Assembly (NCBI GenBank): GCA_965242505.1
Contig: OZ251449.1
Coordinates: forward strand, 3,598,630-3,662,629
DNA from: Alphaproteobacteria bacterium
Lineage (GTDB): Bacteria > Pseudomonadota > Alphaproteobacteria > UBA2966
Direction of reading: 5' to 3'
DNA length: 64,000 bases
Shown here one piece after another: positions 1 to 64,000 of the stretch. Both the position numbers and the translations under genes were made by a program. A model generated the notes under the pieces. That model did not search any database and was not told the origin of the DNA. It saw only the letters and a list, made by a program, of their open reading frames with translations. Position 1 is the first letter of the stretch. Every line of letters starts with the position of its first letter.

Positions 1-2
1 TG

Positions 3-791
3 GACCCGGTGCACTCCGTGTTCCTGCACGAGCGCTACGCGCTTCATTTCGAGCACCGGGCCTTCGCCGTCCTGCCCAACCTCAAGTGGCGGCTCACCGG
101 CGACGGCGACGGCATGATGTACATGTCGGTGCGGCGCCTGGACGAGGACTGGATCTGGGCGCGCATCCTCCACTGCCGGATGCCGTTCGAGAGCTACGTG
201 CCGTCGGTGTGGGACCTGCCGCGGCCGACGTACTACCAGCCCGGCTTCTACCTGCGCCGGATGGTGCCCGTGGACGACCGCAACTCCATCTTCTTCGGCT
301 GGCGCGCCCACGGCGCCGACCGTTTCGTCGGCGGCGACCCGACGGAGAACGGCTGGAACCTGATCGACATGGGCGGCCAGGTCGAGAAGCCGACCTACGA
401 GGAGAAGCAGCGCGAGGCGGGCGACTGGGAGGCCCAGGGGAGCGTCTGGTACGGCGTGTCCCGTCCCGACATCGAGCATCCCGGCGCGACGGACGGCGGC
501 GTGATGATGATGCGCCGGGCGCTGCGCGACATCGTCGAGGGCAACGCGCCCGCCGCGTGGCCCCGACCGGAAGACGGCGGCGAGCCGGAGCCGACGAAGA
601 TCCTGTCCCAGGACTCCGTGCTCAACGTCAGGGAGCGTCCGGACGCGGACGAGGACTGGGCGTTGCTCGGCGCGGTCGGCGACCGGATCACCGAGGTCGT
701 CATCGAGGGCAGCGAGAAGTTCATCGGCCCGGAACGCGACGCCTGGATCATCGAGCGGATCAGGAAGATCGAGGCCGAGCACCGGGGCTGA
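3..791 (+). CDS. Rieske-type aromatic ring-hydroxylating oxygenase alpha subunit, C-terminal catalytic domain (5' end lies outside window)
   Basis: ORF 9..791 is open to the window edge; VanA/phthalate-dioxygenase-like catalytic-domain sequence; stop overlaps the next start (TGAcgATG context). Confidence 0.55.
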   Translation, partial: DPVHSVFLHERYALHFEHRAFAVLPNLKWRLTGDGDGMMYMSVRRLDEDWIWARILHCRMPFESYVPSVWDLPRPTYYQPGFYLRRMVPVDDRNSIFFGWRAHGADRFVGGDPTENGWNLIDMGGQVEKPTYEEKQREAGDWEAQGSVWYGVSRPDIEHPGATDGGVMMMRRALRDIVEGNAPAAWPRPEDGGEPEPTKILSQDSVLNVRERPDADEDWALLGAVGDRITEVVIEGSEKFIGPERDAWIIERIRKIEAEHRG

Positions 792-793
792 CG

Positions 794-1519
794 ATGGCAA
801 AGGCGGCGACGACACCGCGCGCCGCGCGCGCGCCCGAACCGGTCAAGCCCGGACGCCGGCTGGAGCGGATCGAGGGCTACGCCGTGCAGAACAAGCGGAC
901 GCCGAGCCGGCGCCTCGGGAAGCTGGACGCCACGCCGTGGCAGACGCTGGGTCCGTTCTACCCGCACGAGTTCCTCGTCGAGCCGGGCGAGAACGACATG
1001 ACGCGGATCGCCAGGGGCAAACCGCGCGCCAGGGGCGAGGTCATCGACGTCGCGGGGCGCGTGCTGGACGAGGACGGGCGGCCGGTCCGGGACTGCCTGA
1101 TCGAGGCCTGGCAGTGCAACGCGGCCGGCCGCTACCGGCACGCGGCGGACCAGTCCGACATCCCGCTCGACCCCAACTTCAACGGCGTCGGCCGGACCGT
1201 CACCGACGAGGACGGGCGCTACCGGTTCCACACGATCAAGCCGGCGGCCTATGCGGTGCCCGGCTACGACTCCTGGAAGCGGCCCCGGCACATCCACTTC
1301 TCGCTGTACGCCGCCGGCATCCTCGACCGTCTGATCACCCAGATGTACTTCCCGGGCGAGCGCCTGAACCGCCGGGACTTCATGTTCAACGCGCTTCCCG
1401 ACGACAGGGCGCGGCGGGCGCTGACGGGCAAGGCGTCCAGGGGCCCGCGCGGCGCGACGACGTACACCTTCGACATGGTGTTGCGGGGCTCCCGGGAGAC
1501 GCCGTTCTTCGAAGCCTGA
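794..1519 (+). CDS. pcaH: intradiol ring-cleavage dioxygenase, protocatechuate 3,4-dioxygenase beta-subunit-like
   Basis: 241 aa from ATG 794 inside ORF 86..1519; PcaH-like blocks (WQTLGPFYPHEF, RHIHFSLYAAG); no separate alpha (pcaG) subunit gene seen. Confidence 0.7.
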   Translation: MAKAATTPRAARAPEPVKPGRRLERIEGYAVQNKRTPSRRLGKLDATPWQTLGPFYPHEFLVEPGENDMTRIARGKPRARGEVIDVAGRVLDEDGRPVRDCLIEAWQCNAAGRYRHAADQSDIPLDPNFNGVGRTVTDEDGRYRFHTIKPAAYAVPGYDSWKRPRHIHFSLYAAGILDRLITQMYFPGERLNRRDFMFNALPDDRARRALTGKASRGPRGATTYTFDMVLRGSRETPFFEA

Positions 1520-1558
1520 TCCGCCGTCCGCCGAGAGCCGAAGCGCGAGTCGGCGCCG

Positions 1559-2884
1559 ATGCCGGACGCTCCCCCGATCAGCCCCCTTGCGGAGATCTTC
1601 TCCGAGGCGGGGCGCCTCGAGCGGTATCTGGCCTTCGAGGCGGCGCTCGCCGAGGTCGAGGCCGAGCTCGGCCTGATACCCGAGGAGGCGGCGCGGGAGA
1701 TCGCGCGGGTCGCCACGCCCGGGACCATCGACACGGAGAGGCTCGCCGCCGACGCGCGGCGGACCGGGTATCCGATCGCGCCGCTGGCGCGCCAGCTCGC
1801 GGCGGCCTGCCGCGGCGAGCTGGGGCAGTTCGTCCACTGGGGAAGCACCACGCAGGACGTCATGGACACGGCGCTCGCGATGCAGTTCCGCGACGCCTTC
1901 GCGCACGTCGAGGGAGATCTGAAGGGCCTGGCCCGGGACCTCGCCGGTCTGGCGGCGCGGCACCGGGACACGCCGATGGCGGCGCGTACCTTCGGCGGGC
2001 ACGCCCTGCCGTTCACGTTCGGCGCCAAGGTCGCGCGCTGGCTGGCGCCGGTCTGCCGCCACGTCGAGCGCCTGGAAGAGATTCGCCCGCGCGTTCTCGT
2101 GGGCCAGTTCGGCGGCGCGGCGGGGACCCTGGCGTCCTTCGGCGGGCGCGGCGCGGAGGCGCGGGAGAGGCTGCTGGCGCGTCTCGGGCTGGGCGAGGCG
2201 GTCGCCGTCTGGCACACGGCGCGGGACACGGTGGCGGAGGCGGCCTGTTTCATGGGCCTCGTCACGGCGACCCTCGGCAAGATCGGACACGACGTGGCCG
2301 CTCTCGGCGCGAGCGACGTGGGCGAGGCGTTCGAGCCCGTCTCGGGCGGGCGGGACGCCAGCAGCGCGTTGCCGCAGAAACGGAATCCGGTGTATTCGGG
2401 GCGGATCGTCGCCAACGCGCGGATCGTCGCGAGCCACGTGTCCCTCGTGCTCGACTCCGCCCGGCACGACCACGAGCGGGGACCGCAGGGGTTCGTCGAG
2501 AACATGATCGCGCCGGAGATCTTCGTCCTTGCGGGCGAGGCCCTCGCCGCCGCGCGCCACGTCGCGGCGGGCCTCCGCGTGGACGCGGCGCGGATGCGCG
2601 CCAACCTCGAGTCCTCCCGCGGGGCCGTCATGGCCGAGGCCGCGGCGATGGCGCTGGCGCCGCGCCTCGGTCGCCTGCGGGCGAAGGACCTCGTCCACGA
2701 CGCCTGCCTGCGGGCGGAGGCCGAGGCGGCGGATCTGGCGTCCGTCCTCGCGTCGATCCCGGACGTCGCCGGGCTCGTCGACGGGGACGAGCTCGCGCGG
2801 GCGATGGAGCCCCGGAACTACCTGGGCGCGGCGGGCGCGGAAGTGGACCGGACGGTGGCCCTCGCGCGGGAGATCGCCGGATGA
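1559..2884 (+). CDS. pcaB: fumarate-lyase superfamily enzyme, 3-carboxy-cis,cis-muconate cycloisomerase-like
   Basis: 441-aa ORF; adenylosuccinate-lyase/PcaB family signature (GSSALPQKRNP); lies in the aromatic cluster. Confidence 0.7.
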   Translation: MPDAPPISPLAEIFSEAGRLERYLAFEAALAEVEAELGLIPEEAAREIARVATPGTIDTERLAADARRTGYPIAPLARQLAAACRGELGQFVHWGSTTQDVMDTALAMQFRDAFAHVEGDLKGLARDLAGLAARHRDTPMAARTFGGHALPFTFGAKVARWLAPVCRHVERLEEIRPRVLVGQFGGAAGTLASFGGRGAEARERLLARLGLGEAVAVWHTARDTVAEAACFMGLVTATLGKIGHDVAALGASDVGEAFEPVSGGRDASSALPQKRNPVYSGRIVANARIVASHVSLVLDSARHDHERGPQGFVENMIAPEIFVLAGEALAAARHVAAGLRVDAARMRANLESSRGAVMAEAAAMALAPRLGRLRAKDLVHDACLRAEAEAADLASVLASIPDVAGLVDGDELARAMEPRNYLGAAGAEVDRTVALAREIAG

Positions 2885-3807
2885 CGACGACCGGCGTCCC
2901 CGCCGGCATCCCCGACTGCGAGGGGCCGGACCCCCATCCGGACCCGCCGGCGTTCACGCCGCCGCCGGGCGCCTGCGACGCGCACTTCCACGTGTTCGGC
3001 CCGTCGGACAGGTTCCCCTTCGCGCCGGACCGCAGGTACACGCCGCCCGATTCACCGCTGGAGGACTATCTCGTCCTCATGGAGAAGCTCGGCATCGAGC
3101 GCGGCGTCGTGGTCCATCCCAACCTGCACGGGAACGACAACGCGGTCACGCTCGACGCCGTCGCCCGGAGCGACGGCCGGTTCGTCGCCATCGTCAGGCT
3201 CGACGCCTCCGCCGACTTCGAGGACCTGAAGCGCCTGGACGCCCTCGGCGCGCGCGGCGTCCGCTTCGCGTTCAATCCGCGCCACGGCGGCGCCTTCGAT
3301 CCCGGGCTCTTCGACCGCGCCGCCGGCTGGTGCGCGCGGCTGGGGTGGCAGATCGAGGTGCATCCGGCGCCCGAGGACCTCGTCGGCCTGGCCGAGCGCC
3401 TGGCGCGCGCCGACGCGCCCGTCGTCATCGACCATTTCGGCCGGGTCGACGTCTCCCTCGGCCTCGACCAGGAGCCGTTCCGCGTGCTGCTGGACCTCGC
3501 CGGGGAGCGGCACGTGTGGGTGAAGCTCACGGGCGCCGACCGCATCTCGGGGACGGGGCCGCCCTACGGCGACGTCGTCCCGTTCGCCCGCGCGCTCATC
3601 GCCGCGGCGCCGGACCGCGTGGTGTGGGGAACCGACTGGCCGCACTCGGCCTGCTTCGACCCGGCGCGGATGCCGAACGACGGGGCGCTCCTCAACCTGT
3701 TGCCGGCGTTCGCCCCGGACCCCGGCGCGCGCGACAGGATACTCGTGGACAACGCGGCGCGCCTGTTCGGGTTTCCCCGGGCGCCGGAACCGGAGGGACG
3801 GACATGA
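2881..3807 (+). CDS. amidohydrolase-2 family hydrolase (LigI / 2-pyrone-4,6-dicarboxylate lactonase-like)
   Basis: ATG 2881 overlaps the pcaB stop (ATGA); HFHVFGP ... WGTDWPH metal-binding blocks typical of the amidohydrolase 2 family; in frame within spurious long ORF 937..3807. Confidence 0.65.
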   Translation: MTTTGVPAGIPDCEGPDPHPDPPAFTPPPGACDAHFHVFGPSDRFPFAPDRRYTPPDSPLEDYLVLMEKLGIERGVVVHPNLHGNDNAVTLDAVARSDGRFVAIVRLDASADFEDLKRLDALGARGVRFAFNPRHGGAFDPGLFDRAAGWCARLGWQIEVHPAPEDLVGLAERLARADAPVVIDHFGRVDVSLGLDQEPFRVLLDLAGERHVWVKLTGADRISGTGPPYGDVVPFARALIAAAPDRVVWGTDWPHSACFDPARMPNDGALLNLLPAFAPDPGARDRILVDNAARLFGFPRAPEPEGRT

Positions 3808-4682
3808 ACGTGGAGATCCGCAGGCTCGACACGGAACGGGACCGGCTGGGCGAGGGGCCGCTCTGGGACCCGCGGGACGAGGTCCTCTACTGGGTCGACT
3901 CGAACGGCTGCCGCGTCCGCCGCCTCGACCCGGCCAGCGGCGAGGTCCGCGACTGGCCGGTTCCCGAGCGGATCGGCTCCCTGGCGCTCCGCGAGTCCGG
4001 CGGCGCGGTGATTGCCCTGAAGTCGGGGTTCCACTTCCTCGACTTCGAGAGCGGGGCCGTCACGCCGATCGTCGACCCCGAGGCGGGGGAGGAGCGCACG
4101 CGCTTCAACGACGGCAAGGTCGACAGGCAGGGCCGGTTCCTCGCCGGCTCGATGGACGACATGCCCGGCATGAACGCCTTCCGCGGCGCGCTCTACCGGC
4201 TGGACCCGGACCTGAAGGCGACGCGGCTGCGGGAGGGCGTCGGGATCTCCAACGGGCCGTGCTTCAGCCCCGACGGGGGCACGTTCTACTTCGCCGACAG
4301 TCCGCGAAGGACGATCTGGGCCCACGACTACGACGGCGCGACCGGCGAGATCTCCAACATGCGCGTCTTCGCCGGTCCGGAAACGCTCGACGCCGTCCCC
4401 GACGGCGCGACGGTGGACGCCGACGGTTGCGTGTGGAGCGCCCTGGTCTCGCGCGGCCGGATCGGCTGCTTCTCGCCGGACGGCGAGCTCGTCCGCGCGG
4501 TCGACACGCCCACCGACCACCCCTCCAGCGTGACGTTCGGAGGCCCCGGCCTCGACGTCCTCTACGTCACGTCGATCTGGGAGTGGCAACGGGCGAAGAC
4601 CGGGAACGACGCCGACGGCCGCCTGTTCGCCGTATACGGCCTCGGCGCGACCGGCCTGCCCGAGCCGCGCTTCGCCGGGTAG
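3804..4682 (+). CDS. SMP-30/gluconolactonase/LRE family lactonase
   Basis: ATG 3804 overlaps the previous stop; regucalcin-like beta-propeller sequence (GEGPLWD ... NGPCFSPDG). Confidence 0.65.
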   Translation: MNVEIRRLDTERDRLGEGPLWDPRDEVLYWVDSNGCRVRRLDPASGEVRDWPVPERIGSLALRESGGAVIALKSGFHFLDFESGAVTPIVDPEAGEERTRFNDGKVDRQGRFLAGSMDDMPGMNAFRGALYRLDPDLKATRLREGVGISNGPCFSPDGGTFYFADSPRRTIWAHDYDGATGEISNMRVFAGPETLDAVPDGATVDADGCVWSALVSRGRIGCFSPDGELVRAVDTPTDHPSSVTFGGPGLDVLYVTSIWEWQRAKTGNDADGRLFAVYGLGATGLPEPRFAG

Positions 4683-4781
4683 CGCCCGGTCGCGGAGTTC
4701 GTCCGCGCCGCCGCATCGCGACCGTGAACGGCCTGCCGGGCGGTCGAGCGCGGCGTTGCGGCGTCGCGGCGTCGCGTCCGG

Positions 4782-4975
4782 ACCCCCCTCCCGACCTCCC
4801 CCCTGTCAGGGGGGAGGAGAGCGCGTGGTCAGGGGGGAGGAGTGTGAATGGTCAGGGGGGAAGCATGGATGGTCAGGGGGGAAGAGCGTCAACTGCCCCT
4901 CCGTCCCCTTCTTCTCCCTCCCCCTGGCAGGGGGAGGGTCGGGGTGGGGGTCGCGCCAAGGGGGAGGAGGGGCGC
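4782..4975. repeat. REP-like GC-rich palindromic element cluster (family found throughout window)
   Basis: CCCCTCCCGACCTCCCCCCTGTCAGGGGGGAGGAG plus CCCTCCCCCTGGCAGGGGGAGGGTCGGGGTGGGGGTCGCGCC hairpin modules; bounds approximate. Confidence 0.8.
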
Positions 4976-4977
4976 GG

Positions 4978-5622
4978 TCAGGCGTGCTCGACGGATCCGA
5001 CGATCCGGTGGATGGCGGAGACTTCCCCGGACGGGATCCGGATCTCGGCGCCGGGGTTCAGCTGCTCCAGCACGACGATGTGGTCGTCGCGGCTCCTGAA
5101 CCGTTTCACCAGGGCCTCGCCGTTCGCCTTCTGGACCACGGCGTAGCAGCCGGCGGTGACGGGCCGGGCCGGATTCACGTAGAGCAGTTCCAGCGCGCGA
5201 TACCGGGGCTCCATGGAATCGCCGGTCATGTAGACGGCGTAGGCCTGCACGGCGCCGGCGAGCAGGGCCGGCCGCGCGAGGCGTTCCGTGACCTCGCCGT
5301 CGTTGAAGAGCAGGGTGTCGCTCCCCCCGACCGCCGTCCCGTACACGGGCAGGTCTATGGCGCCGTATGCGGGAAGCTCGCGCACCCGGACGCCGGACCC
5401 GTCGCTCGCGCCCGAACGCATGGCGAGGTCGGCCTCGTTCGCGATCAGCTCGGTGGGATGGACGCCGAGGCCCGAGGCGACCCGTTCCATCCACTCCGTG
5501 CTCAACCGGCGGACGCCCCGTTCCAGCCGATGGATCTGCTGCGGCGTGGTGCCGATCCGGTCCGCGAGCCGTTGCAGCGTGAGGTCCTGGCGGAGGCGAA
5601 GCTCCCTGATCCTGTTCTTCAT
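4978..5622 (-). CDS. cI/LexA-like repressor (XRE-type HTH N-terminus plus S24 LexA-like peptidase C-terminus)
   Basis: ORF 4978..5700; start assigned to MKNRIRELR (ATG 5622), which begins a complete HTH domain; C-terminal S24 domain with GDSMEP and VKRF motifs. Confidence 0.65.
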   Translation of the reverse strand: MKNRIRELRLRQDLTLQRLADRIGTTPQQIHRLERGVRRLSTEWMERVASGLGVHPTELIANEADLAMRSGASDGSGVRVRELPAYGAIDLPVYGTAVGGSDTLLFNDGEVTERLARPALLAGAVQAYAVYMTGDSMEPRYRALELLYVNPARPVTAGCYAVVQKANGEALVKRFRSRDDHIVVLEQLNPGAEIRIPSGEVSAIHRIVGSVEHA

Positions 5623-5780
5623 GGCGGCGATGTTACCGCCGGTTTCGGAAAATATCAAACACGGGATCGGACCGGATCGGAAGTGTTTGCATTTCATCAC
5701 CGTATTGGATATGTATTGGATATAATCCGTTCATACCGCCGAGACCTCCGGCGCCGGACGTCCGCGAAAGGATCGCCCCC
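5623..5780. promoter_or_regulatory. divergent intergenic promoter/operator region (AT-richer) between repressor gene and the gene for the HTH protein
   Basis: Direct repeat GTATTGGATATGTATTGGATAT and an AAACAC...GGATCGGACCGGATCGG...GTGTTT inverted/direct repeat pattern between divergent starts. Confidence 0.4.
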
Positions 5781-6332
5781 ATGTCTCTCCCGTCTCTCCC
5801 GTCGAACGTCAAGACCGCTCCCCCGACCCGCGCCGAGCGCGGACGGCACCGGGACGTCCTCCTGGTCGGGCTGCGCATGTGCGCGGAGGCCGGGAAGGCG
5901 GAGCCGACCGTCGCGGACGCGGTGTGGGAACTGCTGATCGAGGCTGCGGACACCCTGAAGCGGTTGCCGGACCGGGAGCGGCGCTGGCTCGCGTCGGGGA
6001 CCCGTTCGTCGTGGCCGCGGGCGATTCGCGAGTACGGCGAGGCGTTCGCGGCCGCGGTGGCGAGCGGCGGGCGCTGGGAGCCGATGTCCGCCGGCCTCGC
6101 GCCGCCGTCCGCCGGCGCCATTGGACGCCTCGAGACCGTCATGGAGTGGCTGATCGGCGCGAGCCGGCGGTCGCCGCCGCGGGAGACGAACGTCGCCTTC
6201 GCGCTCGCCGCCGGGGTTCCCGTTCCGGCGATACGCCGGCGTTTCGGCATCGCCCGGCGGACCGTCTACGCCGTCCGCGACCGCGGGCTGAGAAGGATCC
6301 GCGACTGGCTGGAGGAGACGCTCGCCGAATGA
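5781..6332 (+). CDS. hypothetical protein with C-terminal sigma-70 region-4/LuxR-like HTH
   Basis: 183-aa ORF divergent from the repressor; C-terminal AIRRRFGIARRTVYAVRDRGLRRI helix-turn-helix. Confidence 0.45.
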   Translation: MSLPSLPSNVKTAPPTRAERGRHRDVLLVGLRMCAEAGKAEPTVADAVWELLIEAADTLKRLPDRERRWLASGTRSSWPRAIREYGEAFAAAVASGGRWEPMSAGLAPPSAGAIGRLETVMEWLIGASRRSPPRETNVAFALAAGVPVPAIRRRFGIARRTVYAVRDRGLRRIRDWLEETLAE

Positions 6333-6343
6333 GGCCGCCGCGC

Positions 6344-8029
6344 TCACATGAAGTCGAAATCGCAGCCCTGGTCCGCCTGGAGGACGGAGTCCACGTAGAG
6401 CTTGAGGTATCCCCGCTCGCTCCCCGGATGGGGGGGCGGGGGTTCCCAGCCCTCCCGGCGGGAGCGGAGCTCCGCCGCGTCGACGTCGAGCTCCAGCCGG
6501 CGCGCCTCGACGTCCAGGGAGATCGCGTCCCCGTCGCGGACGAGGGCGAGGGGGCCGCCGACGCAGGACTCCGGCGTGACGTGGAGGACGACCGCGCCGA
6601 ACGCGGCGCCGCTCATGCGGGCGTCGGACACGCGCACCATGTCCTTGACGCCCCGCCGGGCGAGTTTCCTCGGTATGGGCAGGTAGCCGGCCTCCGGCAT
6701 CCCGGGCGCGCCCCTGGGGCCGGCGTTCCTGAGGACGAGCACGCTGTCCGCGTCGACGTCGAGGTCCGGGTCGTCGATCCGCCGGGCGAGGTCCTCCAGG
6801 GACTCGAAGACGACCGCCCGGCCCCGGTGGGACAGGAGCTCGGGCGACGCGGCGGAATGCTTGATGACGGCGCCTCCCGGCGCGAGGTTCCCGCGCAGCA
6901 CCGCCAGCCCGCCCGAGGGCCGGACGGGCCTGTCGGGAGAGCGGACGACGTCCTGCCCGGACACGCGCTCCCCCTCCTCGATGTTCTCGCCGAGGGGGCG
7001 GCCGGTGATCGTCGGCGCGTCGAGCGCGAGATGCGGCGCGAGCTCGCGCAGCACCGCGTTCAGGCCGCCGGATTCGTGCAGGTTCTCCATGTAGTGCTCG
7101 CCCGACGGCTTGAGGTCGACGAGCACCGGCGTCTCGCGTCCGATGCGGTCGAACTCGTCGAGGTCGATGGCGAGGCCCAGCCGGCGGGCGATCGCCGCGA
7201 GATGGATCAGGGCGTTGGTGGATCCCCCGATCGCCTGGAGGACGACCAGGGCGTTGCGGAAGGCGTCGGCGGTCATGACCTCCGACGGGCGCGGCCCGGA
7301 CTCCGCCATCTCGACGGCCCGGCGGCCGGTCCGTTCGGCGATCCGCAGGCGGTCGGCGTTGACGGCGGGGATGGCGCCGCCGCCGGGCAGCATCATGCCG
7401 AGGGCCTCCGTCACGCAGGCCATGGTGCTCGCGGCGCCCATGACCATGCAGGCGCCGATGGTGGGCGCCAGGCGGCCGGTGATCTCGTCGATGTCGGCGT
7501 CGTCGAGCTCGCCGGCGCGGTAGCTCGCCCACAGGCGTCGGCAGTCGGTGCAGGCGCCCAGGCGGCGGCCCCGGTAGCGGCCCGTCATCATCGGCCCGGT
7601 GACGACGGCGGCGGCGGGGACGTCGGCGCTGGCCGCGGCCATGAGCTGGGCCGGCACGGTCTTGTCGCAGCCGCCGATCAGGACCACCGCGTCCATGGGC
7701 TGGGCGCGGATCATCTCTTCGGTGTCCATCGCCATCAGGTTCCGCAGGAACATGCTGGTGGGGTGGGAGAAGGATTCGTGGATCGAGATCGTCGGGAAGG
7801 CCATCGGCATCCCGCCGGCCAGCATGACGCCCCGCTTCACCGCCTCGACGAGCTTCGCCATGCCCCCGTGGCAGGCGTTGTAGTCGCCGCCGGTGTCGGC
7901 GATCCCGACGATGGGGCGCGTCAGGGCGTCGTCGGAATATCCCATCGCCTTGACGAAGGCGCGCCGCATGTAGAGGGAGAAGGCCTCGTCGCCGTACTGG
8001 GCGAGGCCCTTCCTCAGGCCCTTTTTCAT
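6344..8029 (-). CDS. IlvD/Edd family dehydratase (dihydroxy-acid / sugar-acid dehydratase)
   Basis: True start MKKGLRKG (ATG 8029) inside spurious 755-aa ORF 6344..8611; IlvD/EDD conserved blocks (CDKTVP, GGSTNA). Confidence 0.7.
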   Translation of the reverse strand: MKKGLRKGLAQYGDEAFSLYMRRAFVKAMGYSDDALTRPIVGIADTGGDYNACHGGMAKLVEAVKRGVMLAGGMPMAFPTISIHESFSHPTSMFLRNLMAMDTEEMIRAQPMDAVVLIGGCDKTVPAQLMAAASADVPAAAVVTGPMMTGRYRGRRLGACTDCRRLWASYRAGELDDADIDEITGRLAPTIGACMVMGAASTMACVTEALGMMLPGGGAIPAVNADRLRIAERTGRRAVEMAESGPRPSEVMTADAFRNALVVLQAIGGSTNALIHLAAIARRLGLAIDLDEFDRIGRETPVLVDLKPSGEHYMENLHESGGLNAVLRELAPHLALDAPTITGRPLGENIEEGERVSGQDVVRSPDRPVRPSGGLAVLRGNLAPGGAVIKHSAASPELLSHRGRAVVFESLEDLARRIDDPDLDVDADSVLVLRNAGPRGAPGMPEAGYLPIPRKLARRGVKDMVRVSDARMSGAAFGAVVLHVTPESCVGGPLALVRDGDAISLDVEARRLELDVDAAELRSRREGWEPPPPHPGSERGYLKLYVDSVLQADQGCDFDFM

Positions 8030-8030
8030 G

Positions 8031-8105
8031 ACCCCCCCGGCGCGACCCCTGACCCGGCCCTCCCCCTGCCAGGGGGAGGGAGAAGAAGGGGGACGGAGGG
8101 GGCGG
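8031..8105. repeat. REP-like palindromic element
   Basis: GGCGCGACCCCTGACCCGGCCCTCCCCCTGCCAGGGGGAGGGAGAAG hairpin module. Confidence 0.75.
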
Positions 8106-8163
8106 GCCGCGGCCCCGCAACGCCGCGCAATCCTCGATCCTCCGTCGGGACGAGGAACGCGGG

Positions 8164-9246
8164 CTATTCCGCCGCCCGGGCGGGGGCGGGCGCGCCGACG
8201 TCCTTCAGCGGGCCGAGCTCCTTCTCCAGCATCGGCCGGATGTCGGAGGCGAACTTCTCCATCGTGTTCATGGCCTGGACGTGGCTGGAGCCGCCCACCT
8301 GGACGTGGAACATGACGTGGCTCGGCTGGCCGGCGCGGATGTCGGCGGCCAGCCTCTCGGCGATCGTCTCGCAGTCGCCGACCAGCAGGTTGTCGGCCAT
8401 CGTCTCCAGCGGCGGCTCGTCGGGGAACGGGACCTCGGTCATCATGCCGCCGTCCATGACCTCGGCCCGCCGGCGCAGCGCCGACGCCAGCCGCATCTGG
8501 TGACGGGCGTTGTCGACGTAGGCGAGCGCCTCCTCCCGGCTTTCGGCGACGCACAGGAACCGCTGGATGCCGAGCGGCATCGCCGCCGGGTCCCGGCCCT
8601 CCGCCTTCCACGACTCCGCGATCCGCGCCCGCATCCCGGCGATGTATTCCGAGCCCTTCCAGCGCGCCGTGAACATGGGGATCAGGCCGCGCCGCGCCGC
8701 CAGGCGATGGCCGGCCTCGTTGTCGCCGGCGAGCCAGATCTCCGGGACGCCGTTCGCCGGGCGGGCGCTGATGTGGGTCTCGGGCATGGCGTAGTGCCTG
8801 CCCTCGTAGGAGAAGGTGGCGCGCGTGAAGGCGAGGTCGAGGAGGTCGAGGAACTCCTCCAGCATCTCGCGGGCCTCGGCGAGATCGGCGCCGAAGCGCT
8901 CGAACTCGTAGGGCTGGTAGCCGCTGCCGACGCCGAGGACGAGGCGTCCCGAGCTGAGCGCGTCGACCATGCCGATCTCGGCCAGTACGCGGGCCGGGTG
9001 GTAGAGGGGGGTCACGATCACGGCGGTGCCGAGGCGGATGTCGCGCGTGGCCGACGCGCAGGCGGCGGCCATCATCAGCGGCGACGGGCAGACGCAGTAG
9101 TTGGAGAAGTGGTGCTCGGCGAACCAGGCGATGTCGAAACCCAGCCAGTCGGCGTGTTTCACCTGTTCGAGGTGCTCGCGGAAGACCCGTTCGATCGCGA
9201 AGCCCTTCTCGCGATATCCCATCAGGCTGAAATGGCCGAAATCCAT
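8164..9246 (-). CDS. LLM-class (luciferase-like) flavin-dependent oxidoreductase
   Basis: Start MDFGHF (ATG 9246) preceded by GGAGAAAGACG RBS; luciferase-like monooxygenase family sequence. Confidence 0.65.
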   Translation of the reverse strand: MDFGHFSLMGYREKGFAIERVFREHLEQVKHADWLGFDIAWFAEHHFSNYCVCPSPLMMAAACASATRDIRLGTAVIVTPLYHPARVLAEIGMVDALSSGRLVLGVGSGYQPYEFERFGADLAEAREMLEEFLDLLDLAFTRATFSYEGRHYAMPETHISARPANGVPEIWLAGDNEAGHRLAARRGLIPMFTARWKGSEYIAGMRARIAESWKAEGRDPAAMPLGIQRFLCVAESREEALAYVDNARHQMRLASALRRRAEVMDGGMMTEVPFPDEPPLETMADNLLVGDCETIAERLAADIRAGQPSHVMFHVQVGGSSHVQAMNTMEKFASDIRPMLEKELGPLKDVGAPAPARAAE

Positions 9247-9316
9247 CGTCTTTCTCCAGGGTCGCCGCGCCGGGGCCGCCGCGGGCCGCGGGCCCGCCTC
9301 CGGCGCCCGTCCGGCG

Positions 9317-9358
9317 GTCGGGAAAGCGGCGTCAGGTTGCCACAGCGGGGCGGCGTTC
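9317..9358. repeat. 42-bp direct repeat (copy 1 of 3) marking the tandem-duplication unit boundary
   Basis: GGTCGGGAAAGCGGCGTCAGGTTGCCACAGCGGGGCGGCGTT, identical at 11238..11279 and 12835..12876. Confidence 0.85.
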
Positions 9359-9522
9359 GGCAAACGCCCCGAGCTTCCGGTTCTTGCCGCAAATCATCGC
9401 GAAGGATTTGTCCGGGTTGGGGGGTCAGCAGGAGGGCCGGCGTTTTCGTCAGGGTGCGGCGCACCGCACTCGCGCGGGCTGCGCGAGCTCGGTTTCGCGG
9501 CGTTGTGGCCCGGTTCGCTTCG

Positions 9523-10896
9523 TCATGTTCGTATCCCTTCGGCTGTGAGCCTGGCGATGAGCTGCTCCTGCGAGCCCGCGCCCTTCATGGAGTTGCATGC
9601 GCCACAGAGCAGTTGCAGGTTGTCGAGATGGCCACTCCCGCCCCTCGAGCGTGGAATGACGTGATCGACGGTCAGGTTGCGGAACGGGAACAGGATGCGA
9701 CACCCGCTGCACACACCTTCCTGTCGTCCGTAGAGCGAATGTTTGTGCGTCCGATAGTTGGGAAGTTCGCCCAGGTCCGTCCGCGCCGGAACGTCCTCCC
9801 GGTGCGCCACGTCGTTGAACAACGGCCCCCTGTCGTCGCGCAGGCGCTTGAGCACGAGCCGCGCCGCGAGCGGGGACAGATCGATGCCTGACCACTCGCG
9901 ATTGAGCCTGTCGGCCGCCACGAGCGCAGTGGCGCACCCGCAGAAGGGGTCGAGCACCATGTCGCCCTCGTTGCTGCTGGCGCGGATAATGCGGTCGAGC
10001 AAGGCGATGGGCTTCTGGGTCGGATAGCCGGTTGCCTCGCCTTTCTCGGTCACAGGATTAGCCACCCACAGGTCATCGACCGCTCGTCCCTGCTGTTCGT
10101 CCAAGTATCGTTTGAGGACGGGAACATTGCCCGGCGCGGTTTGAATGATCCGGCCCTTTTCGTATTCCGCCATCATCCGCTCGCGTGTCCAGCGCCACAC
10201 CCGAACGATCCCGAGGAATTCGTAAGTCAGATTCGGGCGATCCTTGTTCGGGTTCGCCAGGTTGTCGTGGCGGTAGCGCCGCCCGGTGCCCTCTTCGACG
10301 TAGCGGTAGAACTTCCGCACGTATTCAGGATCATGCGGCTCAAATTGCGGGTTCCAGCAGGGGCTGTCCCCGCGTGTGTAGAACAGTAGGGTGTCATGAC
10401 TGGACGCAAAGCGTGTTGACGCGAGGCCCTTCGCCGTCGTTCGTCGCCACACGATCTCGTTGCGGAAGCGCGGCGCCCCGATGATCGAATCCATCAGCAT
10501 CTTGAGGTAGTGCGATGCGGTCGGGTCGCAGTGCAGGTAAATCGACCCGGACGGCTTGAGCAGGCGGCGCATTTCCAGCAGCCGCACGGCCATCATGATG
10601 AGGTAGGACTTCACTCCCTTCCCGTGGGCGAACCCGGCGGCGTCGATGATGGCGTAGAGCGCGGGCTGCCGGTCGGCTATCTCGCCGTGCCATGCCTCGT
10701 CCACGTCCGAGAGGGTCCAGGTGTCCTTGAACGCAGCCCCGGCGGCTTCGGAGCCGATGGGAGCCGAGTAGTCGCGGTTCGAGTTGAACGGCGGGTCGAG
10801 GTAGATCAGATCCACCGACTCGCTGTTCATGCCCCGCATGACGTCGAGGTTGTCGCCCGTCCACAGCGTCCGGTTGCGCCAGTTCGGATCACTCAC
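9523..10896 (-). CDS. DNA methyltransferase (beta-class, DPPF motif IV then DPFCGCAT motif I) fused to C-terminal HNH endonuclease domain; paralog 1
   Basis: 457-aa ORF; motifs DPPFNSNRDY, TQKP, DPFCGCATALVAA; C-terminal HNH block CSGCRILFPFRNLTVDHVIPRSRGGSGHLDNLQLLCGACNSMKG. Confidence 0.75.
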   Translation of the reverse strand: MSDPNWRNRTLWTGDNLDVMRGMNSESVDLIYLDPPFNSNRDYSAPIGSEAAGAAFKDTWTLSDVDEAWHGEIADRQPALYAIIDAAGFAHGKGVKSYLIMMAVRLLEMRRLLKPSGSIYLHCDPTASHYLKMLMDSIIGAPRFRNEIVWRRTTAKGLASTRFASSHDTLLFYTRGDSPCWNPQFEPHDPEYVRKFYRYVEEGTGRRYRHDNLANPNKDRPNLTYEFLGIVRVWRWTRERMMAEYEKGRIIQTAPGNVPVLKRYLDEQQGRAVDDLWVANPVTEKGEATGYPTQKPIALLDRIIRASSNEGDMVLDPFCGCATALVAADRLNREWSGIDLSPLAARLVLKRLRDDRGPLFNDVAHREDVPARTDLGELPNYRTHKHSLYGRQEGVCSGCRILFPFRNLTVDHVIPRSRGGSGHLDNLQLLCGACNSMKGAGSQEQLIARLTAEGIRT

Positions 10897-11153
10897 TGGA
10901 TTGTCCGCATGATGAATCTCGCTTCAGTTCCAGGTGACTGCGCCATCGCTCCGTCCGCTTCCGGCTGCGTGGCCGCGAAGATGCTACGGTCGAGGGCTTG
11001 CCGGGCATCCTCCCGGATTTCGTCACGCCGCCATATGTCTTCGATACGTTCGATTTCCGCCGGAAGGATGAGCCGTTCACCGATCCGTTCTTCGAGCTCC
11101 GGCTGTTTTCCGCATATGAAAGGAATTGGACCGACCCGCGCACGGTCGGTCAT
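10893..11153 (-). CDS. conserved small hypothetical protein (86 aa) translationally coupled to methyltransferase-HNH gene; paralog 1
   Basis: ORF overlaps the downstream MTase start by 4 nt (ATGA); 83/86 identical to 12490..12750. Confidence 0.45.
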   Translation of the reverse strand: MTDRARVGPIPFICGKQPELEERIGERLILPAEIERIEDIWRRDEIREDARQALDRSIFAATQPEADGAMAQSPGTEARFIMRTIQ

Positions 11154-11237
11154 CTCGTCCGTTCAGGTCCGCGGCCCTTGATCGGTCGGCGCGTCGCTCA
11201 TGGTCCGGGTCTCCCGTGCGCCGCCGCCTCGCCGGCG

Positions 11238-11279
11238 GTCGGGAAAGCGGCGTCAGGTTGCCACAGCGGGGCGGCGTTG
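11238..11279. repeat. 42-bp direct repeat (copy 2 of 3)
   Basis: Identical to 9317..9358. Confidence 0.85.
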
Positions 11280-11296
11280 TGGCCCGGTTCGCTTCG

Positions 11297-12493
11297 TCAT
11301 GTTCGTATCCCTTCGGCCTTGAGCCTGGAGATGAGCTGCTCCTGCGAGCCCGCGCCCTTCATGGAGTTGCATGCGCCACAGAGCAGTTGCAGGTTGTCGA
11401 GATGGCCGCTCCCGCCCCTCGAGCGTGGAATGACGTGATCGACGGTCAGGTTGCGGAACGGGAACAGGATGCGACACCCGCTGCACACACCTTCCTGTCG
11501 TCCGTAGAGTGAATGCTTGTGCGTCCGATAGTTGGGAAGCTCGCCCAGGTCCGTCCGGGTTGGAACGTCCTCCCGGTGCGCCACGTCGTTGAACAACGGC
11601 CCCCTGTCGTCGCGCAGGCGCTTGAGCACGAGCCGCGCCGCGAGCGGGGACAGATCGATGCCTGACCACTCGCGATTGAGCCTGTCGGCCGCCACGAGCG
11701 CAGTGGCGCACCCACAGAAGGGGTCGAGGACGATGTCGCCTTCGCTGGAACTGGCCTTGACGATGCGATCCAGGAGGGCGAGCGGCTTCTGGGTGGGGTA
11801 ACCGACGGCTTCGGGCTGGTTGCCGCGCAGCGCCGGAACGTCCCAATGATCCCTCATCCAGACCAGGGTGTACGGACCTCGTTCGTCTCGATGGATCTCG
11901 ACGTTGGAGAAACCGTACTCGTGACTCAGGCGCGACTTCTCCTTCTGCGGATGGAACCTGTAATCGGGCGTCTTCGCATAGAACAGGATCGTGTCGTGCT
12001 TTCTTCCGAACCGTCGGTTGCTGACGCCTCCCGTTCTGTACAGCCAGACGATTTCGTTCAGGAAGTTCTTGCGCCCGAATACCGCATCCATGAGCGTCTT
12101 GAGATAGTGCGATGCGGTCGGGTCGCAGTGCAGATAGACCGACCCGGACGGCTTGAGCAGGCGGCGCATTTCCAGCAACCGCACGGCCATCATGATGAGG
12201 TAGGACTTCATTCCCTTCCCGTGGGCGGACCCGGCGGCGTCGATGATGGCGTAGAGCGCGGGCTGCCGGTCGGCTATCTCGCCGTGCCATGCCTCGTCCA
12301 CGTCCGAGAGGGTCCAGGTGTCCTTGAACGCAGCCTCGGCGGCTTCGGAGCCGATGGGAGCCGAGTAGTCGCGGTTCGAGTTGAACGGCGGGTCAAGGTA
12401 GATCAGATCCACCGACTCGCTGTTCATGCCCCGCATGACGTCGAGGTTGTCGCCCGTCCACAGCGTCCGGTTGCGCCAGTTCGGGTCACTCAC
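11297..12493 (-). CDS. DNA methyltransferase-HNH endonuclease fusion; paralog 2 with divergent central target-recognition segment
   Basis: 398-aa ORF; N-terminal about 140 aa and C-terminal about 170 aa nearly identical to 9523..10896, while the central about 90-150 aa are unrelated. Confidence 0.75.
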   Translation of the reverse strand: MSDPNWRNRTLWTGDNLDVMRGMNSESVDLIYLDPPFNSNRDYSAPIGSEAAEAAFKDTWTLSDVDEAWHGEIADRQPALYAIIDAAGSAHGKGMKSYLIMMAVRLLEMRRLLKPSGSVYLHCDPTASHYLKTLMDAVFGRKNFLNEIVWLYRTGGVSNRRFGRKHDTILFYAKTPDYRFHPQKEKSRLSHEYGFSNVEIHRDERGPYTLVWMRDHWDVPALRGNQPEAVGYPTQKPLALLDRIVKASSSEGDIVLDPFCGCATALVAADRLNREWSGIDLSPLAARLVLKRLRDDRGPLFNDVAHREDVPTRTDLGELPNYRTHKHSLYGRQEGVCSGCRILFPFRNLTVDHVIPRSRGGSGHLDNLQLLCGACNSMKGAGSQEQLISRLKAEGIRT

Positions 12494-12750
12494 TGGATTG
12501 CCCGCATGATGAATCTCGCTTCAGTTCCAGGTGACTGCGCCATCGCTCCGTCCGCTTCCGGTTGTGTGGCCGCGAAGAGGCTGCGGTCGAGGGCTTGCCG
12601 GGCATCTTCCCGGATTTCGTCGCGCCGCCAAATGTCTTCGATACGTTCGATTTTCGCCGGAAGGATGAGCCGTTCGCCGATCCGTTCTTCGAGCTCCGGC
12701 TGTTTTCCGCATATGAAAGGAATTGGACCGACCCGCGCGCGGTCGGTCAT
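12490..12750 (-). CDS. conserved small hypothetical protein (86 aa); paralog 2
   Basis: Near-identical to 10893..11153; overlaps the MTase start (ATGA). Confidence 0.45.
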   Translation of the reverse strand: MTDRARVGPIPFICGKQPELEERIGERLILPAKIERIEDIWRRDEIREDARQALDRSLFAATQPEADGAMAQSPGTEARFIMRAIQ

Positions 12751-12834
12751 CTCGTCCGTTCAGGTCCGCGGCCCTTGATCGGTGGGCGCGTCGCTCATGG
12801 TCCGGGTCTCCCGTGCGTCGCCGGCTCGCCGACG

Positions 12835-12876
12835 GTCGGGAAAGCGGCGTCAGGTTGCCACAGCGGGGCGGCGTTC
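12835..12876. repeat. 42-bp direct repeat (copy 3 of 3)
   Basis: Identical to 9317..9358; extended similarity to copy 1 through about 12895. Confidence 0.85.
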
Positions 12877-12929
12877 GGCAAACGCCCCGGACTCCCGGTC
12901 GAACCGGCCTGGCGCCTCGTGGAACAGCT

Positions 12930-13080
12930 CTCCTCCCCCCTGGCGTGACCCCCACCCCGACCCTCCCCCTGCAAGGGGGAGGGAGAAGAAGGGGACGCGG
13001 AGGGAGCCGTCGACGCTCCTCCTCCCCTGACCATTCATACTCCTCCCCCCTGACAGGGGGGAGGTCGGGAGGGGGGTGAG
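12930..13080. repeat. REP-like palindromic element cluster
   Basis: GGCGTGACCCCCACCCCGACCCTCCCCCTGCAAGGGGGAGGGAGAAG ... CCCCTGACAGGGGGGAGGTCGGGAGGGGGG. Confidence 0.8.
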
Positions 13081-13223
13081 CGCCGGAGGCCGCCGCGCCC
13101 GCGCCGCCCGTCTCCCGGCTCGGCCGGCCCGCCGGGACGTACACGATATTGACTTATGTGGCGGTCATGAACATTCTCATGACCTTCACAACGGTCAATT
13201 CCGGTCATATGGAGTCCGGTCGC

Positions 13224-13559
13224 ATGGCGAACAGACCGCGCGCCTACTCGCGTCTCACCAGGGAGGCGCTGGTCCTTCTGGGCAAGCAGATCAGGCTCGC
13301 CCGCAAGGGGCGGCGCATGTCCGAACACGATCTCGCCGCCCGGGCCGGTATCGCCAGGAGCACCCTGCAACGCATCGAGAAGGGCGACCCTTCGGTCGAG
13401 ATCGGCCTCGCGCTGGAGGCCGCCACCCTCACGGGCGTCGACCTGTTCGCGCCGGAGGCGACGACGCTGGCGCCGCGGATCGGCCGCGTCGACGACAAGC
13501 TCGCCCTCATGCCGGGCTCGATCCGCAAGACCCGGCGCAAGGTCGACGATGATTTCTGA
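13224..13559 (+). CDS. XRE-family helix-turn-helix transcriptional regulator
   Basis: ATG 13224 preceded by a GGAG RBS; HTH_3-like block (LARKGRRMSEHDLAARAGIARSTLQRIEKGD). Confidence 0.6.
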   Translation: MANRPRAYSRLTREALVLLGKQIRLARKGRRMSEHDLAARAGIARSTLQRIEKGDPSVEIGLALEAATLTGVDLFAPEATTLAPRIGRVDDKLALMPGSIRKTRRKVDDDF

Positions 13560-13664
13560 CGTATCGCCGCCACGGGAATGCTTCGTCTGAACGACCTCGC
13601 GTTCGAAGGACTGGAGGATCGGCTCGGCGACATCGTCGGGGACCTGCCCGACGGATAGCCCGCG

Positions 13665-13770
13665 TTTCCCCTGGCGGCGACCCCCACCCCGACCCTCCCC
13701 CTGCCAGGGGGAGGGAGAAGAGGGGGGGAGGGAGAAGGAGGGGGAGGTCGGGAGGGGGGTGGGCGCCGCG
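13665..13770. repeat. REP-like palindromic element
   Basis: Same family modules. Confidence 0.8.
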
Positions 13771-13844
13771 CCATGTGCTATAAGGCCGCCTGATCGGCGA
13801 GCGCCGCCGCCGCTTCGACTGGCCCGCGGGCCGCACGGGGAACG

Positions 13845-15479
13845 ATGTCCGAACGGGAATACGACTACATCGTCGTCGGCGCGGGGTCGGCGGGATGCGC
13901 GCTGGCCGCGCGGCTGACGGAGACCGGGCGGTTCCGCGTCCTCCTCGCGGAGGCCGGCGGCAAGGACCGCAACGTCTGGATCCACGTCCCCCTCGGCGTC
14001 GGCAAGCTGATCAACAACGAGAAGTACGCCTGGAAGTTCTTCAGCACGCCCCAGCGGCACATGAACGAGCGGATGATCTATTCGCCCCGGGGCAAGGTGC
14101 TCGGCGGGTCGAGCGCGCTGAACGGCATGGCGCACGTCTGGGGCGAGGCGGCCGTGTTCGATTCCTGGCGCGATTCGGGCCTGGTCGGCTGGGGCTTCGA
14201 CGACCTCAAGCCGTACTTCATGCGGCTCGAGAACAACGGCTACACCGATTCGCCGGACCGCGGCCACGAGGGTCCCGTCGGCATCACCGACCTCAAGGCC
14301 CGGATGCCGGATCCGCTGTCCGACGCCTTCCTGGCCGCCTGCGCCTCGGCCGGCATCGAGGAGACGCCGGACTACAACGGCGCCGCCTACGAAGGCGCGC
14401 GCTACCTGGAGCAGACGGCGCGCGAGGGGCGCCGCGTCACGACCGCCGTCGCCTATCTCCGCGGTCTCCGGCATGCGTCGAGGCTGGACGTCCGCACCGG
14501 CGCGCTGGTGGAATGGGTGCTGTTCGACGGTCGGCGGGCCGTCGGGATCTCCTACCGTCAGGGCCTACGGCGCCTGACCGCGAGGGCGCGCGGCGAGGTC
14601 CTGATCTGCGGCGGCGCCGTGAAGTCGCCCCAGATACTCGAACTGTCCGGGATCGGCCAGGGCGCGCTCCTTCAGCGCCACGGCATCCCGCTGGTCCACG
14701 ACCTCCCCGACGTCGGCGAGCACCTGAGCGACCATCTCCAGGTGCGATGCACCTACCGGACGACGTTGCCGATCACCATCAACGACGTCGTGCGCAGCCC
14801 GTACCACAGGGCCCGGCACGGGCTCCGGTATCTGCTGACCCGCAAGGGCCCGATGGCGGGCACGTCGTCCACGGCGCACGCCATCGCCCGGACGGACCCG
14901 TCGCTCCCCAGGGCCGACGCGATGGTCCGCCTCTACCAGATCAGCGGCGCGGACCGCTATTCCCGGAGCAAGGCCGGCGGCATCGACCCGTTCCCCGGCT
15001 TCACCATCGGCGGCTTCAAGCTCCATCCCGCCTCGCGCGGCTCGACGCACGTCAAGTCTCCCGACCCGGACCAGGACCCGGCCCTGAACCCCAACTATCT
15101 CGACGAACCGGAAGACAGGGACGCGGCCGTCCGCATCCTGAAGCTGATCCGGAGGATTGCGGGCCGGCCGGAGTGGCGGGACTACGTCGTCGAGGAGCGC
15201 CGGCCGGGACCGGAGGTCCGCGACGACGACGCCCTGCTCGACTACGTCAGGGATACCGGACAGACCGCGTGGCACACCGTCGGCAGCTGCCGCATGGGCG
15301 CCGCGGGATCGTCCGTGCTCGATTCGTCCCTGCGCGTGCGCGGCGTCGAACGGCTGCGCGTGATCGACGCGTCGGCGCTGCCGACGATCCCGTCGTCCAA
15401 CACCAACGCGGCGGCCATCGTCGTCGGCGAGAAGGGCGCCGATCTGGTGCTCGCGGACTCCGCCTCCGGCAACGTCTGA
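13845..15479 (+). CDS. GMC-family FAD oxidoreductase (choline dehydrogenase-like)
   Basis: 544-aa ORF; N-terminal FAD fold (DYIVVGAGSAGC) and a C-terminal GMC signature. Confidence 0.75.
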   Translation: MSEREYDYIVVGAGSAGCALAARLTETGRFRVLLAEAGGKDRNVWIHVPLGVGKLINNEKYAWKFFSTPQRHMNERMIYSPRGKVLGGSSALNGMAHVWGEAAVFDSWRDSGLVGWGFDDLKPYFMRLENNGYTDSPDRGHEGPVGITDLKARMPDPLSDAFLAACASAGIEETPDYNGAAYEGARYLEQTAREGRRVTTAVAYLRGLRHASRLDVRTGALVEWVLFDGRRAVGISYRQGLRRLTARARGEVLICGGAVKSPQILELSGIGQGALLQRHGIPLVHDLPDVGEHLSDHLQVRCTYRTTLPITINDVVRSPYHRARHGLRYLLTRKGPMAGTSSTAHAIARTDPSLPRADAMVRLYQISGADRYSRSKAGGIDPFPGFTIGGFKLHPASRGSTHVKSPDPDQDPALNPNYLDEPEDRDAAVRILKLIRRIAGRPEWRDYVVEERRPGPEVRDDDALLDYVRDTGQTAWHTVGSCRMGAAGSSVLDSSLRVRGVERLRVIDASALPTIPSSNTNAAAIVVGEKGADLVLADSASGNV

Positions 15480-15492
15480 GGGACGGCCGGAG

Positions 15493-16554
15493 TCAGGGCC
15501 GGAGGACCGTCCGGCCGACGACCTTGCCGCCCCGCCGGAGATCCTCCAGGACGCTCGTCGCCTCTTCCAGCGGTCGCGTCGCGACCGGCAGCGGCGCGAC
15601 CTTGCCGGCCATGACCAGGGCCATCAGCGCCTCCAGTTCCTCCAGGGAGCCGACGTAGGAGCCCCGCAGCGTGCGGTTGTGAAGGGGAAGGAACGGCAGC
15701 GGGAAGCGGAACCTGCCGCCGTACAGGCCGACGATCACCTGCGCGCCGCCGCGGCAGAGCGAGTCGAAGCCGAACTGCGCGGTCTCCGGGGCGCCGACGA
15801 AGTCGACCGCGGCGCGGACGCCGCCGCCGGACAGCTCCTTCACCTCCTCCGCGGCGTCGGCGGCGGCGTTGTCCACGGCGTGCGCCGCGCCGGCGTCCAG
15901 GGCCGCCCGGCGTTTCTCGGGGTCGATGTCGGCGACCACGATCCTGGCGCCGGTGAGGGCCGGCGCGACGTTCACCGCGTTGAGGCCGACGCCTCCGGCG
16001 CCGACGATGAGGAGGGTGTCGCCGTCGGCGAGCGGCATGACCTTCCGAAGCGCGCTGTAGACGGTCAGGCCGGAGCAGGCGTAGGTGCAGGCCAGCGCCT
16101 CGGGCACGTCGCCGTAGGCCACCAGATAGCGGGCGTGCGGGACGACGATGTGGTCGCTGTATCCGCCGGGCCGGCGCGTGCCCAGCGGACTCGGCGATAC
16201 GCAGTCGACCTCGCGGTCGTCCCCGCAGGCGCGGCACGCGCCGCAGCCGACCCAGGGGAAGACGACGCGCCTGTCGCCGACGGACACGCCGTCGGCGTCC
16301 GGGCCGAGGGCGACGACCTCGCCGATGACCTCGTGGCCCATGGTGAACGGGAGCTCCACGCCGCGGCTCTCGATGGTGGCGCGCTCGCCGTCGCCGAGAT
16401 CGAAGTACCCCTGCCAGACGTGCACGTCGGTATGGCACACGCCGCACGCCGCGACCTTGACGAGAACCTCCGCGCCCTGCGGGTCGGGGGTGGGGTGCTC
16501 GCGCATCTGGAGGGGTTCGCCCCATTCGACGATCTGGCAGCTTCGCATGGTCAT
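15493..16554 (-). CDS. zinc-dependent alcohol dehydrogenase (MDR family)
   Basis: 353-aa ORF; GHEVIGEV zinc-site block, GxGxxG NAD fold (VGAGGVGL), structural-zinc Cys cluster. Confidence 0.75.
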   Translation of the reverse strand: MTMRSCQIVEWGEPLQMREHPTPDPQGAEVLVKVAACGVCHTDVHVWQGYFDLGDGERATIESRGVELPFTMGHEVIGEVVALGPDADGVSVGDRRVVFPWVGCGACRACGDDREVDCVSPSPLGTRRPGGYSDHIVVPHARYLVAYGDVPEALACTYACSGLTVYSALRKVMPLADGDTLLIVGAGGVGLNAVNVAPALTGARIVVADIDPEKRRAALDAGAAHAVDNAAADAAEEVKELSGGGVRAAVDFVGAPETAQFGFDSLCRGGAQVIVGLYGGRFRFPLPFLPLHNRTLRGSYVGSLEELEALMALVMAGKVAPLPVATRPLEEATSVLEDLRRGGKVVGRTVLRP

Positions 16555-16634
16555 GGCCTCGACGTTTCGGTTTCCGTCCGGCGGCCATTGTGCGGGTTCG
16601 CCTGCGCGGAGTCACGGGCCGAGTCCGGCCGCGG

Positions 16635-16740
16635 TCCACCCCCCTCCCGACCTCCCCCCTGTTATGGGGGAGGAGTGATAATGGCTCCCTCTCCCTTGCA
16701 GGGGGAGGGTCGGGGTGGGGGTCGCGCCAGGGGGAGGAGC
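16635..16740. repeat. REP-like palindromic element
   Basis: Same family modules. Confidence 0.8.
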
Positions 16741-16757
16741 ATGAACGGCGCCCGCGC

Positions 16758-17783
16758 TCACCCCTCCGACAGCCGCGACAGCTCGTCCCGTTCGTGGCGG
16801 ACCAGCTCTCCCCCGCCCGCCAGCCGCACGCCGCGGCCGGCTTCCGCGCGGGCGATGCGCGTCGCCGTATGTCCGTCCGCGTCGAGCCGTCGGCGGGCGG
16901 CCTCGGCGGCCTCCGGCGAGAAGCCGGCGAGCAGGGCGCCGGAGGCGAGGACCCCCCACGGATCGAGGCCCAGCGCCCGGCAGATCCGGCGGCCGGGCTC
17001 GAACCACTGCACCGCCGCCTCGTCGACGACGAGCGCGACGCCCGACGCCTCCGCCAGCTCGTGCAGGCCGGCCGAAAGGCCCCCCTCGGTCGGGTCGTGC
17101 ATGGCCCGCGCGCCCAGTTCGGCCGCCCGCAAGGCCGGGGCCACGATGGAGATGCCCGGGTCCTCGATCGCGCGCGCGGCGGCGCGCAGGACGTCGTCCG
17201 GTATCCCCCGCGGGGAGCGGGCCGCCTCGGCGGCGAGCGCGGCGGCCCCCTCGACCGGCGCGGGGCCGACCTGGAGGACGGCGTCTCCGAGCGACAGGCC
17301 GCCGGTGGGCACGAACCCGCCGTCCTCGCGCAGGCCCATCATCTGCCCCACGACCACGGGCCGCGCGACGGCGTCCGTGACCTCCGTGTGTCCGCCGACG
17401 AGGGCCACGCCCATGCCGTCGAGCGCCGCGCGCATGGCCGCGAACAACGCCCGCGCCTCCGCGGCCCCGGTTCCGGGCGGCAGGAGGACGACGGCGAGGA
17501 ACCACCGCGGCCGGGCGCCCATCGCGGCGACGTCGTTGGCGTTGACGAGGGCGGCGTGGGCGCCGACGCCCGCGTCGGTGAGCGTGATCGGGTCGGCGGC
17601 CACGACCAGCGCGCCGCCGGGCACGTCGATGACGCCGGCGTCCTCGCCCACCGCGGGCGGCAGGCGGACCTCCGCCGCCGCCGCGGCGGCGCCGGACAGG
17701 AGCTCGCGGAGAAGGGACGCCGGCAGCTTGCCGGGACGGAGTCTCTCTTCGGACACGGACGATCCTCGGCCCGCATTTCCCAT
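16758..17783 (-). CDS. AIR-synthase-related (PurM-like fold) protein, HypE/ThiL-like
   Basis: 341-aa ORF with a PurM-like N-domain and C-domain pattern; start uncertain. Confidence 0.45.
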   Translation of the reverse strand: MGNAGRGSSVSEERLRPGKLPASLLRELLSGAAAAAAEVRLPPAVGEDAGVIDVPGGALVVAADPITLTDAGVGAHAALVNANDVAAMGARPRWFLAVVLLPPGTGAAEARALFAAMRAALDGMGVALVGGHTEVTDAVARPVVVGQMMGLREDGGFVPTGGLSLGDAVLQVGPAPVEGAAALAAEAARSPRGIPDDVLRAAARAIEDPGISIVAPALRAAELGARAMHDPTEGGLSAGLHELAEASGVALVVDEAAVQWFEPGRRICRALGLDPWGVLASGALLAGFSPEAAEAARRRLDADGHTATRIARAEAGRGVRLAGGGELVRHERDELSRLSEG

Positions 17784-17824
17784 GGCGGCGGGGATCGGGG
17801 AGTGTGCGGCGTCGCGGGACCGCG

Positions 17825-18000
17825 GTCCACCCCCCTCCCGACGTCCCCCCCTCTCCCTTGCAGGGGGAGGGTCGGGGTGGGGGTCACCGGCGCGCCAATT
17901 CGCACGCTTCGCACATCCTCCGGACCCCCCTCCCGACCTCCCCCCTGTCAGGGGGGAGGAGCGTCAATGGTCAGGGGGGGAGGGTCGGGGTGGGGGTCAC
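17825..18000. repeat. REP-like palindromic element cluster
   Basis: Same family modules. Confidence 0.8.
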
Positions 18001-18121
18001 CGCCGGGAGGAAGGAGCGCGAGCGCAACCGGGTCGGCCGCCTCCGGCGCGCCTTGCGGGCGGGGCCGCGCGCGCCTACCCTTCCGTCCGGCAATCGGAGG
18101 ATCGCACAGGGAGATTGGAGA

Positions 18122-18952
18122 ATGACGCACCCCGCAATGGCGCCCGGCCGCGTCGCCGTCGTCACCGGCGCGGCGAACGGCATCGGCCTCGCCGCCGTCA
18201 AGCGCTACGCCTCGTTCGGCATGAAGGTCTGCATGGCGGACGTGGACGGGGAGGCGCTGGCCGCCGCCGCCGGGGAGGTCGCGGAGATCGCCGCGGGCGG
18301 CGCCGGCGACGTGATGACGGCGCGGACCGACGTCGGCCGCCGCGAGGACGTCCTGGCGCTGAAGGAGGCCGCCTACGACCGGTTCGGCGAGGTCGCGGTC
18401 CTGATGAACAACGCGGCCACCCGGGCGCGGGCCGGAGCCCTCGACGGCCGCGAGGCGTGGGTGGAGTCGATGAACGTGAACCTGTGGGGCGTCGTCAACG
18501 GGACGCAGGCGTTCGCGCCCGCCATGATCGCGCAGGACACGCCGTGCGTCATCGTCAACACCAGCTCCAAGCAGGGCATCACGCTGCCGCCCGGCAACAC
18601 GCCCTACAACGTCGCCAAGGCGGGGGTGAAGGCCTATACCGAGCTGTTGCAGCACGAGCTCCGCAACGTCGAGGGATGCCGGGTGACGGCCCACATGCTG
18701 GTGCCCGGCTGGACCACCCGCGGCGGCTTCGAGCACCGGAAGGGCCAGTGGTCGCCCGACCAGGTGGTGGACAGGATGATCCCCGCGATCGAGCGCGGCG
18801 ACTTCTACATCGTCTGCCCCGACGACGACGTGACGCCGGAGATGGACCGCAAGCGGATCCTCTGGGGCGCCGGAGACATCGCCTACAACCGCCCGCCGCT
18901 CTCCCGCTGGCACGGCGATTACGACGAGGAGTTCGAACGCTTCGACGGGTGA
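18122..18952 (+). CDS. SDR-family short-chain dehydrogenase/reductase
   Basis: ATG 18122 after a GGAGATTGGAGA RBS; TGAANGIG cofactor motif and YNVAK catalytic motif. Confidence 0.75.
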   Translation: MTHPAMAPGRVAVVTGAANGIGLAAVKRYASFGMKVCMADVDGEALAAAAGEVAEIAAGGAGDVMTARTDVGRREDVLALKEAAYDRFGEVAVLMNNAATRARAGALDGREAWVESMNVNLWGVVNGTQAFAPAMIAQDTPCVIVNTSSKQGITLPPGNTPYNVAKAGVKAYTELLQHELRNVEGCRVTAHMLVPGWTTRGGFEHRKGQWSPDQVVDRMIPAIERGDFYIVCPDDDVTPEMDRKRILWGAGDIAYNRPPLSRWHGDYDEEFERFDG

Positions 18953-18984
18953 CGCCCGTTTCGGCCGGGCCGGCGGACCCGCGT

Positions 18985-19560
18985 CCGATCCACCCCCCTC
19001 CCTTCCCCCTCTTCTCCCTCTCCCTTGCAGGGGGAGGGTCGGGGTGGGGGTCGCGCCGGGGGAGGAGCGGCGACGGGGCCGGCGGCCGTGGTCCACCCCC
19101 CTCCCGACCTCCCCCCTGTTAGGGGGGAGGAGTGTAGGTGGTCAGGGGGGAGGAGTACGGATGGTCAGGGGGAGGAGCGTCGACGGCTCCCTCCCGTCCC
19201 CTTTCTTCTCCCTCTCCCTTGCAGGGGGAGGGTCGGGGTGGGGGTCGCGCCGGGGGAGGAGCGTCGACGGGGCCGGCGGCCGCGGTCCACCCCCCTCCCG
19301 ACCTCCCCCCTGTTAGGGGGGAGGAGTGTAGGTGGTCAGGGGGGGAGGAGTACGGATGGTCAGGGGGAGGAGCGTCGACGGCTCCCTCCCGACCCCTTTC
19401 TTCTCCCTCTCCCTTGCAGGGGGAGGGTCGGGGTGGGGGTCGCCGGCGGCGGCCGTGGTCCACCCCCCTCCCGACCTCCCCCCTGTTATGGGGGAGGAGT
19501 ACGGATGGTCAGGGGGAGGGTCGGGGTGGGGGTCCGTGTTCCCGTTCGGTATGATCGCTG
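18985..19560. repeat. array of about three tandem copies of a composite about 190-bp unit built from REP-like hairpin modules
   Basis: Repeated unit contains CTTCTCCCTCTCCCTTGCAGGGGGAGGGTCGGGGTGGGGGTCGCGCC ... CCACCCCCCTCCCGACCTCCCCCCTGTTAGGGGGGAGGAGT; no unique spacers. Confidence 0.8.
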
Positions 19561-19608
19561 AATAGCGCCTTGCCGGGAACAAACAGGGAAACTATATTCG
19601 GGACCGTC

Positions 19609-22419
19609 ATGACCCCGGACGAGTTCATCGCCAAGTGGCGCGCGTCGGAACTGAAGGAGCGCTCGGCCGCGCAGGAGCACTTCATCGACCTGTGCCGGCT
19701 GCTGGACGAGCCGACGCCGGCCGAGGCCGACCCCGCGGGCGAGACCTACTGCTTCGAGCGCGGGGCGCGCAAGGACGCCGGCGGCGACGGCTGGGCCGAC
19801 GTGTGGAAGCGCCACTGCTTCGCCTGGGAGTACAAGGGCCGGCGCGCCGACCTCGACGCCGCCTTCAACCAGCTGCGGCAGTACGCGCTGGCGCTGGAGA
19901 ACCCGCCGCTGCTGATCGTCTCGGACATGGCGCGGTTCCGCATCCGCACCAACTGGACCAACAGCGTGAGCGAAACGCGCGAGTTCGCGCTGGAGGACCT
20001 CGCCGACGCGGCGGTTCGCGAGAAGCTCAAGTGGGCGATGTCGGACCCGGAGCGGCTGCGTCCGGGGGAGAGCCGGCAGGCGCTGACGGAGCGGGCGGCG
20101 TCGGCGTTCGCGGCCCTGGCGCAGTCGTTGCGGGGACGCGGCCACGAGGCGCGCGCGGTGGCGCATTTCGTGAACCGGCTGGTGTTCTGCATGTTCGCGG
20201 AGGACGTGGGGCTGCTGCCCGACAGGATGTTCACGCGGATGCTCGAACACGCGCGGCGGCGGCCCGAAGGCTTCGCGGAGTTGGCGAGCCGCCTGTTCGG
20301 GGCGATGTCCGAAGGCGGCGACGTGGGGTTCGAGACGGTTTCGTGGTTCAACGGCGGCCTGTTCGACGACGACGCGGCGCTGCCGCTGGAGAAGGAGGAG
20401 ATCGAGACGGCGCTCGCGGCGGCGGCGCTGGACTGGTCGGAGATCGACCCGTCGATCCTGGGGACGCTGTTCGAACGCGGGCTGGACCCGGACAAGCGCT
20501 CGCAACTGGGGGCGCACTACACCGACCGCGACAAGATCATGCGGATCGTGGAGCCGGTGATCGTCCGCCCCTGGCTCGCCGAATGGGAGGCGGCGAAGGC
20601 GGAGATCGGGGCGGCGCTGGAGCGGGCGCGGACGCCGCGGCAGGCGGAGCGGAAGCTGCAAGACTTCCTGGGGCGGCTCCGCGCCTTCACGGTGCTGGAC
20701 CCGGCGTGCGGGTCGGGGAACTTCCTCTATCTGGCGCTGCACGCGCTGAAGGACCTGGAGCACCGGGTGCAGCTGGAGGCGGAGGCGCTGGGGCTGCAAC
20801 GGTCGTTCCCCGAGATCGGGCCGGCGAACGTCAAGGGGATCGAGGTCAACGCCTACGCGGCGGAACTGGCGCGGGTGTCGGTGTGGATCGGCGAGATCCA
20901 GTGGATGCGGCGCAACGGGTTCCTCGAGTCGCGCGATCCGATCCTGAAGCCGCTCGACACCATCGAACGCCGCGACGCGATCCTGACGCCGGAGGGCGGG
21001 GAGCCGGACTGGCCGGAGGCCGACGTCGTCATCGGCAACCCGCCGTTCCTGGGTAGTTCACGCATACAGTCGGCGCTGGGGGATGCCTATAAGGAAAATT
21101 TGCATAAGGTCTACAAGAGCCGTGTTCCCGGCGCGGCGGACCTCGTGTGTTACTGGTTCCACAAGGCCGGTGGTTTGGTGGCGCGAGGCGCGATCGCCCG
21201 CGCCGGTCTGGTGGCGACAAACTCGATCCGGGGCGGGCGTAACCGCACCGTGCTCGACCGGATCGTTGAACAGGGCGCCATTTTCGACGCTTGGTCGGAT
21301 GAGCCGTGGGTGGTGGATGGCGCAGCGGTGCGGGTGTCGCTGGTGTGCTTTGCCGGCCGCAGCGAGGCTTCCGAGTATCGTTTGAACGGAATGCTTGCCC
21401 CGGGTATTTCCGCGGACTTGGTGGCTTCTTCATCGCGGGCCTTGGGACGTTCGGCGCGTCGGTTGCGGGCAAACCGAGGGGCCTGCTTCCGGTCAGGGGA
21501 AAAAGGGGGAGCGTTCGATATTTCCGGTCAATTGGCGCGTGAGTGGCTTTGCCTGCCCGCGAACCCGAATGGCAGACCCAATTCCGACGTTCTCCGGCCG
21601 TGGATCAACGGTCTGGACGTAACCCGTCGTCCACTCGATCAATGGATCATCGACTTCGGTTACGAAATGAGCGAAGCCGATGCGGCGCTCTATGAGAAGC
21701 CTTTTGCTCATATCGCAACGCATGTGAAGCCTGCGCGATCACGGAATCGGGTGGGGGCGCTCAAGATGTCCTGGTGGCGGCATCGCCGCTTCGTGGCGGA
21801 GCTCCGTGAGGCTCTGAACGGGTTGACGCGCTACATCGCCACTCCCCGCGTCGCCAAGCATCGGTTGTTCGTCTGGTGCGACGCCCGGATTTCTCCCGAC
21901 TCCGCCTTGACGGTGGTGGCCCGCGACGACGACACGACCTTCGGCATCCTCCACAGCCGCTTTCACGAGGCATGGTCGCTGCGGTTGGGCACTTGGTTGG
22001 GGAAAGGCAACGACCCGCGCTACACCCCCACCACCACTTTCGAGACCTTTCCCTTCCCGGAAGGACTCTCGCCCGATGTTCCCGCCGCCGACTATGCGAA
22101 CGACCCCCGCGCCGCCGCCATCGCCGAGGCCGCCCGTCGTCTGGTGGACTTACGCGACCGCTGGCTGAATCCGCCCGAATGGGTGGAGTGGGTGGACGAA
22201 CCGGTTCCGGGCTACCCCAGGCGCCCCGTCCCCCGCGATGAAGCGGCTGCGAAGGAACTCAGGAAGCGCACCTTGACCAACCTCTACAACGCCCGCCCCC
22301 AATGGCTGGCGGACGCCCACGCCGCCCTCGACGCCGCCGTGGCGGCGGCCTATGGTTGGGATGCGGAAATCGCCGAGGAAGAAGCGCTGCGGGAGCTGCT
22401 GGCGTTGAACTTGAGATAG
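19609..22419 (+). CDS. MmeI-family type IIL restriction-modification enzyme (N-terminal PD-ExK nuclease plus gamma-class N6-adenine methyltransferase plus TRD)
   Basis: N-terminus FIAKWRASELKERSAAQEHFIDLCRLL and (D)...EYK nuclease block match the MmeI architecture; NPPF motif IV; ORF 19570 starts at TTG, and ATG 19609 (MTPDEFIAKW) is the preferred start. Confidence 0.7.
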   Translation: MTPDEFIAKWRASELKERSAAQEHFIDLCRLLDEPTPAEADPAGETYCFERGARKDAGGDGWADVWKRHCFAWEYKGRRADLDAAFNQLRQYALALENPPLLIVSDMARFRIRTNWTNSVSETREFALEDLADAAVREKLKWAMSDPERLRPGESRQALTERAASAFAALAQSLRGRGHEARAVAHFVNRLVFCMFAEDVGLLPDRMFTRMLEHARRRPEGFAELASRLFGAMSEGGDVGFETVSWFNGGLFDDDAALPLEKEEIETALAAAALDWSEIDPSILGTLFERGLDPDKRSQLGAHYTDRDKIMRIVEPVIVRPWLAEWEAAKAEIGAALERARTPRQAERKLQDFLGRLRAFTVLDPACGSGNFLYLALHALKDLEHRVQLEAEALGLQRSFPEIGPANVKGIEVNAYAAELARVSVWIGEIQWMRRNGFLESRDPILKPLDTIERRDAILTPEGGEPDWPEADVVIGNPPFLGSSRIQSALGDAYKENLHKVYKSRVPGAADLVCYWFHKAGGLVARGAIARAGLVATNSIRGGRNRTVLDRIVEQGAIFDAWSDEPWVVDGAAVRVSLVCFAGRSEASEYRLNGMLAPGISADLVASSSRALGRSARRLRANRGACFRSGEKGGAFDISGQLAREWLCLPANPNGRPNSDVLRPWINGLDVTRRPLDQWIIDFGYEMSEADAALYEKPFAHIATHVKPARSRNRVGALKMSWWRHRRFVAELREALNGLTRYIATPRVAKHRLFVWCDARISPDSALTVVARDDDTTFGILHSRFHEAWSLRLGTWLGKGNDPRYTPTTTFETFPFPEGLSPDVPAADYANDPRAAAIAEAARRLVDLRDRWLNPPEWVEWVDEPVPGYPRRPVPRDEAAAKELRKRTLTNLYNARPQWLADAHAALDAAVAAAYGWDAEIAEEEALRELLALNLR

Positions 22420-22449
22420 TGAGACCGTTTGAGAAAGGAGTCGATAACA

Positions 22450-24120
22450 ATGGACAAAGAAAAGAAACGATTTCTGCAACAAGGTAAACTCGATGATCTG
22501 AGACATGATCGCAAGTTGAATGAAATGCTCACGGTATATGAATCCAATATCGGAAAATGGCATAATCATGGAACCTATAGTGTGCTGATCCCAAATCAAA
22601 TAGCCGATCATATTCTTTCCAGTTCTTCTTGGGATTTTCGTCATGGTCAGGGAACTCCGGGAAGGATGATTCGTAATTACGGTCATAACAAATCTGTCAA
22701 ATACCTCCGATACGGTAACGACGATGGTATGGAGCCATTGGTTATTGTTCGACATTTTTCGGGAATCAAAGACGATCATGTGGAGTTAAGTGAAGAATTC
22801 CGTTTGTTGCATAATCTGTATCATGATCGGAAAAAAGATCGATTCATCAAGATCGTTGATGGTGGAGAAGAGCAAGTGGTTGCCTGTGTTAAGCCTGACT
22901 TGATTGAGGTGCGGCTTAAGGAAATTCGACAATTTCTGTCAATAAAAGAAATGTATCTTTCTATGCAATTCGATTATATCGAATACTCCGACTTGTCGCT
23001 CTCTGAAATGAATTTACCTGCAAAAGAAGATGAAGAAAAGAGAGAAGGGGATATGCATTGGTTTTGGAACTGTGGCGAAGATCCTACCAGTACAGATTAC
23101 AAGTCGTTTAGCCGCTTGCTCGGAAAGCGTCTTTATGGTCCTCTGCCCAAATCGAAAAGTGGATTCGATGAGAGTAAGAAAGAATATGAGGAGTTTGTAA
23201 TAGGTATCGATGAAGATGGGAACGAAGTGAAGTTTACGTCGGATCCGGATATGTTGGCCGATTATTTCGGTGCGAACCCAGATGCGCCGAATTATCTTAC
23301 ATCTGTATATTTTAACAAAGAAGTTCTTGATAAATACTATCATCATTCGAGCAGATATACTGTTGAAGATTCTTTGCTTCGATGTGGATCCTTTTGGGTT
23401 CTTTGTATGGACAATCATCATGAAGACAAAGTTTGCGTATGGCTGGGAGACTTAGGGAGGGCCCTTCCGTACAAAGAACAGCTGCACTGGCGGGCGCATA
23501 ATATCATTCCACAAGGTAACATAAGCGAAACCTTTTACCGCAATCAAATTTTGGCAGAACCTATGAATTCAACGAATCCAGAACATGTCTTTCGGAGACA
23601 CTTTCATGATCTCCATGGTTTATGCCAGACTCGACTTGGATGGCCTATCTTCCTTCAGCTGGAACCTGAAGATCGACATCACTTGACGACGATGAGAGTT
23701 CCATCATCCAACGAACAAAGGGAATTCGATGAACTGATCCTCGGACTCACAAAGATACTTATAGATTCTTTGAATGTAAAAGGACTGAGAGGGATTGCGC
23801 CAAACAGAGGAAGGAACAAAAATCCCGGCAGCATCGACACGCTGCAAGAAGCACTGGATGCCATTGGTGTAACAGATTATGATGAACATGTGTCATTTTT
23901 GCGGGATCTTCAAAACCTGAGATCGTCGGGATCGGCGCATAGAAAGGGAAAGAGGTATAGCATGATTTCTGAAAAATTTGGTATGACCGAACACCATCGT
24001 CAGGATGTTTTCAAGACGATACTTGGAAAATCCTGTGATTTTTTGAGTTATTTGATCTGTCTTGTCGAAAGTGGCCGTATCGGCAACAACGATAGCTCCG
24101 GGTCCGCGTCTAGCGCTTGA
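22450..24120 (+). CDS. hypothetical protein, 556 aa, strongly AT-rich ORFan directly downstream of MmeI-like gene
   Basis: ATG 22450 with a consensus AAAGGAG RBS 9 nt upstream; about 38% GC against about 70% in flanks; no recognisable domain. Confidence 0.6.
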   Translation: MDKEKKRFLQQGKLDDLRHDRKLNEMLTVYESNIGKWHNHGTYSVLIPNQIADHILSSSSWDFRHGQGTPGRMIRNYGHNKSVKYLRYGNDDGMEPLVIVRHFSGIKDDHVELSEEFRLLHNLYHDRKKDRFIKIVDGGEEQVVACVKPDLIEVRLKEIRQFLSIKEMYLSMQFDYIEYSDLSLSEMNLPAKEDEEKREGDMHWFWNCGEDPTSTDYKSFSRLLGKRLYGPLPKSKSGFDESKKEYEEFVIGIDEDGNEVKFTSDPDMLADYFGANPDAPNYLTSVYFNKEVLDKYYHHSSRYTVEDSLLRCGSFWVLCMDNHHEDKVCVWLGDLGRALPYKEQLHWRAHNIIPQGNISETFYRNQILAEPMNSTNPEHVFRRHFHDLHGLCQTRLGWPIFLQLEPEDRHHLTTMRVPSSNEQREFDELILGLTKILIDSLNVKGLRGIAPNRGRNKNPGSIDTLQEALDAIGVTDYDEHVSFLRDLQNLRSSGSAHRKGKRYSMISEKFGMTEHHRQDVFKTILGKSCDFLSYLICLVESGRIGNNDSSGSASSA

Positions 24121-24299
24121 AGTGGATGGCTGAGAGATCGGGGAACCTACGAGCGTCGCCTCCCTGTCACGTCCCCCGCTCGCGGTGGACGGACAGGTTC
24201 ATGCGCGTCGACAACGTCGTCCGCGCCTTGCGCGGGGTGCGGCCCGGACCATGACGAGGCGGCTCCTGGAACGAGCGATCCCGACCGGCGGCGCGTCCG

Positions 24300-24445
24300 G
24301 ACCCCCCTCCCGACCTCCCCCCTGTCAGGGGGGAGGAGAAGAAGGGGTACAGGGGGAGGAGTATTTAGTGGTCAGGGGGGAAGGGGTGTCGTCGGCCCCT
24401 CCGTCCCCCCTCTTCTCCCTTCCCCTTGCAGGGGAGAGGAGCGCC
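24300..24445. repeat. REP-like palindromic element cluster
   Basis: Same family modules. Confidence 0.8.
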
Positions 24446-24468
24446 AAGGGACCCTGCGGCGGCCTGCG

Positions 24469-25305
24469 TCAGTTCAGCAGGGCCGCGTACTCGTCGAGCT
24501 TCTTCAGCGCCTCGTCGCGCGCGGAGGACGGCATCTCCAGCAGGACGCGGGTGGCGCCGGCCGCCTCGTAGGCCTCGACCGTCTCCCGGTCGGGCGTAGG
24601 GCGGAACACCGTGACGGAAAGGGTCGACATGTCGCGGCCGGCCTCGTCGGCCACGGCCCCGAGCTTGGCCATCGTCTCCTCGGGCGTCCCGGCGGGGGCG
24701 GCCCGCGGCAGCCAGCCGTCGCAGAACTCCACGACGCGGCGGAGCGTGTGGACCGACTCGCCGCCGAGGATGATCGGCGGATGCGGCTTCTGCGCGGGCT
24801 TGGGATAGCACCACGACGGCTCGACGTCGACGTAGTCGCCATGGAACGAGGCCTCCTCCTCGGTCCACAGGGCCTTCATGGCGAGCAGGCGCTCGCGCAG
24901 CAGCTTGAACCGCGTCCGGGGGTCGGTGCCGTGGTTCTCCATCTCCTCGAGGTTCCAGCCGCCGCCGGCGCCGAGGATGAACCGGCCGCCGGACAGCGCG
25001 TCGAGGCTGGCGACGGCCTTGGCCGTGACGATGGGGTCGCGCTGGATGATGAGGCAGATCCCGGTGCCGAGCTTCAGGGTGCTGGTGGCGGACGCCGCGA
25101 ACGAGAGCGCCACGAACGGATCGTGCGTGCGGACGTAGCGCCGGGGCAGCTCGCCGCCGCCGGGAAACGGCGACCTGCGGCTGGTCGGGATGTGCGTGTG
25201 TTCGCACAGGAACAACGATTCGAAGCCGCGGGCCTCGAGCTCCCTGGCGAGCTCGGGAACCTCGATCGCGTAGTCGGTGGGAAAGAAGAAAACGCCCTTG
25301 TGCAT
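24469..25305 (-). CDS. LLM-class F420/flavin-dependent oxidoreductase (luciferase-like)
   Basis: Start MHKGVFFFPTDY (ATG 25305) after a GGAGGA RBS; luciferase-like TIM-barrel family. Confidence 0.65.
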   Translation of the reverse strand: MHKGVFFFPTDYAIEVPELARELEARGFESLFLCEHTHIPTSRRSPFPGGGELPRRYVRTHDPFVALSFAASATSTLKLGTGICLIIQRDPIVTAKAVASLDALSGGRFILGAGGGWNLEEMENHGTDPRTRFKLLRERLLAMKALWTEEEASFHGDYVDVEPSWCYPKPAQKPHPPIILGGESVHTLRRVVEFCDGWLPRAAPAGTPEETMAKLGAVADEAGRDMSTLSVTVFRPTPDRETVEAYEAAGATRVLLEMPSSARDEALKKLDEYAALLN

Positions 25306-25426
25306 GCCTGATCCTCCAAGCGTTCGGGAAGCCGGCGCGCCGGTGGGCCGCGCCGCGGCCGCCATTTAATCGGGCGCGGCGGGCGGAGTCCACGAACCGG
25401 CGGCGGTGGCGCGCCCGGCCTCCTCC

Positions 25427-25735
<309 letters not shown>

Positions 25736-25779
25736 CCTGCGGCGCCGTCGTCGGCGTTCGCCATGTTTCGATGAAAAAT

Positions 25780-25895
25780 AATCGATATGAGAAATATATG
25801 TTGCATTATTCGCCCGTTTGTGTCATATATCCATCCGATCACGGATAAGGAACGCCGCGGTCGCGGGCGGCGGCCCGGCCATCACGGGCGTTCGG
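25780..25895 (+). promoter_or_regulatory. AT-rich promoter-like region upstream of terminase-like gene
   Basis: Local AT-rich stretch with TTGCAT and TGTGTCATATAT elements in an otherwise 70% GC context. Confidence 0.35.
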
Positions 25896-27422
25896 ATGAC
25901 GGGACAGGACCTCCTCGCCGTGTTGCCGAAGGAAGCGGCGTCGCGAGACTGGCGGCTCGGCAACCTCTACTCGATCGTCGACGCGCGCGGGGAGCGGGTC
26001 CGCTTCGCGCCCAACGACGTCCAGGCCGGGCTGCTGCGGGAGCTGCACACCTGCAACGTCATCCTCAAGGCGCGGCAGCTCGGGTTCACCACGTTGATCC
26101 AGCTGTTCATGCTGGACATGTGCCTGTTCGGCGACAACGTGCGCGCCGGCACGATCGCGCACACGCTGGGGGACGCCGAGCGGATCTTCCGGGACAAGAT
26201 CAGGTTCCCCTACGACTGCCTGCCGCCCGAGGTGAAGGAGCGCGCGCCCGCGGTCCAGAACTCCGCGCGGACGCTGACCCTCGCCAACAACTCGTCGCTC
26301 CGGGTGGGGACCAGCCTGCGTTCGGGCACGTTCCAGGTCCTCCACGTATCGGAGTTCGGGCGCATCGCGGCGCGGCGGCCGGACCAGGCGCGCGAGATCA
26401 GGACCGGCGCCCTCAACACCGTGCAGGCCGGCCAGCGCGTCTTCATCGAGTCGACGGCCGAGGGCCGCGGCGGCGCGTTCCACGACCTCTGCAAGCAGGC
26501 CGAGGCGCTGGCCGAGACCGGACGGCCCCTGTCGCCGCTCGACTTCAAGTTCCACTTCCATCCCTGGCACAGCGACCCGAAGCACCGCCTCGACCCCGAG
26601 GGAATCGCGCTGAGCGACGAGGACCGCGCCTATTTCGCCAGGATCGAGGCCGAGACCGGCGCCGTCCTCGACGCGGGCCAGCGCGCCTGGTACGCGCGCA
26701 AGGCGGCCGTCCAGGGCGAGGACATGCTCCGGGAGTATCCGTCGACGCCCGGCGAGGCCTTCGCCGGCGCCGTCGAGGGCGCCTATTTCGGGAAGGAGCT
26801 GTCGCGGGCGCGGCGCGAGGCCCGCGTCCGCCATGTGCCCGTCGAGCCCGCGCTTCCCGTCAACACCTTCTGGGACCTCGGCGTCGACGACGAGACGGCG
26901 ATCTGGTTCCACCAGCAGGCGGGCCCCGAGCACCGGTTCGTCGACTACTACGAGAACTCCGGCGAAGGGCTGGACCACTACGTCCGGGTGCTCCGCGACA
27001 AGGCGGCCGCGCGGGGCTTCGTCTACGGCGCCCACTTCCTGCCCCACGACGTGCAGGTCACCTCGTTGTCGACGGGCAGGACGCGACTCGACACCCTGAA
27101 GGGGCTCGGCGTGGCGCCGGCGCGCGTCGTGCCCAGGACCGGCAACGTGGCCGAGGACATCCAGGCCGCGCGCAACGCCGTCGCCGCGTGCTGGTTCGAC
27201 GAGACCCGCTGCGCCAGGGGCCTGAAGGCGCTGGAGAGTTATCGCAAGGAGTGGGACGACAGGCTGGGGACGTTCAGGAACCGTCCCCGGCACGACTGGG
27301 CGAGTCACGGGGCGGACGCCTTCCGCTGCTTCGCGGTGGGATACCGCGCGACCGAGGGAGGCGGGAGCCGCCGCCGCGCCGCCGCCGCCGCGACGGAGAC
27401 GATGGACAGCCCGTGGGGCTGA
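25896..27422 (+). CDS. phage terminase large-subunit-like protein (lone)
   Basis: 508 aa from ATG 25896; terminase-like N-terminal ATPase region (VILKARQLGFTTL) and C-terminal nuclease-like block (HDWASHGADAFR); no other phage structural genes nearby. Confidence 0.45.
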   Translation: MTGQDLLAVLPKEAASRDWRLGNLYSIVDARGERVRFAPNDVQAGLLRELHTCNVILKARQLGFTTLIQLFMLDMCLFGDNVRAGTIAHTLGDAERIFRDKIRFPYDCLPPEVKERAPAVQNSARTLTLANNSSLRVGTSLRSGTFQVLHVSEFGRIAARRPDQAREIRTGALNTVQAGQRVFIESTAEGRGGAFHDLCKQAEALAETGRPLSPLDFKFHFHPWHSDPKHRLDPEGIALSDEDRAYFARIEAETGAVLDAGQRAWYARKAAVQGEDMLREYPSTPGEAFAGAVEGAYFGKELSRARREARVRHVPVEPALPVNTFWDLGVDDETAIWFHQQAGPEHRFVDYYENSGEGLDHYVRVLRDKAAARGFVYGAHFLPHDVQVTSLSTGRTRLDTLKGLGVAPARVVPRTGNVAEDIQAARNAVAACWFDETRCARGLKALESYRKEWDDRLGTFRNRPRHDWASHGADAFRCFAVGYRATEGGGSRRRAAAAATETMDSPWG

Positions 27423-27563
27423 TCCGTTTCTCCCGGCGTTATCATCGGCGGCGATTCGCGTTATCCTGATCCGTCGGGGGAAACGCCATGGCCGGCGTCG
27501 GCGCCCCGGTCCGCGGAGCCTCCGGACTCCGGCGTCCGCGGGCGGATCGAAGGGAGGAACGGC

Positions 27564-28286
27564 ATGCGTCCATCCGGTCGCCGCGCGGACGAGCTTCGGG
27601 ACGTGGCGCTCGAGCCCGGGTTCGCCATGCACGCCGAAGGGTCGTGCATGGCGCGCTTCGGCGACACCCACGTCCTGTGTACGGCCAGCGTCGACGAACG
27701 CGTACCGCCCTGGTTGCGCAACACGGGCCGCGGCTGGGTCACGGCCGAATACGGGATGCTGCCGCGCTCGACCCACGAGCGCACGGACCGCGAGGCCGCG
27801 CGCGGCCGCCAGGGCGGGCGCACCCTCGAAATCCAGAGGTTGATCGGCCGCAGTCTGCGGGCGGTGTGCGACCTGACCGCCTTCGGCGAGCGCCAGATCA
27901 GGGTGGACTGCGACGTCATCCAGGCCGACGGCGGGACGCGCACCGCCGCGATCACCGGGGGGTTCGTGGCCCTCCACGGGGCGTTCGCGCGGATGAAGGC
28001 CGCCGGGGTCGCGCGGGCCGATCCGCTGTCCGACCACGTCGCCGCCGTGAGCTGCGGCATCGTCCAGGGGACGCCGGTCCTCGACCTCGACTACGCGGAG
28101 GACTCGAGCGCGGACGCCGACGCCAACTTCGTGTTCACGGGCGCGGGCGCCATCGTGGAGGCGCAGGGTACGGCGGAGAAGGCCCCGTTCTCCGAGCGGC
28201 GGTTCCTCGAACTCCTCGCCCTGGCGCGCGGCGGCTGCGAGCGGCTGGTGGCGCTGCAACGCGCCGCGCTCCGCGAGGGCGCCTGA
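27564..28286 (+). CDS. rph: ribonuclease PH
   Basis: 240-aa ORF with strong RNase PH family similarity ([12 protein letters not shown] ... TGGFVAL). Confidence 0.9.
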
Positions 28287-28301
28287 CGCCGGGCCGGGAA
28301 C

Positions 28302-28907
28302 TTGGCGCGGACGTTTCGCGGGAGGCGGCTGGCGATCGCGAGCCACAACGCGGGCAAGGCGCGCGAGATCGCCGATCTGCTCCGCCCCTTCGGCGTGGAC
28401 GCCGCGCACGCGGCCGCCCTCGGCCTGGACGAGCCGGAAGAGGACGGCGACTCCTTCGCCGAGAACGCCCGCATCAAGGCCGCCGCGGCGGCGGCCGCGG
28501 CGGGGATGCCGGCGCTCGCCGACGATTCCGGGCTGGTCGTCCGCGCGTTGAACGGCGAACCCGGGATCCGTTCGGCGCGGTGGGCGGGACCCGACAGGGA
28601 CTTCTCCCGGGCGATGGCCGAGGTGGAGCGCCGGCTGGCGCGGACGGGCGGGGACGACCGCGCGGCGCGTTTCGTGTCGGCGCTCTGCCTCGCCTGGCCG
28701 GACGGCCACGCCGAGACGTTCGTCGGGCGCGTCGACGGCCGCCTCGTCTGGCCGCCGCGCGGGGACAAGGGGTTCGGCTACGACCCCATGTTCGCGGCCG
28801 ACGGACGCCGGACGACGTTCGGCGAGATGGACCCCGCCGACAAACACGCCATCAGCCACCGCGCCGACGCCTTCCGCAAGCTCGTCGATGCCTGCTTCGG
28901 CCGCTGA
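28302..28907 (+). CDS. rdgB: RdgB/HAM1-family non-canonical purine NTP pyrophosphatase
   Basis: [13 protein letters not shown]-terminal motif and KGFGYDPMF motif; non-ATG start, exact start uncertain. Confidence 0.8.
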
Positions 28908-30135
28908 GCCGGGCGCCGGGCGCCGGAGGGGGCCGCCGGCGGCGGCGGACCCCGGGTTCGCGGTCTACGTCCACTGGCCGTTCTGCGCCTCCAAGTGCCC
29001 GTACTGCGACTTCAACAGCCACGTCCGCGACGCGATCGACCAGGAGAGATGGGGCCGGGCCCTGATCGCCGATCTCGAAAGCGCCCTGGACGCCGCTCCG
29101 GCGGAGGTCGTCCGGCCCGCGGCGAGCGTGTTCTTCGGCGGCGGCACGCCGTCCCTGATGGCGCCGGAGACGGTGGACGGCGCGCTCGGCGCGCTCGCGC
29201 GGCGGGGCCTCGTGGACGGAGACGCCGAAGTGACGCTGGAGGCCAACCCCTCCTCGGCGGAGGCCGGGCGGTTCGCCGACTACCGCGCCGCCGGGGTCAA
29301 CCGGCTGTCCGTCGGGGTTCAGTCCCTCGACGACGGGGCGCTCCGCGCTCTCGGGCGCGCGCACGGCGCGGCGGAAGCCGTGGACGCCGTCGCGGCGGCC
29401 CGCGAGGCGTTCGATCGCGTGTCCTTCGACCTGATCTACGCCAGGGCGGGGCAGACGCCCCGTTCCTGGCGCGGCGAACTGGAGCGGGCCCTGGCGCTGC
29501 GCCCGACGCACGTCTCGCTCTACCAGTTGACGATCGAGCGGGGCACGCGGTTCCACGAGGCGTATGCGCGGGGGGAACTCGCGCCGCCGGGCGAGGACGA
29601 CGCGGCGGCGATGTACGAGGAGACGACGGCCCGCTGCCGGGCCGCGGGCCTCGACGCCTACGAGGTCTCGAACTTCGCGGCGCCGGGCGAGGAGTGCCGG
29701 CACAACCTGGTCTACTGGCGGTCGGGCGACTGGCTCGGGGTCGGACCCGGCGCCCATGGCCGCGCGGGACGGGGGGAGGGCCGGACCGCGACCCGCCGCT
29801 GGCGCAGTCCCGAGAAATGGCTGGGGGCCGTCGAGGGGGCGGGTTCGGGACTCGAGGCTTGGGAAACGCTGGACGCGCCCGCGCGCGCCGCCGAGGCGCT
29901 GATGATGGGGCTGCGCCTGACGGAAGGCGTGTCCGCCGAGCGTTTCGAGCGGACGGTCGGGCGGACCCTGGAGGAGTGCGTCGACGCCGGGCGCCTGCGG
30001 CGGCTCGTCCGCGGCGGCTTCCTCGAAACCTCGCGGACCGGCGCGCGGACGACGCCCCGGGGGCGCATGGTGCTGAACGCCGTGCTCGGCGAGCTCCTTC
30101 CGGAGGGCGGGTCCGGTCGCTCCGGACCGCCGTGA
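28888..30135 (+). CDS. hemW: radical-SAM heme chaperone HemW / coproporphyrinogen-III-oxidase-like
   Basis: CxxxCxxC ([10 protein letters not shown]) followed by HemN-like blocks; conserved rph-rdgB-hemW order; start may lie slightly downstream. Confidence 0.8.
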
Positions 30136-30141
30136 CGTCGA

Positions 30142-30429
30142 TCAGTCGAAGGGCTTGTGGAGGCGGTGGCCGGATAGCGCCCCCAGGATCAACGGCGCCG
30201 ACGCGCCGATGTTGACCGCCAGAATCGGGTTCAGATCGACGCCTTCGGAGGCCCGGTGCGCGAGCACCAGCAGGCCGCCCATGAGGACCATGAATACGGT
30301 AACCCCCCAGTACGGCCAGCTCTTCGCGTAGTCGGGGATGCCTTTGTGGAGTTCCTCGCGGACGCGGAACCACTTGAGGGCCTCCGAGGCGATGCCGCCC
30401 ATGAGACCCCAGAAGAATTCCGTTCCCAT
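30142..30429 (-). CDS. small membrane protein (two predicted TM helices), hypothetical
   Basis: 95-aa ORF with hydrophobic segments; lower GC than the flanks. Confidence 0.4.
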   Translation of the reverse strand: MGTEFFWGLMGGIASEALKWFRVREELHKGIPDYAKSWPYWGVTVFMVLMGGLLVLAHRASEGVDLNPILAVNIGASAPLILGALSGHRLHKPFD

Positions 30430-30451
30430 GCGAGTCCCGTCCCGCGGGTGT

Positions 30452-30778
30452 TCAGAACGACTTGCTGGCGTAGACCTGAAGGTCGTCGATGATGTCCCGC
30501 ATCTTCATCGGGCGGGACTTCAACGTGTAGATGATCCGCCGATCCCGGGACATGCGCTGGCGTATCTCGGAGCGATGCTGGTCGAGAAGGCGTTTCACGC
30601 GTTCCGGTTCCAATCCGGTGTCTCTCACGATGCCCTCGACGGTCCTGAAGTCCCACTTCGGATCCTCGAGCGCCGAATGCACCCTGGACCATTCGTTCAT
30701 GTCCGCCACCTTTCCGCAACTCGAGCCGGCGCCCGGCAACCACCGTATCATGGTGTCCCGGTCCGGGGATTGCAACAT
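30452..30778 (-). CDS. hypothetical protein
   Basis: 108-aa ORF (possibly starting at the internal MNEWSR); adjacent to the small membrane protein. Confidence 0.35.
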   Translation of the reverse strand: MLQSPDRDTMIRWLPGAGSSCGKVADMNEWSRVHSALEDPKWDFRTVEGIVRDTGLEPERVKRLLDQHRSEIRQRMSRDRRIIYTLKSRPMKMRDIIDDLQVYASKSF

Positions 30779-30873
30779 TTCAGTCGCCGTTCGAAGGGCC
30801 TGGAGGCTCCGCCTCGTCCGGACGAGACACTCGAGCCGTTCCGGCTCGATGCGGGCCCGTCGCGGCGAGCCCG

Positions 30874-30920
30874 CGGCCTACGACGCGCCCGCCGGCGGCG
30901 CGAAGGCCTCCGGCGCCTCG
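30874..30920. repeat. 47-bp direct repeat, copy A (duplicate of lpoA 3' end)
   Basis: CGGCCTACGACGCGCCCGCCGGCGGCGCGAAGGCCTCCGGCGCCTCG, identical to 32673..32719. Confidence 0.85.
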
Positions 30921-30945
30921 CCGTCTCCCCGGGCCTCGGCGGACG

Positions 30946-31614
30946 TCAGCTCCAGACGTCCTCTTTCGCCTCCCAATACGCCTTGACCTCGCCGAACCGG
31001 TCGACCCTGTTCTGTATCTTGACGATCTCCCCTGGATAGAATGCGGCCATTGCCTCGCATAGTTGCAGCATCCACGCCCTCCGGGAGTATCGGTCCACTA
31101 CACGGATACGGTTGGCGTCGGCGATCTGGATTTGACCCCAGCCCAGCGCGCCAATGGTCAGACACGTCCAATCGATGAACTCGATGGGGGAAAACAAGAC
31201 CTCCGACACGTCGATCCGGGTCCCTTCGACGGCGTACCTGATCATGATGAGGGAAAAGACGTTGACGTCGGTTTCGTAAAAACGGGCGAGGCGCTCCACG
31301 GACGTCAGGTTGGGCATGCTGAATTTGGCGTCTTCCCGGTGCGTCTTGACGTCCACGACCGAATAGAAGCCTTCCTTGTCCGTGAACGCCATGTCCGCCA
31401 TGGCGCGGCGCGAGAAGTCGCTCGAGTATTCGCTGCACCAGTCTCCGAGAAAGCCGTCGAATTTCTCCGCCACGAGCGACTCCAGCGCGTCGCCGACCGC
31501 TCTCGGACTACCCGACGTCCGGGGAGAAAGAAAGTCCTGGTGCGCATTGACGTACTCCCTGATGGCCGAGGCCACTCCGTGACAATGCCCTTCGTAGTAG
31601 AAGCCCGACCTCAT
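30946..31614 (-). CDS. type II restriction endonuclease (PD-(D/E)XK)
   Basis: 222 aa from MRSGFYYEG; 14 nt downstream of the methyltransferase gene on the same strand; VVDVK catalytic-like block. Confidence 0.55.
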   Translation of the reverse strand: MRSGFYYEGHCHGVASAIREYVNAHQDFLSPRTSGSPRAVGDALESLVAEKFDGFLGDWCSEYSSDFSRRAMADMAFTDKEGFYSVVDVKTHREDAKFSMPNLTSVERLARFYETDVNVFSLIMIRYAVEGTRIDVSEVLFSPIEFIDWTCLTIGALGWGQIQIADANRIRVVDRYSRRAWMLQLCEAMAAFYPGEIVKIQNRVDRFGEVKAYWEAKEDVWS

Positions 31615-31628
31615 GAGAGAAGATCCGC

Positions 31629-32597
31629 TCAGTCCGAACGGGGACCGGGTTTCGCGCGTTGACCGGCGCGCGTGTTTCTCTCCCAGAATACGCCGTCTGC
31701 ATACCCCTGGATGGACGGATCGCGCCGCGCGGCGGCGATGCGCTTCAGCGCCCAGCACAGGTATTCGGCGTCGGCGTCGATCCCGCACCAGCGCCGCCCC
31801 AGTTTCTGGGCCACGACGGCGGTGGTGCCGCTGCCGAGGAACGGGTCGAAGACCAGATCCCCTTTCCTCGAACTCGCGAGAACGAGCTTCGCGATCAGCT
31901 TTTCCGGCTTCTGGGTGGGATGGTCGGTGTTTTCCGGCATCGACCAGAACGGAACCGTCACGTCGGTCCAGATGTTCGACGGGTGCGTGAGACGGTAGGC
32001 GCCGGCCTCTTCCCGTTCCCAGCCCTTCGGTTGCCCCTCCGTCCTGTAGGGCGCGAGGACCCGACGCTTCAGCTTCACCGCCCCGACGTCGAAGTGATAC
32101 CGGTTCGACATCGTGCAGAACCAGATGTCCTCCATGTTGTTCTTCCAGTTCGCCTGCGCGCCGCGTCCCTTTTCACGTTCCCAGGTGATCCTGTTCCGAA
32201 CATGGAATCTCGATTCCAGTATGGGCGAGATCAGCATGGAGGTTCGCCAGTCCGCGCACGCATACAGCGTGGCTTCCGGCTTCATCGCCGGAACCAGCGC
32301 ATCGACGACTTCGCGGAACCAGGATACGTAAGCGTCGCTCTCCCTTCTTCGGAACGGATTTCCGTTGAAGTTCCTGGACAGGTTGTAGGGAGGGTCGAGG
32401 ATCAGAAGATCGATGAACGCGGACGGCAGATGTCCCGCCACGTCGAATACGTCTCCCACGACGAGCCGGCCTTCGACGTCCCGCTGGGTTACGGGCGCTC
32501 CCACCCGCAGGAGTTCGGGGCGCAGGCGGGCGATTTCCTCGTCCGTGCACGACAGCGTCCGGTTTCCGGGCGCGCGTTTTCGCATGTGAACTGCCAT
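31629..32597 (-). CDS. type II DNA methyltransferase (beta-class N6A/N4C; DPPY motif IV, FDPFLGSGTT motif I)
   Basis: 322-aa ORF with canonical motifs; forms an M-R operon with 30946..31614. Confidence 0.8.
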   Translation of the reverse strand: MAVHMRKRAPGNRTLSCTDEEIARLRPELLRVGAPVTQRDVEGRLVVGDVFDVAGHLPSAFIDLLILDPPYNLSRNFNGNPFRRRESDAYVSWFREVVDALVPAMKPEATLYACADWRTSMLISPILESRFHVRNRITWEREKGRGAQANWKNNMEDIWFCTMSNRYHFDVGAVKLKRRVLAPYRTEGQPKGWEREEAGAYRLTHPSNIWTDVTVPFWSMPENTDHPTQKPEKLIAKLVLASSRKGDLVFDPFLGSGTTAVVAQKLGRRWCGIDADAEYLCWALKRIAAARRDPSIQGYADGVFWERNTRAGQRAKPGPRSD

Positions 32598-32672
32598 ATG
32601 GGGATGGGGTTCGTGGAGCAGGGGGGAGACGGCACGACCATCAGGGCCGCGGGCTCGAATCCCCTCGCCGCC

Positions 32673-32719
32673 CGGCCTACGACGCGCCCGCCGGCGGCGC
32701 GAAGGCCTCCGGCGCCTCG
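32673..32719. repeat. 47-bp direct repeat, copy B (native 3' end of lpoA-like gene)
   Basis: Identical to 30874..30920. Confidence 0.85.
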
Positions 32720-34143
32720 TCGATCACGCGGCGCCCCCGCGGCCCGATCTCGATCACCGCCAGCCCCCGTTCGGCGATGCCGTCGCGCCGGAAACGGAAT
32801 ATGCCGTCCACGCCGGCGAAGCCGCTGGGTTGGGTCAGCGCGGCCGCGGAGAAGTCCGGCTCCGCCGCGCCCCGCATGAGCGCCGCGGCGAGCGCCACCG
32901 CGTCGTAGGCGACGCTGGCTATCCGGGGCGGCGCGTAGCCGTGGCGCTCCTCGAAGCGTTTCGCGAACGCCGCCGCCGCTTCCGGCGGCGGGCCCGCGAA
33001 CCAGCCGCCGACCAGCGCGGGTTCCCGGCCCAGCATGGGTTCGTCCCAAAGACCGGTCCCGAGAAACCTGACCTCGGCGGGGTCGATGTCGTAGAAGGGA
33101 AGGAGAGGCGCGATGGCGCGCAGGCGCGCGCCCCCGTCCGCCAGCATGACGGCCCGGCGCTCCGGGGGAGCGGCCGTGAGGCCCTCGCGCCGCGGGAGCG
33201 CCGGGTCCCGGCGCCAGCCGTGGCCGGCCAGGCGGCGCACCGGTTCGAAATAGTCGTCCGCGTCCGGCGGGTAGCGCTCGATCCGGGAGATCCGACCGCC
33301 GTTCCTCAGGATCGAATCCTCGAACGCGGCGACGACGGCCTCGCCGTAGGACGTTTCCGGGGCGAGCGCGGCGAACCGCCGGATGCCGCGCCGGGCGGCG
33401 AACCCGACCACCCGCTCGACCTGCTGGTCGGGCATGAAACCGAGAAGATAGACCCCGTCCCCCGCCACGAGCGGGTCGGTGGAAAACGCGATGACGTTCA
33501 CGCCGCGTTCTCGCGCCGGCCCGGCGGCGGCGGCGGCGGCGGCGGCGAACACCGGCCCGAGGATCAACCGCGCGCCTTCCCGCAGCGCGGCTTCGGCGGC
33601 GGCGCGGGCGCCGTCGGGAGTCCCGCCCGTGTCCCGGGGAAGGAGGGTGAGCCGGGCATCGCCGATCTCGAACAGGGCGATCAACGCGGCGTCGAGCAGG
33701 GCCTGCCCGAGCGCCCGCTCTCCGCCCGAAAGCGGCAGCAGAAGCGCGATGCGGACGGGTCCCTCGGCGTCGGGGGGCGGCGTCGGCGCGACGGCCGGGG
33801 GGTCCTCCGCCGGCGTTTCCGCGACGACCGGCGGGACCGGCGAAACCGGCGGAACGGGCTCCGGCCCTCCCCGCGGACGGTTCCCGGCGTCGTCGTCCGT
33901 CGCGGGCGCCGGCTTCGTCCCGGTTTCCAGGACCGGCCGGCTCTGTCCGGGGTCTGGCCGATCGGGCGCTTGGGCGGGTAGTTTGGGCGGCGCGCACGCC
34001 GAAACCGCGAGGGCCGCAGCGAACCATGTCACGGCGAAGAACCGGCGGGCGATCCGGCGCCCGGACGTCGAGGATCGGCGCAACCGAGAGTCCCTCCGCG
34101 GTCCCTTTTCCCGACCGCGAACGTACTCCCCGCGCGCCGGCAA
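32677..34143 (-). CDS. lpoA: LpoA-like lipoprotein (penicillin-binding-protein activator; periplasmic-binding-protein type-1 fold)
   Basis: Lipobox AVSAC signal, Pro-rich linker, LIVBP-like domain; divergent from rsmI as at the E. coli lpoA/rsmI locus; start uncertain. Confidence 0.55.
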   Translation of the reverse strand: MPARGEYVRGREKGPRRDSRLRRSSTSGRRIARRFFAVTWFAAALAVSACAPPKLPAQAPDRPDPGQSRPVLETGTKPAPATDDDAGNRPRGGPEPVPPVSPVPPVVAETPAEDPPAVAPTPPPDAEGPVRIALLLPLSGGERALGQALLDAALIALFEIGDARLTLLPRDTGGTPDGARAAAEAALREGARLILGPVFAAAAAAAAGPARERGVNVIAFSTDPLVAGDGVYLLGFMPDQQVERVVGFAARRGIRRFAALAPETSYGEAVVAAFEDSILRNGGRISRIERYPPDADDYFEPVRRLAGHGWRRDPALPRREGLTAAPPERRAVMLADGGARLRAIAPLLPFYDIDPAEVRFLGTGLWDEPMLGREPALVGGWFAGPPPEAAAAFAKRFEERHGYAPPRIASVAYDAVALAAALMRGAAEPDFSAAALTQPSGFAGVDGIFRFRRDGIAERGLAVIEIGPRGRRVIDEAPEAFAPPAGAS

Positions 34144-34199
34144 GTAAACGACCGGAGCCGGAGCGGTCCGGCCCGGCGGCCGCGCCGGCCGGCCTGATC

Positions 34200-35036
34200 G
34201 TGGCCGCGACGCCGATCGGCAATCTGGGAGACGTCACCGTGCGGGCGCTGGAGACCCTGGAGCGGGTGGACGTCATCGCCTGCGAGGACACGCGCATCAC
34301 CCGCCGCCTCCTCGACCGCTACGGCATCGGCACGCCGACGCTCACCTATCACGAGCACAACGCGGAGCGCGTCCGGCCGCGCCTCGTCGCCCGGTTGGCG
34401 GACGGGGACTCCGTCGCCCTGGCGGCGGACGCGGGAACGCCCCTGATCTCCGATCCCGGGTTCAAGCTGGTCCGCGCGGCCATCGACGCCGGCGTGCCGG
34501 TGACGACCCTGCCCGGGCCGACCGCCATGGCCGCGGCGTTGACCGTCGGCGGGCTGCCCACGGACCGGTTCATGTTCGCCGGATTCCTGCCGAACAGGCC
34601 GGCGGCGCGGCGGCGGGAGCTGGAAGGGTTGCGCGGCGTCGACGCCACGCTGGTGTTCTACGAATCGCCCCGCCGCCTCGCCGCGGCGCTGGCGGACATG
34701 GCCGACGCGCTGGGGCCGCGCGAGGCCGCCGTGGCGCGCGAGCTGACGAAACGGCACGAGGACGTCGCGCGCGGCCTCCTCGGCGACCTGGCGCGGAGGG
34801 TCGCCGAGGCGCCGCCGCGGGGCGAGGTCACGGTCGTGGTCGGCCCGCCCGCGGAACGGGAGGTGGGAGACCGGGCGCTGGACGACGCGCTGCGGCGGGC
34901 GCTGGCGCGGTCCGGCCCGCGCGGCGCCGTCGACCGGGTGGTCGCGGACACGGGCGCGTCCCGCCGGCGCGTCTACCGGCGCGCGCTGGAGCTCCGGAAA
35001 CGGCTCCCGGCCGCCTCCGACGCGGACGGCGCGTAA
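34200..35036 (+). CDS. rsmI: 16S rRNA (cytidine1402-2'-O)-methyltransferase
   Basis: Tetrapyrrole-methylase fold (VAATPIGNLGD ... ACEDTR); GTG start at 34200 inferred, ORF opens at 34026. Confidence 0.8.
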   Translation: MAATPIGNLGDVTVRALETLERVDVIACEDTRITRRLLDRYGIGTPTLTYHEHNAERVRPRLVARLADGDSVALAADAGTPLISDPGFKLVRAAIDAGVPVTTLPGPTAMAAALTVGGLPTDRFMFAGFLPNRPAARRRELEGLRGVDATLVFYESPRRLAAALADMADALGPREAAVARELTKRHEDVARGLLGDLARRVAEAPPRGEVTVVVGPPAEREVGDRALDDALRRALARSGPRGAVDRVVADTGASRRRVYRRALELRKRLPAASDADGA

Positions 35037-35404
35037 TGCCGCGGGACGCGGCGGCGCGCCGCCGGCGGGAACGGGCCGGCCGCCTCGCGGAATCGTTCTG
35101 CGCCTGGCATCTGAGGCTCCGGGGATACGCCATCCTGGCCAGACGGTTCCGGGGCCCGGCCGGCGAGATCGACATCGTCGCCCGCCGGGGAAGCGCCGTC
35201 GTCTTCGTCGAGGTCAAGCTGCGGCGCACCGTGGCCGACGCGCTCGAGTCCGTGGGGCCGCGGCAACGGCGCCGGATCGCCGCGACGGCGGGGGTCTTTC
35301 TCGCCTCCCGGCCCTGGCTGTCCGGGCTCGACGCGCGCTTCGACGTCATGCTCGCGGTTCCGTGGCGGCTTCCCGTGCACGTCGCCGACGCATGGCGTGT
35401 ATAG
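35036..35404 (+). CDS. yraN: YraN-family (UPF0102) protein
   Basis: 122-aa ORF overlapping the rsmI stop; GEIDIVA ... VFVEVK motif. Confidence 0.8.
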   Translation: MPRDAAARRRRERAGRLAESFCAWHLRLRGYAILARRFRGPAGEIDIVARRGSAVVFVEVKLRRTVADALESVGPRQRRRIAATAGVFLASRPWLSGLDARFDVMLAVPWRLPVHVADAWRV

Positions 35405-35674
35405 CCGCCGCGCCGTTGACGGGCCGCGCCGCGCCAAGTTATCGTCCCTCTTGGCTGGCGCCGGAGTCACTATGTACCGCCCTTGCCTCATGCCTTCGGG
35501 AGAGCTCCGGGAAAGGCGGCCGGAACGGCGCCAGCCGCTTCTATCGGAGAACCGCCATGCCAAGTGACATTATGGATGGCGAGTCGGGCGCGGGAGCGAG
35601 GCGCTGCGCGTCGTGACGGCGCGTCGCGGCTCCCGTCGCCCGGAGCGGAGCTTCAGCCGGAGCGGAACACCACC

Positions 35675-36292
35675 ATGACGTCGCGCGCATCCCGCCGGGC
35701 CCGGACCGCCCTTCCGCCGCTTCTTCTGGCGGCGGCGCTCGGCGCCTGCGCCGCCCCCCCCTTCGTCGCCGGCGGCGCGGCGACCGTCGGGATCGCCGCC
35801 GTCCAGGAACGTTCGGTGGGCGCGGCGATCGACGACACGTCCATCCAGTTGCAGGTCAAGCACTACCTGTTGCAGGCCAGCGGCGACCTTTTCATCCGGG
35901 TGAGCAGCGAGGTCCACGAGGGGCGGGTCCTGCTGACCGGCGCCGTCCCCACCCCCGAGGACCGGGTCGAGGCGGTCCGGCTGGCCTGGCAGGCCGACGG
36001 CGTTCTGGAGGTTCTCAACGAGCTCCAGGTCGCCGACCGCGGCGGCGTCATCAGCTACCTGAAGGACGTGAGGATCACCGCGCAGTTGAGATACCAGATG
36101 CTGCGCGACCGCGACGTCTCCGACGTCAACTTCTCGGTCGAGACGGTGAACGGGATCGTCTATCTCATGGGGATCTCCCGCACGGAGGCGGAGCTCGAGA
36201 AGGTCACGATGCACGCGCGGAACATCGCCGGCGTGCGAAAGGTGATCAGCCACGTGCGCCTGAGCGGCGACTCGCGCCGCGGGAAGAGCTGA
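35675..36292 (+). CDS. BON-domain lipoprotein (OsmY/DolP-like)
   Basis: Start MTSRASRR with an LGAC lipobox; two BON domains; position matches E. coli yraP/dolP. Confidence 0.65.
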   Translation: MTSRASRRARTALPPLLLAAALGACAAPPFVAGGAATVGIAAVQERSVGAAIDDTSIQLQVKHYLLQASGDLFIRVSSEVHEGRVLLTGAVPTPEDRVEAVRLAWQADGVLEVLNELQVADRGGVISYLKDVRITAQLRYQMLRDRDVSDVNFSVETVNGIVYLMGISRTEAELEKVTMHARNIAGVRKVISHVRLSGDSRRGKS

Positions 36293-36323
36293 CGCCCGGC
36301 GGCGCGGCGGGCGGGCGGCGGCA

Positions 36324-37151
36324 TTGGACCCGAACGAGGCCGAGCGGATCCTGACGGAGGCGGAGAGCGATCCGGACCGGGCCGTCGACCTCGCGCTCAC
36401 GGCCCTGGCGCTGGCCGCCCTCGACCGCCCGCGGGTCTCGCTGGACCGCTACCGCCGGCATCTGGACGACCTCGCCGACGACACGGCGCGCCACGCCGGC
36501 GGGGCGGACGGCGCCGACGCGCGCGCCGCGGTCCTGGCCGGAGTCCTGGGGCGCGAGTACGGGTACGAAGGCGATCTGGCGACCTACGACGACCTCCAGA
36601 ACGCGAACCTGATGCGCGTGATCGACCGGCGCCGGGGACTGCCGGTCGCGCTCGGCATCCTCTACATCCATGCCGGGCGGGCCCAGGGGTGGCCGGTGGC
36701 CGGCGTCAACTTCCCCGGCCACTTCCTTCTGCGCGTGGAAGGGGGCGGTGGGCGCGCGATCCTCGACCCGTTCGCTCCCGAACGCAGACCGGGGGCGAAC
36801 GACCTGCGGGAACTGTTCAAGCGGCTCGCCGGAGAGGACGCGGAACTCGAGGCGCGTTTCTTCGACGCCGTCGGCGACCGCGACGTCCTGTTGCGGCTTC
36901 AGAACAACGTCAAGTCGCGCGCGCTCGGGTCGGGAGACGTCGTCCGCGCCGCGAACGTCGCGAGGTCGATGGTCCGGATCGCGCCGGAACACGCGAACGC
37001 CTGGTACGAGCTCGGGCTGCTCGAGGCGCGGACGGACAACCTCCGGTCGGCCGTCGCGGCGCTCGGGACGTTCCTGGAGAAATCCACCCACGACGCCGCC
37101 AGGCGCCGCGCGGCGGCGTTGATTCAGGAGCTGCGCGCCAGGCTGAATTGA
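36324..37151 (+). CDS. transglutaminase-like/TPR protein, SirB1 (YchA) family
   Basis: [10 protein letters not shown] block characteristic of UPF0162/SirB1. Confidence 0.55.
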
Positions 37152-37252
37152 GCGCGGCCGGCGGCTGGCCTATGTTCCGCCCGCGCGGAGGCCGGCGCCG
37201 GCGAGCGGGGCGCGCTCGCGGCCGGCCCTCGAAACCGGCGGGGAGATCCCGG

Positions 37253-38218
37253 ATGAGCCTTACCGTCGCAATTCAGATGGACCCCATGGAGTCCATCGAC
37301 ATCGACGCGGACAGCACCTTCGCGCTGGCGCTGGAGGCCCAGGCCCGCGGCCACGCGCTCCATCATTACCTGCCGCGGGACCTGAGCCTTCGGGAAGGCC
37401 GGGTCGTCGCCGCCGCCGCGCCGCTCGCCGTCCGCCGCGAGGCCGGCGGCCATTTCTCCCTGGGCGCCGCCGAATCCGTCGATCTCGCGGCCATGGACGT
37501 GGTGCTGATGCGCCAGGACCCGCCGTTCGACATGGCCTACGTCGCGGCCACCCACCTCCTCGAACACGTCCATCCCGAGACGCTGGTGGTCAACGACCCG
37601 GCGCACGTGCGCAACGCCCCGGAGAAGCTGTTCGTCACGCGCTTCGGCGAGCTCATGCCGCCCACCCTGATCACGGCGGACGCCGGGGAGATCCACGACT
37701 TCCGCGAGAGGCACGAGGACATCGTCATCAAGCCGCTGTTCGGGAACGGAGGCGCCGGCGTCTTCCACGTCGCCCCCGGGGACGAGAACCTCAACGCGCT
37801 CATCGAGATGTTCGCCGCATTCCACCGCGAACCCGTCATGGCGCAGAAGTACCTGCCGGCGATCCGCGAAGGGGACAAGCGGATCATCCTCGTGGAGGGG
37901 GAGGCCGTGGGCGGCGTGACCCGGGTTCCCAGGGAGGGCGAGGCCCGCGCCAACCTGCACGTCGGCGCCCGGCCGGAGAAGACCGCCATCACGGCGCGGG
38001 AGCGGGAGATCTGCGAGGCCATCGGACCGAGCCTGCGGGAGAACGGCCTCGTCTTCGTCGGCATCGACGTGATCGGCGGGTTCCTCACCGAGATCAACGT
38101 CACGTCGCCCACCGGCATCCAGGAGATCGACCGTTTCGACGGAGTCAACCTTTCGGGCCGGATCTGGGACGCGATCGAGGAGCGCCATCGCGCCCTCCCG
38201 AAGGCCGCGAAGACGTGA
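37253..38218 (+). CDS. gshB: glutathione synthetase
   Basis: Start [11 protein letters not shown] inside ORF 36689..38218; ATP-grasp GshB family. Confidence 0.85.
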
Positions 38219-38254
38219 GCGGCCGTTCGACAGGGGCCCGCCGACCGGCGGTCT

Positions 38255-38335
38255 CCCGTCCCCTCTTATTCTCCCTCCCCCTTGCAGGGGGAGGGTCGGG
38301 GTGGGGGTCGCGCCGGGGGGAGGAGCGCGAACGGA
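38255..38335. repeat. REP-like palindromic element
   Basis: Same family modules. Confidence 0.8.
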
Positions 38336-38429
38336 CCCTGCGCGCCGGACCGGACGCAGCCGGAAACCGCCCCTGATCGTTCCATTGACGCCCTGGCGAG
38401 GGCGTACTCGGAACCCGGAGGGAGTCGGC

Positions 38430-39947
38430 ATGGTCGCGCGGGTGGGCACGGTAGCGTTCCAGGGCGTCGAGGTGCTCGACGTCGACGTGCAGGTGCAGGT
38501 CGCGCGCGGGGTGCCGGCCTTTCGCATCGTCGGCCTGCCCGACAAGGCCGTCGCCGAAAGCCGGGAGCGGGTGCGGGCGGCCCTGTCGGCCATGGGGCTG
38601 GCGCTCCCGGCCAGGCGCATCACCGTCAATCTCTCGCCGGCGGACCTGCTGAAGGAGGGCAGCCATTTCGACCTGCCCATCGCCCTCGGCCTGCTCACGG
38701 CCATGGACGTCGTGCCCGCCGACGCCCTCGACTCCTATGCGGCCCTCGGCGAGCTGGCGCTGGACGGCGCGGTCGCTCCCGTGGCCGGCGCCCTGCCGGC
38801 GGCCATCCACGCCGCGGCGGCCGACCGGGGCCTGGTCTGTCCGGCGCCCTGCGGCGGAGAGGCGGCGTGGGCGGGCGACGTCGAGATCGTGGCCGCGCCG
38901 TCGCTGCTCGCGTTCGTCAACCACGTCAAGGGGACGCAGGTCCTGTCCCGGCCCGAACCGGTGGCGGCGAACGACGCCGCGGCGATCCCGGACCTTCGCG
39001 ACATCAAGGGCCAGGAGAGCGCGAAGCGCGTCCTCGAAGTGGCGGCGGCGGGCGGCCACAACCTGTTGATGTGCGGGCCGCCGGGCTCCGGCAAGTCGAT
39101 GCTGGCGGCGCGGTTGCCGGGCCTGTTGCCGGCGATGGACGCCCACGAGATGCTCGAGGTCAGCATCGTCCAGTCGGTCGCCGGGCTGCTCGCGGGCCGC
39201 GGCCTCACCAACCGCCGGCCGTTCCGCGACCCGCACCATTCCACCTCGCCGGCCGCCATGGTCGGGGGCGGGATCCGGGCCCAGCCCGGGGAGATCTCGC
39301 TCGCCCACAACGGCGTGCTCTTCCTCGACGAGCTGCCGGAGTTTCCGCGGCCCGTCCTCGAATCGCTGCGCCAGCCGCTGGAGGTCGGGCGGATCACCGT
39401 GGCGCGCGCGAACGGGCACGTCACCTACCCGGCGCGGTTCCAGCTCGTCGCCGCCATGAACCCCTGCAAGTGCGGCCACTTCGGCGATCCGGCGCAGGGT
39501 TGCTCGCGGGTCCCGGGCTGCGCCCGCGACTACCAGGCGAGGCTGTCGGGCCCGTTCCTGGACCGCATCGACCTGCGGATCGAGGTGCCGGCGGTCGAGG
39601 TCTCCGATCTCGCGCTCCCGCCTCCCGCGGAGGGGACGGGGGAGGTCGCCGCGCGGGTGGCCACGGCCCGCGAGGTCCAGCGAAGCCGCCTCCGGGACGC
39701 CTCGGCGGGCGCGGTGCGGACCAACGCGGCAATGGACGGCGAACTGCTGGAACGCCTCGCCGCGCCCGACGCCGCCGGCGCGCGGCTGCTGGCCGAGGCG
39801 GCGGAGCGCCTGCGCCTCACCGCCCGGGGCTATCACCGGGTGCTGCGCGTCGCCCGCACCCTCGCCGATCTCGACGGCGCCGGCGGGGTCGGCCGGCTCC
39901 ACGTCGCCGAGGCGCTGAGCTACCGGCGGATGGCGGGGGTCTCCTGA
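38430..39947 (+). CDS. comM: YifB/ComM-family Mg-chelatase-like AAA+ ATPase
   Basis: Start MVARVGT; Walker A GPPGSGKS; Lon-like N-domain; C-terminal conserved region. Confidence 0.85.
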   Translation: MVARVGTVAFQGVEVLDVDVQVQVARGVPAFRIVGLPDKAVAESRERVRAALSAMGLALPARRITVNLSPADLLKEGSHFDLPIALGLLTAMDVVPADALDSYAALGELALDGAVAPVAGALPAAIHAAAADRGLVCPAPCGGEAAWAGDVEIVAAPSLLAFVNHVKGTQVLSRPEPVAANDAAAIPDLRDIKGQESAKRVLEVAAAGGHNLLMCGPPGSGKSMLAARLPGLLPAMDAHEMLEVSIVQSVAGLLAGRGLTNRRPFRDPHHSTSPAAMVGGGIRAQPGEISLAHNGVLFLDELPEFPRPVLESLRQPLEVGRITVARANGHVTYPARFQLVAAMNPCKCGHFGDPAQGCSRVPGCARDYQARLSGPFLDRIDLRIEVPAVEVSDLALPPPAEGTGEVAARVATAREVQRSRLRDASAGAVRTNAAMDGELLERLAAPDAAGARLLAEAAERLRLTARGYHRVLRVARTLADLDGAGGVGRLHVAEALSYRRMAGVS

Positions 39948-40005
39948 ATTGCGGAAATCGCGCGCTTGACCGAAAGAGGTATGAAGGAAAGTGCCGAAAT
40001 AACGC

Positions 40006-40033
40006 TTGACAGTCTCGGCACTCTCATTTAATG
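40006..40033 (+). promoter_or_regulatory. sigma-70-like promoter for IS1595-family transposase
   Basis: TTGACA (40006..40011), 15-16 nt spacer, TTTAAT/TTAATG; followed by an AAGGGGA RBS. Confidence 0.4.
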
Positions 40034-40059
40034 TCCGATTATTTCAAGGGGATATGGAC

Positions 40060-41040
40060 ATGTCGAAGGAAACCCCCAGAAAAGCCTACCGCGAAGGCAT
40101 CAGCATGGTCGAGCTGTTCCGGCGCTGGCCGGACGACGCGACTGCCGAGGCGTGGTTTGTCGCCCGCCGCTGGCCGGAAGGTGGCCACTGCCCGCATTGT
40201 GGCTCGACCGATGTGCAGTCCGGCGCGAAGCATAAGACCATGCCTTACCGCTGCCGGGCGAAGGAATGCGCAAAGCGGTTTTCCGCGAAGACCGGCACGG
40301 TCATGGAAGGCTCAAAGCTTGGCTTCCAAGTCTGGATGATCGCCACTTATCTGCTTTCGACTAGCCTGAAATCGGTTTCGAGCATGAAGCTGCATCGGGA
40401 TTTGAACATCAACCAGCGCAGCGCATGGTTCCTCGCCCATCGGCTGCGGGTCGCCTTGGCTGATCGGGAAGATGTATTCTCTGGCCCGATAGAGGCGGAT
40501 GAGACCTATGTGGGCGGCCGCCGGACCAACATGCCGAAGGCGAAGCGAAAAGAGCAGACAGGCCGCGGCACAGTCGGCAAGACAGCCGTCGTCAGCGTGA
40601 AGGATCGCGCGACAAGTCGTATTCATGTACAAGTCATCCCTTCCACTGATGGCGAAACCCTGCGATCCTTTATCCGCGACCATGCAGGGGAGGGAACCGT
40701 GGTCTACACGGACGGGCGTGGTGGCTACTGCGGGCTGGCGGCCGACTTCAAGCATGAGTCGGTCAATCATTCGGTCGATGAATATGTTCGCGGCATGGCC
40801 CATATGCAGGGCATCAAGAGCTTTTTGGTGATGCTGGATCGGGCGCATAAGGGACCATTCCACAAGTTCTCGCCGAAGTATTTTGACCGGTATGTGCAAA
40901 AAGTCTCTGAGTGCCACAACGCCCGTGACCGGGATATCATCGACATCATGGCGGCCTTCGCGGAAGGCGCGGTTGAGAAGCGTCTCCGCTACCGGGATTT
41001 GATTGCCGACAACAGCCTGCCTTTGGGGGCGCAGTCATGA
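40060..41040 (+). CDS. IS1595-family transposase (zinc-ribbon plus DDE)
   Basis: CPHCGS ... C..C zinc ribbon and an ISXO2-like DDE domain; ATG 40060 (or 40054). Confidence 0.8.
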   Translation: MSKETPRKAYREGISMVELFRRWPDDATAEAWFVARRWPEGGHCPHCGSTDVQSGAKHKTMPYRCRAKECAKRFSAKTGTVMEGSKLGFQVWMIATYLLSTSLKSVSSMKLHRDLNINQRSAWFLAHRLRVALADREDVFSGPIEADETYVGGRRTNMPKAKRKEQTGRGTVGKTAVVSVKDRATSRIHVQVIPSTDGETLRSFIRDHAGEGTVVYTDGRGGYCGLAADFKHESVNHSVDEYVRGMAHMQGIKSFLVMLDRAHKGPFHKFSPKYFDRYVQKVSECHNARDRDIIDIMAAFAEGAVEKRLRYRDLIADNSLPLGAQS

Positions 41041-42434
41041 TCGTGACGGCGGTATCCCCGCATGGAGGACCTACCGAAGAACGACAAGCATTGTCAGCGC
41101 GTTTCGCACCGCGTCTTGTCACCAGTGAGTTCTACTCCCGCAGGGTCGTCTCCTACCAAGGAAACCGTAAGGTGCCGGGCCTCCGGTGGATGAAATACAA
41201 GGAAGGTTTCTCCAGCCAGCTTGTGGCAGAATTGATTGAACAGGAGAATCCGCGCGCGGTTCTCGATCCTTTCGCTGGAATTTGCACAACGCCGCTTATC
41301 GCCGCTGGACAGGGACGCCGAGCAACAGGAATCGAAATCATGCCTGTTGGCGTGTTGGCCGGATCGGCTATTACAGAAGCGGCAAACGGTCTCTCATCGA
41401 GTGATTTCGATGAACATGCTTCTATCTTCTTGCAGTCTGTCAAAACGAAGAAATCTACCTCTGATTTCGCGTTCCCGCATGTGCGGATAACGGAGGGAGC
41501 CTTTTCCGGTGAAACAGAGAGAGAGATTGCCAAGGCAAGGCAATCTCTCTCGGAGATTGATAATGACGGATTGCGCTCACTCTTGGATTTGGCGTGTATG
41601 TCTGTCTTGGAGGAAGCTAGCTACACGCGCAAGGACGGTCAGTATCTCCGTTGGGACCGCAGGGCCAGAAGGTTGCTACGGTCGTCTGTGGATCTGGGTC
41701 CCATCCCCCGATTCTGTGACGCCTTGGAACGGCGGCTTGTGGAGATAGAGGAAGACATTGATTCACTCAAAAAGCAATTCGGGGGCGGAAAACCTAAGCT
41801 GATCATCGGATCATGCCTTGAATTGCTCAAGAGTATACCGGATGGCGAATTCGACATGGTGATTACATCACCGCCCTACGCCAATCGCTACGACTACACC
41901 CGCACATATGCACTAGAACTAGCATGGATGGGATTCGATCAAGGGGATTTTTCAGTGCTTCGCCAACGTATGCTGTCCTCGACGGTGGAAAACAAAACAA
42001 AGAGGGAAATTCTGGCAGGTGCCTATGGAACGGACTGTAGGGTATTTGATCTGGCCGCGCAAATGTATGATGGACAAGGTGCTGTCCATGAGGTGCTAAG
42101 CATTCTTAGGGAGAGAGAAGATGAGTTAAGTAACAAGAATGTACTGAAGCTCATCGAACAGTACTTTTTCGAGATGGCAATCGTCATATCTGAGCTTGGG
42201 CGCATTGTTCGCCCTGGTGGGGTTGTATTCATGGTCAATGACAATGTACAATACCACGGCGAGGAGCTGCCAGTGGATTTCATATTGTCAGATTTTGCCG
42301 AGAATTCTGGCTTTCATTGTGAGAGTATATGGAAGTTGGCCAGAGGCAAGGGGAATTCTAGCCAACAAATGGCTCGTTTCGGTCGCCGTGAACTGCGTAA
42401 ATGTGTTTATAGGTGGGTCCGATCCTATGACTGA
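41037..42434 (+). CDS. DNA methyltransferase (alpha-class N6-adenine/N4-cytosine; motif I LDPFAGICTT, motif IV SPPY)
   Basis: 465-aa ORF whose ATG overlaps the transposase stop (ATGA); about 50% GC. Confidence 0.7.
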   Translation: MIVTAVSPHGGPTEERQALSARFAPRLVTSEFYSRRVVSYQGNRKVPGLRWMKYKEGFSSQLVAELIEQENPRAVLDPFAGICTTPLIAAGQGRRATGIEIMPVGVLAGSAITEAANGLSSSDFDEHASIFLQSVKTKKSTSDFAFPHVRITEGAFSGETEREIAKARQSLSEIDNDGLRSLLDLACMSVLEEASYTRKDGQYLRWDRRARRLLRSSVDLGPIPRFCDALERRLVEIEEDIDSLKKQFGGGKPKLIIGSCLELLKSIPDGEFDMVITSPPYANRYDYTRTYALELAWMGFDQGDFSVLRQRMLSSTVENKTKREILAGAYGTDCRVFDLAAQMYDGQGAVHEVLSILREREDELSNKNVLKLIEQYFFEMAIVISELGRIVRPGGVVFMVNDNVQYHGEELPVDFILSDFAENSGFHCESIWKLARGKGNSSQQMARFGRRELRKCVYRWVRSYD

Positions 42435-43335
42435 CTACGTGCTCCGTTCCCGACTGTTTTCCGACATTCTCACCAAGCGGGAAGACAAAGCACAGCGACG
42501 CCTTATTGATGAATTCACTGACGAGTTAGACTTTGAACCCATTGACGAACTCATGATCAGCTTATCGGCTTGGGAGTATGTACTATCGCTAGGTGTCGCT
42601 CCGAAGGTTGTGTTCGCGCATCCTGATGTCCTCCGATCTCACCCAACGACTTCGCTCTACTATCGAGGCATGGCGCTTCTTTCCCGGAAGCGGGTTGGGC
42701 AGGCGGCCGCATCTGTGATGAATTGGGAGGACGGAACACGTACGATACCGATCCAACAAGACGCGGCCAAAAGGGTCGCCTGTCTCTACAACACCATGAT
42801 TTCGTCGATCATCGAAGGGTCGTCCGACTGGACGCTGGATAACGGCTACAGGAACATCCTTGCCACAATGGGGATTACGCTTGATGGCATGTTCCGCAAT
42901 AAGATCGGCGATATTGCCGAGACTCTTGTCAAAAACCGGATAGTGTCATGGCTGAAAGGTAAAGGACTTATCCCCCCGGATAGTCCGGAATGTGGGCGAT
43001 ACCTGCTGCCCGATGACACGCTCATGCAATACGGCTCGGACCCGGACATAGATTTCGTCAGGCGTGAACGGCTCATTGCTACCATTGAGATCAAAGGTGG
43101 TCGTGATCCCGCCGGTGCTCTCGAACGTCTCGGCGCTATGACAAAGAGCTTCGCCGAAACACCGCCCGGTTGTGTGAACTTTCTAGTCGCAGGCATCATA
43201 ACGCTGGAAATGCAAACGCGGCTCGATGCGATGGGGAATGTCAAAGTCTATCTGCTGGACGACGTCTCTCAAGATGGAGAGCCGTGGGATGACTTCACGA
43301 ATGAAGTCTTCCACCACGCAATCCGCGTGATCTAG
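42427..43335 (+). CDS. type II restriction endonuclease (PD-(D/E)XK; DPDID ... EIK)
   Basis: Start MTDYVLRS overlaps the MTase stop by 8 nt; 302 aa; restriction-enzyme-like block near the C-terminus. Confidence 0.5.
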   Translation: MTDYVLRSRLFSDILTKREDKAQRRLIDEFTDELDFEPIDELMISLSAWEYVLSLGVAPKVVFAHPDVLRSHPTTSLYYRGMALLSRKRVGQAAASVMNWEDGTRTIPIQQDAAKRVACLYNTMISSIIEGSSDWTLDNGYRNILATMGITLDGMFRNKIGDIAETLVKNRIVSWLKGKGLIPPDSPECGRYLLPDDTLMQYGSDPDIDFVRRERLIATIEIKGGRDPAGALERLGAMTKSFAETPPGCVNFLVAGIITLEMQTRLDAMGNVKVYLLDDVSQDGEPWDDFTNEVFHHAIRVI

Positions 43336-43556
43336 CATGGAGGGAGCGATGATCGAGAAACCGAAGCTGCAAGAGGTTGAAGTCGTGCATCCCAACTACC
43401 AGCCGAGTAAGGCTGAATTGGAGGAAGATATGCGGGTCGAGGCGGCCTTCGATGAAGCCGTGGCCGCGCTCTCCCAGCCCGTCAACATCCGCTACATCGA
43501 CCGGCCGCGATGAGCGGCCTTCGGCACTTTCCTACATAACCCCCCCTTCAAAGGAA

Positions 43557-44435
43557 GTGGAGCATTCGCCGGTCTTCTCGTTCGGTTCGGTCGAACTGTA
43601 CGAGGCCGACTGTTTCGCGTGGCTTGAAACGCAGCCCGAGAACAGCGTTCACGGCGTGGTCACCGATCCCCCGTACGGACTGGTCGAATACAGTCCGAAG
43701 GAACAGGAAAAGCTCCGCAACGGCCGAGGGGGAGTCTGGAGGCTCCCGCCCTCGTTCGACGGGCATCGAAGGTCGCCCCTGCCCAGATTCACGACGCTGA
43801 CGCGAAGCGACCTGGACGACATGCGGGAGTTCTTCACGCGCTGGGGAAGGCTCCTTCACGAGGTCCTCGTTCCGGGCGCCCACGTCTTCGTCGCGTCGAA
43901 CCCGCTCGTGTGTCATCGCGTGGCGGACGCCTTGTCCGACGCCGGCCTCGAGGCCAGGGGCGCGATCGCGCGCCTCGTCATGACGATGCGCGGCGGCGAC
44001 AGACCCAAGAACGCGCACGACGAGTTTCCCGACGTGACGGTCATGCCGCGTTCCATGTGGGAGCCGTGGCTCCTGTTCCGGAAACCTCTGGAGGGCAGGG
44101 TTCAGGACAATCTGCGGCGCTGGAAGACCGGCGGGTTGAGGCGCGTATCCGGCCGGCGGCCGTTCGGGGACGTCATCGAATCGCATCCGGCGAGGCCCGC
44201 CGAACGAAGCATCGCCCCGCATCCGTCCCTGAAACCGCAATCGTACCTGCGGCGGATCGTCCGCGCGGCGCTGCCGTTCGGAGAGGGTGTCGTGCTCGAT
44301 CCGTTCGCGGGGTCGGGCTCCACGCTCGCCGCGGCTTCCGCCCTGGGGTACCGGGCGATCGGGATCGAGATCGATCCGGAATACGTTCGGGTCGCCGGGG
44401 AAGCCGCGCCGAAACTGTCGGAACTTTCCGTCTGA
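43557..44435 (+). CDS. DNA methyltransferase (beta-class; DPPY motif IV then LDPFAGSGST motif I)
   Basis: 292 aa assuming a GTG start at 43557 after an AAAGGAAG RBS (no in-frame ATG near the N-terminus); second MTase of the island. Confidence 0.7.
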   Translation: MEHSPVFSFGSVELYEADCFAWLETQPENSVHGVVTDPPYGLVEYSPKEQEKLRNGRGGVWRLPPSFDGHRRSPLPRFTTLTRSDLDDMREFFTRWGRLLHEVLVPGAHVFVASNPLVCHRVADALSDAGLEARGAIARLVMTMRGGDRPKNAHDEFPDVTVMPRSMWEPWLLFRKPLEGRVQDNLRRWKTGGLRRVSGRRPFGDVIESHPARPAERSIAPHPSLKPQSYLRRIVRAALPFGEGVVLDPFAGSGSTLAAASALGYRAIGIEIDPEYVRVAGEAAPKLSELSV

Positions 44436-44504
44436 CGGGCGCTTGGCCCGCAATTCTCGCACCGGCGGAGGATCGAGGAGTGCGCGGCGTTGCGGAACCC
44501 CGAT

Positions 44505-44560
44505 CCACCCCCCCTCCCGACCTCCCCCCTGTCAGGGAGGAGGAGTGTGGATGGCTCTCT
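44505..44560. repeat. REP-like palindromic element
   Basis: CCACCCCCCCTCCCGACCTCCCCCCTGTCAGGGAGGAGGAG. Confidence 0.8.
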
Positions 44561-44668
44561 CCGCGCGTTCCGGACTTGACGGAGTCGTCCGGGTATACTC
44601 CGTTCACGATCGGATCGGCGGCGTCCAGCGCGCGCCCAACATAACCCGAACCGAAAAAGGAGGCTTCG

Positions 44669-45175
44669 ATGGCCTACACGCTCGAAGCGTTCGCCGCCGA
44701 TTGCAAGGCCGCGCTGATCGCGGAACCCGGTCCCGAGGGCCGCGAAAGGATCCGCGGGATGCTGGAACGCGCCTTGACGGACGACGGGTTCATGCGCGCG
44801 CACTTCGGAACCGGCCAGGACTCCGAGCGCAACGTCCTCTACCGGGATCCGGACATGGGTTTCTGCATCGTCGCGCACACCTACGCGGAGGGGACCGCGG
44901 CGGACCCGCACCATCACGGGCCTGCGTGGGCCATCTACGGCCAGGCGGAGGGGATCACGGAGATGACGGACTGGAGGTTGGTGCGGGAACCGGCGGACGG
45001 CGAAGCGGGAAAGGTCGCGGCGGAACGGACCTACACGCTCGAGCCGGGCGACGCCAAGGTCTACAACGAGGGCGACATCCACTCGCCGCGATGGGAGGGG
45101 CCGACCCGCCTGTTGCGGATCGAGGGCCGGGACATGGCCACGGTCCGGCGCGACCCGCTGGAACCGATAGCCTGA
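44669..45175 (+). CDS. cupin-domain protein
   Basis: 168-aa ORF; His-rich metal site (AHTYAEGTAADPHHHGPAWA) in a cupin fold. Confidence 0.5.
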   Translation: MAYTLEAFAADCKAALIAEPGPEGRERIRGMLERALTDDGFMRAHFGTGQDSERNVLYRDPDMGFCIVAHTYAEGTAADPHHHGPAWAIYGQAEGITEMTDWRLVREPADGEAGKVAAERTYTLEPGDAKVYNEGDIHSPRWEGPTRLLRIEGRDMATVRRDPLEPIA

Positions 45176-45204
45176 CCCGGATCGCGCGGCGTTGCGGGGC
45201 CGCG

Positions 45205-45300
45205 TCCACCCCCCCTCCCGACCTCCCCCTCTTCTTCTCCCTCCCCCTGGCGGGGGGAGGGTCGGGGTGGGGGTTGCGCCAGGGGGGAGGAGCGCGGACG
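45205..45300. repeat. REP-like palindromic element
   Basis: Same family modules. Confidence 0.8.
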
Positions 45301-45347
45301 GATCCCGCGGCGCGCCTGAAGGAGGAAGGACAACGACGCTGAAGCGG

Positions 45348-46700
45348 ATGAAGCCGTGGTTCGCCGCCGCCGCCGTCTATCGGCATCCCCGGGTCGTCGC
45401 GATCCTGTTCCTCGGGTTTTCGAGCGGGCTGCCGCTGGCGCTCACGGGCCAGACGCTGTCGCTGTGGCTCAAGGACGAAGGGCTGTCGCTCACCGCCATC
45501 GGGCTGTTCGCGGCGGTCGGCACGCCCTACGCGCTCAAGTTCCTCTGGGCGCCGGTGATGGACAAGGCGCGTATTCCGATACTCACGGCGATGCTCGGTC
45601 GCCGCCGCTCGTGGCTGATCGCCGCCCAGGCGGCCCTGATCGCGGCGACGCTCGCGCTCGGCTTCAGCGGCCCCGCGACGAACGTGGGCCTCGCCGCCGT
45701 CCTGGCGCTGGCGGTGGCGTTCGCGTCGGCGAGCCAGGACATCGTCATCGACGCCTATCGGGTCGAGATCCTCGAGGAACGCCAGCTCGCCGCCGGCGCC
45801 GCCGCCATCGTGTTCGGCTATCGCGTCGGAATGCTCGTGTCCGGGGCGGGCGCCCTCTACCTGGCGAGCGCCGTCGCGTGGCCCGTCGTCTACGCGGCGA
45901 TGGCCGCCCTGGTCCTCGTGGGGGCCGCCACGACGCTGCTCAATCCCGAGCCGGCCGCGCGGGCGGCGCCCGATTCCCTCGCCCGGGAGGCGGAGGTCGA
46001 GGCGTGGCTCGCCGGCCGGCCCCGCCTGTCGGGGCGGCTGGGCGCCGCCCTCGGCTGGCTCTACGTCGCCGTCGTCTGCCCGTTCGCCGAGTTCATGGCC
46101 CGCCCGGCGTGGGTCGCCATCCTGCTGTTCGTGGTGTTCTACAAGTTCGGCGATTCGCTGGCCGGCGTCATGACGTTCCCCTTTCTCGACGACATCGGGT
46201 TCGCCAAGATCGACATCGCCAACGTGGCGAAGGTGTTCGGCTTCGCGGCGACGCTCGCGGGCCTCGCCCTCGGCGGGGCCCTGATGGCGGGCGTGGGCCT
46301 CTACGGCAGCCTCTGGATATGCGGCGTCCTGCAACTGGCGTCGAACCTGATGTTCGCGGTCCAGGCCGCGGCGGGCGCCGACCTGGCGTTGCTGGCGGTC
46401 ACCATCGGCCTCGAGAACCTGGCCGGCGGCATGGGGACGGCGGTGTTCGTCGCCTACCTCTCGTCGCTCTGCAACGTCGCCTACACGGCGACGCAGTACG
46501 CGCTGCTGTCTTCGTTCATGGTGACCGCCCGCACGTGGCTGTCCTCGTCGGGGGGCGCGCTGGCCGAGTGGCTCGACTGGGTCGGCTTCTTCGTCCTCAC
46601 GACCGGGGCGGCCGTCCCCGGCCTGATCCTGTTGTGGTGGCTCGGCCGGGCCGGGATGCGCGCGCGGCCCGGAGACGGGAACCGTCCGGACCCGGCCTGA
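45348..46700 (+). CDS. ampG: AmpG-family muropeptide MFS transporter
   Basis: ATG 45348 after a GGAGGAAGGA RBS; 12-TM MFS with AmpG signature (GFSSGLPLAL ... LWAP). Confidence 0.8.
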   Translation: MKPWFAAAAVYRHPRVVAILFLGFSSGLPLALTGQTLSLWLKDEGLSLTAIGLFAAVGTPYALKFLWAPVMDKARIPILTAMLGRRRSWLIAAQAALIAATLALGFSGPATNVGLAAVLALAVAFASASQDIVIDAYRVEILEERQLAAGAAAIVFGYRVGMLVSGAGALYLASAVAWPVVYAAMAALVLVGAATTLLNPEPAARAAPDSLAREAEVEAWLAGRPRLSGRLGAALGWLYVAVVCPFAEFMARPAWVAILLFVVFYKFGDSLAGVMTFPFLDDIGFAKIDIANVAKVFGFAATLAGLALGGALMAGVGLYGSLWICGVLQLASNLMFAVQAAAGADLALLAVTIGLENLAGGMGTAVFVAYLSSLCNVAYTATQYALLSSFMVTARTWLSSSGGALAEWLDWVGFFVLTTGAAVPGLILLWWLGRAGMRARPGDGNRPDPA

Positions 46701-46840
46701 ACCGCCCTCGATGCGCCGCGCGAAGGTCTCGGCGCCGCCCCCGCGTCCCGGAACGGGGCGAGGACGGACGATTGCCATCCGGGAATCGCCCGCTACACTC
46801 GGCGCCGCGGGTCGGGACGATCGAAGGGCGAGGAGGCGCC

Positions 46841-47512
46841 ATGCCGGCGACGGTGGCGGGATATCCGGCGCTGACGGAGCGCAGCCGCGGCTGGCTTCGC
46901 TACCTCCACCGCAAGGCGACGACCCCGGACGACTGGGACAGGAACGGCCGGCCCCATCCCCACTGGGACAACGTCAGCGGCGAGCCGAGGCGTTCCTGGC
47001 ATCGTTTCGACCTGTTCGAGTCGAGCTACGCCATGGGCCTCATGTGCGACGCCACGCCGGCCTGGCGCGAGGTCTACGGCGCCGTCCTCGACGAGCTCGC
47101 GTTCCGCTATACGGGCTGGTGGGCGGCGGAGGACTGGCTCACGCAGATCGGCGAGGACCCGCGCCGGGACCGGTATCCGGAGGAATGGCGCGAGGCCTGG
47201 ATTCCCCCGTTCCTGCGCGGCCGTTACGACACGCCCGGCTGGACCGCCGACGGAGTCGAGCCCTGGGGCCGCCAGATCGACCCCATCCGGGCCGACGGCG
47301 CGCTGTGGCTCAAGGGGAACTTCCTCATCGTCCTCGGGCTGCACAGGTACGTCACCGGCGACGACAAGTGGAACGCGCCCTTCGAGACGATCCGCGACGG
47401 CGAGAACACCTTCACCTGGACCTATTCCGGCGTCGCCGAGCACCTCGCCCGGCAGTGGTCGTCGCGGCCCGAGGGGTGCCACTGCGAGAACACCAAGATC
47501 TGGCCCATATGA
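46841..47512 (+). CDS. hypothetical protein, N-terminal segment (223 aa) ending at in-frame TGA
   Basis: ATG 46841 after a GAGGAGG RBS; same reading frame continues after TGA 47510..47512. Confidence 0.5.
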   Translation: MPATVAGYPALTERSRGWLRYLHRKATTPDDWDRNGRPHPHWDNVSGEPRRSWHRFDLFESSYAMGLMCDATPAWREVYGAVLDELAFRYTGWWAAEDWLTQIGEDPRRDRYPEEWREAWIPPFLRGRYDTPGWTADGVEPWGRQIDPIRADGALWLKGNFLIVLGLHRYVTGDDKWNAPFETIRDGENTFTWTYSGVAEHLARQWSSRPEGCHCENTKIWPI

Positions 47513-48388
47513 CTGGCCCCCGCGGGCCTCGGTCTGAGGCTCCACGACATCAATCACCGCACGGACCTGCATCTGGCCTTCGACAACTGGTGGGAGTACG
47601 CCGTGCGCCACTACATACCCGTGCGGGACGGCAAGGTCGGCGACTGGTACACCAACTACTACGACCCGATCATCGACTACAACCACAAGGTCGGCATGAG
47701 GCCCGACGGCGGCGGGTCGTTCTTCTGGGGCAACTACGACAAGTTCCTCATGGTTCTCGGGCTGGCCCCGCAGCGCCGCGACGTGGCGCGCCAGTTCTAC
47801 GATTCGGCCGTCGAATGTCTGGGCTGGCGGTCGCTGGAGCCCGCCGACGAGCCGCCCGGCAACCCGCGGGCCACGCTCTACGGCCTGGCCTTCGCCCGTG
47901 AGTTCGGCGACCTCGGGCTCGCCGCCAAGCTCAAGGCCTGCGCCGAGGAACGCCACGAACCGACCCTCGACCCCGAGACCCTGGAGTTCACGTGGGGGTT
48001 CGGCCTGAACGAGCCGCATCCGCGCGGCCAGTTCAACGCCTCGGCCGCCATGGCGGAAGCGATCGGCGAAGGCGCCTGGTGGCGGCTGTTCAACGAGCCC
48101 TCCCTGCGCAAGTTCGTCGATCCGACGGTCCGGGGCGTCGACTTCCCGACCGTCTGCCCGAGCCAGGCGATTTACGACGAGACCCGGCGCATGCTGGTCG
48201 TGGCGACCGACGCCGGGGTCCCGGCGGCGCGAGGGCGGCCTACGACGTTCCGCGTGACCAACGTGAATCCGAAGTCCTGCGCGGTCGTCGTCGACGGCGA
48301 GAAGAACGACGACTGGCGCGAGGTCGACGGCGATATCGAGGTTTCGACCACCGTCGGCGAACACACGTTCCTGTTCAGACTGGCCTGA
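47513..48388 (+). CDS. hypothetical protein, C-terminal segment in the same frame (no ATG start; ORF track begins at internal GTG 47603)
   Basis: Open frame immediately after the TGA with no further stops; together with 46841..47512 it would encode about 515 aa. Confidence 0.4.
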   Translation: MAPAGLGLRLHDINHRTDLHLAFDNWWEYAVRHYIPVRDGKVGDWYTNYYDPIIDYNHKVGMRPDGGGSFFWGNYDKFLMVLGLAPQRRDVARQFYDSAVECLGWRSLEPADEPPGNPRATLYGLAFAREFGDLGLAAKLKACAEERHEPTLDPETLEFTWGFGLNEPHPRGQFNASAAMAEAIGEGAWWRLFNEPSLRKFVDPTVRGVDFPTVCPSQAIYDETRRMLVVATDAGVPAARGRPTTFRVTNVNPKSCAVVVDGEKNDDWREVDGDIEVSTTVGEHTFLFRLA

Positions 48389-48420
48389 GCCGCATTTCTC
48401 CCGCTGCTCGCTTTTCATAC

Positions 48421-48630
48421 TCCTCCCCCCTGCCAGGGGGAGGGAGAACGTAATGGGGGAGGGTGTGCGAAGTGTGCGGATCCTCCTTTTCACACTCCTC
48501 CCCCCTGGCGCGACCCCCACCCCGACCCTCCCCCTGCAAGGGAGAGGGAGAAGAGGGGAGCGGAAGGGAGCCATCCATACTCCTCCCCCCTGGCAGGGGG
48601 GAGGTCGGGAGGGGGGTGGATGGAGACCCG
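48421..48630. repeat. REP-like palindromic element cluster
   Basis: Same family modules including the GTGTGCGAAGTGTGCGGATCCTCCTTTTCACACTCCTCCCCCCTGGC submodule. Confidence 0.8.
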
Positions 48631-48645
48631 GCCCGGACGTCGGTT

Positions 48646-49662
48646 TCAGTGGGGTCTGGAGACCCGCATCAGGGTGTAGCGGTCCGCCGTCTCGATCACG
48701 ACGTCGACGACCTTGCCGTCCCGGAGGACGGTCATGCCGACCTTCGTTCCCGCTTCGCCCGCGCCCCAGACCCTGCGGTACATGTCGGCGAGCCCCGGCA
48801 CGGGCCGGTCGTCGACCTTCAGGATGACGTCGAGCGGCTCCAGGCCGGCCCTTTCCGCCGGCCCGTTCGAGTAGAGGCCCGCGACGACCAGGCGCCCCGC
48901 GCTCTCGGTCGTGAACATGCCGAGCCAGGGACGCGCCTCCCGGTTGGCCCGTCCCAGGGTCACGAGGTCCTGGTAGACGGGTCGAAGCAGGTCGACCGGC
49001 ACGAACATGTTGCCGGGCTCGTGTTCGTCGGGCGCCCTGCTCTCCTGGACGAACAGGGAGCCGATGCCGATCAGTTTCCCGTTCCGGTCCACGAGGGCGG
49101 TGCCGCCCCAGTTGGGGTGCGGCGGCGTCGTGAATATCGCCTCGTCGAGCAGGTATTCCCAGTAACCCGCGAATTCCCGCTTGGCCACGATCCGCGCGGC
49201 GATGGAGCCGCCGCCGTCCGCGTGGCCGGCGACGACGACCGGATCGCCCGGCGCGGCGGCCGCGGCCTCGCCGATCCCGATCGGCGCCGCGTCGAGGGGC
49301 GCCAGACTCCGTATCAGGCCGAAACCGGTCTCGTAGTCGTAGGCCACCGTCTCGCCGGCCACCTCGTCGCCGCGGGCGGTCCGAAGGGTGACCGTCGCGG
49401 CCTCGCTGACCAGATACCCGATGGTGAGAACGAGGCCGTGCTCGTCGATGACCACCCCGTTCCCGGCCCGCTCCGTTCCCAGCGTCTGGGCCGTCAGGGC
49501 GTCCGGCGGGACCTCGGCGCTCAGGGACACCACCGCCGCGCTCACGGCGTCGAGATCGAAGCCCAGCTCGTCCGGATCAGGTCTCTCGAGCGCGCCCACG
49601 CCGAGTTGGATGTGGGCGATGTTGTCGAGCTTGTGGCCGTTGGTCCGCGTGATCTTCGCCAT
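48646..49662 (-). CDS. S1C-family trypsin-like serine protease with C-terminal PDZ domain (DegP/HtrA-like)
   Basis: Start MAKITRTNGH (ATG 49662) within spurious 729-aa ORF; GNSGG-like active-site region and a PDZ domain. Confidence 0.6.
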   Translation of the reverse strand: MAKITRTNGHKLDNIAHIQLGVGALERPDPDELGFDLDAVSAAVVSLSAEVPPDALTAQTLGTERAGNGVVIDEHGLVLTIGYLVSEAATVTLRTARGDEVAGETVAYDYETGFGLIRSLAPLDAAPIGIGEAAAAAPGDPVVVAGHADGGGSIAARIVAKREFAGYWEYLLDEAIFTTPPHPNWGGTALVDRNGKLIGIGSLFVQESRAPDEHEPGNMFVPVDLLRPVYQDLVTLGRANREARPWLGMFTTESAGRLVVAGLYSNGPAERAGLEPLDVILKVDDRPVPGLADMYRRVWGAGEAGTKVGMTVLRDGKVVDVVIETADRYTLMRVSRPH

Positions 49663-49866
49663 GGTTCGTGGGAACTCCGCTGCGCGCGCGCGAGCCATGT
49701 TACCCCGGCGGCGGCGGGGGAGGGTATTGAAAACCGTCCGACGCGCCATAAATCCCGTGATGTTACGGGTTGGCGCGCTCGGGTTTCGGACGGTAAAAGG
49801 GGCGCCGCATCGCCGGGCGGCGTGGAATCCCGGCCGTCCCGGCGCGCGGGGAGGACGAGAAGCGGC

Positions 49867-50841
49867 ATGACGACGATGGTCGCGATCAACGGCTTGACCA
49901 AGAGGTTCGGGCATCTCCTGGCGGTCGACAACATCGATCTCGAAGTGGCGCGGGGCGAAGTCCTCGGGTTCCTCGGGCCCAACGGTTCGGGCAAGTCGAC
50001 GACCATGAAGATGGTGACGGGATACCTGACGCCCACCTCGGGCGCGGCCGAGATCCTCGGAATCGACGTGCGGGAAGATCCGATCCGGGCCCAGCGCCGC
50101 ATCGGGTATCTTCCCGAAGGCGCCCCCGCGTACGGGGACATGACTCCGGCGGCCTATCTCGGGTTCATCGCCGACGTCCGCCGTCTGTCGGGCGGGGCCC
50201 GCCGGTCGGCGATCGCGCGCGCGGTGGAACTCACGCATCTGGACCGCGTCCTCCACCAGCCGGTGGACACGCTGTCGAAGGGCTACAAGAGGCGCGTCGG
50301 TCTGGCCCAGGCGTTGCTGCACGATCCCGACGTCCTGATTCTGGACGAACCGACGGACGGCCTCGACCCCAACCAGAAGTTCGAGGTGCGGACGCTCATC
50401 CGCGAGATGTCCGGGGAGAAGGCCATCGTCATCTCCACCCATATCCTGGAGGAGGTGGAGGCGGTGTGCAGCCGCGCCGTGATCATCTCGGAAGGCCGCG
50501 TGGTCGCCGACGGAACGCCCGACGATCTCGAGCGGCGGTCCCGCCGCTACAACGCGGTTTCGCTGTCGCTGCCGCCGGCCGGCGTCGACGCGGCGCGCGA
50601 GGGGCTGCGCGCGCTGGCGGCGGTGGCCTCGGTGGAGCGGCGGGATGCGGCGGGCGGGCGGGCCGAGCTCGTCGCGCTGCCCGCGGACGGCGGCGACATC
50701 CTGGGCGAGGTCTCCCGGCTGGTCCGCGAAAGCGGCTGGGAGGTGGACCAGATCCGCGTCGAGCGCGGCCATCTCGACGAGGTCTTCAGAGCCATCACGA
50801 CCGGCGGGGGCCTTCCGGCGGACGGAGGCGGACATGCATGA
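49867..50841 (+). CDS. ABC transporter ATP-binding protein (GldA-like)
   Basis: Walker A GPNGSGKST, LSKGYKRR signature, Walker B ILDEP. Confidence 0.85.
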   Translation: MTTMVAINGLTKRFGHLLAVDNIDLEVARGEVLGFLGPNGSGKSTTMKMVTGYLTPTSGAAEILGIDVREDPIRAQRRIGYLPEGAPAYGDMTPAAYLGFIADVRRLSGGARRSAIARAVELTHLDRVLHQPVDTLSKGYKRRVGLAQALLHDPDVLILDEPTDGLDPNQKFEVRTLIREMSGEKAIVISTHILEEVEAVCSRAVIISEGRVVADGTPDDLERRSRRYNAVSLSLPPAGVDAAREGLRALAAVASVERRDAAGGRAELVALPADGGDILGEVSRLVRESGWEVDQIRVERGHLDEVFRAITTGGGLPADGGGHA

Positions 50842-51568
50842 CGTCCGGGTGATCTGCCGGCGCGAGTTCGGCGGCTATTTCGCGACTCCGCTCGCCTACG
50901 TCTTCATCGTCATCTTTCTGGCCCTGATCGGCGCCTTCACGTTCTTCTTCGGGAACTTCTTCGTCCAGGGGCAGGCCAGTCTCGATTCCTTCTTCCTCTT
51001 CCATCCCTGGCTCTACCTGTTCCTCGTTCCGGCGATCGCGATGCGCCTGTGGGCCGAGGAGCGCAAGTCCGGCTCCATCGAGCTGCTGCTCACGCTGCCC
51101 GTCACGACGCTCAGCGCGGTGGTCGGGAAGTTCCTGGCCGCATGGTCGGTCGCGGGGGCGAGCCTGGTCCTGACGGCGCCGATATGGATCACCGTCAACT
51201 ACCTCGGTTCGCCGGACAACGGCGCGATCCTGGCGGGTTATCTCGGCAGCTTCCTCATGGCCGGCGGATACCTGGCCATCGGCGCGTTCGTCTCCGCCCT
51301 GACCCGGAACCAGGTCATCGCCTTCATCGTCGCCGCCGCGATCTGCTTCGTGTTCACGGCGAGCGGCCTCGGCGTCGTCCTCGAATTCTTCAGCGGCTGG
51401 GCGCCGCGGGCGCTGCTGGACGTCGTCGCCGGATTCAGTTTCCTCGAGCACTTCAAGGACATCGCGCGCGGCGTGATCGACGTTCGCGACGTCGTGTTCT
51501 TCTCGTCGATGATCGTCTTCTTCCTGTTCGCCAACGTCGTCGCCGTCGAATACAGGAAGAACGGATGA
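50834..51568 (+). CDS. ABC-2 family transporter permease (GldF-like)
   Basis: 244 aa, 6 TM segments; ATG overlaps the upstream stop (ATGCATGA). Confidence 0.75.
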   Translation: MHDVRVICRREFGGYFATPLAYVFIVIFLALIGAFTFFFGNFFVQGQASLDSFFLFHPWLYLFLVPAIAMRLWAEERKSGSIELLLTLPVTTLSAVVGKFLAAWSVAGASLVLTAPIWITVNYLGSPDNGAILAGYLGSFLMAGGYLAIGAFVSALTRNQVIAFIVAAAICFVFTASGLGVVLEFFSGWAPRALLDVVAGFSFLEHFKDIARGVIDVRDVVFFSSMIVFFLFANVVAVEYRKNG

Positions 51569-53523
51569 GCGCGATGCCGGGAATACGGCGCCTGTCGCGG
51601 GCCGGCGCGGTTTCGCCGGCGGGCCTCGCCGTCGCGGCGGTCCTGTTCGTCGCCGTCAACGTCCTGTTCGACGGTTCGATTCCCGGCGCCCGGATCGATC
51701 TGACGGAGGATCGGCTGTTCACGTTGTCGGGGGGCACGCGCGAAACGCTCGCCGCGATCGACGAACCCGTCGAACTGCATTTCTTCTATTCGGAACGCCT
51801 GGGGCGCGAGCTGCCGTTCTACGGAGGCTACAGCCGCCGCGTGCGGGACCTGCTGGACGAGATCGTCGCGGCCGCGGGCGGCAAGGTCGTTCTCCACGAA
51901 CGGGATCCCGCGCCGTTCTCCGACGAGGAGGACCGGGCCGTCTCCATGGGGATACAGGGCATCCCCGTGGACCAGGGCGGAGAGCTCGTCTACTTCGGAC
52001 TGGCGGGCGTCAACTCGGTGGACGACGTCGAGCTCGTGCCGTTCTTCCAGCCCGAGCGGGAGAACCTCCTGGAGTACGACCTCGCCCAGTTGATCCACGC
52101 GCTGTCCAACCCGGAGCCGACCGTCGTCGGCGTCATGAGCTCGCTGCCGATCATGGGGGACATGCGCGCGCACATGCAGGGGAGCGTTTCCGTTCCATGG
52201 GGGATCGCCGGCCGCCTGAGGACGTTCTTCGATGTCGTCAACCTGCCCCAGTCGATCGACGACCTGCCCGAGCGCATCGACGTGATGGTCGTCATCCACC
52301 CCGACGCCCTCAGCGACCGCGTCCAGTACGAGCTGGAGCAGTTCCTGTTCCGGGGCGGGCGCGCGATGCTGTTCCTCGACCCCCGGTCCGAATCGAACAA
52401 CAGGATCGGTCCGAACGACATCTCGAGCTCCGCGAACAGCCTCTCCCGTCTCATGGAGAAGTGGGGAGTCGACATCCCGGACGGTCGGCTCACGGGCGAC
52501 CGCAGCATGGCTTGGCGCGTCAACGCGGGCACCCAGCAACGCGTCGTCCCCGCGGATTACGTGGTGTGGCTCGCCGTTCCGGGCGAACGGATGAACCAGG
52601 ACGATCCGGTGACCAGCCGGCTGCCGCTCGTCAACATCGCCAGCGCGGGGTACATCGACCGCAGGGAGGACTCGCCGCTCACGCTCGAGCCCCTGATCAC
52701 CACGACCGATAATTCCGCGCCCGTCGACGTGGACCTCGTCCGGGGCCTGAGCCCCGACATCCTGGGATTGCTCGACGCATTCGAGCCGGACGAGAACGAG
52801 TACGTGATCGCCGCCCGCCTGTCCGGAGAGGTGGAGACGGCGTTTCCGGACGGTCCTCCCGAGCGCGTGATCGAGAAGACGGAGGAAGAGCTCGCCGAAG
52901 ATCCGGACAGGCCGCAACTGATGGAGTCGGAAGGGCCGATCAATCTCATCGTGGTCGCGGATTCCGATCTCGTCGAGGACCGGTTCTGGGTCCGCAAACA
53001 GCAGTTCTTCGGCCGCGAGGTGGCGCAGCCCATCGCCAGCAACGCGAATTTCGTGATCAACGCGGTGAGCAACCTCGGCGGCGGCGACGAGCTGATCGGG
53101 CTGCGTTCGCGCGGCGTCTCGCAGCGTCCCTTCGACCGGGTCGACGAGCTGCGGCGACAGGCCGAACTGAAGTTCCGGGACAAGGAGCGCGAGCTCCAGA
53201 ACACGCTGGAGGAGCTCGAAGACAAGATCGCGCTGCTGGAAGGCGTGGAGACGAAGACCGACGCCTCGACGGGCGAGATCCGGGTGGAACTGTCCCTGAC
53301 GCCGGAACAGAGGGACGAGCTGGACTCGTCGCGCCTGGAGATGGTGTCCATCCGCAAGCAGCTGCGGGACGTCCAGCGCGGGCTCCGCGAGGACGTGGAG
53401 AACCTCGAGACCTGGCTTCAGTTCGTGAACATCGGTCTCGTCCCGTTGATGGTGGCGGCCATCGCCATCGTCCTCGGCGCGGTCCGGGTCGCGCGCCGGC
53501 GGCGCGGCTACAAGGGCGGATAG
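51565..53523 (+). CDS. GldG-family ABC-transporter auxiliary protein
   Basis: 652 aa with N- and C-terminal TM anchors and a Gldg-like periplasmic domain; translationally coupled. Confidence 0.7.
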   Translation: MSAMPGIRRLSRAGAVSPAGLAVAAVLFVAVNVLFDGSIPGARIDLTEDRLFTLSGGTRETLAAIDEPVELHFFYSERLGRELPFYGGYSRRVRDLLDEIVAAAGGKVVLHERDPAPFSDEEDRAVSMGIQGIPVDQGGELVYFGLAGVNSVDDVELVPFFQPERENLLEYDLAQLIHALSNPEPTVVGVMSSLPIMGDMRAHMQGSVSVPWGIAGRLRTFFDVVNLPQSIDDLPERIDVMVVIHPDALSDRVQYELEQFLFRGGRAMLFLDPRSESNNRIGPNDISSSANSLSRLMEKWGVDIPDGRLTGDRSMAWRVNAGTQQRVVPADYVVWLAVPGERMNQDDPVTSRLPLVNIASAGYIDRREDSPLTLEPLITTTDNSAPVDVDLVRGLSPDILGLLDAFEPDENEYVIAARLSGEVETAFPDGPPERVIEKTEEELAEDPDRPQLMESEGPINLIVVADSDLVEDRFWVRKQQFFGREVAQPIASNANFVINAVSNLGGGDELIGLRSRGVSQRPFDRVDELRRQAELKFRDKERELQNTLEELEDKIALLEGVETKTDASTGEIRVELSLTPEQRDELDSSRLEMVSIRKQLRDVQRGLREDVENLETWLQFVNIGLVPLMVAAIAIVLGAVRVARRRRGYKGG

Positions 53524-53547
53524 AGGGGCGGGCGAGGGGGTCTGAAG

Positions 53548-54621
53548 ATGCGGCGCGATCTCGAACTTCCCGTTCTCGCCGGCGTCACGGCCGTCATGGT
53601 GATCGCGGCGGCCTGGGCCGTCGGCGAACGTTACGGCGGGGTCGCCCTCGAGCAGAAGGAAGGCGGCCGCGTCTTTCCGGATCTGCGCGGCCAGGCGGCG
53701 AGCGTCTCGTCCGTCGAACTGGCCCGCGCCGAGGGCGGTTTCTCGCTGGACCGCCGGCCGGAAGGATGGGCGAACATGGGCGCGGGCGGATATCCGGCGC
53801 GCCAGGCGCGAATCGAGAAGATGATCGGCGGCCTCGTGACGCTGTCCTATTTCGAGCCCAAGACGGCGCGCGCCAACCTCTATCCGAAGCTGGAGGTCGA
53901 GGACGTCGCCGGGGGCGCGAGCTCCACGAGGGTCACCGTCAAGGACGAGAGCGGCGCGGTTCTGGCCGACGTCATCGTGGGGAAGGCGAAGACCGGCGTC
54001 GCCGGCCTGGACCGCGACGGCGTCTACGTCCGCCTCCCCGGCGAGGAGAGGGCGTGGCTGGCCGAGGGCGCTCTCGACGTCCGCTACGACGCGGCGGACT
54101 GGTCCGACCGAAGCGTCGTCGACGTCCGCGCCGGCGCCGTCGGTTTCATGAGCGTGGAGCACGCGGACGGGGAGGTCGTCGAAATCCACCGCGAAAGGGC
54201 CGACGACGCGGATCTCACGATAAGGAACCTGCCTCCGGATGCCGAGATCGAGCACCAGTATCAGATCGACTACATGTCCAATCTCCTGGACAATGTCTCG
54301 TTCGTCGACGCCAGGCGCGCGGACCGGGTCGATTTCCGGGAGGGTTCCGGATTCCGCGCCACGGTCGTCTCGACCGATGGCCTCGTCGTCATGATGCGAA
54401 CCGCAGAGCCGGGGGAGGACGATACGGTCTGGGCCCAGTTCGACGCCGACGTCGCGAAGGAGTTCGAGCCGACCGACGAGGCCAGGGAAGAGGCGGAGCG
54501 GATCGGCTCCGAACTCTCCGGGTGGGCGTTTCTGCTGCCGCGGGCGAAGACCGAGCGACTGAGGGTGAGACTCGACGAAATCGTCGGGCGCAAGCAGGAT
54601 GCCGGCGGCGAGGAAGGCTGA
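53548..54621 (+). CDS. DUF4340-like protein associated with GldG ABC systems
   Basis: 357-aa ORF with an N-terminal TM; conserved position after gldG. Confidence 0.5.
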   Translation: MRRDLELPVLAGVTAVMVIAAAWAVGERYGGVALEQKEGGRVFPDLRGQAASVSSVELARAEGGFSLDRRPEGWANMGAGGYPARQARIEKMIGGLVTLSYFEPKTARANLYPKLEVEDVAGGASSTRVTVKDESGAVLADVIVGKAKTGVAGLDRDGVYVRLPGEERAWLAEGALDVRYDAADWSDRSVVDVRAGAVGFMSVEHADGEVVEIHRERADDADLTIRNLPPDAEIEHQYQIDYMSNLLDNVSFVDARRADRVDFREGSGFRATVVSTDGLVVMMRTAEPGEDDTVWAQFDADVAKEFEPTDEAREEAERIGSELSGWAFLLPRAKTERLRVRLDEIVGRKQDAGGEEG

Positions 54622-54650
54622 AGCGCCTCTCGCCGTCGCCCGAGGTCTCG

Positions 54651-55073
54651 ATGGCTCCGAAAACCGCATCCATGCCGGCCGCCCCGGAGGCGCCCGGCGT
54701 TCACGACTTCTACGTCGAGAAGGACGGGCTGCGGTACGCGGGAACGCACCTTCTGATCGATCTGATCGGCGCTCGCCGCCTCGCCGACCCGGCGGTCGTG
54801 GAAACGGCGTTGCGGCGGGCGGTCGACGAGACGGGCGCCGCCTTGCTCGACGTCGAGCTGCATTGCTTTTCCCCGCAGGGCGGCGTGACGGCCGTGGCGC
54901 TCCTCGCCGAGTCGCACATGAGCATCCATACGTGGCCCGAGACCGGGTTCGCCGCCGTGGACGTCTTCCTCTGCGGTCGCCGCGACCCCTATCGGGCCAT
55001 TCCCGCGCTCAGGGAGGCGTTCACGCCCGATCGCCTGCACGTCGTCGAGCACAAGAGGGGCCTGGTGGTTTGA
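54651..55073 (+). CDS. speD: S-adenosylmethionine decarboxylase proenzyme (small SpeH-type)
   Basis: 140 aa; LLAESHMSIHTWPE self-processing motif. Confidence 0.8.
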   Translation: MAPKTASMPAAPEAPGVHDFYVEKDGLRYAGTHLLIDLIGARRLADPAVVETALRRAVDETGAALLDVELHCFSPQGGVTAVALLAESHMSIHTWPETGFAAVDVFLCGRRDPYRAIPALREAFTPDRLHVVEHKRGLVV

Positions 55074-55915
55074 CGGACTGGTTCCGCGAGACCCTTCACC
55101 CGTCCGTGGGGCAGTCCCTCCGTATCGACAGGATCGTATACGAGGGCCGGTCCCGCCATCAGGACGTCCTGATCTTCGAAAACGAACGCCTCGGGCGCGT
55201 TCTCGCGCTCGACGGCATCGTCCAGACGACCGAGGCCGACGAGTTCTACTACCACGAGATGATCAGCCACGTGCCGATCGTCGGGCACGGCGCCGTGAAG
55301 TCGGTTCTGATCGTCGGCGGTGGAGACGGCGGCGCGCTCGAGGAGGTTCTCAAGCATCCCGTCGAGCGCGCGGTGCTCGTCGACATCGACGGGGAAGTCG
55401 TGAGCCTGTGCCGCGAGCACCTGCCCTCGATCTGCGGCGGCGCGTTCGAGGACCCTCGGGCGGAACTGGTCATCGGCGACGGCGTCGACTTCGTCCGGGA
55501 GACGGGATGCCGGTTCGACGTCGTCATCGTCGACTCGACGGACCCGGTCGGCCCGGGCCGGGCGCTGTTCGACGAGTCCTTTCATGCGTCGTGCCGCGGC
55601 GTCCTCGACGCCGGCGGCGTGATCGTGACGCAGAACGGCGTTCCGTTTTTCCAGGGCCCGGAGCTGACCCGCGCCCATCGCCGGTTCAGCCGCCTGTTCG
55701 AGCGTTCGGGGGTCTTCCTGGCGCCCGTGCCCACCTACGTCGGCGGGCACATGGCGTTCGGTTGGGCGAGCGACCGCGCCGACCTGGCGGCGACGGACGT
55801 CGAGACCCTGCGGTCGCGCCTCGATTCGCACCGGTTCGACGCCCGGTACTACAACGCGGAGGCGCACGTGTCCGCCTTCGCGCTTCCGACGTGTACGCGG
55901 ACGCTGATGTCCTGA
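55070..55915 (+). CDS. speE: polyamine aminopropyltransferase (spermidine synthase)
   Basis: TTG start overlapping the speD stop; GGGDGG motif and VDSTDPVGP active-site block. Confidence 0.8.
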   Translation: MTDWFRETLHPSVGQSLRIDRIVYEGRSRHQDVLIFENERLGRVLALDGIVQTTEADEFYYHEMISHVPIVGHGAVKSVLIVGGGDGGALEEVLKHPVERAVLVDIDGEVVSLCREHLPSICGGAFEDPRAELVIGDGVDFVRETGCRFDVVIVDSTDPVGPGRALFDESFHASCRGVLDAGGVIVTQNGVPFFQGPELTRAHRRFSRLFERSGVFLAPVPTYVGGHMAFGWASDRADLAATDVETLRSRLDSHRFDARYYNAEAHVSAFALPTCTRTLMS

Positions 55916-55953
55916 GCCGTGCGGGGCCTGAGCAACCGGATAGATGGGTAACA

Positions 55954-57171
55954 CTATAGACCGGATACATGGGTAACAGTGTTCCCGGTCTGTCCCGCTT
56001 CCGTGCGGCCCGGCCGGGCCGCACGGAAGCGGTCAAGCTTCTTCGACCTCCGATCGATGATCCCGAGGTCGACATCCGCGAAGCGGACGATCCAGTCGCC
56101 CCCGTCAGTCTCGGCCACGCCCACAGGCTCACCCCTCAGCGTCTCGCTGACGAAGACCAGATCGCCGCCCCACTTGATGGAGCCATCGGTGCGGACCCGG
56201 CGCATCGCGTGCTCGGCATCGTACTAGGGCTCCTCCAGGCGCTCGGGATGACGCCGCTCCGACGACCGGTAGAACGCCGCAGGCGGCTTCTGCCCCAAGG
56301 CCTCATGCGGACGATGGACGTTGAAGTCCTGGCGGAAGCGGTCGAAGCGGGCCTGTTGCGCGTCCGCCGTCGCCGCCGGCGGCGTCGCGGTCTCGGCCTT
56401 CAACGTCCGATGCATCCGCTCATGCCTCCCGTTCTGCTGCGGCTGACCCCGCGCAATCCGCTCCACCGCGATCCCGGCCTTGATCCATTCCACCGACAGA
56501 CGCGACAGACCCCCAGCCCCCGGACCGGCGAACGGCGCCCCGTTGTCCGAACGGATGGCCTCGGGAACCCCGTAGCGCCGGAACACCCGCCCCACCGCCG
56601 CCCCCACCGCTGCGGTCTGCGGCGGGACGATGACGCACGCCAACAGAAAGCGGCTGTAGGCGTCGGTGATCGTCAGCGGATCGCAGCGGACGCCGTCGCG
56701 GGTGCGAAACCACCCCTTGAAGTCGATACACCACACGTCGTTGGGAGCCGCCACAGGGCGGAACGGACGACACGGAGCCGCCATCCGACGGCGCCGGCGA
56801 CGGCGCGCCACCAGACCCTCCGCCCGCAGCAGGTCGCCCATCGTGCTGGCCGCCGGCCACGCCACCTCGGGGTGCTCACCCACCAACACCGCCCGCAGCT
56901 TGCGCGGACCCCAGTGCGGACGCGTGCGGCGCAAGGCGATGATCGCCTCGGCCACCGACGGCGCCATCGACCGACCATGGCGACGCGGCGCCCGCGACCG
57001 CTCGACCAGACCCTCCGGGCCGTCGCCGCGATACCGATCAAGCCACTTGTACCCGGTCTTGCGGCTGATGCCGTAGTGCTCGCACAGCGCCGTCATCGAC
57101 CACTCGCCACGCAGATAATCGGCAACGAAAACCAGCTTCTCGTCCATCGGACAGGTCTCCTTCCAAGGCAT
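55954..57171 (-). pseudogene. IS481-family transposase split by a frameshift (ORFs 56224..57171 and 55954..56205)
   Basis: N-terminal HTH plus rve integrase core in one frame; the conserved C-terminal DGSIKWGG...VGV...DG.W.V.F block sits in another frame. Confidence 0.6.
55996..56035. repeat. perfect 19-bp-arm palindrome inside IS481 element (terminator-like hairpin)
   Basis: CCGCTTCCGTGCGGCCCGG / CCGGGCCGCACGGAAGCGG. Confidence 0.7.
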
Positions 57172-57269
57172 CGGCCGCACCTCCCGCACCTCCCGACCAA
57201 CCCTCTAACCTGTTACCCATGTATCCGGTCTAAACTGTTACCTTTCTATCCGGTCTGTACCGCCGCGAC

Positions 57270-57400
57270 CCCCCTCCCGACCTCCCCCCTGTCAGGGGGG
57301 AGGAGTATGAATGGCCTCTCCGCTCCCCTTCTTCTCCCTCCCCCTTGCAGGGGGAGGGTCGGGGTGGGGGTCGCGCCAGGAGGGAGGAGCGCGAACGGCC
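57270..57400. repeat. REP-like palindromic element cluster
   Basis: Same family modules. Confidence 0.8.
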
Positions 57401-57442
57401 CCTGCGGCGGCGGCGTCGACGCGTCCGCCCCCTCGCCCGGGA

Positions 57443-57462
57443 GGCGTGAAATTAGGGTTTAC
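57443..57462 (+). promoter_or_regulatory. conserved 20-bp box GGCGTGAAATTAGGGTTTAC upstream of NHLP precursor A
   Basis: Identical box at 58221..58240 and 59144..59163, each about 110-230 nt upstream of a precursor gene. Confidence 0.5.
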
Positions 57463-57477
57463 CCCCCCCCCCCCCCC
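57462..57477. repeat. poly(C)16 homopolymer tract
   Basis: 16 consecutive C immediately after the conserved box; the other two copies have short C-rich but interrupted sequence here. Confidence 0.85.
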
Positions 57478-57570
57478 GCGCTACGTACGATGCCGAAGAC
57501 TCGATGACGGGTTCCGGTGTCTCGAACCACGGGATGGAGCATCCGTCCGAACCTTGCAGAGGAGACGATC

Positions 57571-57990
57571 ATGCGCGACGACGTTTACGGGGGTATCCAC
57601 GATGGCATGCGCCAGCAAGGCGTCATCCTTCAGGATCTCGCCAATGCCTGCCATTCCGACGAGGATCTGCTGCGCGCGCTCGAGGAGCGTCCGGAGGAAA
57701 TTCTGCGGGAGCGCGGGATCGACGTGCCGATGGATGAGGGCCTGGACGTGAAGGTCGTCCTCAACACCCGCGACACCTTCCACCTGGCCATGATTCCCGA
57801 CCCGAACCAGGAGCTCCAGGACGAGGCGCTGATGGCGGTCGCCGGCGGCAAGACCAATGGCTGTGCGAGCTCGGGGGGAACCGTCGGGAGCATTCCTTCC
57901 ACCGCGAGTTCGATCAGCTCCCTGGGCTGCGCCAGCAGCCAGTCGGGCTGCGCCAGCAGCGTGTCGGACGCGTCGAGGACGAGGCAGTAG
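57571..57990 (+). CDS. NHLP (nitrile-hydratase-leader) family RiPP precursor peptide A
   Basis: Leader ...VKVVLNTRDTFHLAMIPDPNQELQDEALMAVAGG followed by a 46-aa core rich in Ser/Thr/Gly/Cys (KTNGCASSGGTVGSIPSTASSISSLGCASSQSGCASS...); GGAGACGATC RBS. Confidence 0.75.
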   Translation: MRDDVYGGIHDGMRQQGVILQDLANACHSDEDLLRALEERPEEILRERGIDVPMDEGLDVKVVLNTRDTFHLAMIPDPNQELQDEALMAVAGGKTNGCASSGGTVGSIPSTASSISSLGCASSQSGCASSVSDASRTRQ

Positions 57991-58044
57991 CCCGCATTTC
58001 TCATGCCGGCAGGGATCGAGGGTTTCGCGGCGTTGCAGGGCCGC

Positions 58045-58175
58045 GGACCCCCCTCCCGACCTCCCCCCTGTCAGGGGGGAGGAGTATGAATGGCCTCTCC
58101 GCTCCCCTTTTTCTCCCTCTCCCTGGCAGGGGGAGGGTCGGGGTGGGGGTCGCGCCAGGAGGGAGGAGCGCGAAC
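58045..58175. repeat. REP-like palindromic element cluster
   Basis: Same family modules. Confidence 0.8.
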
Positions 58176-58220
58176 GGCCCCTGCGGCGCCTCCGTCGACG
58201 CGTCCGCCCCCTCGCTCGGG

Positions 58221-58240
58221 GGCGTGAAATTAGGGTTTAC
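58221..58240 (+). promoter_or_regulatory. conserved box GGCGTGAAATTAGGGTTTAC upstream of precursor B
   Basis: Identical to 57443..57462. Confidence 0.5.
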
Positions 58241-58450
58241 TCTCCCTCCCCCGCCATGGATTGATGCCGAAGACCCGGCGACGGAGAACAGGCAGGGTCA
58301 TATCAGTGCGTGATCGCCGCGCATCAGAGCCTGGCCGGGGGTGAGGGGCAGCCAGGCAACGGAGAACAACAAGACTGCATCGGTGGGGCGATATGGTACG
58401 CGCCCGACGTTTGGTGGAGCATCCACCCGAACTTCGCAAGGGAGACGATC

Positions 58451-58849
58451 ATGAGCGACTACGTTCACCAGGAAGGCCATCAGGAAGACGTCTACGGCGT
58501 CACTCTCCGGCGAGGCATCGTCCTTCAGGGCATCGCCGACGCCTGCCGTTCCGACGAGGATCGGCTGCGCGAGGTCGAGGAGCGTCCGAAGGACGTTCTG
58601 CGGGAGCACGGGATCGACATGCCGGTGGGCGTGGACGTGAAGGTCGTCCTCAACACCCGCGACACCTTCCACCTGGCCATGCCTCCCGACCCGAACCAGG
58701 TGCTCCAGGACGAGTCGCTGATGGCGGTCGCCGGCGGCGGCAAGACGATGGGCACGGTGGGCACGATGGCGACCACCTCGACCCTGCCTTCCTGCGTGGG
58801 CACGGCCGGAAGCGTGAGCAGCTTCGCGACCGCGAGGGACAGCCTTTAG
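58451..58849 (+). CDS. NHLP-family RiPP precursor peptide B
   Basis: Paralogous leader ending LMAVAGGGK; core TMGTVGTMATTSTLPSCVGTAGSVSSFATARDSL. Confidence 0.75.
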   Translation: MSDYVHQEGHQEDVYGVTLRRGIVLQGIADACRSDEDRLREVEERPKDVLREHGIDMPVGVDVKVVLNTRDTFHLAMPPDPNQVLQDESLMAVAGGGKTMGTVGTMATTSTLPSCVGTAGSVSSFATARDSL

Positions 58850-58934
58850 CCCGCATTTCTCATACCGCTTGTCCGCAAGCTCCATCCGGCGACGGAGGCG
58901 CCGCAGGGTCCGTTCGCGTTCCTTCCCCCTTGGA

Positions 58935-59050
58935 GCGGCCCCCACCCCGACCCTCCCCCTGCAAGGGAGAGGGAGGGGGACGGAGGGTGTGCGGATCCCC
59001 TTTTCACGCTCCTCCCCCCTGACAGGGGGGAGGTCGGGAGGGGGGTCCCG
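58935..59050. repeat. REP-like palindromic element cluster
   Basis: Same family modules. Confidence 0.8.
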
Positions 59051-59143
59051 GTCCCGCAACGCCGCGCGATCCTCGATCCCTGCCGGTATGGGAAATACGG
59101 GTCGGGATGCCGTTTCCGGCGCGAAGGCGACGGTCGTGACGGA

Positions 59144-59163
59144 GGCGTGAAATTAGGGTTTAC
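59144..59163 (+). promoter_or_regulatory. conserved box GGCGTGAAATTAGGGTTTAC upstream of precursor C
   Basis: Identical to 57443..57462. Confidence 0.5.
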
Positions 59164-59266
59164 TCCCCTCCATTATGGTGTGGATGATGCCGAAGACTTG
59201 GGGATGGGTTCCAGTATCTCGAACCGCTGGACGGAGCAGTCCCCGAACATCGCAGGGGAGACGATC

Positions 59267-59668
59267 ATGCGACACGACATCCACCAGGAAGACGCCCACG
59301 GCATCTTCCTTCAGCGCGCCCGTGTTTTCCAGAACCTCGCCGACGCCTGCCGCTCCGACGAGGATCGGCTGCGCGAGGTCGAGGAGCGTCCGAAGGAAAT
59401 TCTGCTGGAGCACGGACACGACGTTCCGGAGGACATGGACGTGAAGGTCGTCCTCAACACCCGTGACGTCTTCCACTTGGCCATGCCTCCCGATCCGAAC
59501 CAGGCGCTCCAGGACGAGGCGCTGATGGCGGTCGCCGGCGGCGGCAAGACCGCGAGCACCGCGGGCTCGGTCGGATGCGCCGGGACCGTTCCCTCGACCG
59601 CGAGCACGCTCAGCACCGCGGGCTCCGTCGGCAGCGTGGACTCGGGCGGCGCCTTGCCATGGGCGTAG
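59267..59668 (+). CDS. NHLP-family RiPP precursor peptide C
   Basis: Paralogous leader ending LMAVAGGGK; core TASTAGSVGCAGTVPSTASTLSTAGSVGSVDSGGALPWA. Confidence 0.75.
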   Translation: MRHDIHQEDAHGIFLQRARVFQNLADACRSDEDRLREVEERPKEILLEHGHDVPEDMDVKVVLNTRDVFHLAMPPDPNQALQDEALMAVAGGGKTASTAGSVGCAGTVPSTASTLSTAGSVGSVDSGGALPWA

Positions 59669-59693
59669 CGCGCCGTCCGTCGGCGCGCCGGCG

Positions 59694-61193
59694 GTGACGA
59701 CCGTCGTCCTCCCGTCCCGGCCGGGGCCTCCGTCCGCCGCGGCCGGGACGGGAGGGACGGCCGGCGACTCCCGTTCGGACGGTGAGTCGCGGCTCTATGC
59801 GCATGTGAAGCGCTTCCGTGAGCGCTGGCTGGCCGACGACCGCTTCCGCGCCGCCGTTCACGACGATCCTCGGGCCGCCGTCGCGCGCGCCGGGCTCGAT
59901 ATGGATCCTTCTCCGCTCGACTTCCTCTGGCGTTCCGGCGCGCCGATCGACCGCGCCGCGCCGTCCGTCAGCGCCTACCTGCGCGTCGAAAGCCGGGCGC
60001 GGGCCTATATCGACTTCGCCGCCGACGATGCGGGCGCGGCCGAGCCCTACCGGCTCTGGCGGGCGCGCCAGAAGGCGCGGGCCGCCTTCGCGGAAGGCTA
60101 CGTCGTGGCGCCGCTGTCCCTGCATCTGCCCTTCACCGTGGAGCTGACCCAGGGCTGCTCGCTCGGCTGCTGGTTTTGCGGGCTCTCCGCGCGGCCGCTG
60201 GAGGCGGTCCTGCGGACGGACGTCGACGCCTGGGAAGAGATGCTGCGGGCGCTGCGCGGAGTCTTCGGCGAGAGCGCCGCGCGGGGCTTCCTGTTCTGGG
60301 CGACGGACCCCCTCGACCATCCGGATTACGAGGCTCACGCGGACGCCTTCCGCCGCGTGCTCGGACGCTTCCCCACGACCACGACGGCGGCGGCGACCGC
60401 CGACTTCGACCGCGTCCGGCGCCTCATGGCCCTCTCGCGGTCCGCGGAGTATCCGTATCCGGTGCTGCGTTTCTCCGTGGTCTCGCTGCGCCGGCTGAAC
60501 GAGATCCATGCGGCGTTCTCGCCCGAGGAGCTCGCGGAGGTGGACTTCGTCATGCTCAACCGCGAGTCCATGCTCGCCCTCGCGGAGGCCGGTCACGTCC
60601 GCGACGTGGCCAGGCGCTGGCCCGAACGCGTCGAGCGCGAGCGGAGCAAGTTCCGCGAGAACAGGAGCGGCCCGTATGCCGATGACGACGAGATCTGGTC
60701 GCATCGCACCATCTGCTGCGTCTCCGGCTTCCTGATCGAGCCCATCGCCGGCCGGGTCCGTCTGATCTCCCCTGAACCCAGCTCCGACCGCTGGCCGGAC
60801 GGCAGCGTGGTCTTCGGCGAGGAGCGGTTCGCTCATGCCGGCGAGCTCGCGGGCGCGCTCGACCGGCTGATCGCCGGCCACATGGGGCCGGAGCCGCCGG
60901 AGCGTCTGGCGCTCCAGCGCGGAGTGACGGTCACGGCGCCGTTCCACGCCCAGGCGCGCGCCGAGGGCCGCGGCCATCGGGTCACCTTTACGGCGCGGCG
61001 CGACCTCGCCCACATGCCGGCCCTCGCCGAGGCCTTTCGCGGGGGCGCGCGGGTGGAGGACGCGGTCGGGCGCGTCGCCAGCCGCTTCGGGATCGAGCCC
61101 CGCCTCGCGCGCAACGACGCCGTCGACCTCTGGCGCCACGGGGCGCTGATCGAGACGATCTTCGATCTCGCCGACGCCGGGGAGCGCCCCTGA
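59694..61193 (+). CDS. radical-SAM-like protein (CxxxCxxC), candidate RiPP maturase of unusual architecture
   Basis: 499-aa ORF 26 nt after precursor C; ELTQGCSLGCWFCGLS at about residue 155; no obvious SPASM-type extra Cys clusters; GTG start. Confidence 0.5.
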   Translation: MTTVVLPSRPGPPSAAAGTGGTAGDSRSDGESRLYAHVKRFRERWLADDRFRAAVHDDPRAAVARAGLDMDPSPLDFLWRSGAPIDRAAPSVSAYLRVESRARAYIDFAADDAGAAEPYRLWRARQKARAAFAEGYVVAPLSLHLPFTVELTQGCSLGCWFCGLSARPLEAVLRTDVDAWEEMLRALRGVFGESAARGFLFWATDPLDHPDYEAHADAFRRVLGRFPTTTTAAATADFDRVRRLMALSRSAEYPYPVLRFSVVSLRRLNEIHAAFSPEELAEVDFVMLNRESMLALAEAGHVRDVARRWPERVERERSKFRENRSGPYADDDEIWSHRTICCVSGFLIEPIAGRVRLISPEPSSDRWPDGSVVFGEERFAHAGELAGALDRLIAGHMGPEPPERLALQRGVTVTAPFHAQARAEGRGHRVTFTARRDLAHMPALAEAFRGGARVEDAVGRVASRFGIEPRLARNDAVDLWRHGALIETIFDLADAGERP

Positions 61194-61215
61194 GGGGAAC
61201 GGCGCCGGCGCGGCC

Positions 61216-62064
61216 CTACGCCGCGCGCCGGTCGAAACGATCGAGGTAGCGCGGCGCGATCCGGTCCACGAACAGGAGAATGAAGACGTCCGTGGTCCCG
61301 AAGGCGTGATCGACCACGGCGCCGTCGCCGACGAAGGCGCCGAGGCGGAGGTACGCCTTGACGAGGGGCGGCAGTCCGCGGACGGCCTCGCGGAGGGTGT
61401 AGGAGCCGGGTGGAACCGTGTCCATCGGCGCGAACCGGTCGGGCCTGGCGCGCACGCGGCAGCGGACCGGCGCCAGGTAGGCGTCGTGGAGATGGCTCAG
61501 GGCGACCCGGTGCTCGTCCGGGCGCGTCCCGGGAAAGCTGGCGCAGCCGAACATGACCCCGATGCCGTGGATTCCCAGATACCGGGCTATGCCGCGCCAG
61601 AGGAGCCGGATCGTCGCGTTCGCGCGGTAGGCGGGATGCACGCAACTGCGTCCCAGTTCCAGAAGGCCCCCGCGTCGCGACGGCCCGTCGGTCAGCGGGG
61701 CCAGGTCGTACTCGGCCGCCGAATAGAAGCCGCCGCGGTCGGCCGCCGCGTCTTCCCGCAACAGTCGATAGGTCCCGACGACGGCCTCCGCGGCCGGCAG
61801 GCCGTGATCGACGACCAGCAGGTGATCGCAGACGTCGTCGAACGGATCCGCGTCCCGGCGGCTCGCCCGCGCGACCGCATCGGGCCGGGCGTCCATCTCT
61901 TCGTGGAACACGCGGAACCGCAGCGCCTGCGCGGCGGCGACCTCTTTTCGATCCTGGGCGAAGCGAACCTCCAGACGGCCTGACGCGGCGCAGGAGAACC
62001 CCTGGAACTCCCGGAACGCGAACTCCGGGAACGTTCCGTCAGGCGCTGTGAGAACGTCGGTCAC
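61216..62064 (-). CDS. GNAT-family N-acyltransferase (OlsB/hemolysin-like acyltransferase family)
   Basis: 282-aa ORF convergent with the rSAM gene; Acetyltransf_5-like sequence. Confidence 0.5.
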   Translation of the reverse strand: MTDVLTAPDGTFPEFAFREFQGFSCAASGRLEVRFAQDRKEVAAAQALRFRVFHEEMDARPDAVARASRRDADPFDDVCDHLLVVDHGLPAAEAVVGTYRLLREDAAADRGGFYSAAEYDLAPLTDGPSRRGGLLELGRSCVHPAYRANATIRLLWRGIARYLGIHGIGVMFGCASFPGTRPDEHRVALSHLHDAYLAPVRCRVRARPDRFAPMDTVPPGSYTLREAVRGLPPLVKAYLRLGAFVGDGAVVDHAFGTTDVFILLFVDRIAPRYLDRFDRRAA

Positions 62065-62179
62065 GCGGAGAGCGGAGCAGAGCCATGCGTCGTTCGCGTT
62101 ACGAACGGATGACGGTTACGTGAAACCGGAGCGCCGGTCGTGTCGACATTGTGCGAATTCGCTCGCGCGGAGTCACGAG

Positions 62180-62470
62180 GGGGAGGCGGAGGGAGCCGTC
62201 GACGCCCCTCTCCCTAGCCATCCACGCTCCTCCCCCCGGCGCGACCCCCACCCCGCCCCTCCCCCTGACCATCCACACTCCTCCCCCCTGGCAGGGGGGA
62301 GGTCGGGAGGGGGGTCCGGATGGACATGCCCCGCCGCCGGTGACCCCCACCCCGCCCCTCCCCCTGCCAGGGGGAGGGAGAAGAGGGGGACGGAGGGTGT
62401 GCGAAATGTGCGGATCGCCTTTTCACACTCCTCCCCCCTGGCAGGGGGGAGGTCGGGAGGGGGGTGGACC
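62180..62470. repeat. REP-like palindromic element cluster
   Basis: Several modules including the GTGTGCGAAATGTGCGGATCGCCTTTTCACACTCC submodule. Confidence 0.8.
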
Positions 62471-62614
62471 GCGGCCCGACGGTGTGCGGATTGTGCGGGT
62501 CGGGGTGTCGTAATCGGAAGGACCGGAGTCGCTCGCAACGCAGCATGGGGACGGTCCCCGACTATGTTGACCCCGCTTCGGGCGGTGAGGGCCCGGAGTC
62601 GTCCGTCTTCGTCG

Positions 62615-63565
62615 ATGAGGCGCGCCGCAGTGGCCCTGTTTTCGATGGACCCGGCCCGGGAATGCGAGGAGGAGCCGCGCGCGCCGGCGCCGGACGCGCT
62701 CGGCGCGTTGCTCGACGGCCACTCCGTCGAGGTGACGCCCGCGCAGGTTGCCGACGGCGGCGTCGACCGGTTCCTTGCGCGGGGAACGCGCGTCTTCGTT
62801 CCCTGGCTGCCGGGCGCTGCGGCGGATGCGACGGTCGCCGCCGCGGCCGGGTTGCGGGAGCAGGGCATGGTTCCGGTCCCCCACGTCGCGGCGCGGGCCA
62901 TGCCGGACGCCGTCTCGCTGGACAGGTTGTTGCGGCGCCTGAGATCGGAGGCGGCGGTCGACCGGGTTCTCGTCGTCGGCGGCGACGTCGCGTCGCCGGA
63001 GGGGCCTTTCGATTCCGCCCTGGGCGTTCTCGAAACGGATCTGTTGCCCGAACACGGCATCGCGCGCGTCGGTATCGGCGGATATCCCGAAGGCCATCCT
63101 CGCGTCTCCGACGGCGAGCTTCTGGACGCGCTGCTTCGGAAGCAGGACCGCGCGGCGCGGGCGGGGCTCGGCGCGTTCGTGGTGACCCAGTTCGCCTTCG
63201 ACGCCGCGCCCGTGATCGACTGGCTGCGCCGCGCGCGCGCGGCCGGCGTGCGCCTGCCCGTTCACGTGGGGGCGCCGGGGCCGGCCCGCGTCGGCGCCCT
63301 GATGCATTACGCGAAGATGTGCGGCGCCGGCCCGTCCATGAGGCTGTTGCTGCGCCACGGCAGGGGGTTGGCCGGCGCGTCGCGCGTCGCGAACGCCAGC
63401 CGCACGGTCCTCGACCTCGCGGCGCACGCCGCCGCGCATCCGGACGCCGGGCTCGGCCCCCTGCACGTCTATCCGTTCGGCGGGCTGAAGCGCGCCGCCG
63501 ACTGGACCGAGGGCCTCGGAGGCCGCGACTCCGTCCGGCCCGGATCCGCCCTCAGCGTCCGCTGA
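62615..63565 (+). CDS. methylenetetrahydrofolate reductase family protein (MetF-like)
   Basis: C-terminal about 300 aa of ORF 62048..63565 resemble an MTHFR TIM-barrel; start (62615 or 62645) uncertain. Confidence 0.45.
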   Translation: MRRAAVALFSMDPARECEEEPRAPAPDALGALLDGHSVEVTPAQVADGGVDRFLARGTRVFVPWLPGAAADATVAAAAGLREQGMVPVPHVAARAMPDAVSLDRLLRRLRSEAAVDRVLVVGGDVASPEGPFDSALGVLETDLLPEHGIARVGIGGYPEGHPRVSDGELLDALLRKQDRAARAGLGAFVVTQFAFDAAPVIDWLRRARAAGVRLPVHVGAPGPARVGALMHYAKMCGAGPSMRLLLRHGRGLAGASRVANASRTVLDLAAHAAAHPDAGLGPLHVYPFGGLKRAADWTEGLGGRDSVRPGSALSVR

Positions 63566-64000
63566 CCCGCGCCTGACGCGGCGTCAGGCCGTAGAACTGC
63601 CGGTAGCACTTGGCGAAGTGCGAGGCGGCGACGAACCCGCAGGCCATCGCCACGTCGACGACGGTCATGTCGGTTTGCAGCAGGAGCTTGCGCGCCCGGT
63701 CGAGGCGCAACTGCATGTAGTGGCGGTTGGGGGGCCGCCCCATGTGCCGCCGGAACAACCGTTCCAGCTGGCGGCGGGAAATACCGACGGCCGCCGCGAG
63801 CTCCACCTGGGAGAGCGGTTCCTCGAGGTGGGTTTCCATCAGGTGGATGGAGTCGATCAGCCTGCGGTTGTCGACGCCGAGGCGGACGGCCAGGGGCATG
63901 CGCTGGTGGTCGTGTCCTCCGCGAACGCGGTCGAGGATGCATTCCTCGGAGACGCGGTTCGCCAACTCCTCGCCGTGCTCCGCGCGGATGAGATGGAGCA
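63552..64000 (-). CDS. AraC-family transcriptional regulator (C-terminal HTH part; N-terminus beyond window end)
   Basis: Dual HTH_AraC blocks (LSQVELAAAVGISRRQLERLFR ... ASHFAKCYRQFYGLTP); frame open to position 64000. Confidence 0.6.
   Translation of the reverse strand, partial: LHLIRAEHGEELANRVSEECILDRVRGGHDHQRMPLAVRLGVDNRRLIDSIHLMETHLEEPLSQVELAAAVGISRRQLERLFRRHMGRPPNRHYMQLRLDRARKLLLQTDMTVVDVAMACGFVAASHFAKCYRQFYGLTPRQARVSGR

Follow-up and report, generated by a model that had tools for sequence, protein, structure and literature searches.

Three NHLP-leader precursors and a PoyD-family epimerase form what is probably the satellite half of a split, carnazolamide-like proteusin pathway

Organization of the locus

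Within the window, by which we mean the whole 64-kb stretch of alphaproteobacterial DNA analyzed here, three tandem genes with NHLP-type leaders (preA, preB, and preC) are followed by a gene for a 499-aa radical-SAM protein (Table 1). All four open reading frames of the initial annotation were confirmed, and the gap between preC and the radical-SAM gene was amended from 26 nt to 25 nt. A GGAGAC-N4-ATG ribosome-binding site precedes each precursor gene (3/3), and an AT-rich box stands 100 to 130 nt upstream of each precursor ATG; this box may be a promoter or regulatory site for the individual genes, and no match to the sigma-70 consensus was found in it. The insertion sequence at the upstream border has 45-nt inverted repeats (55935-55979 and 57210-57254) and a transposase that matches NF033577 with 218.6 bits; this element is outside the pathway.

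Table 1. Coordinates of features at the locus, numbered from the first nucleotide of the window
Feature	Position	Strand	Remarks
Complete IS481-family insertion sequence	55935..57254	-	Upstream border of locus
AT-rich conserved box, GTGAAATTAGGGTTTAC	57440..57470; repeats 58218-58248, 59141-59171	+	Direct-repeat family D9
Precursor A (preA)	57571..57990	+	139 aa (leader 93, core 46)
Precursor B (preB)	58451..58849	+	132 aa (leader 97, core 35)
Precursor C (preC)	59267..59668	+	133 aa (leader 93, core 40)
Conserved Pro codons	preA 57895-57897; preB 58787-58789; preC 59591-59593	+	
PoyD/CcaD-family radical-SAM peptide epimerase	59694..61193	+	499 aa; TIGR04517
CxxxCxxC triad codons (C155, C159, C162)	60156..60179	+	Invariant in 32 homologues
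C341-C342 codons, TI(A/C)CVSGF motif	60714..60719	+	

Precursor peptides

The leaders of preA, preB, and preC all end in the double-glycine pattern L(Q)DE(A/S)L-MAVAGG(G)K, as had been proposed; that of preA terminates in LQDEALMAVAGG. The cores begin at 57850 (preA), 58742 (preB, KTMGTVGTMATTSTLPSCVGTAGSVSSFATARDSL), and 59546 (preC), and their lengths of 35 to 46 aa agree with the original description, which somewhat overstated their composition as almost only Ser, Thr, Gly, Ala, and Cys; these residues make up 66 to 72% of the three cores, that of preA included. Against TIGR03793 (leader_NHLP, cutoff 50.9 bits), only preC scores above the cutoff, at 53.5 bits, and preA (43.2 bits) and preB (48.7 bits) fall below it, yet both score at least as high as CcaA, an experimentally validated NHLP precursor that, like preA, reaches 43.2 bits. 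Matches of the precursors to the Pfam NHase_alpha profile were weak. The leaders also carry an L(X)4L motif (LQDEAL), of which NHLP-recognizing enzymes make use.

The leader DNA of the three genes is 79 to 96% identical over 112 to 300 nt, and precursor orthologues are present in two other genomes; the paralogy is therefore not due to chance. The preA orthologue in the sister genome is 75% identical, and the cluster of preA relatives at ≥90% identity includes a member on the 6.1-Mb genome that holds locus L004. No residue of the preB core is changed in the sister genome, and two are changed in L004; the L004 orthologue of preB lies directly upstream of the epimerase gene in an unsplit cluster. 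The orthologue of preC is pre4 of locus L001 (83% identical).

Homology of the radical-SAM protein to PoyD-family epimerases

The radical-SAM protein, initially annotated as atypical, matches the PoyD epimerase model TIGR04517 (rSAM_PoyD) over positions 1 to 429 of 446, with 312.4 bits and an E value of 5e-93. This score is just below the curated cutoff of 325 bits, as are those of the cluster-embedded epimerases of L002 and L004; the whole clade scores 312 to 316 bits, and the validated epimerase CcaD scores 374. Homology to the PoyD family is certain, and the strict threshold alone is missed. CcaD is 30% identical to the window enzyme over 463 aa, and the two share a CC(V)(S/T)GF motif, including the CC pair.

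A radical-SAM domain was recognized by PF04055 (27.6 bits), and the CxxxCxxC triad is as first described. The protein has five Cys residues in total, the triad plus C341 and C342, and neither this count nor Pfam and NCBIfam searches, in which no SPASM family matched, gave any sign of a SPASM or twitch cluster; a B12-binding domain or auxiliary cluster was likewise not found (Pfam search and Cys count). Maturases of the SPASM/twitch kind (sactisynthase, ranthipeptide, and streptide types) are ruled out by the same two observations, the presence of only two non-triad Cys residues and the lack of a SPASM match. [quoted passage not shown] C342, kept in at least 90% of 32 homologues, is presumed to be the hydrogen-atom donor, equivalent to PoyD Cys372.

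The AlphaFold2 model (pLDDT 87.9) predicts an N-terminal helical domain (about residues 29 to 141) that resembles an NHLP leader, a radical-SAM core, and an RRE-like domain, the last of which would be C-terminal by analogy with the published description of proteusin epimerases (PMC8326336). Local Foldseek searches matched PqqD and the RRE domains of ThcOx, LynD, and TigE (probability 0.89 to 1.0 over 77 to 94 residues), and matches to the radical-SAM core fold were found but were weak. A PDB sequence search returned no solved structure for the family.

Partner enzymes in this genome and in relatives

No gene for YcaO, SagB, DUF4135/LanM, or PCAT was found in the 64-kb window, in agreement with the earlier remark that it holds no C39 ABC exporter; a class II lanthipeptide with NHLP/Nif11 leaders (prochlorosin type) was set aside as a candidate, there being no LanM in the window. 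Exact-sequence look-ups located such genes elsewhere on the same 3,666,911-bp contig, which was recognized by its exact length: two YcaO proteins (P0091 and P0202), SagB (P0204), a LanM-like DUF4135 protein (P0206), an Asp/Arg hydroxylase (P0239), and an NHLP-type C39 PCAT (P0222), which exceeds the TIGR03796 cutoff of 853 bits with a score of 1030. Over 838 aa, P0206 and CcaM share 25% identity, and P0206 matches positions 89 to 708 of 932 of the LanM model with 235 bits, below the cutoff of 304. The combination of YcaO and DUF4135 that marks dehydrazoles is thus present at the genome level and absent at the locus level.

The same partition is seen in the sister genome, whose epimerase is 93% identical to that of the window. 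There, a main cluster at 3.86 to 3.90 Mb contains four precursors, YcaO, SagB, DUF4135, PCAT, and a second YcaO, with no epimerase in its 44 kb, and the epimerase lies with four precursors at 0.93 to 0.95 Mb, about 1 Mb from the main cluster. Transposases flank the satellite and the main cluster alike.

In a neighbor-joining tree of epimerases, the window enzyme forms a clade with those of nine loci (L004 to L012; 53 to 83% identity), on a branch separate from the CcaD clade. Members come from uncultured Alphaproteobacteria, Vicinamibacterales, and Gammaproteobacteria and are known from MAGs only, which we take to be possibly sponge associated. YcaO, SagB/ThcOx, and DUF4135 genes lie beside the epimerase gene in 9/9 of these loci, together with as many as 16 stretches resembling NHLP precursors. 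The clusters of all close relatives whose context was readable (these nine loci) consist of YcaO, a SagB dehydrogenase, a DUF4135/LanM-like protein, PCAT, and many NHLP precursors, which is the dehydrazole (carnazolamide) architecture. In L004, whose epimerase is 83% identical to that of the window, the cluster is unsplit, with genes arranged as precursor, epimerase, DUF4135, SagB, YcaO, and three precursors; its DNA is syntenic with the window from 59148 up to 61444 and no further.

A probable split of a dehydrazole-type proteusin pathway

Because the partner genes lie outside the window on the same contig and the main cluster of the sister genome lacks an epimerase, we consider the locus to be one half, the satellite, of a dehydrazole-type (carnazolamide-like) proteusin cluster that has been split, a reading to which we assign a probability of roughly 0.7. 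It builds on what was observed directly: the identity of the genes, the family to which the enzyme is assigned, its catalytic residues, and where partner genes occur in this genome and its relatives. From these we infer how the reactions are ordered, which residue is the target, that the remote enzymes act on the three precursors, and all features of the product. Most likely, azoles would be formed first on the Ser/Thr/Cys-rich cores by the remote YcaO cyclodehydratase and SagB dehydrogenase, followed by dehydration by the remote LanM-like DUF4135 enzyme. The single [4Fe-4S] cluster of the epimerase, held by C155, C159, and C162, would then cleave SAM, the resulting 5'-deoxyadenosyl radical would take the C-alpha hydrogen from a core residue, and Cys342 would give a hydrogen back on the opposite face to yield a D-residue. 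Finally, the main cluster's C39 peptidase ABC transporter, which is of the NHLP type, would cut off the double-glycine leader and export the peptide. Azole formation need not precede epimerization, because PoyD, OspD, and AvpD act on unmodified precursors (for the cyanobacterial enzymes, PMC8326336). Against the split-pathway reading, satellite and main-cluster leaders differ in their N-terminal helices, which in the Mpr system determine YcaO specificity, and the genome might conceivably hold a second epimerase.

The motif (I/L/V)-P-S-(T/C) occurs in all three cores (3/3) and places a Pro at core position 16 each time; this Pro aligns with Pro15 of CcaA, which lies within a TVPSCVS motif and is converted to D-Pro by CcaD in carnazolamide (PMC10676384). 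With their Ser before a potentially azole-forming Ser, Thr, or Cys, plus the Pro, the core motifs would fit the dehydrazole pattern at the sequence level. By analogy, Pro16 is the most likely target of the window epimerase. Whether the D-Pro specificity of CcaD carries over is uncertain, because the two enzymes belong to separate branches and are 30% identical. The main-cluster precursors have their Pro at core position 19 to 21, compared with 16 in the satellite precursors, and Pro is entirely missing from some precursors of related clusters.

We entertain, as a tentative and rather doubtful extension, that the split is itself functional, with one epimerase in its own operon with private precursors serving two loci in trans, or else making separate, epimerase-only, D-residue-containing Ser/Thr/Gly-rich peptides.

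Alternative explanations

The physical linkage, limited in two genomes to precursors and epimerase, would also suit a self-contained proteusin operon in which D-residues are introduced into unmodified cores, without azoles or dehydroamino acids, and the remote cluster provides only an exporter and protease. Cyanobacterial proteusin epimerases do use unmodified precursors (PMC8326336), epimerization can come early in other proteusins (PMC10676384), and the satellite leaders, with their differently placed Pro, form a subtype of their own. We nevertheless judge an operon of this kind improbable: the preB orthologue of L004 sits beside DUF4135, SagB, and YcaO, 9/9 other clade members sit in heterocyclase clusters, and the cores are Ser/Thr/Cys rich like YcaO substrates and carry the P-S-(T/C) motif of carnazolamide. 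CcaD, the sole characterized epimerase from a YcaO/DUF4135 cluster, moreover requires azoles and dehydroalanines first (PMC10676384).

It is very unlikely that the locus is a decaying remnant, its precursors and epimerase cut off from their cluster by an IS-mediated rearrangement and now carried as nonfunctional passengers. The complete IS481 element directly upstream, the transposases bordering both halves in the sister genome, and a leader dN/dS of 0.5 to 1.0 are consistent with such decay, but all four open reading frames are intact (4/4), the ribosome-binding sites are conserved, and the arrangement is maintained in two genomes diverged to 93% identity. The epimerase has a dN/dS of 0.32 against its sister orthologue and keeps its catalytic Cys residues, and the preB core shows zero nonsynonymous changes against the sister genome. 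The main cluster would, besides, depend on the satellite epimerase if this is the sole copy.

Least plausible is that the locus represents a new class of RiPP, with an atypical, SPASM-less radical-SAM enzyme that modifies NHLP precursors by some other chemistry, for instance cross-linking or methylation: the empty PDB search with weak fold matches, the score slightly under the TIGR04517 cutoff, and the lack of any characterized member in the clade are outweighed by the nearly full-length PoyD epimerase match, the homology and common motif with validated CcaD, and the absence of both a B12-binding domain and an auxiliary cluster.

Implications

The apparent novelty of the locus is thus corrected, as a SPASM-less radical-SAM enzyme with NHLP precursors denotes proteusins and no new class. 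What is documented is an uncharacterized clade of proteusin clusters that resemble those of dehydrazoles and come with many precursors in each genome. If the split-pathway reading holds, it is also a clear case of a RiPP pathway divided across a chromosome, whose halves cluster-based mining would annotate as two clusters, each of them incomplete. A Pro at a constant position in otherwise hypervariable cores provides a testable prediction of the epimerization site. Were the split functional, a single genome would yield two families of products with one enzyme toolkit under separate regulation, and the clade would be an uncharacterized, highly diversified branch of dehydrazole-like proteusins.

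Comparison with known systems

The initial annotation took the pairing at this locus for an undescribed combination; an NHLP precursor with a PoyD-type epimerase is in fact the founding definition of proteusins, known since 2012 (Freeman 2012 and Morinaka 2014, via PMC8326336). Polytheonamide PoyA/PoyD, OspA/OspD, AvpA/AvpD, and PlpA/PlpD all pair NHLP precursors with a PoyD-family epimerase, and these classical systems likewise have one [4Fe-4S] cluster, a catalytic Cys, an RRE, and several precursor genes beside one epimerase. Their cores, however, are hydrophobic or Asn rich and are epimerized at many sites without prior heterocyclization, whereas the window cores are rich in Ser, Thr, Gly, Ala, and Cys, and the clade is associated with YcaO.

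EpeE/YydG, the epipeptide enzyme, is also a radical-SAM C-alpha epimerase with a Cys hydrogen donor, but it comes from an unrelated family, in which leaders are short and the enzyme has a second cluster of the SPASM type (PMC8326336), and it gave only a weak fold match to the window model. The srp (sponge microbiome; SrpE/SrpC/SrpI) and mpr (MprE1-10/MprC/MprD) systems resemble the locus in that their NHLP leaders have an L(X)4L motif and a GG boundary, that each cluster encodes many paralogous precursors, and that YcaO and dehydrogenase chemistry is used. The srp cores are short (LCCCW) and brominated, and a halogenase is absent from the window; the accessible srp text mentions no epimerase, and the term does not occur in the MprC paper.

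Closest is the carnazolamide cca cluster of Chryseobacterium carnipullorum DSM 25581 (L067; PMC10676384), which has an NHLP precursor whose core is rich in Ser, Thr, and Cys around a central V-P-S-C, a PoyD-family epimerase (CcaD), and the set of YcaO, SagB-type dehydrogenase, and DUF4135 LanM-like dehydratase found here at the genome level. In contrast to the window, the cca genes all lie together, and their cluster encodes just one precursor along with an S8 protease and an S-methyltransferase. Here the epimerase, from a different branch of the family, and three precursors stand apart from the other enzymes, every genome has many precursors, and a C39 PCAT goes with leaders that terminate in GG.

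Precursor genes and their surroundings

The three paralogous NHLP-leader precursor genes (precursors A, B, and C) and the radical-SAM open reading frame (ORF) that follows them were as the initial annotation had described, with all four ORFs at the positions claimed; the gap between precursor C and the radical-SAM gene is 25 nt rather than 26 nt. GGAGAC-N4-ATG stands ahead of all three precursors. Their leaders (93 to 97 aa) have the C-terminal end LQDE(A/S)LMAVAGG(G) and are 79 to 96% identical to one another at the DNA level, and the cores (35 to 46 aa) are hypervariable; the latter are rich in Ser/Thr/Gly/Ala/Cys, as had been noted, although at 66 to 72% the wording "almost only" was slightly generous. 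Against TIGR03793 (NHLP leader), the leaders scored 43 to 53 bits, with only precursor C passing the cutoff of 50.9; the lower scores are of no concern because CcaA, the experimentally validated NHLP precursor of the carnazolamide system, also scores just 43.2 bits. The cores are otherwise divergent, yet all three carry Pro at core position 16 within (I/L/V)-P-S-(T/C), and in a 12-sequence precursor alignment this Pro is nearly invariant and shares a column with Pro15 of CcaA. An L(X)4L motif (LQDEAL), which NHLP-binding enzymes recognise, is present in all three leaders.

Table. Features of the window and partner proteins encoded on a contig of the same length
Feature	Position	Size	Remarks
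IS481-family insertion sequence, complete	55935-57254		45-nt terminal inverted repeats, 91% complementary
IS481 transposase	56224-57189		minus strand
Precursor A	57571-57990	139 aa	
Precursor B	58451-58849	132 aa	
Precursor C	59267-59668	133 aa	
Radical-SAM ORF (epimerase)	59694-61193	499 aa	
REP-like palindrome, example sites	4796, 13043, 17938, 24315, 25551, 48583, 57282, 58061, 59012, 62281, 62431		+ strand
REP-like units	57263-57476, 58038-58255, 58887-59171, 62232-62475	~200 nt	first three in precursor gaps
AT-rich box	57440-57470, 58218-58248, 59141-59171		
Divergently oriented ORF	63552-63965		
ORF after MmeI-like enzyme	22429-24120	563 aa	
Low-GC island	40006-44435		~55% GC
P0091, P0202	contig of 3,666,911 bp		YcaO/TOMM cyclodehydratases; exact-sequence look-up
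P0204	contig of 3,666,911 bp		SagB dehydrogenase; exact-sequence look-up
P0206	contig of 3,666,911 bp		DUF4135 protein; 25% identical to CcaM over 838 aa
P0239	contig of 3,666,911 bp		Asp/Arg hydroxylase; exact-sequence look-up
P0222	contig of 3,666,911 bp		NHLP-type peptidase/ABC exporter; TIGR03796 1030 bits, cutoff 853

The IS481 element adjoins the precursor array on its upstream side, with a spermidine synthase gene and an ABC-auxiliary gene further upstream; downstream of the epimerase lie olsB, an MTHFR-like gene, and a small divergent ORF that, from its sequence, looks like an AraC-type regulator. The repeats between the precursors were considered as a locus-specific feature and rejected, as they contain a genome-wide REP-like palindrome, CTCCCCCCTGNCAGGGGGGAG, of which the 64 kb hold 17 copies, all reported on the + strand, versus 0.02 expected by chance. 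In this genome of ~70% GC, a conserved AT-rich box, GTGAAATTAGGGTTTAC, precedes every precursor by 100 to 130 nt, counted from the start codon, and may serve the individual genes as promoter or operator. The box does not match the sigma-70 consensus, a scan of 57200-61400 for sigma-70 promoters and terminators gave nothing above chance, and Rfam found no RNA family over the whole window. Elsewhere (region 19570-24120), the gene of a 949-aa MmeI-like type IIL restriction-modification enzyme has an ORF with no Pfam match immediately after it; this ORF lies in the lowest-GC stretch of the window (47% GC, 22001-24000) and may be a defence-island gene gained by horizontal transfer. The island of low GC content encodes an IS1595-family transposase, two N4/N6 DNA methyltransferases, and an XcyI-like restriction endonuclease.

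The radical-SAM enzyme is homologous to PoyD-type epimerases

The radical-SAM protein, which had been called atypical, matches TIGR04517 (rSAM_PoyD, "radical SAM family RiPP maturation amino acid epimerase") with 312 bits (E 5e-93) against a curated cutoff of 325 bits, the match spanning positions 1-429 of the 446-position model; its closest relatives in full clusters score 315 to 316 and the validated epimerase CcaD 374. The absence of SPASM is expected for this family, since proteusin epimerases have the radical-SAM cluster alone and an RRE at the C-terminus (PMC8326336). Nor is its pairing with NHLP precursors an undescribed combination, as such precursors have already been reported with PoyD-type epimerases in proteusins, a group defined by PoyA-type precursors with nitrile-hydratase-like leaders (PMC8326336). 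Besides the triad C155-x3-C159-x2-C162, the only cysteines are C341 and C342. The triad is invariant in an alignment of 32 homologues, and at least 90% of these keep C342, which lies in a TI(A/C)CVSGF motif; in PoyD homologues, a single Cys (PoyD Cys372) is strictly conserved and serves as the hydrogen-atom donor (PMC8326336).

An AlphaFold2 model of the epimerase (pLDDT 87.9, pTM 0.87) gave weak local but consistent Foldseek matches in the PDB to the radical-SAM cores of BtrN, SkfB, SuiB, and EpeE and to the PqqD/RRE domains of ThcOx, LynD, and TigE. A PDB sequence search returned no match even at E <= 1; the PDB holds no close structural template or solved structure for this family. Residues 39-78, in the N-terminal helical domain, resemble NHLP-clan leaders (NF038399, 29.7 bits; PF14407, 17.2 bits), with DPRAAVARAGLDMDP in the epimerase corresponding to RPKDVLREHGIDMP in the precursors; this is a family-wide feature, being part of the PoyD family model. 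One 72%-identical homologue from an ENA contig (P0005) opens, as called, with a precursor-like tail, MRAVAGGKIHGTASSADTVGSVPSSASS, in frame with the epimerase; this reflects either a genuine fusion of precursor and epimerase or a missed stop or start call.

Relatives of the epimerase adjoin a common enzyme set

The epimerase family is large, with 70 cluster representatives from a protein search and 491 loci from contigs of one genome per species. The fetched loci were searched with the proteins of a full cluster (L002), and a neighbor-joining tree of the epimerases was built. In this tree, the window epimerase and its 93%-identical counterpart in a sister genome (OZ251446.1, an Alphaproteobacteria MAG; L001 = L003) nest among nine loci, L004 to L012, whose epimerases are 53 to 83% identical to the window's and which come from MAGs labelled Alphaproteobacteria, Vicinamibacterales, Gammaproteobacteria, and "Candidatus Porisulfidus." We found no characterised member of this clade, and a literature search gave no paper describing it. 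In 9/9 of these loci, the epimerase adjoins genes for three enzymes: YcaO cyclodehydratase, SagB/ThcOx-type dehydrogenase, and a LanM-like DUF4135 protein. The loci hold as many as 16 stretches resembling NHLP precursors, and a C39 ABC exporter is frequent. In the unsplit L004 (83% identity), the order is precursor, epimerase, DUF4135, SagB, YcaO, and three precursors; at the nucleotide level it is syntenic with the window over 59148-61444, up to ~250 nt beyond the epimerase stop.

Three loci from Vicinamibacterales MAGs (L005, L006, and L012) have an equal enzyme set and another core type, short (18 to 22 aa), Cys-rich, and without the central Pro (e.g., CASTLISCALCFS). The Pro is thus not universal in related clusters, and the epimerase target in these three must differ from it.

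The partner genes lie elsewhere on the chromosome

No YcaO, SagB, DUF4135, or PCAT partner genes were found within the 64-kb window. Exact-sequence look-ups placed its epimerase, together with two of the three precursors, on a contig of 3,666,911 bp, and the partners in the table on contigs of exactly that length. The search of the rest of the genome proposed in the initial annotation thereby turned up two YcaO proteins, a LanM-like DUF4135 protein, and an NHLP-type PCAT (P0222), a C39 exporter that the GG(G) ends of the leaders match.

The distance between the two gene sets was taken from the sister genome, standing in for the window's own. There, the main cluster (3.859-3.903 Mb) comprises four NHLP precursors, YcaO, SagB, DUF4135, hydroxylases, an APH-like kinase, a membrane-fusion protein, PCAT, a second ABC protein, an outer-membrane factor, and a second YcaO, and tblastn over these 44 kb found no epimerase. 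The epimerase and four precursors lie at 0.932-0.954 Mb, which puts the two sets ~1 Mb apart assuming a circular chromosome and ~2.9 Mb apart by linear coordinates. Insertion sequences occur at cluster borders in both genomes, and transposases flank both halves in the sister. The simplest reading is that the window holds one half of a split pathway, broken between the epimerase and DUF4135 genes in the common ancestor of the two genomes. Such a split is a minor oddity, relevant chiefly to genome mining that works from gene clusters.

The two YcaO paralogues of each genome (P0091 and P0202; L082:10001-12364 and L083:10001-12376 in the sister) fall into one 90%-identity cluster, and in the sister one of them stands at each end of the main cluster, the two being oppositely oriented. 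In two genomes (L002:18606-18851 and L083:12573-12833), the outer-membrane-factor gene of the main cluster is directly preceded by a gene for a small "leader-only" NHLP-like protein (81 to 86 aa), which ends in LHIVLPAP(P/L)K(E) and lacks a core. Two "genes" of 314 and 228 aa beside the sister epimerase have repetitive translations and look like spurious ORFs across repeats.

Proposed maturation and comparison with known systems

The enzyme set of L004 to L012 is that of the dehydrazole carnazolamide (Chryseobacterium carnipullorum; L067). In that system, YcaO and the dehydrogenase first form eight azoles, the DUF4135 protein CcaM then dehydrates the Ser residues preceding azoles, and CcaD, 30% identical to the window epimerase, acts last, converting Pro15 to D-Pro only after azoles and dehydrations are in place (PMC10676384). 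The analysis establishes gene identities, catalytic residues, and the genomic distribution of partners; by analogy with carnazolamide, we propose that the remote enzymes would likewise form azoles and dehydrate Ser residues before epimerisation. As in its family, the epimerase would bind SAM at its single cluster and abstract the C-alpha hydrogen of a core residue, and Cys342 would return hydrogen to the opposite face; the predicted target is the Pro of (I/L/V)-P-S-(T/C) at core position 16.

A real alternative is that the window genes form a stand-alone operon whose only modification is epimerisation. The window and CcaD clades are separate branches of the tree, some precursors in related clusters lack the Pro, epimerases of other proteusins work on peptides that are still unmodified (PMC8326336, PMC10676384), and the leaders differ from those of the main cluster in their N-terminal helices, the part that sets YcaO specificity in the Mpr system. 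We nevertheless regard this alternative as improbable and favor the split pathway. That the window genes are a decaying remnant is unlikely, as all ORFs are intact, the arrangement is kept in both genomes, the epimerase dN/dS is 0.32, and the precursor B core is unchanged in the sister and two residues off L004; precursor dN/dS was too noisy to read in these short genes (2 to 17 synonymous differences per comparison).

Membership in the srp sponge proteusins was considered and rejected, since the srp core type differs (LCCCW) and the window has no halogenase. The locus is of a known kind, a proteusin, and most probably belongs to the dehydrazole branch of that group.
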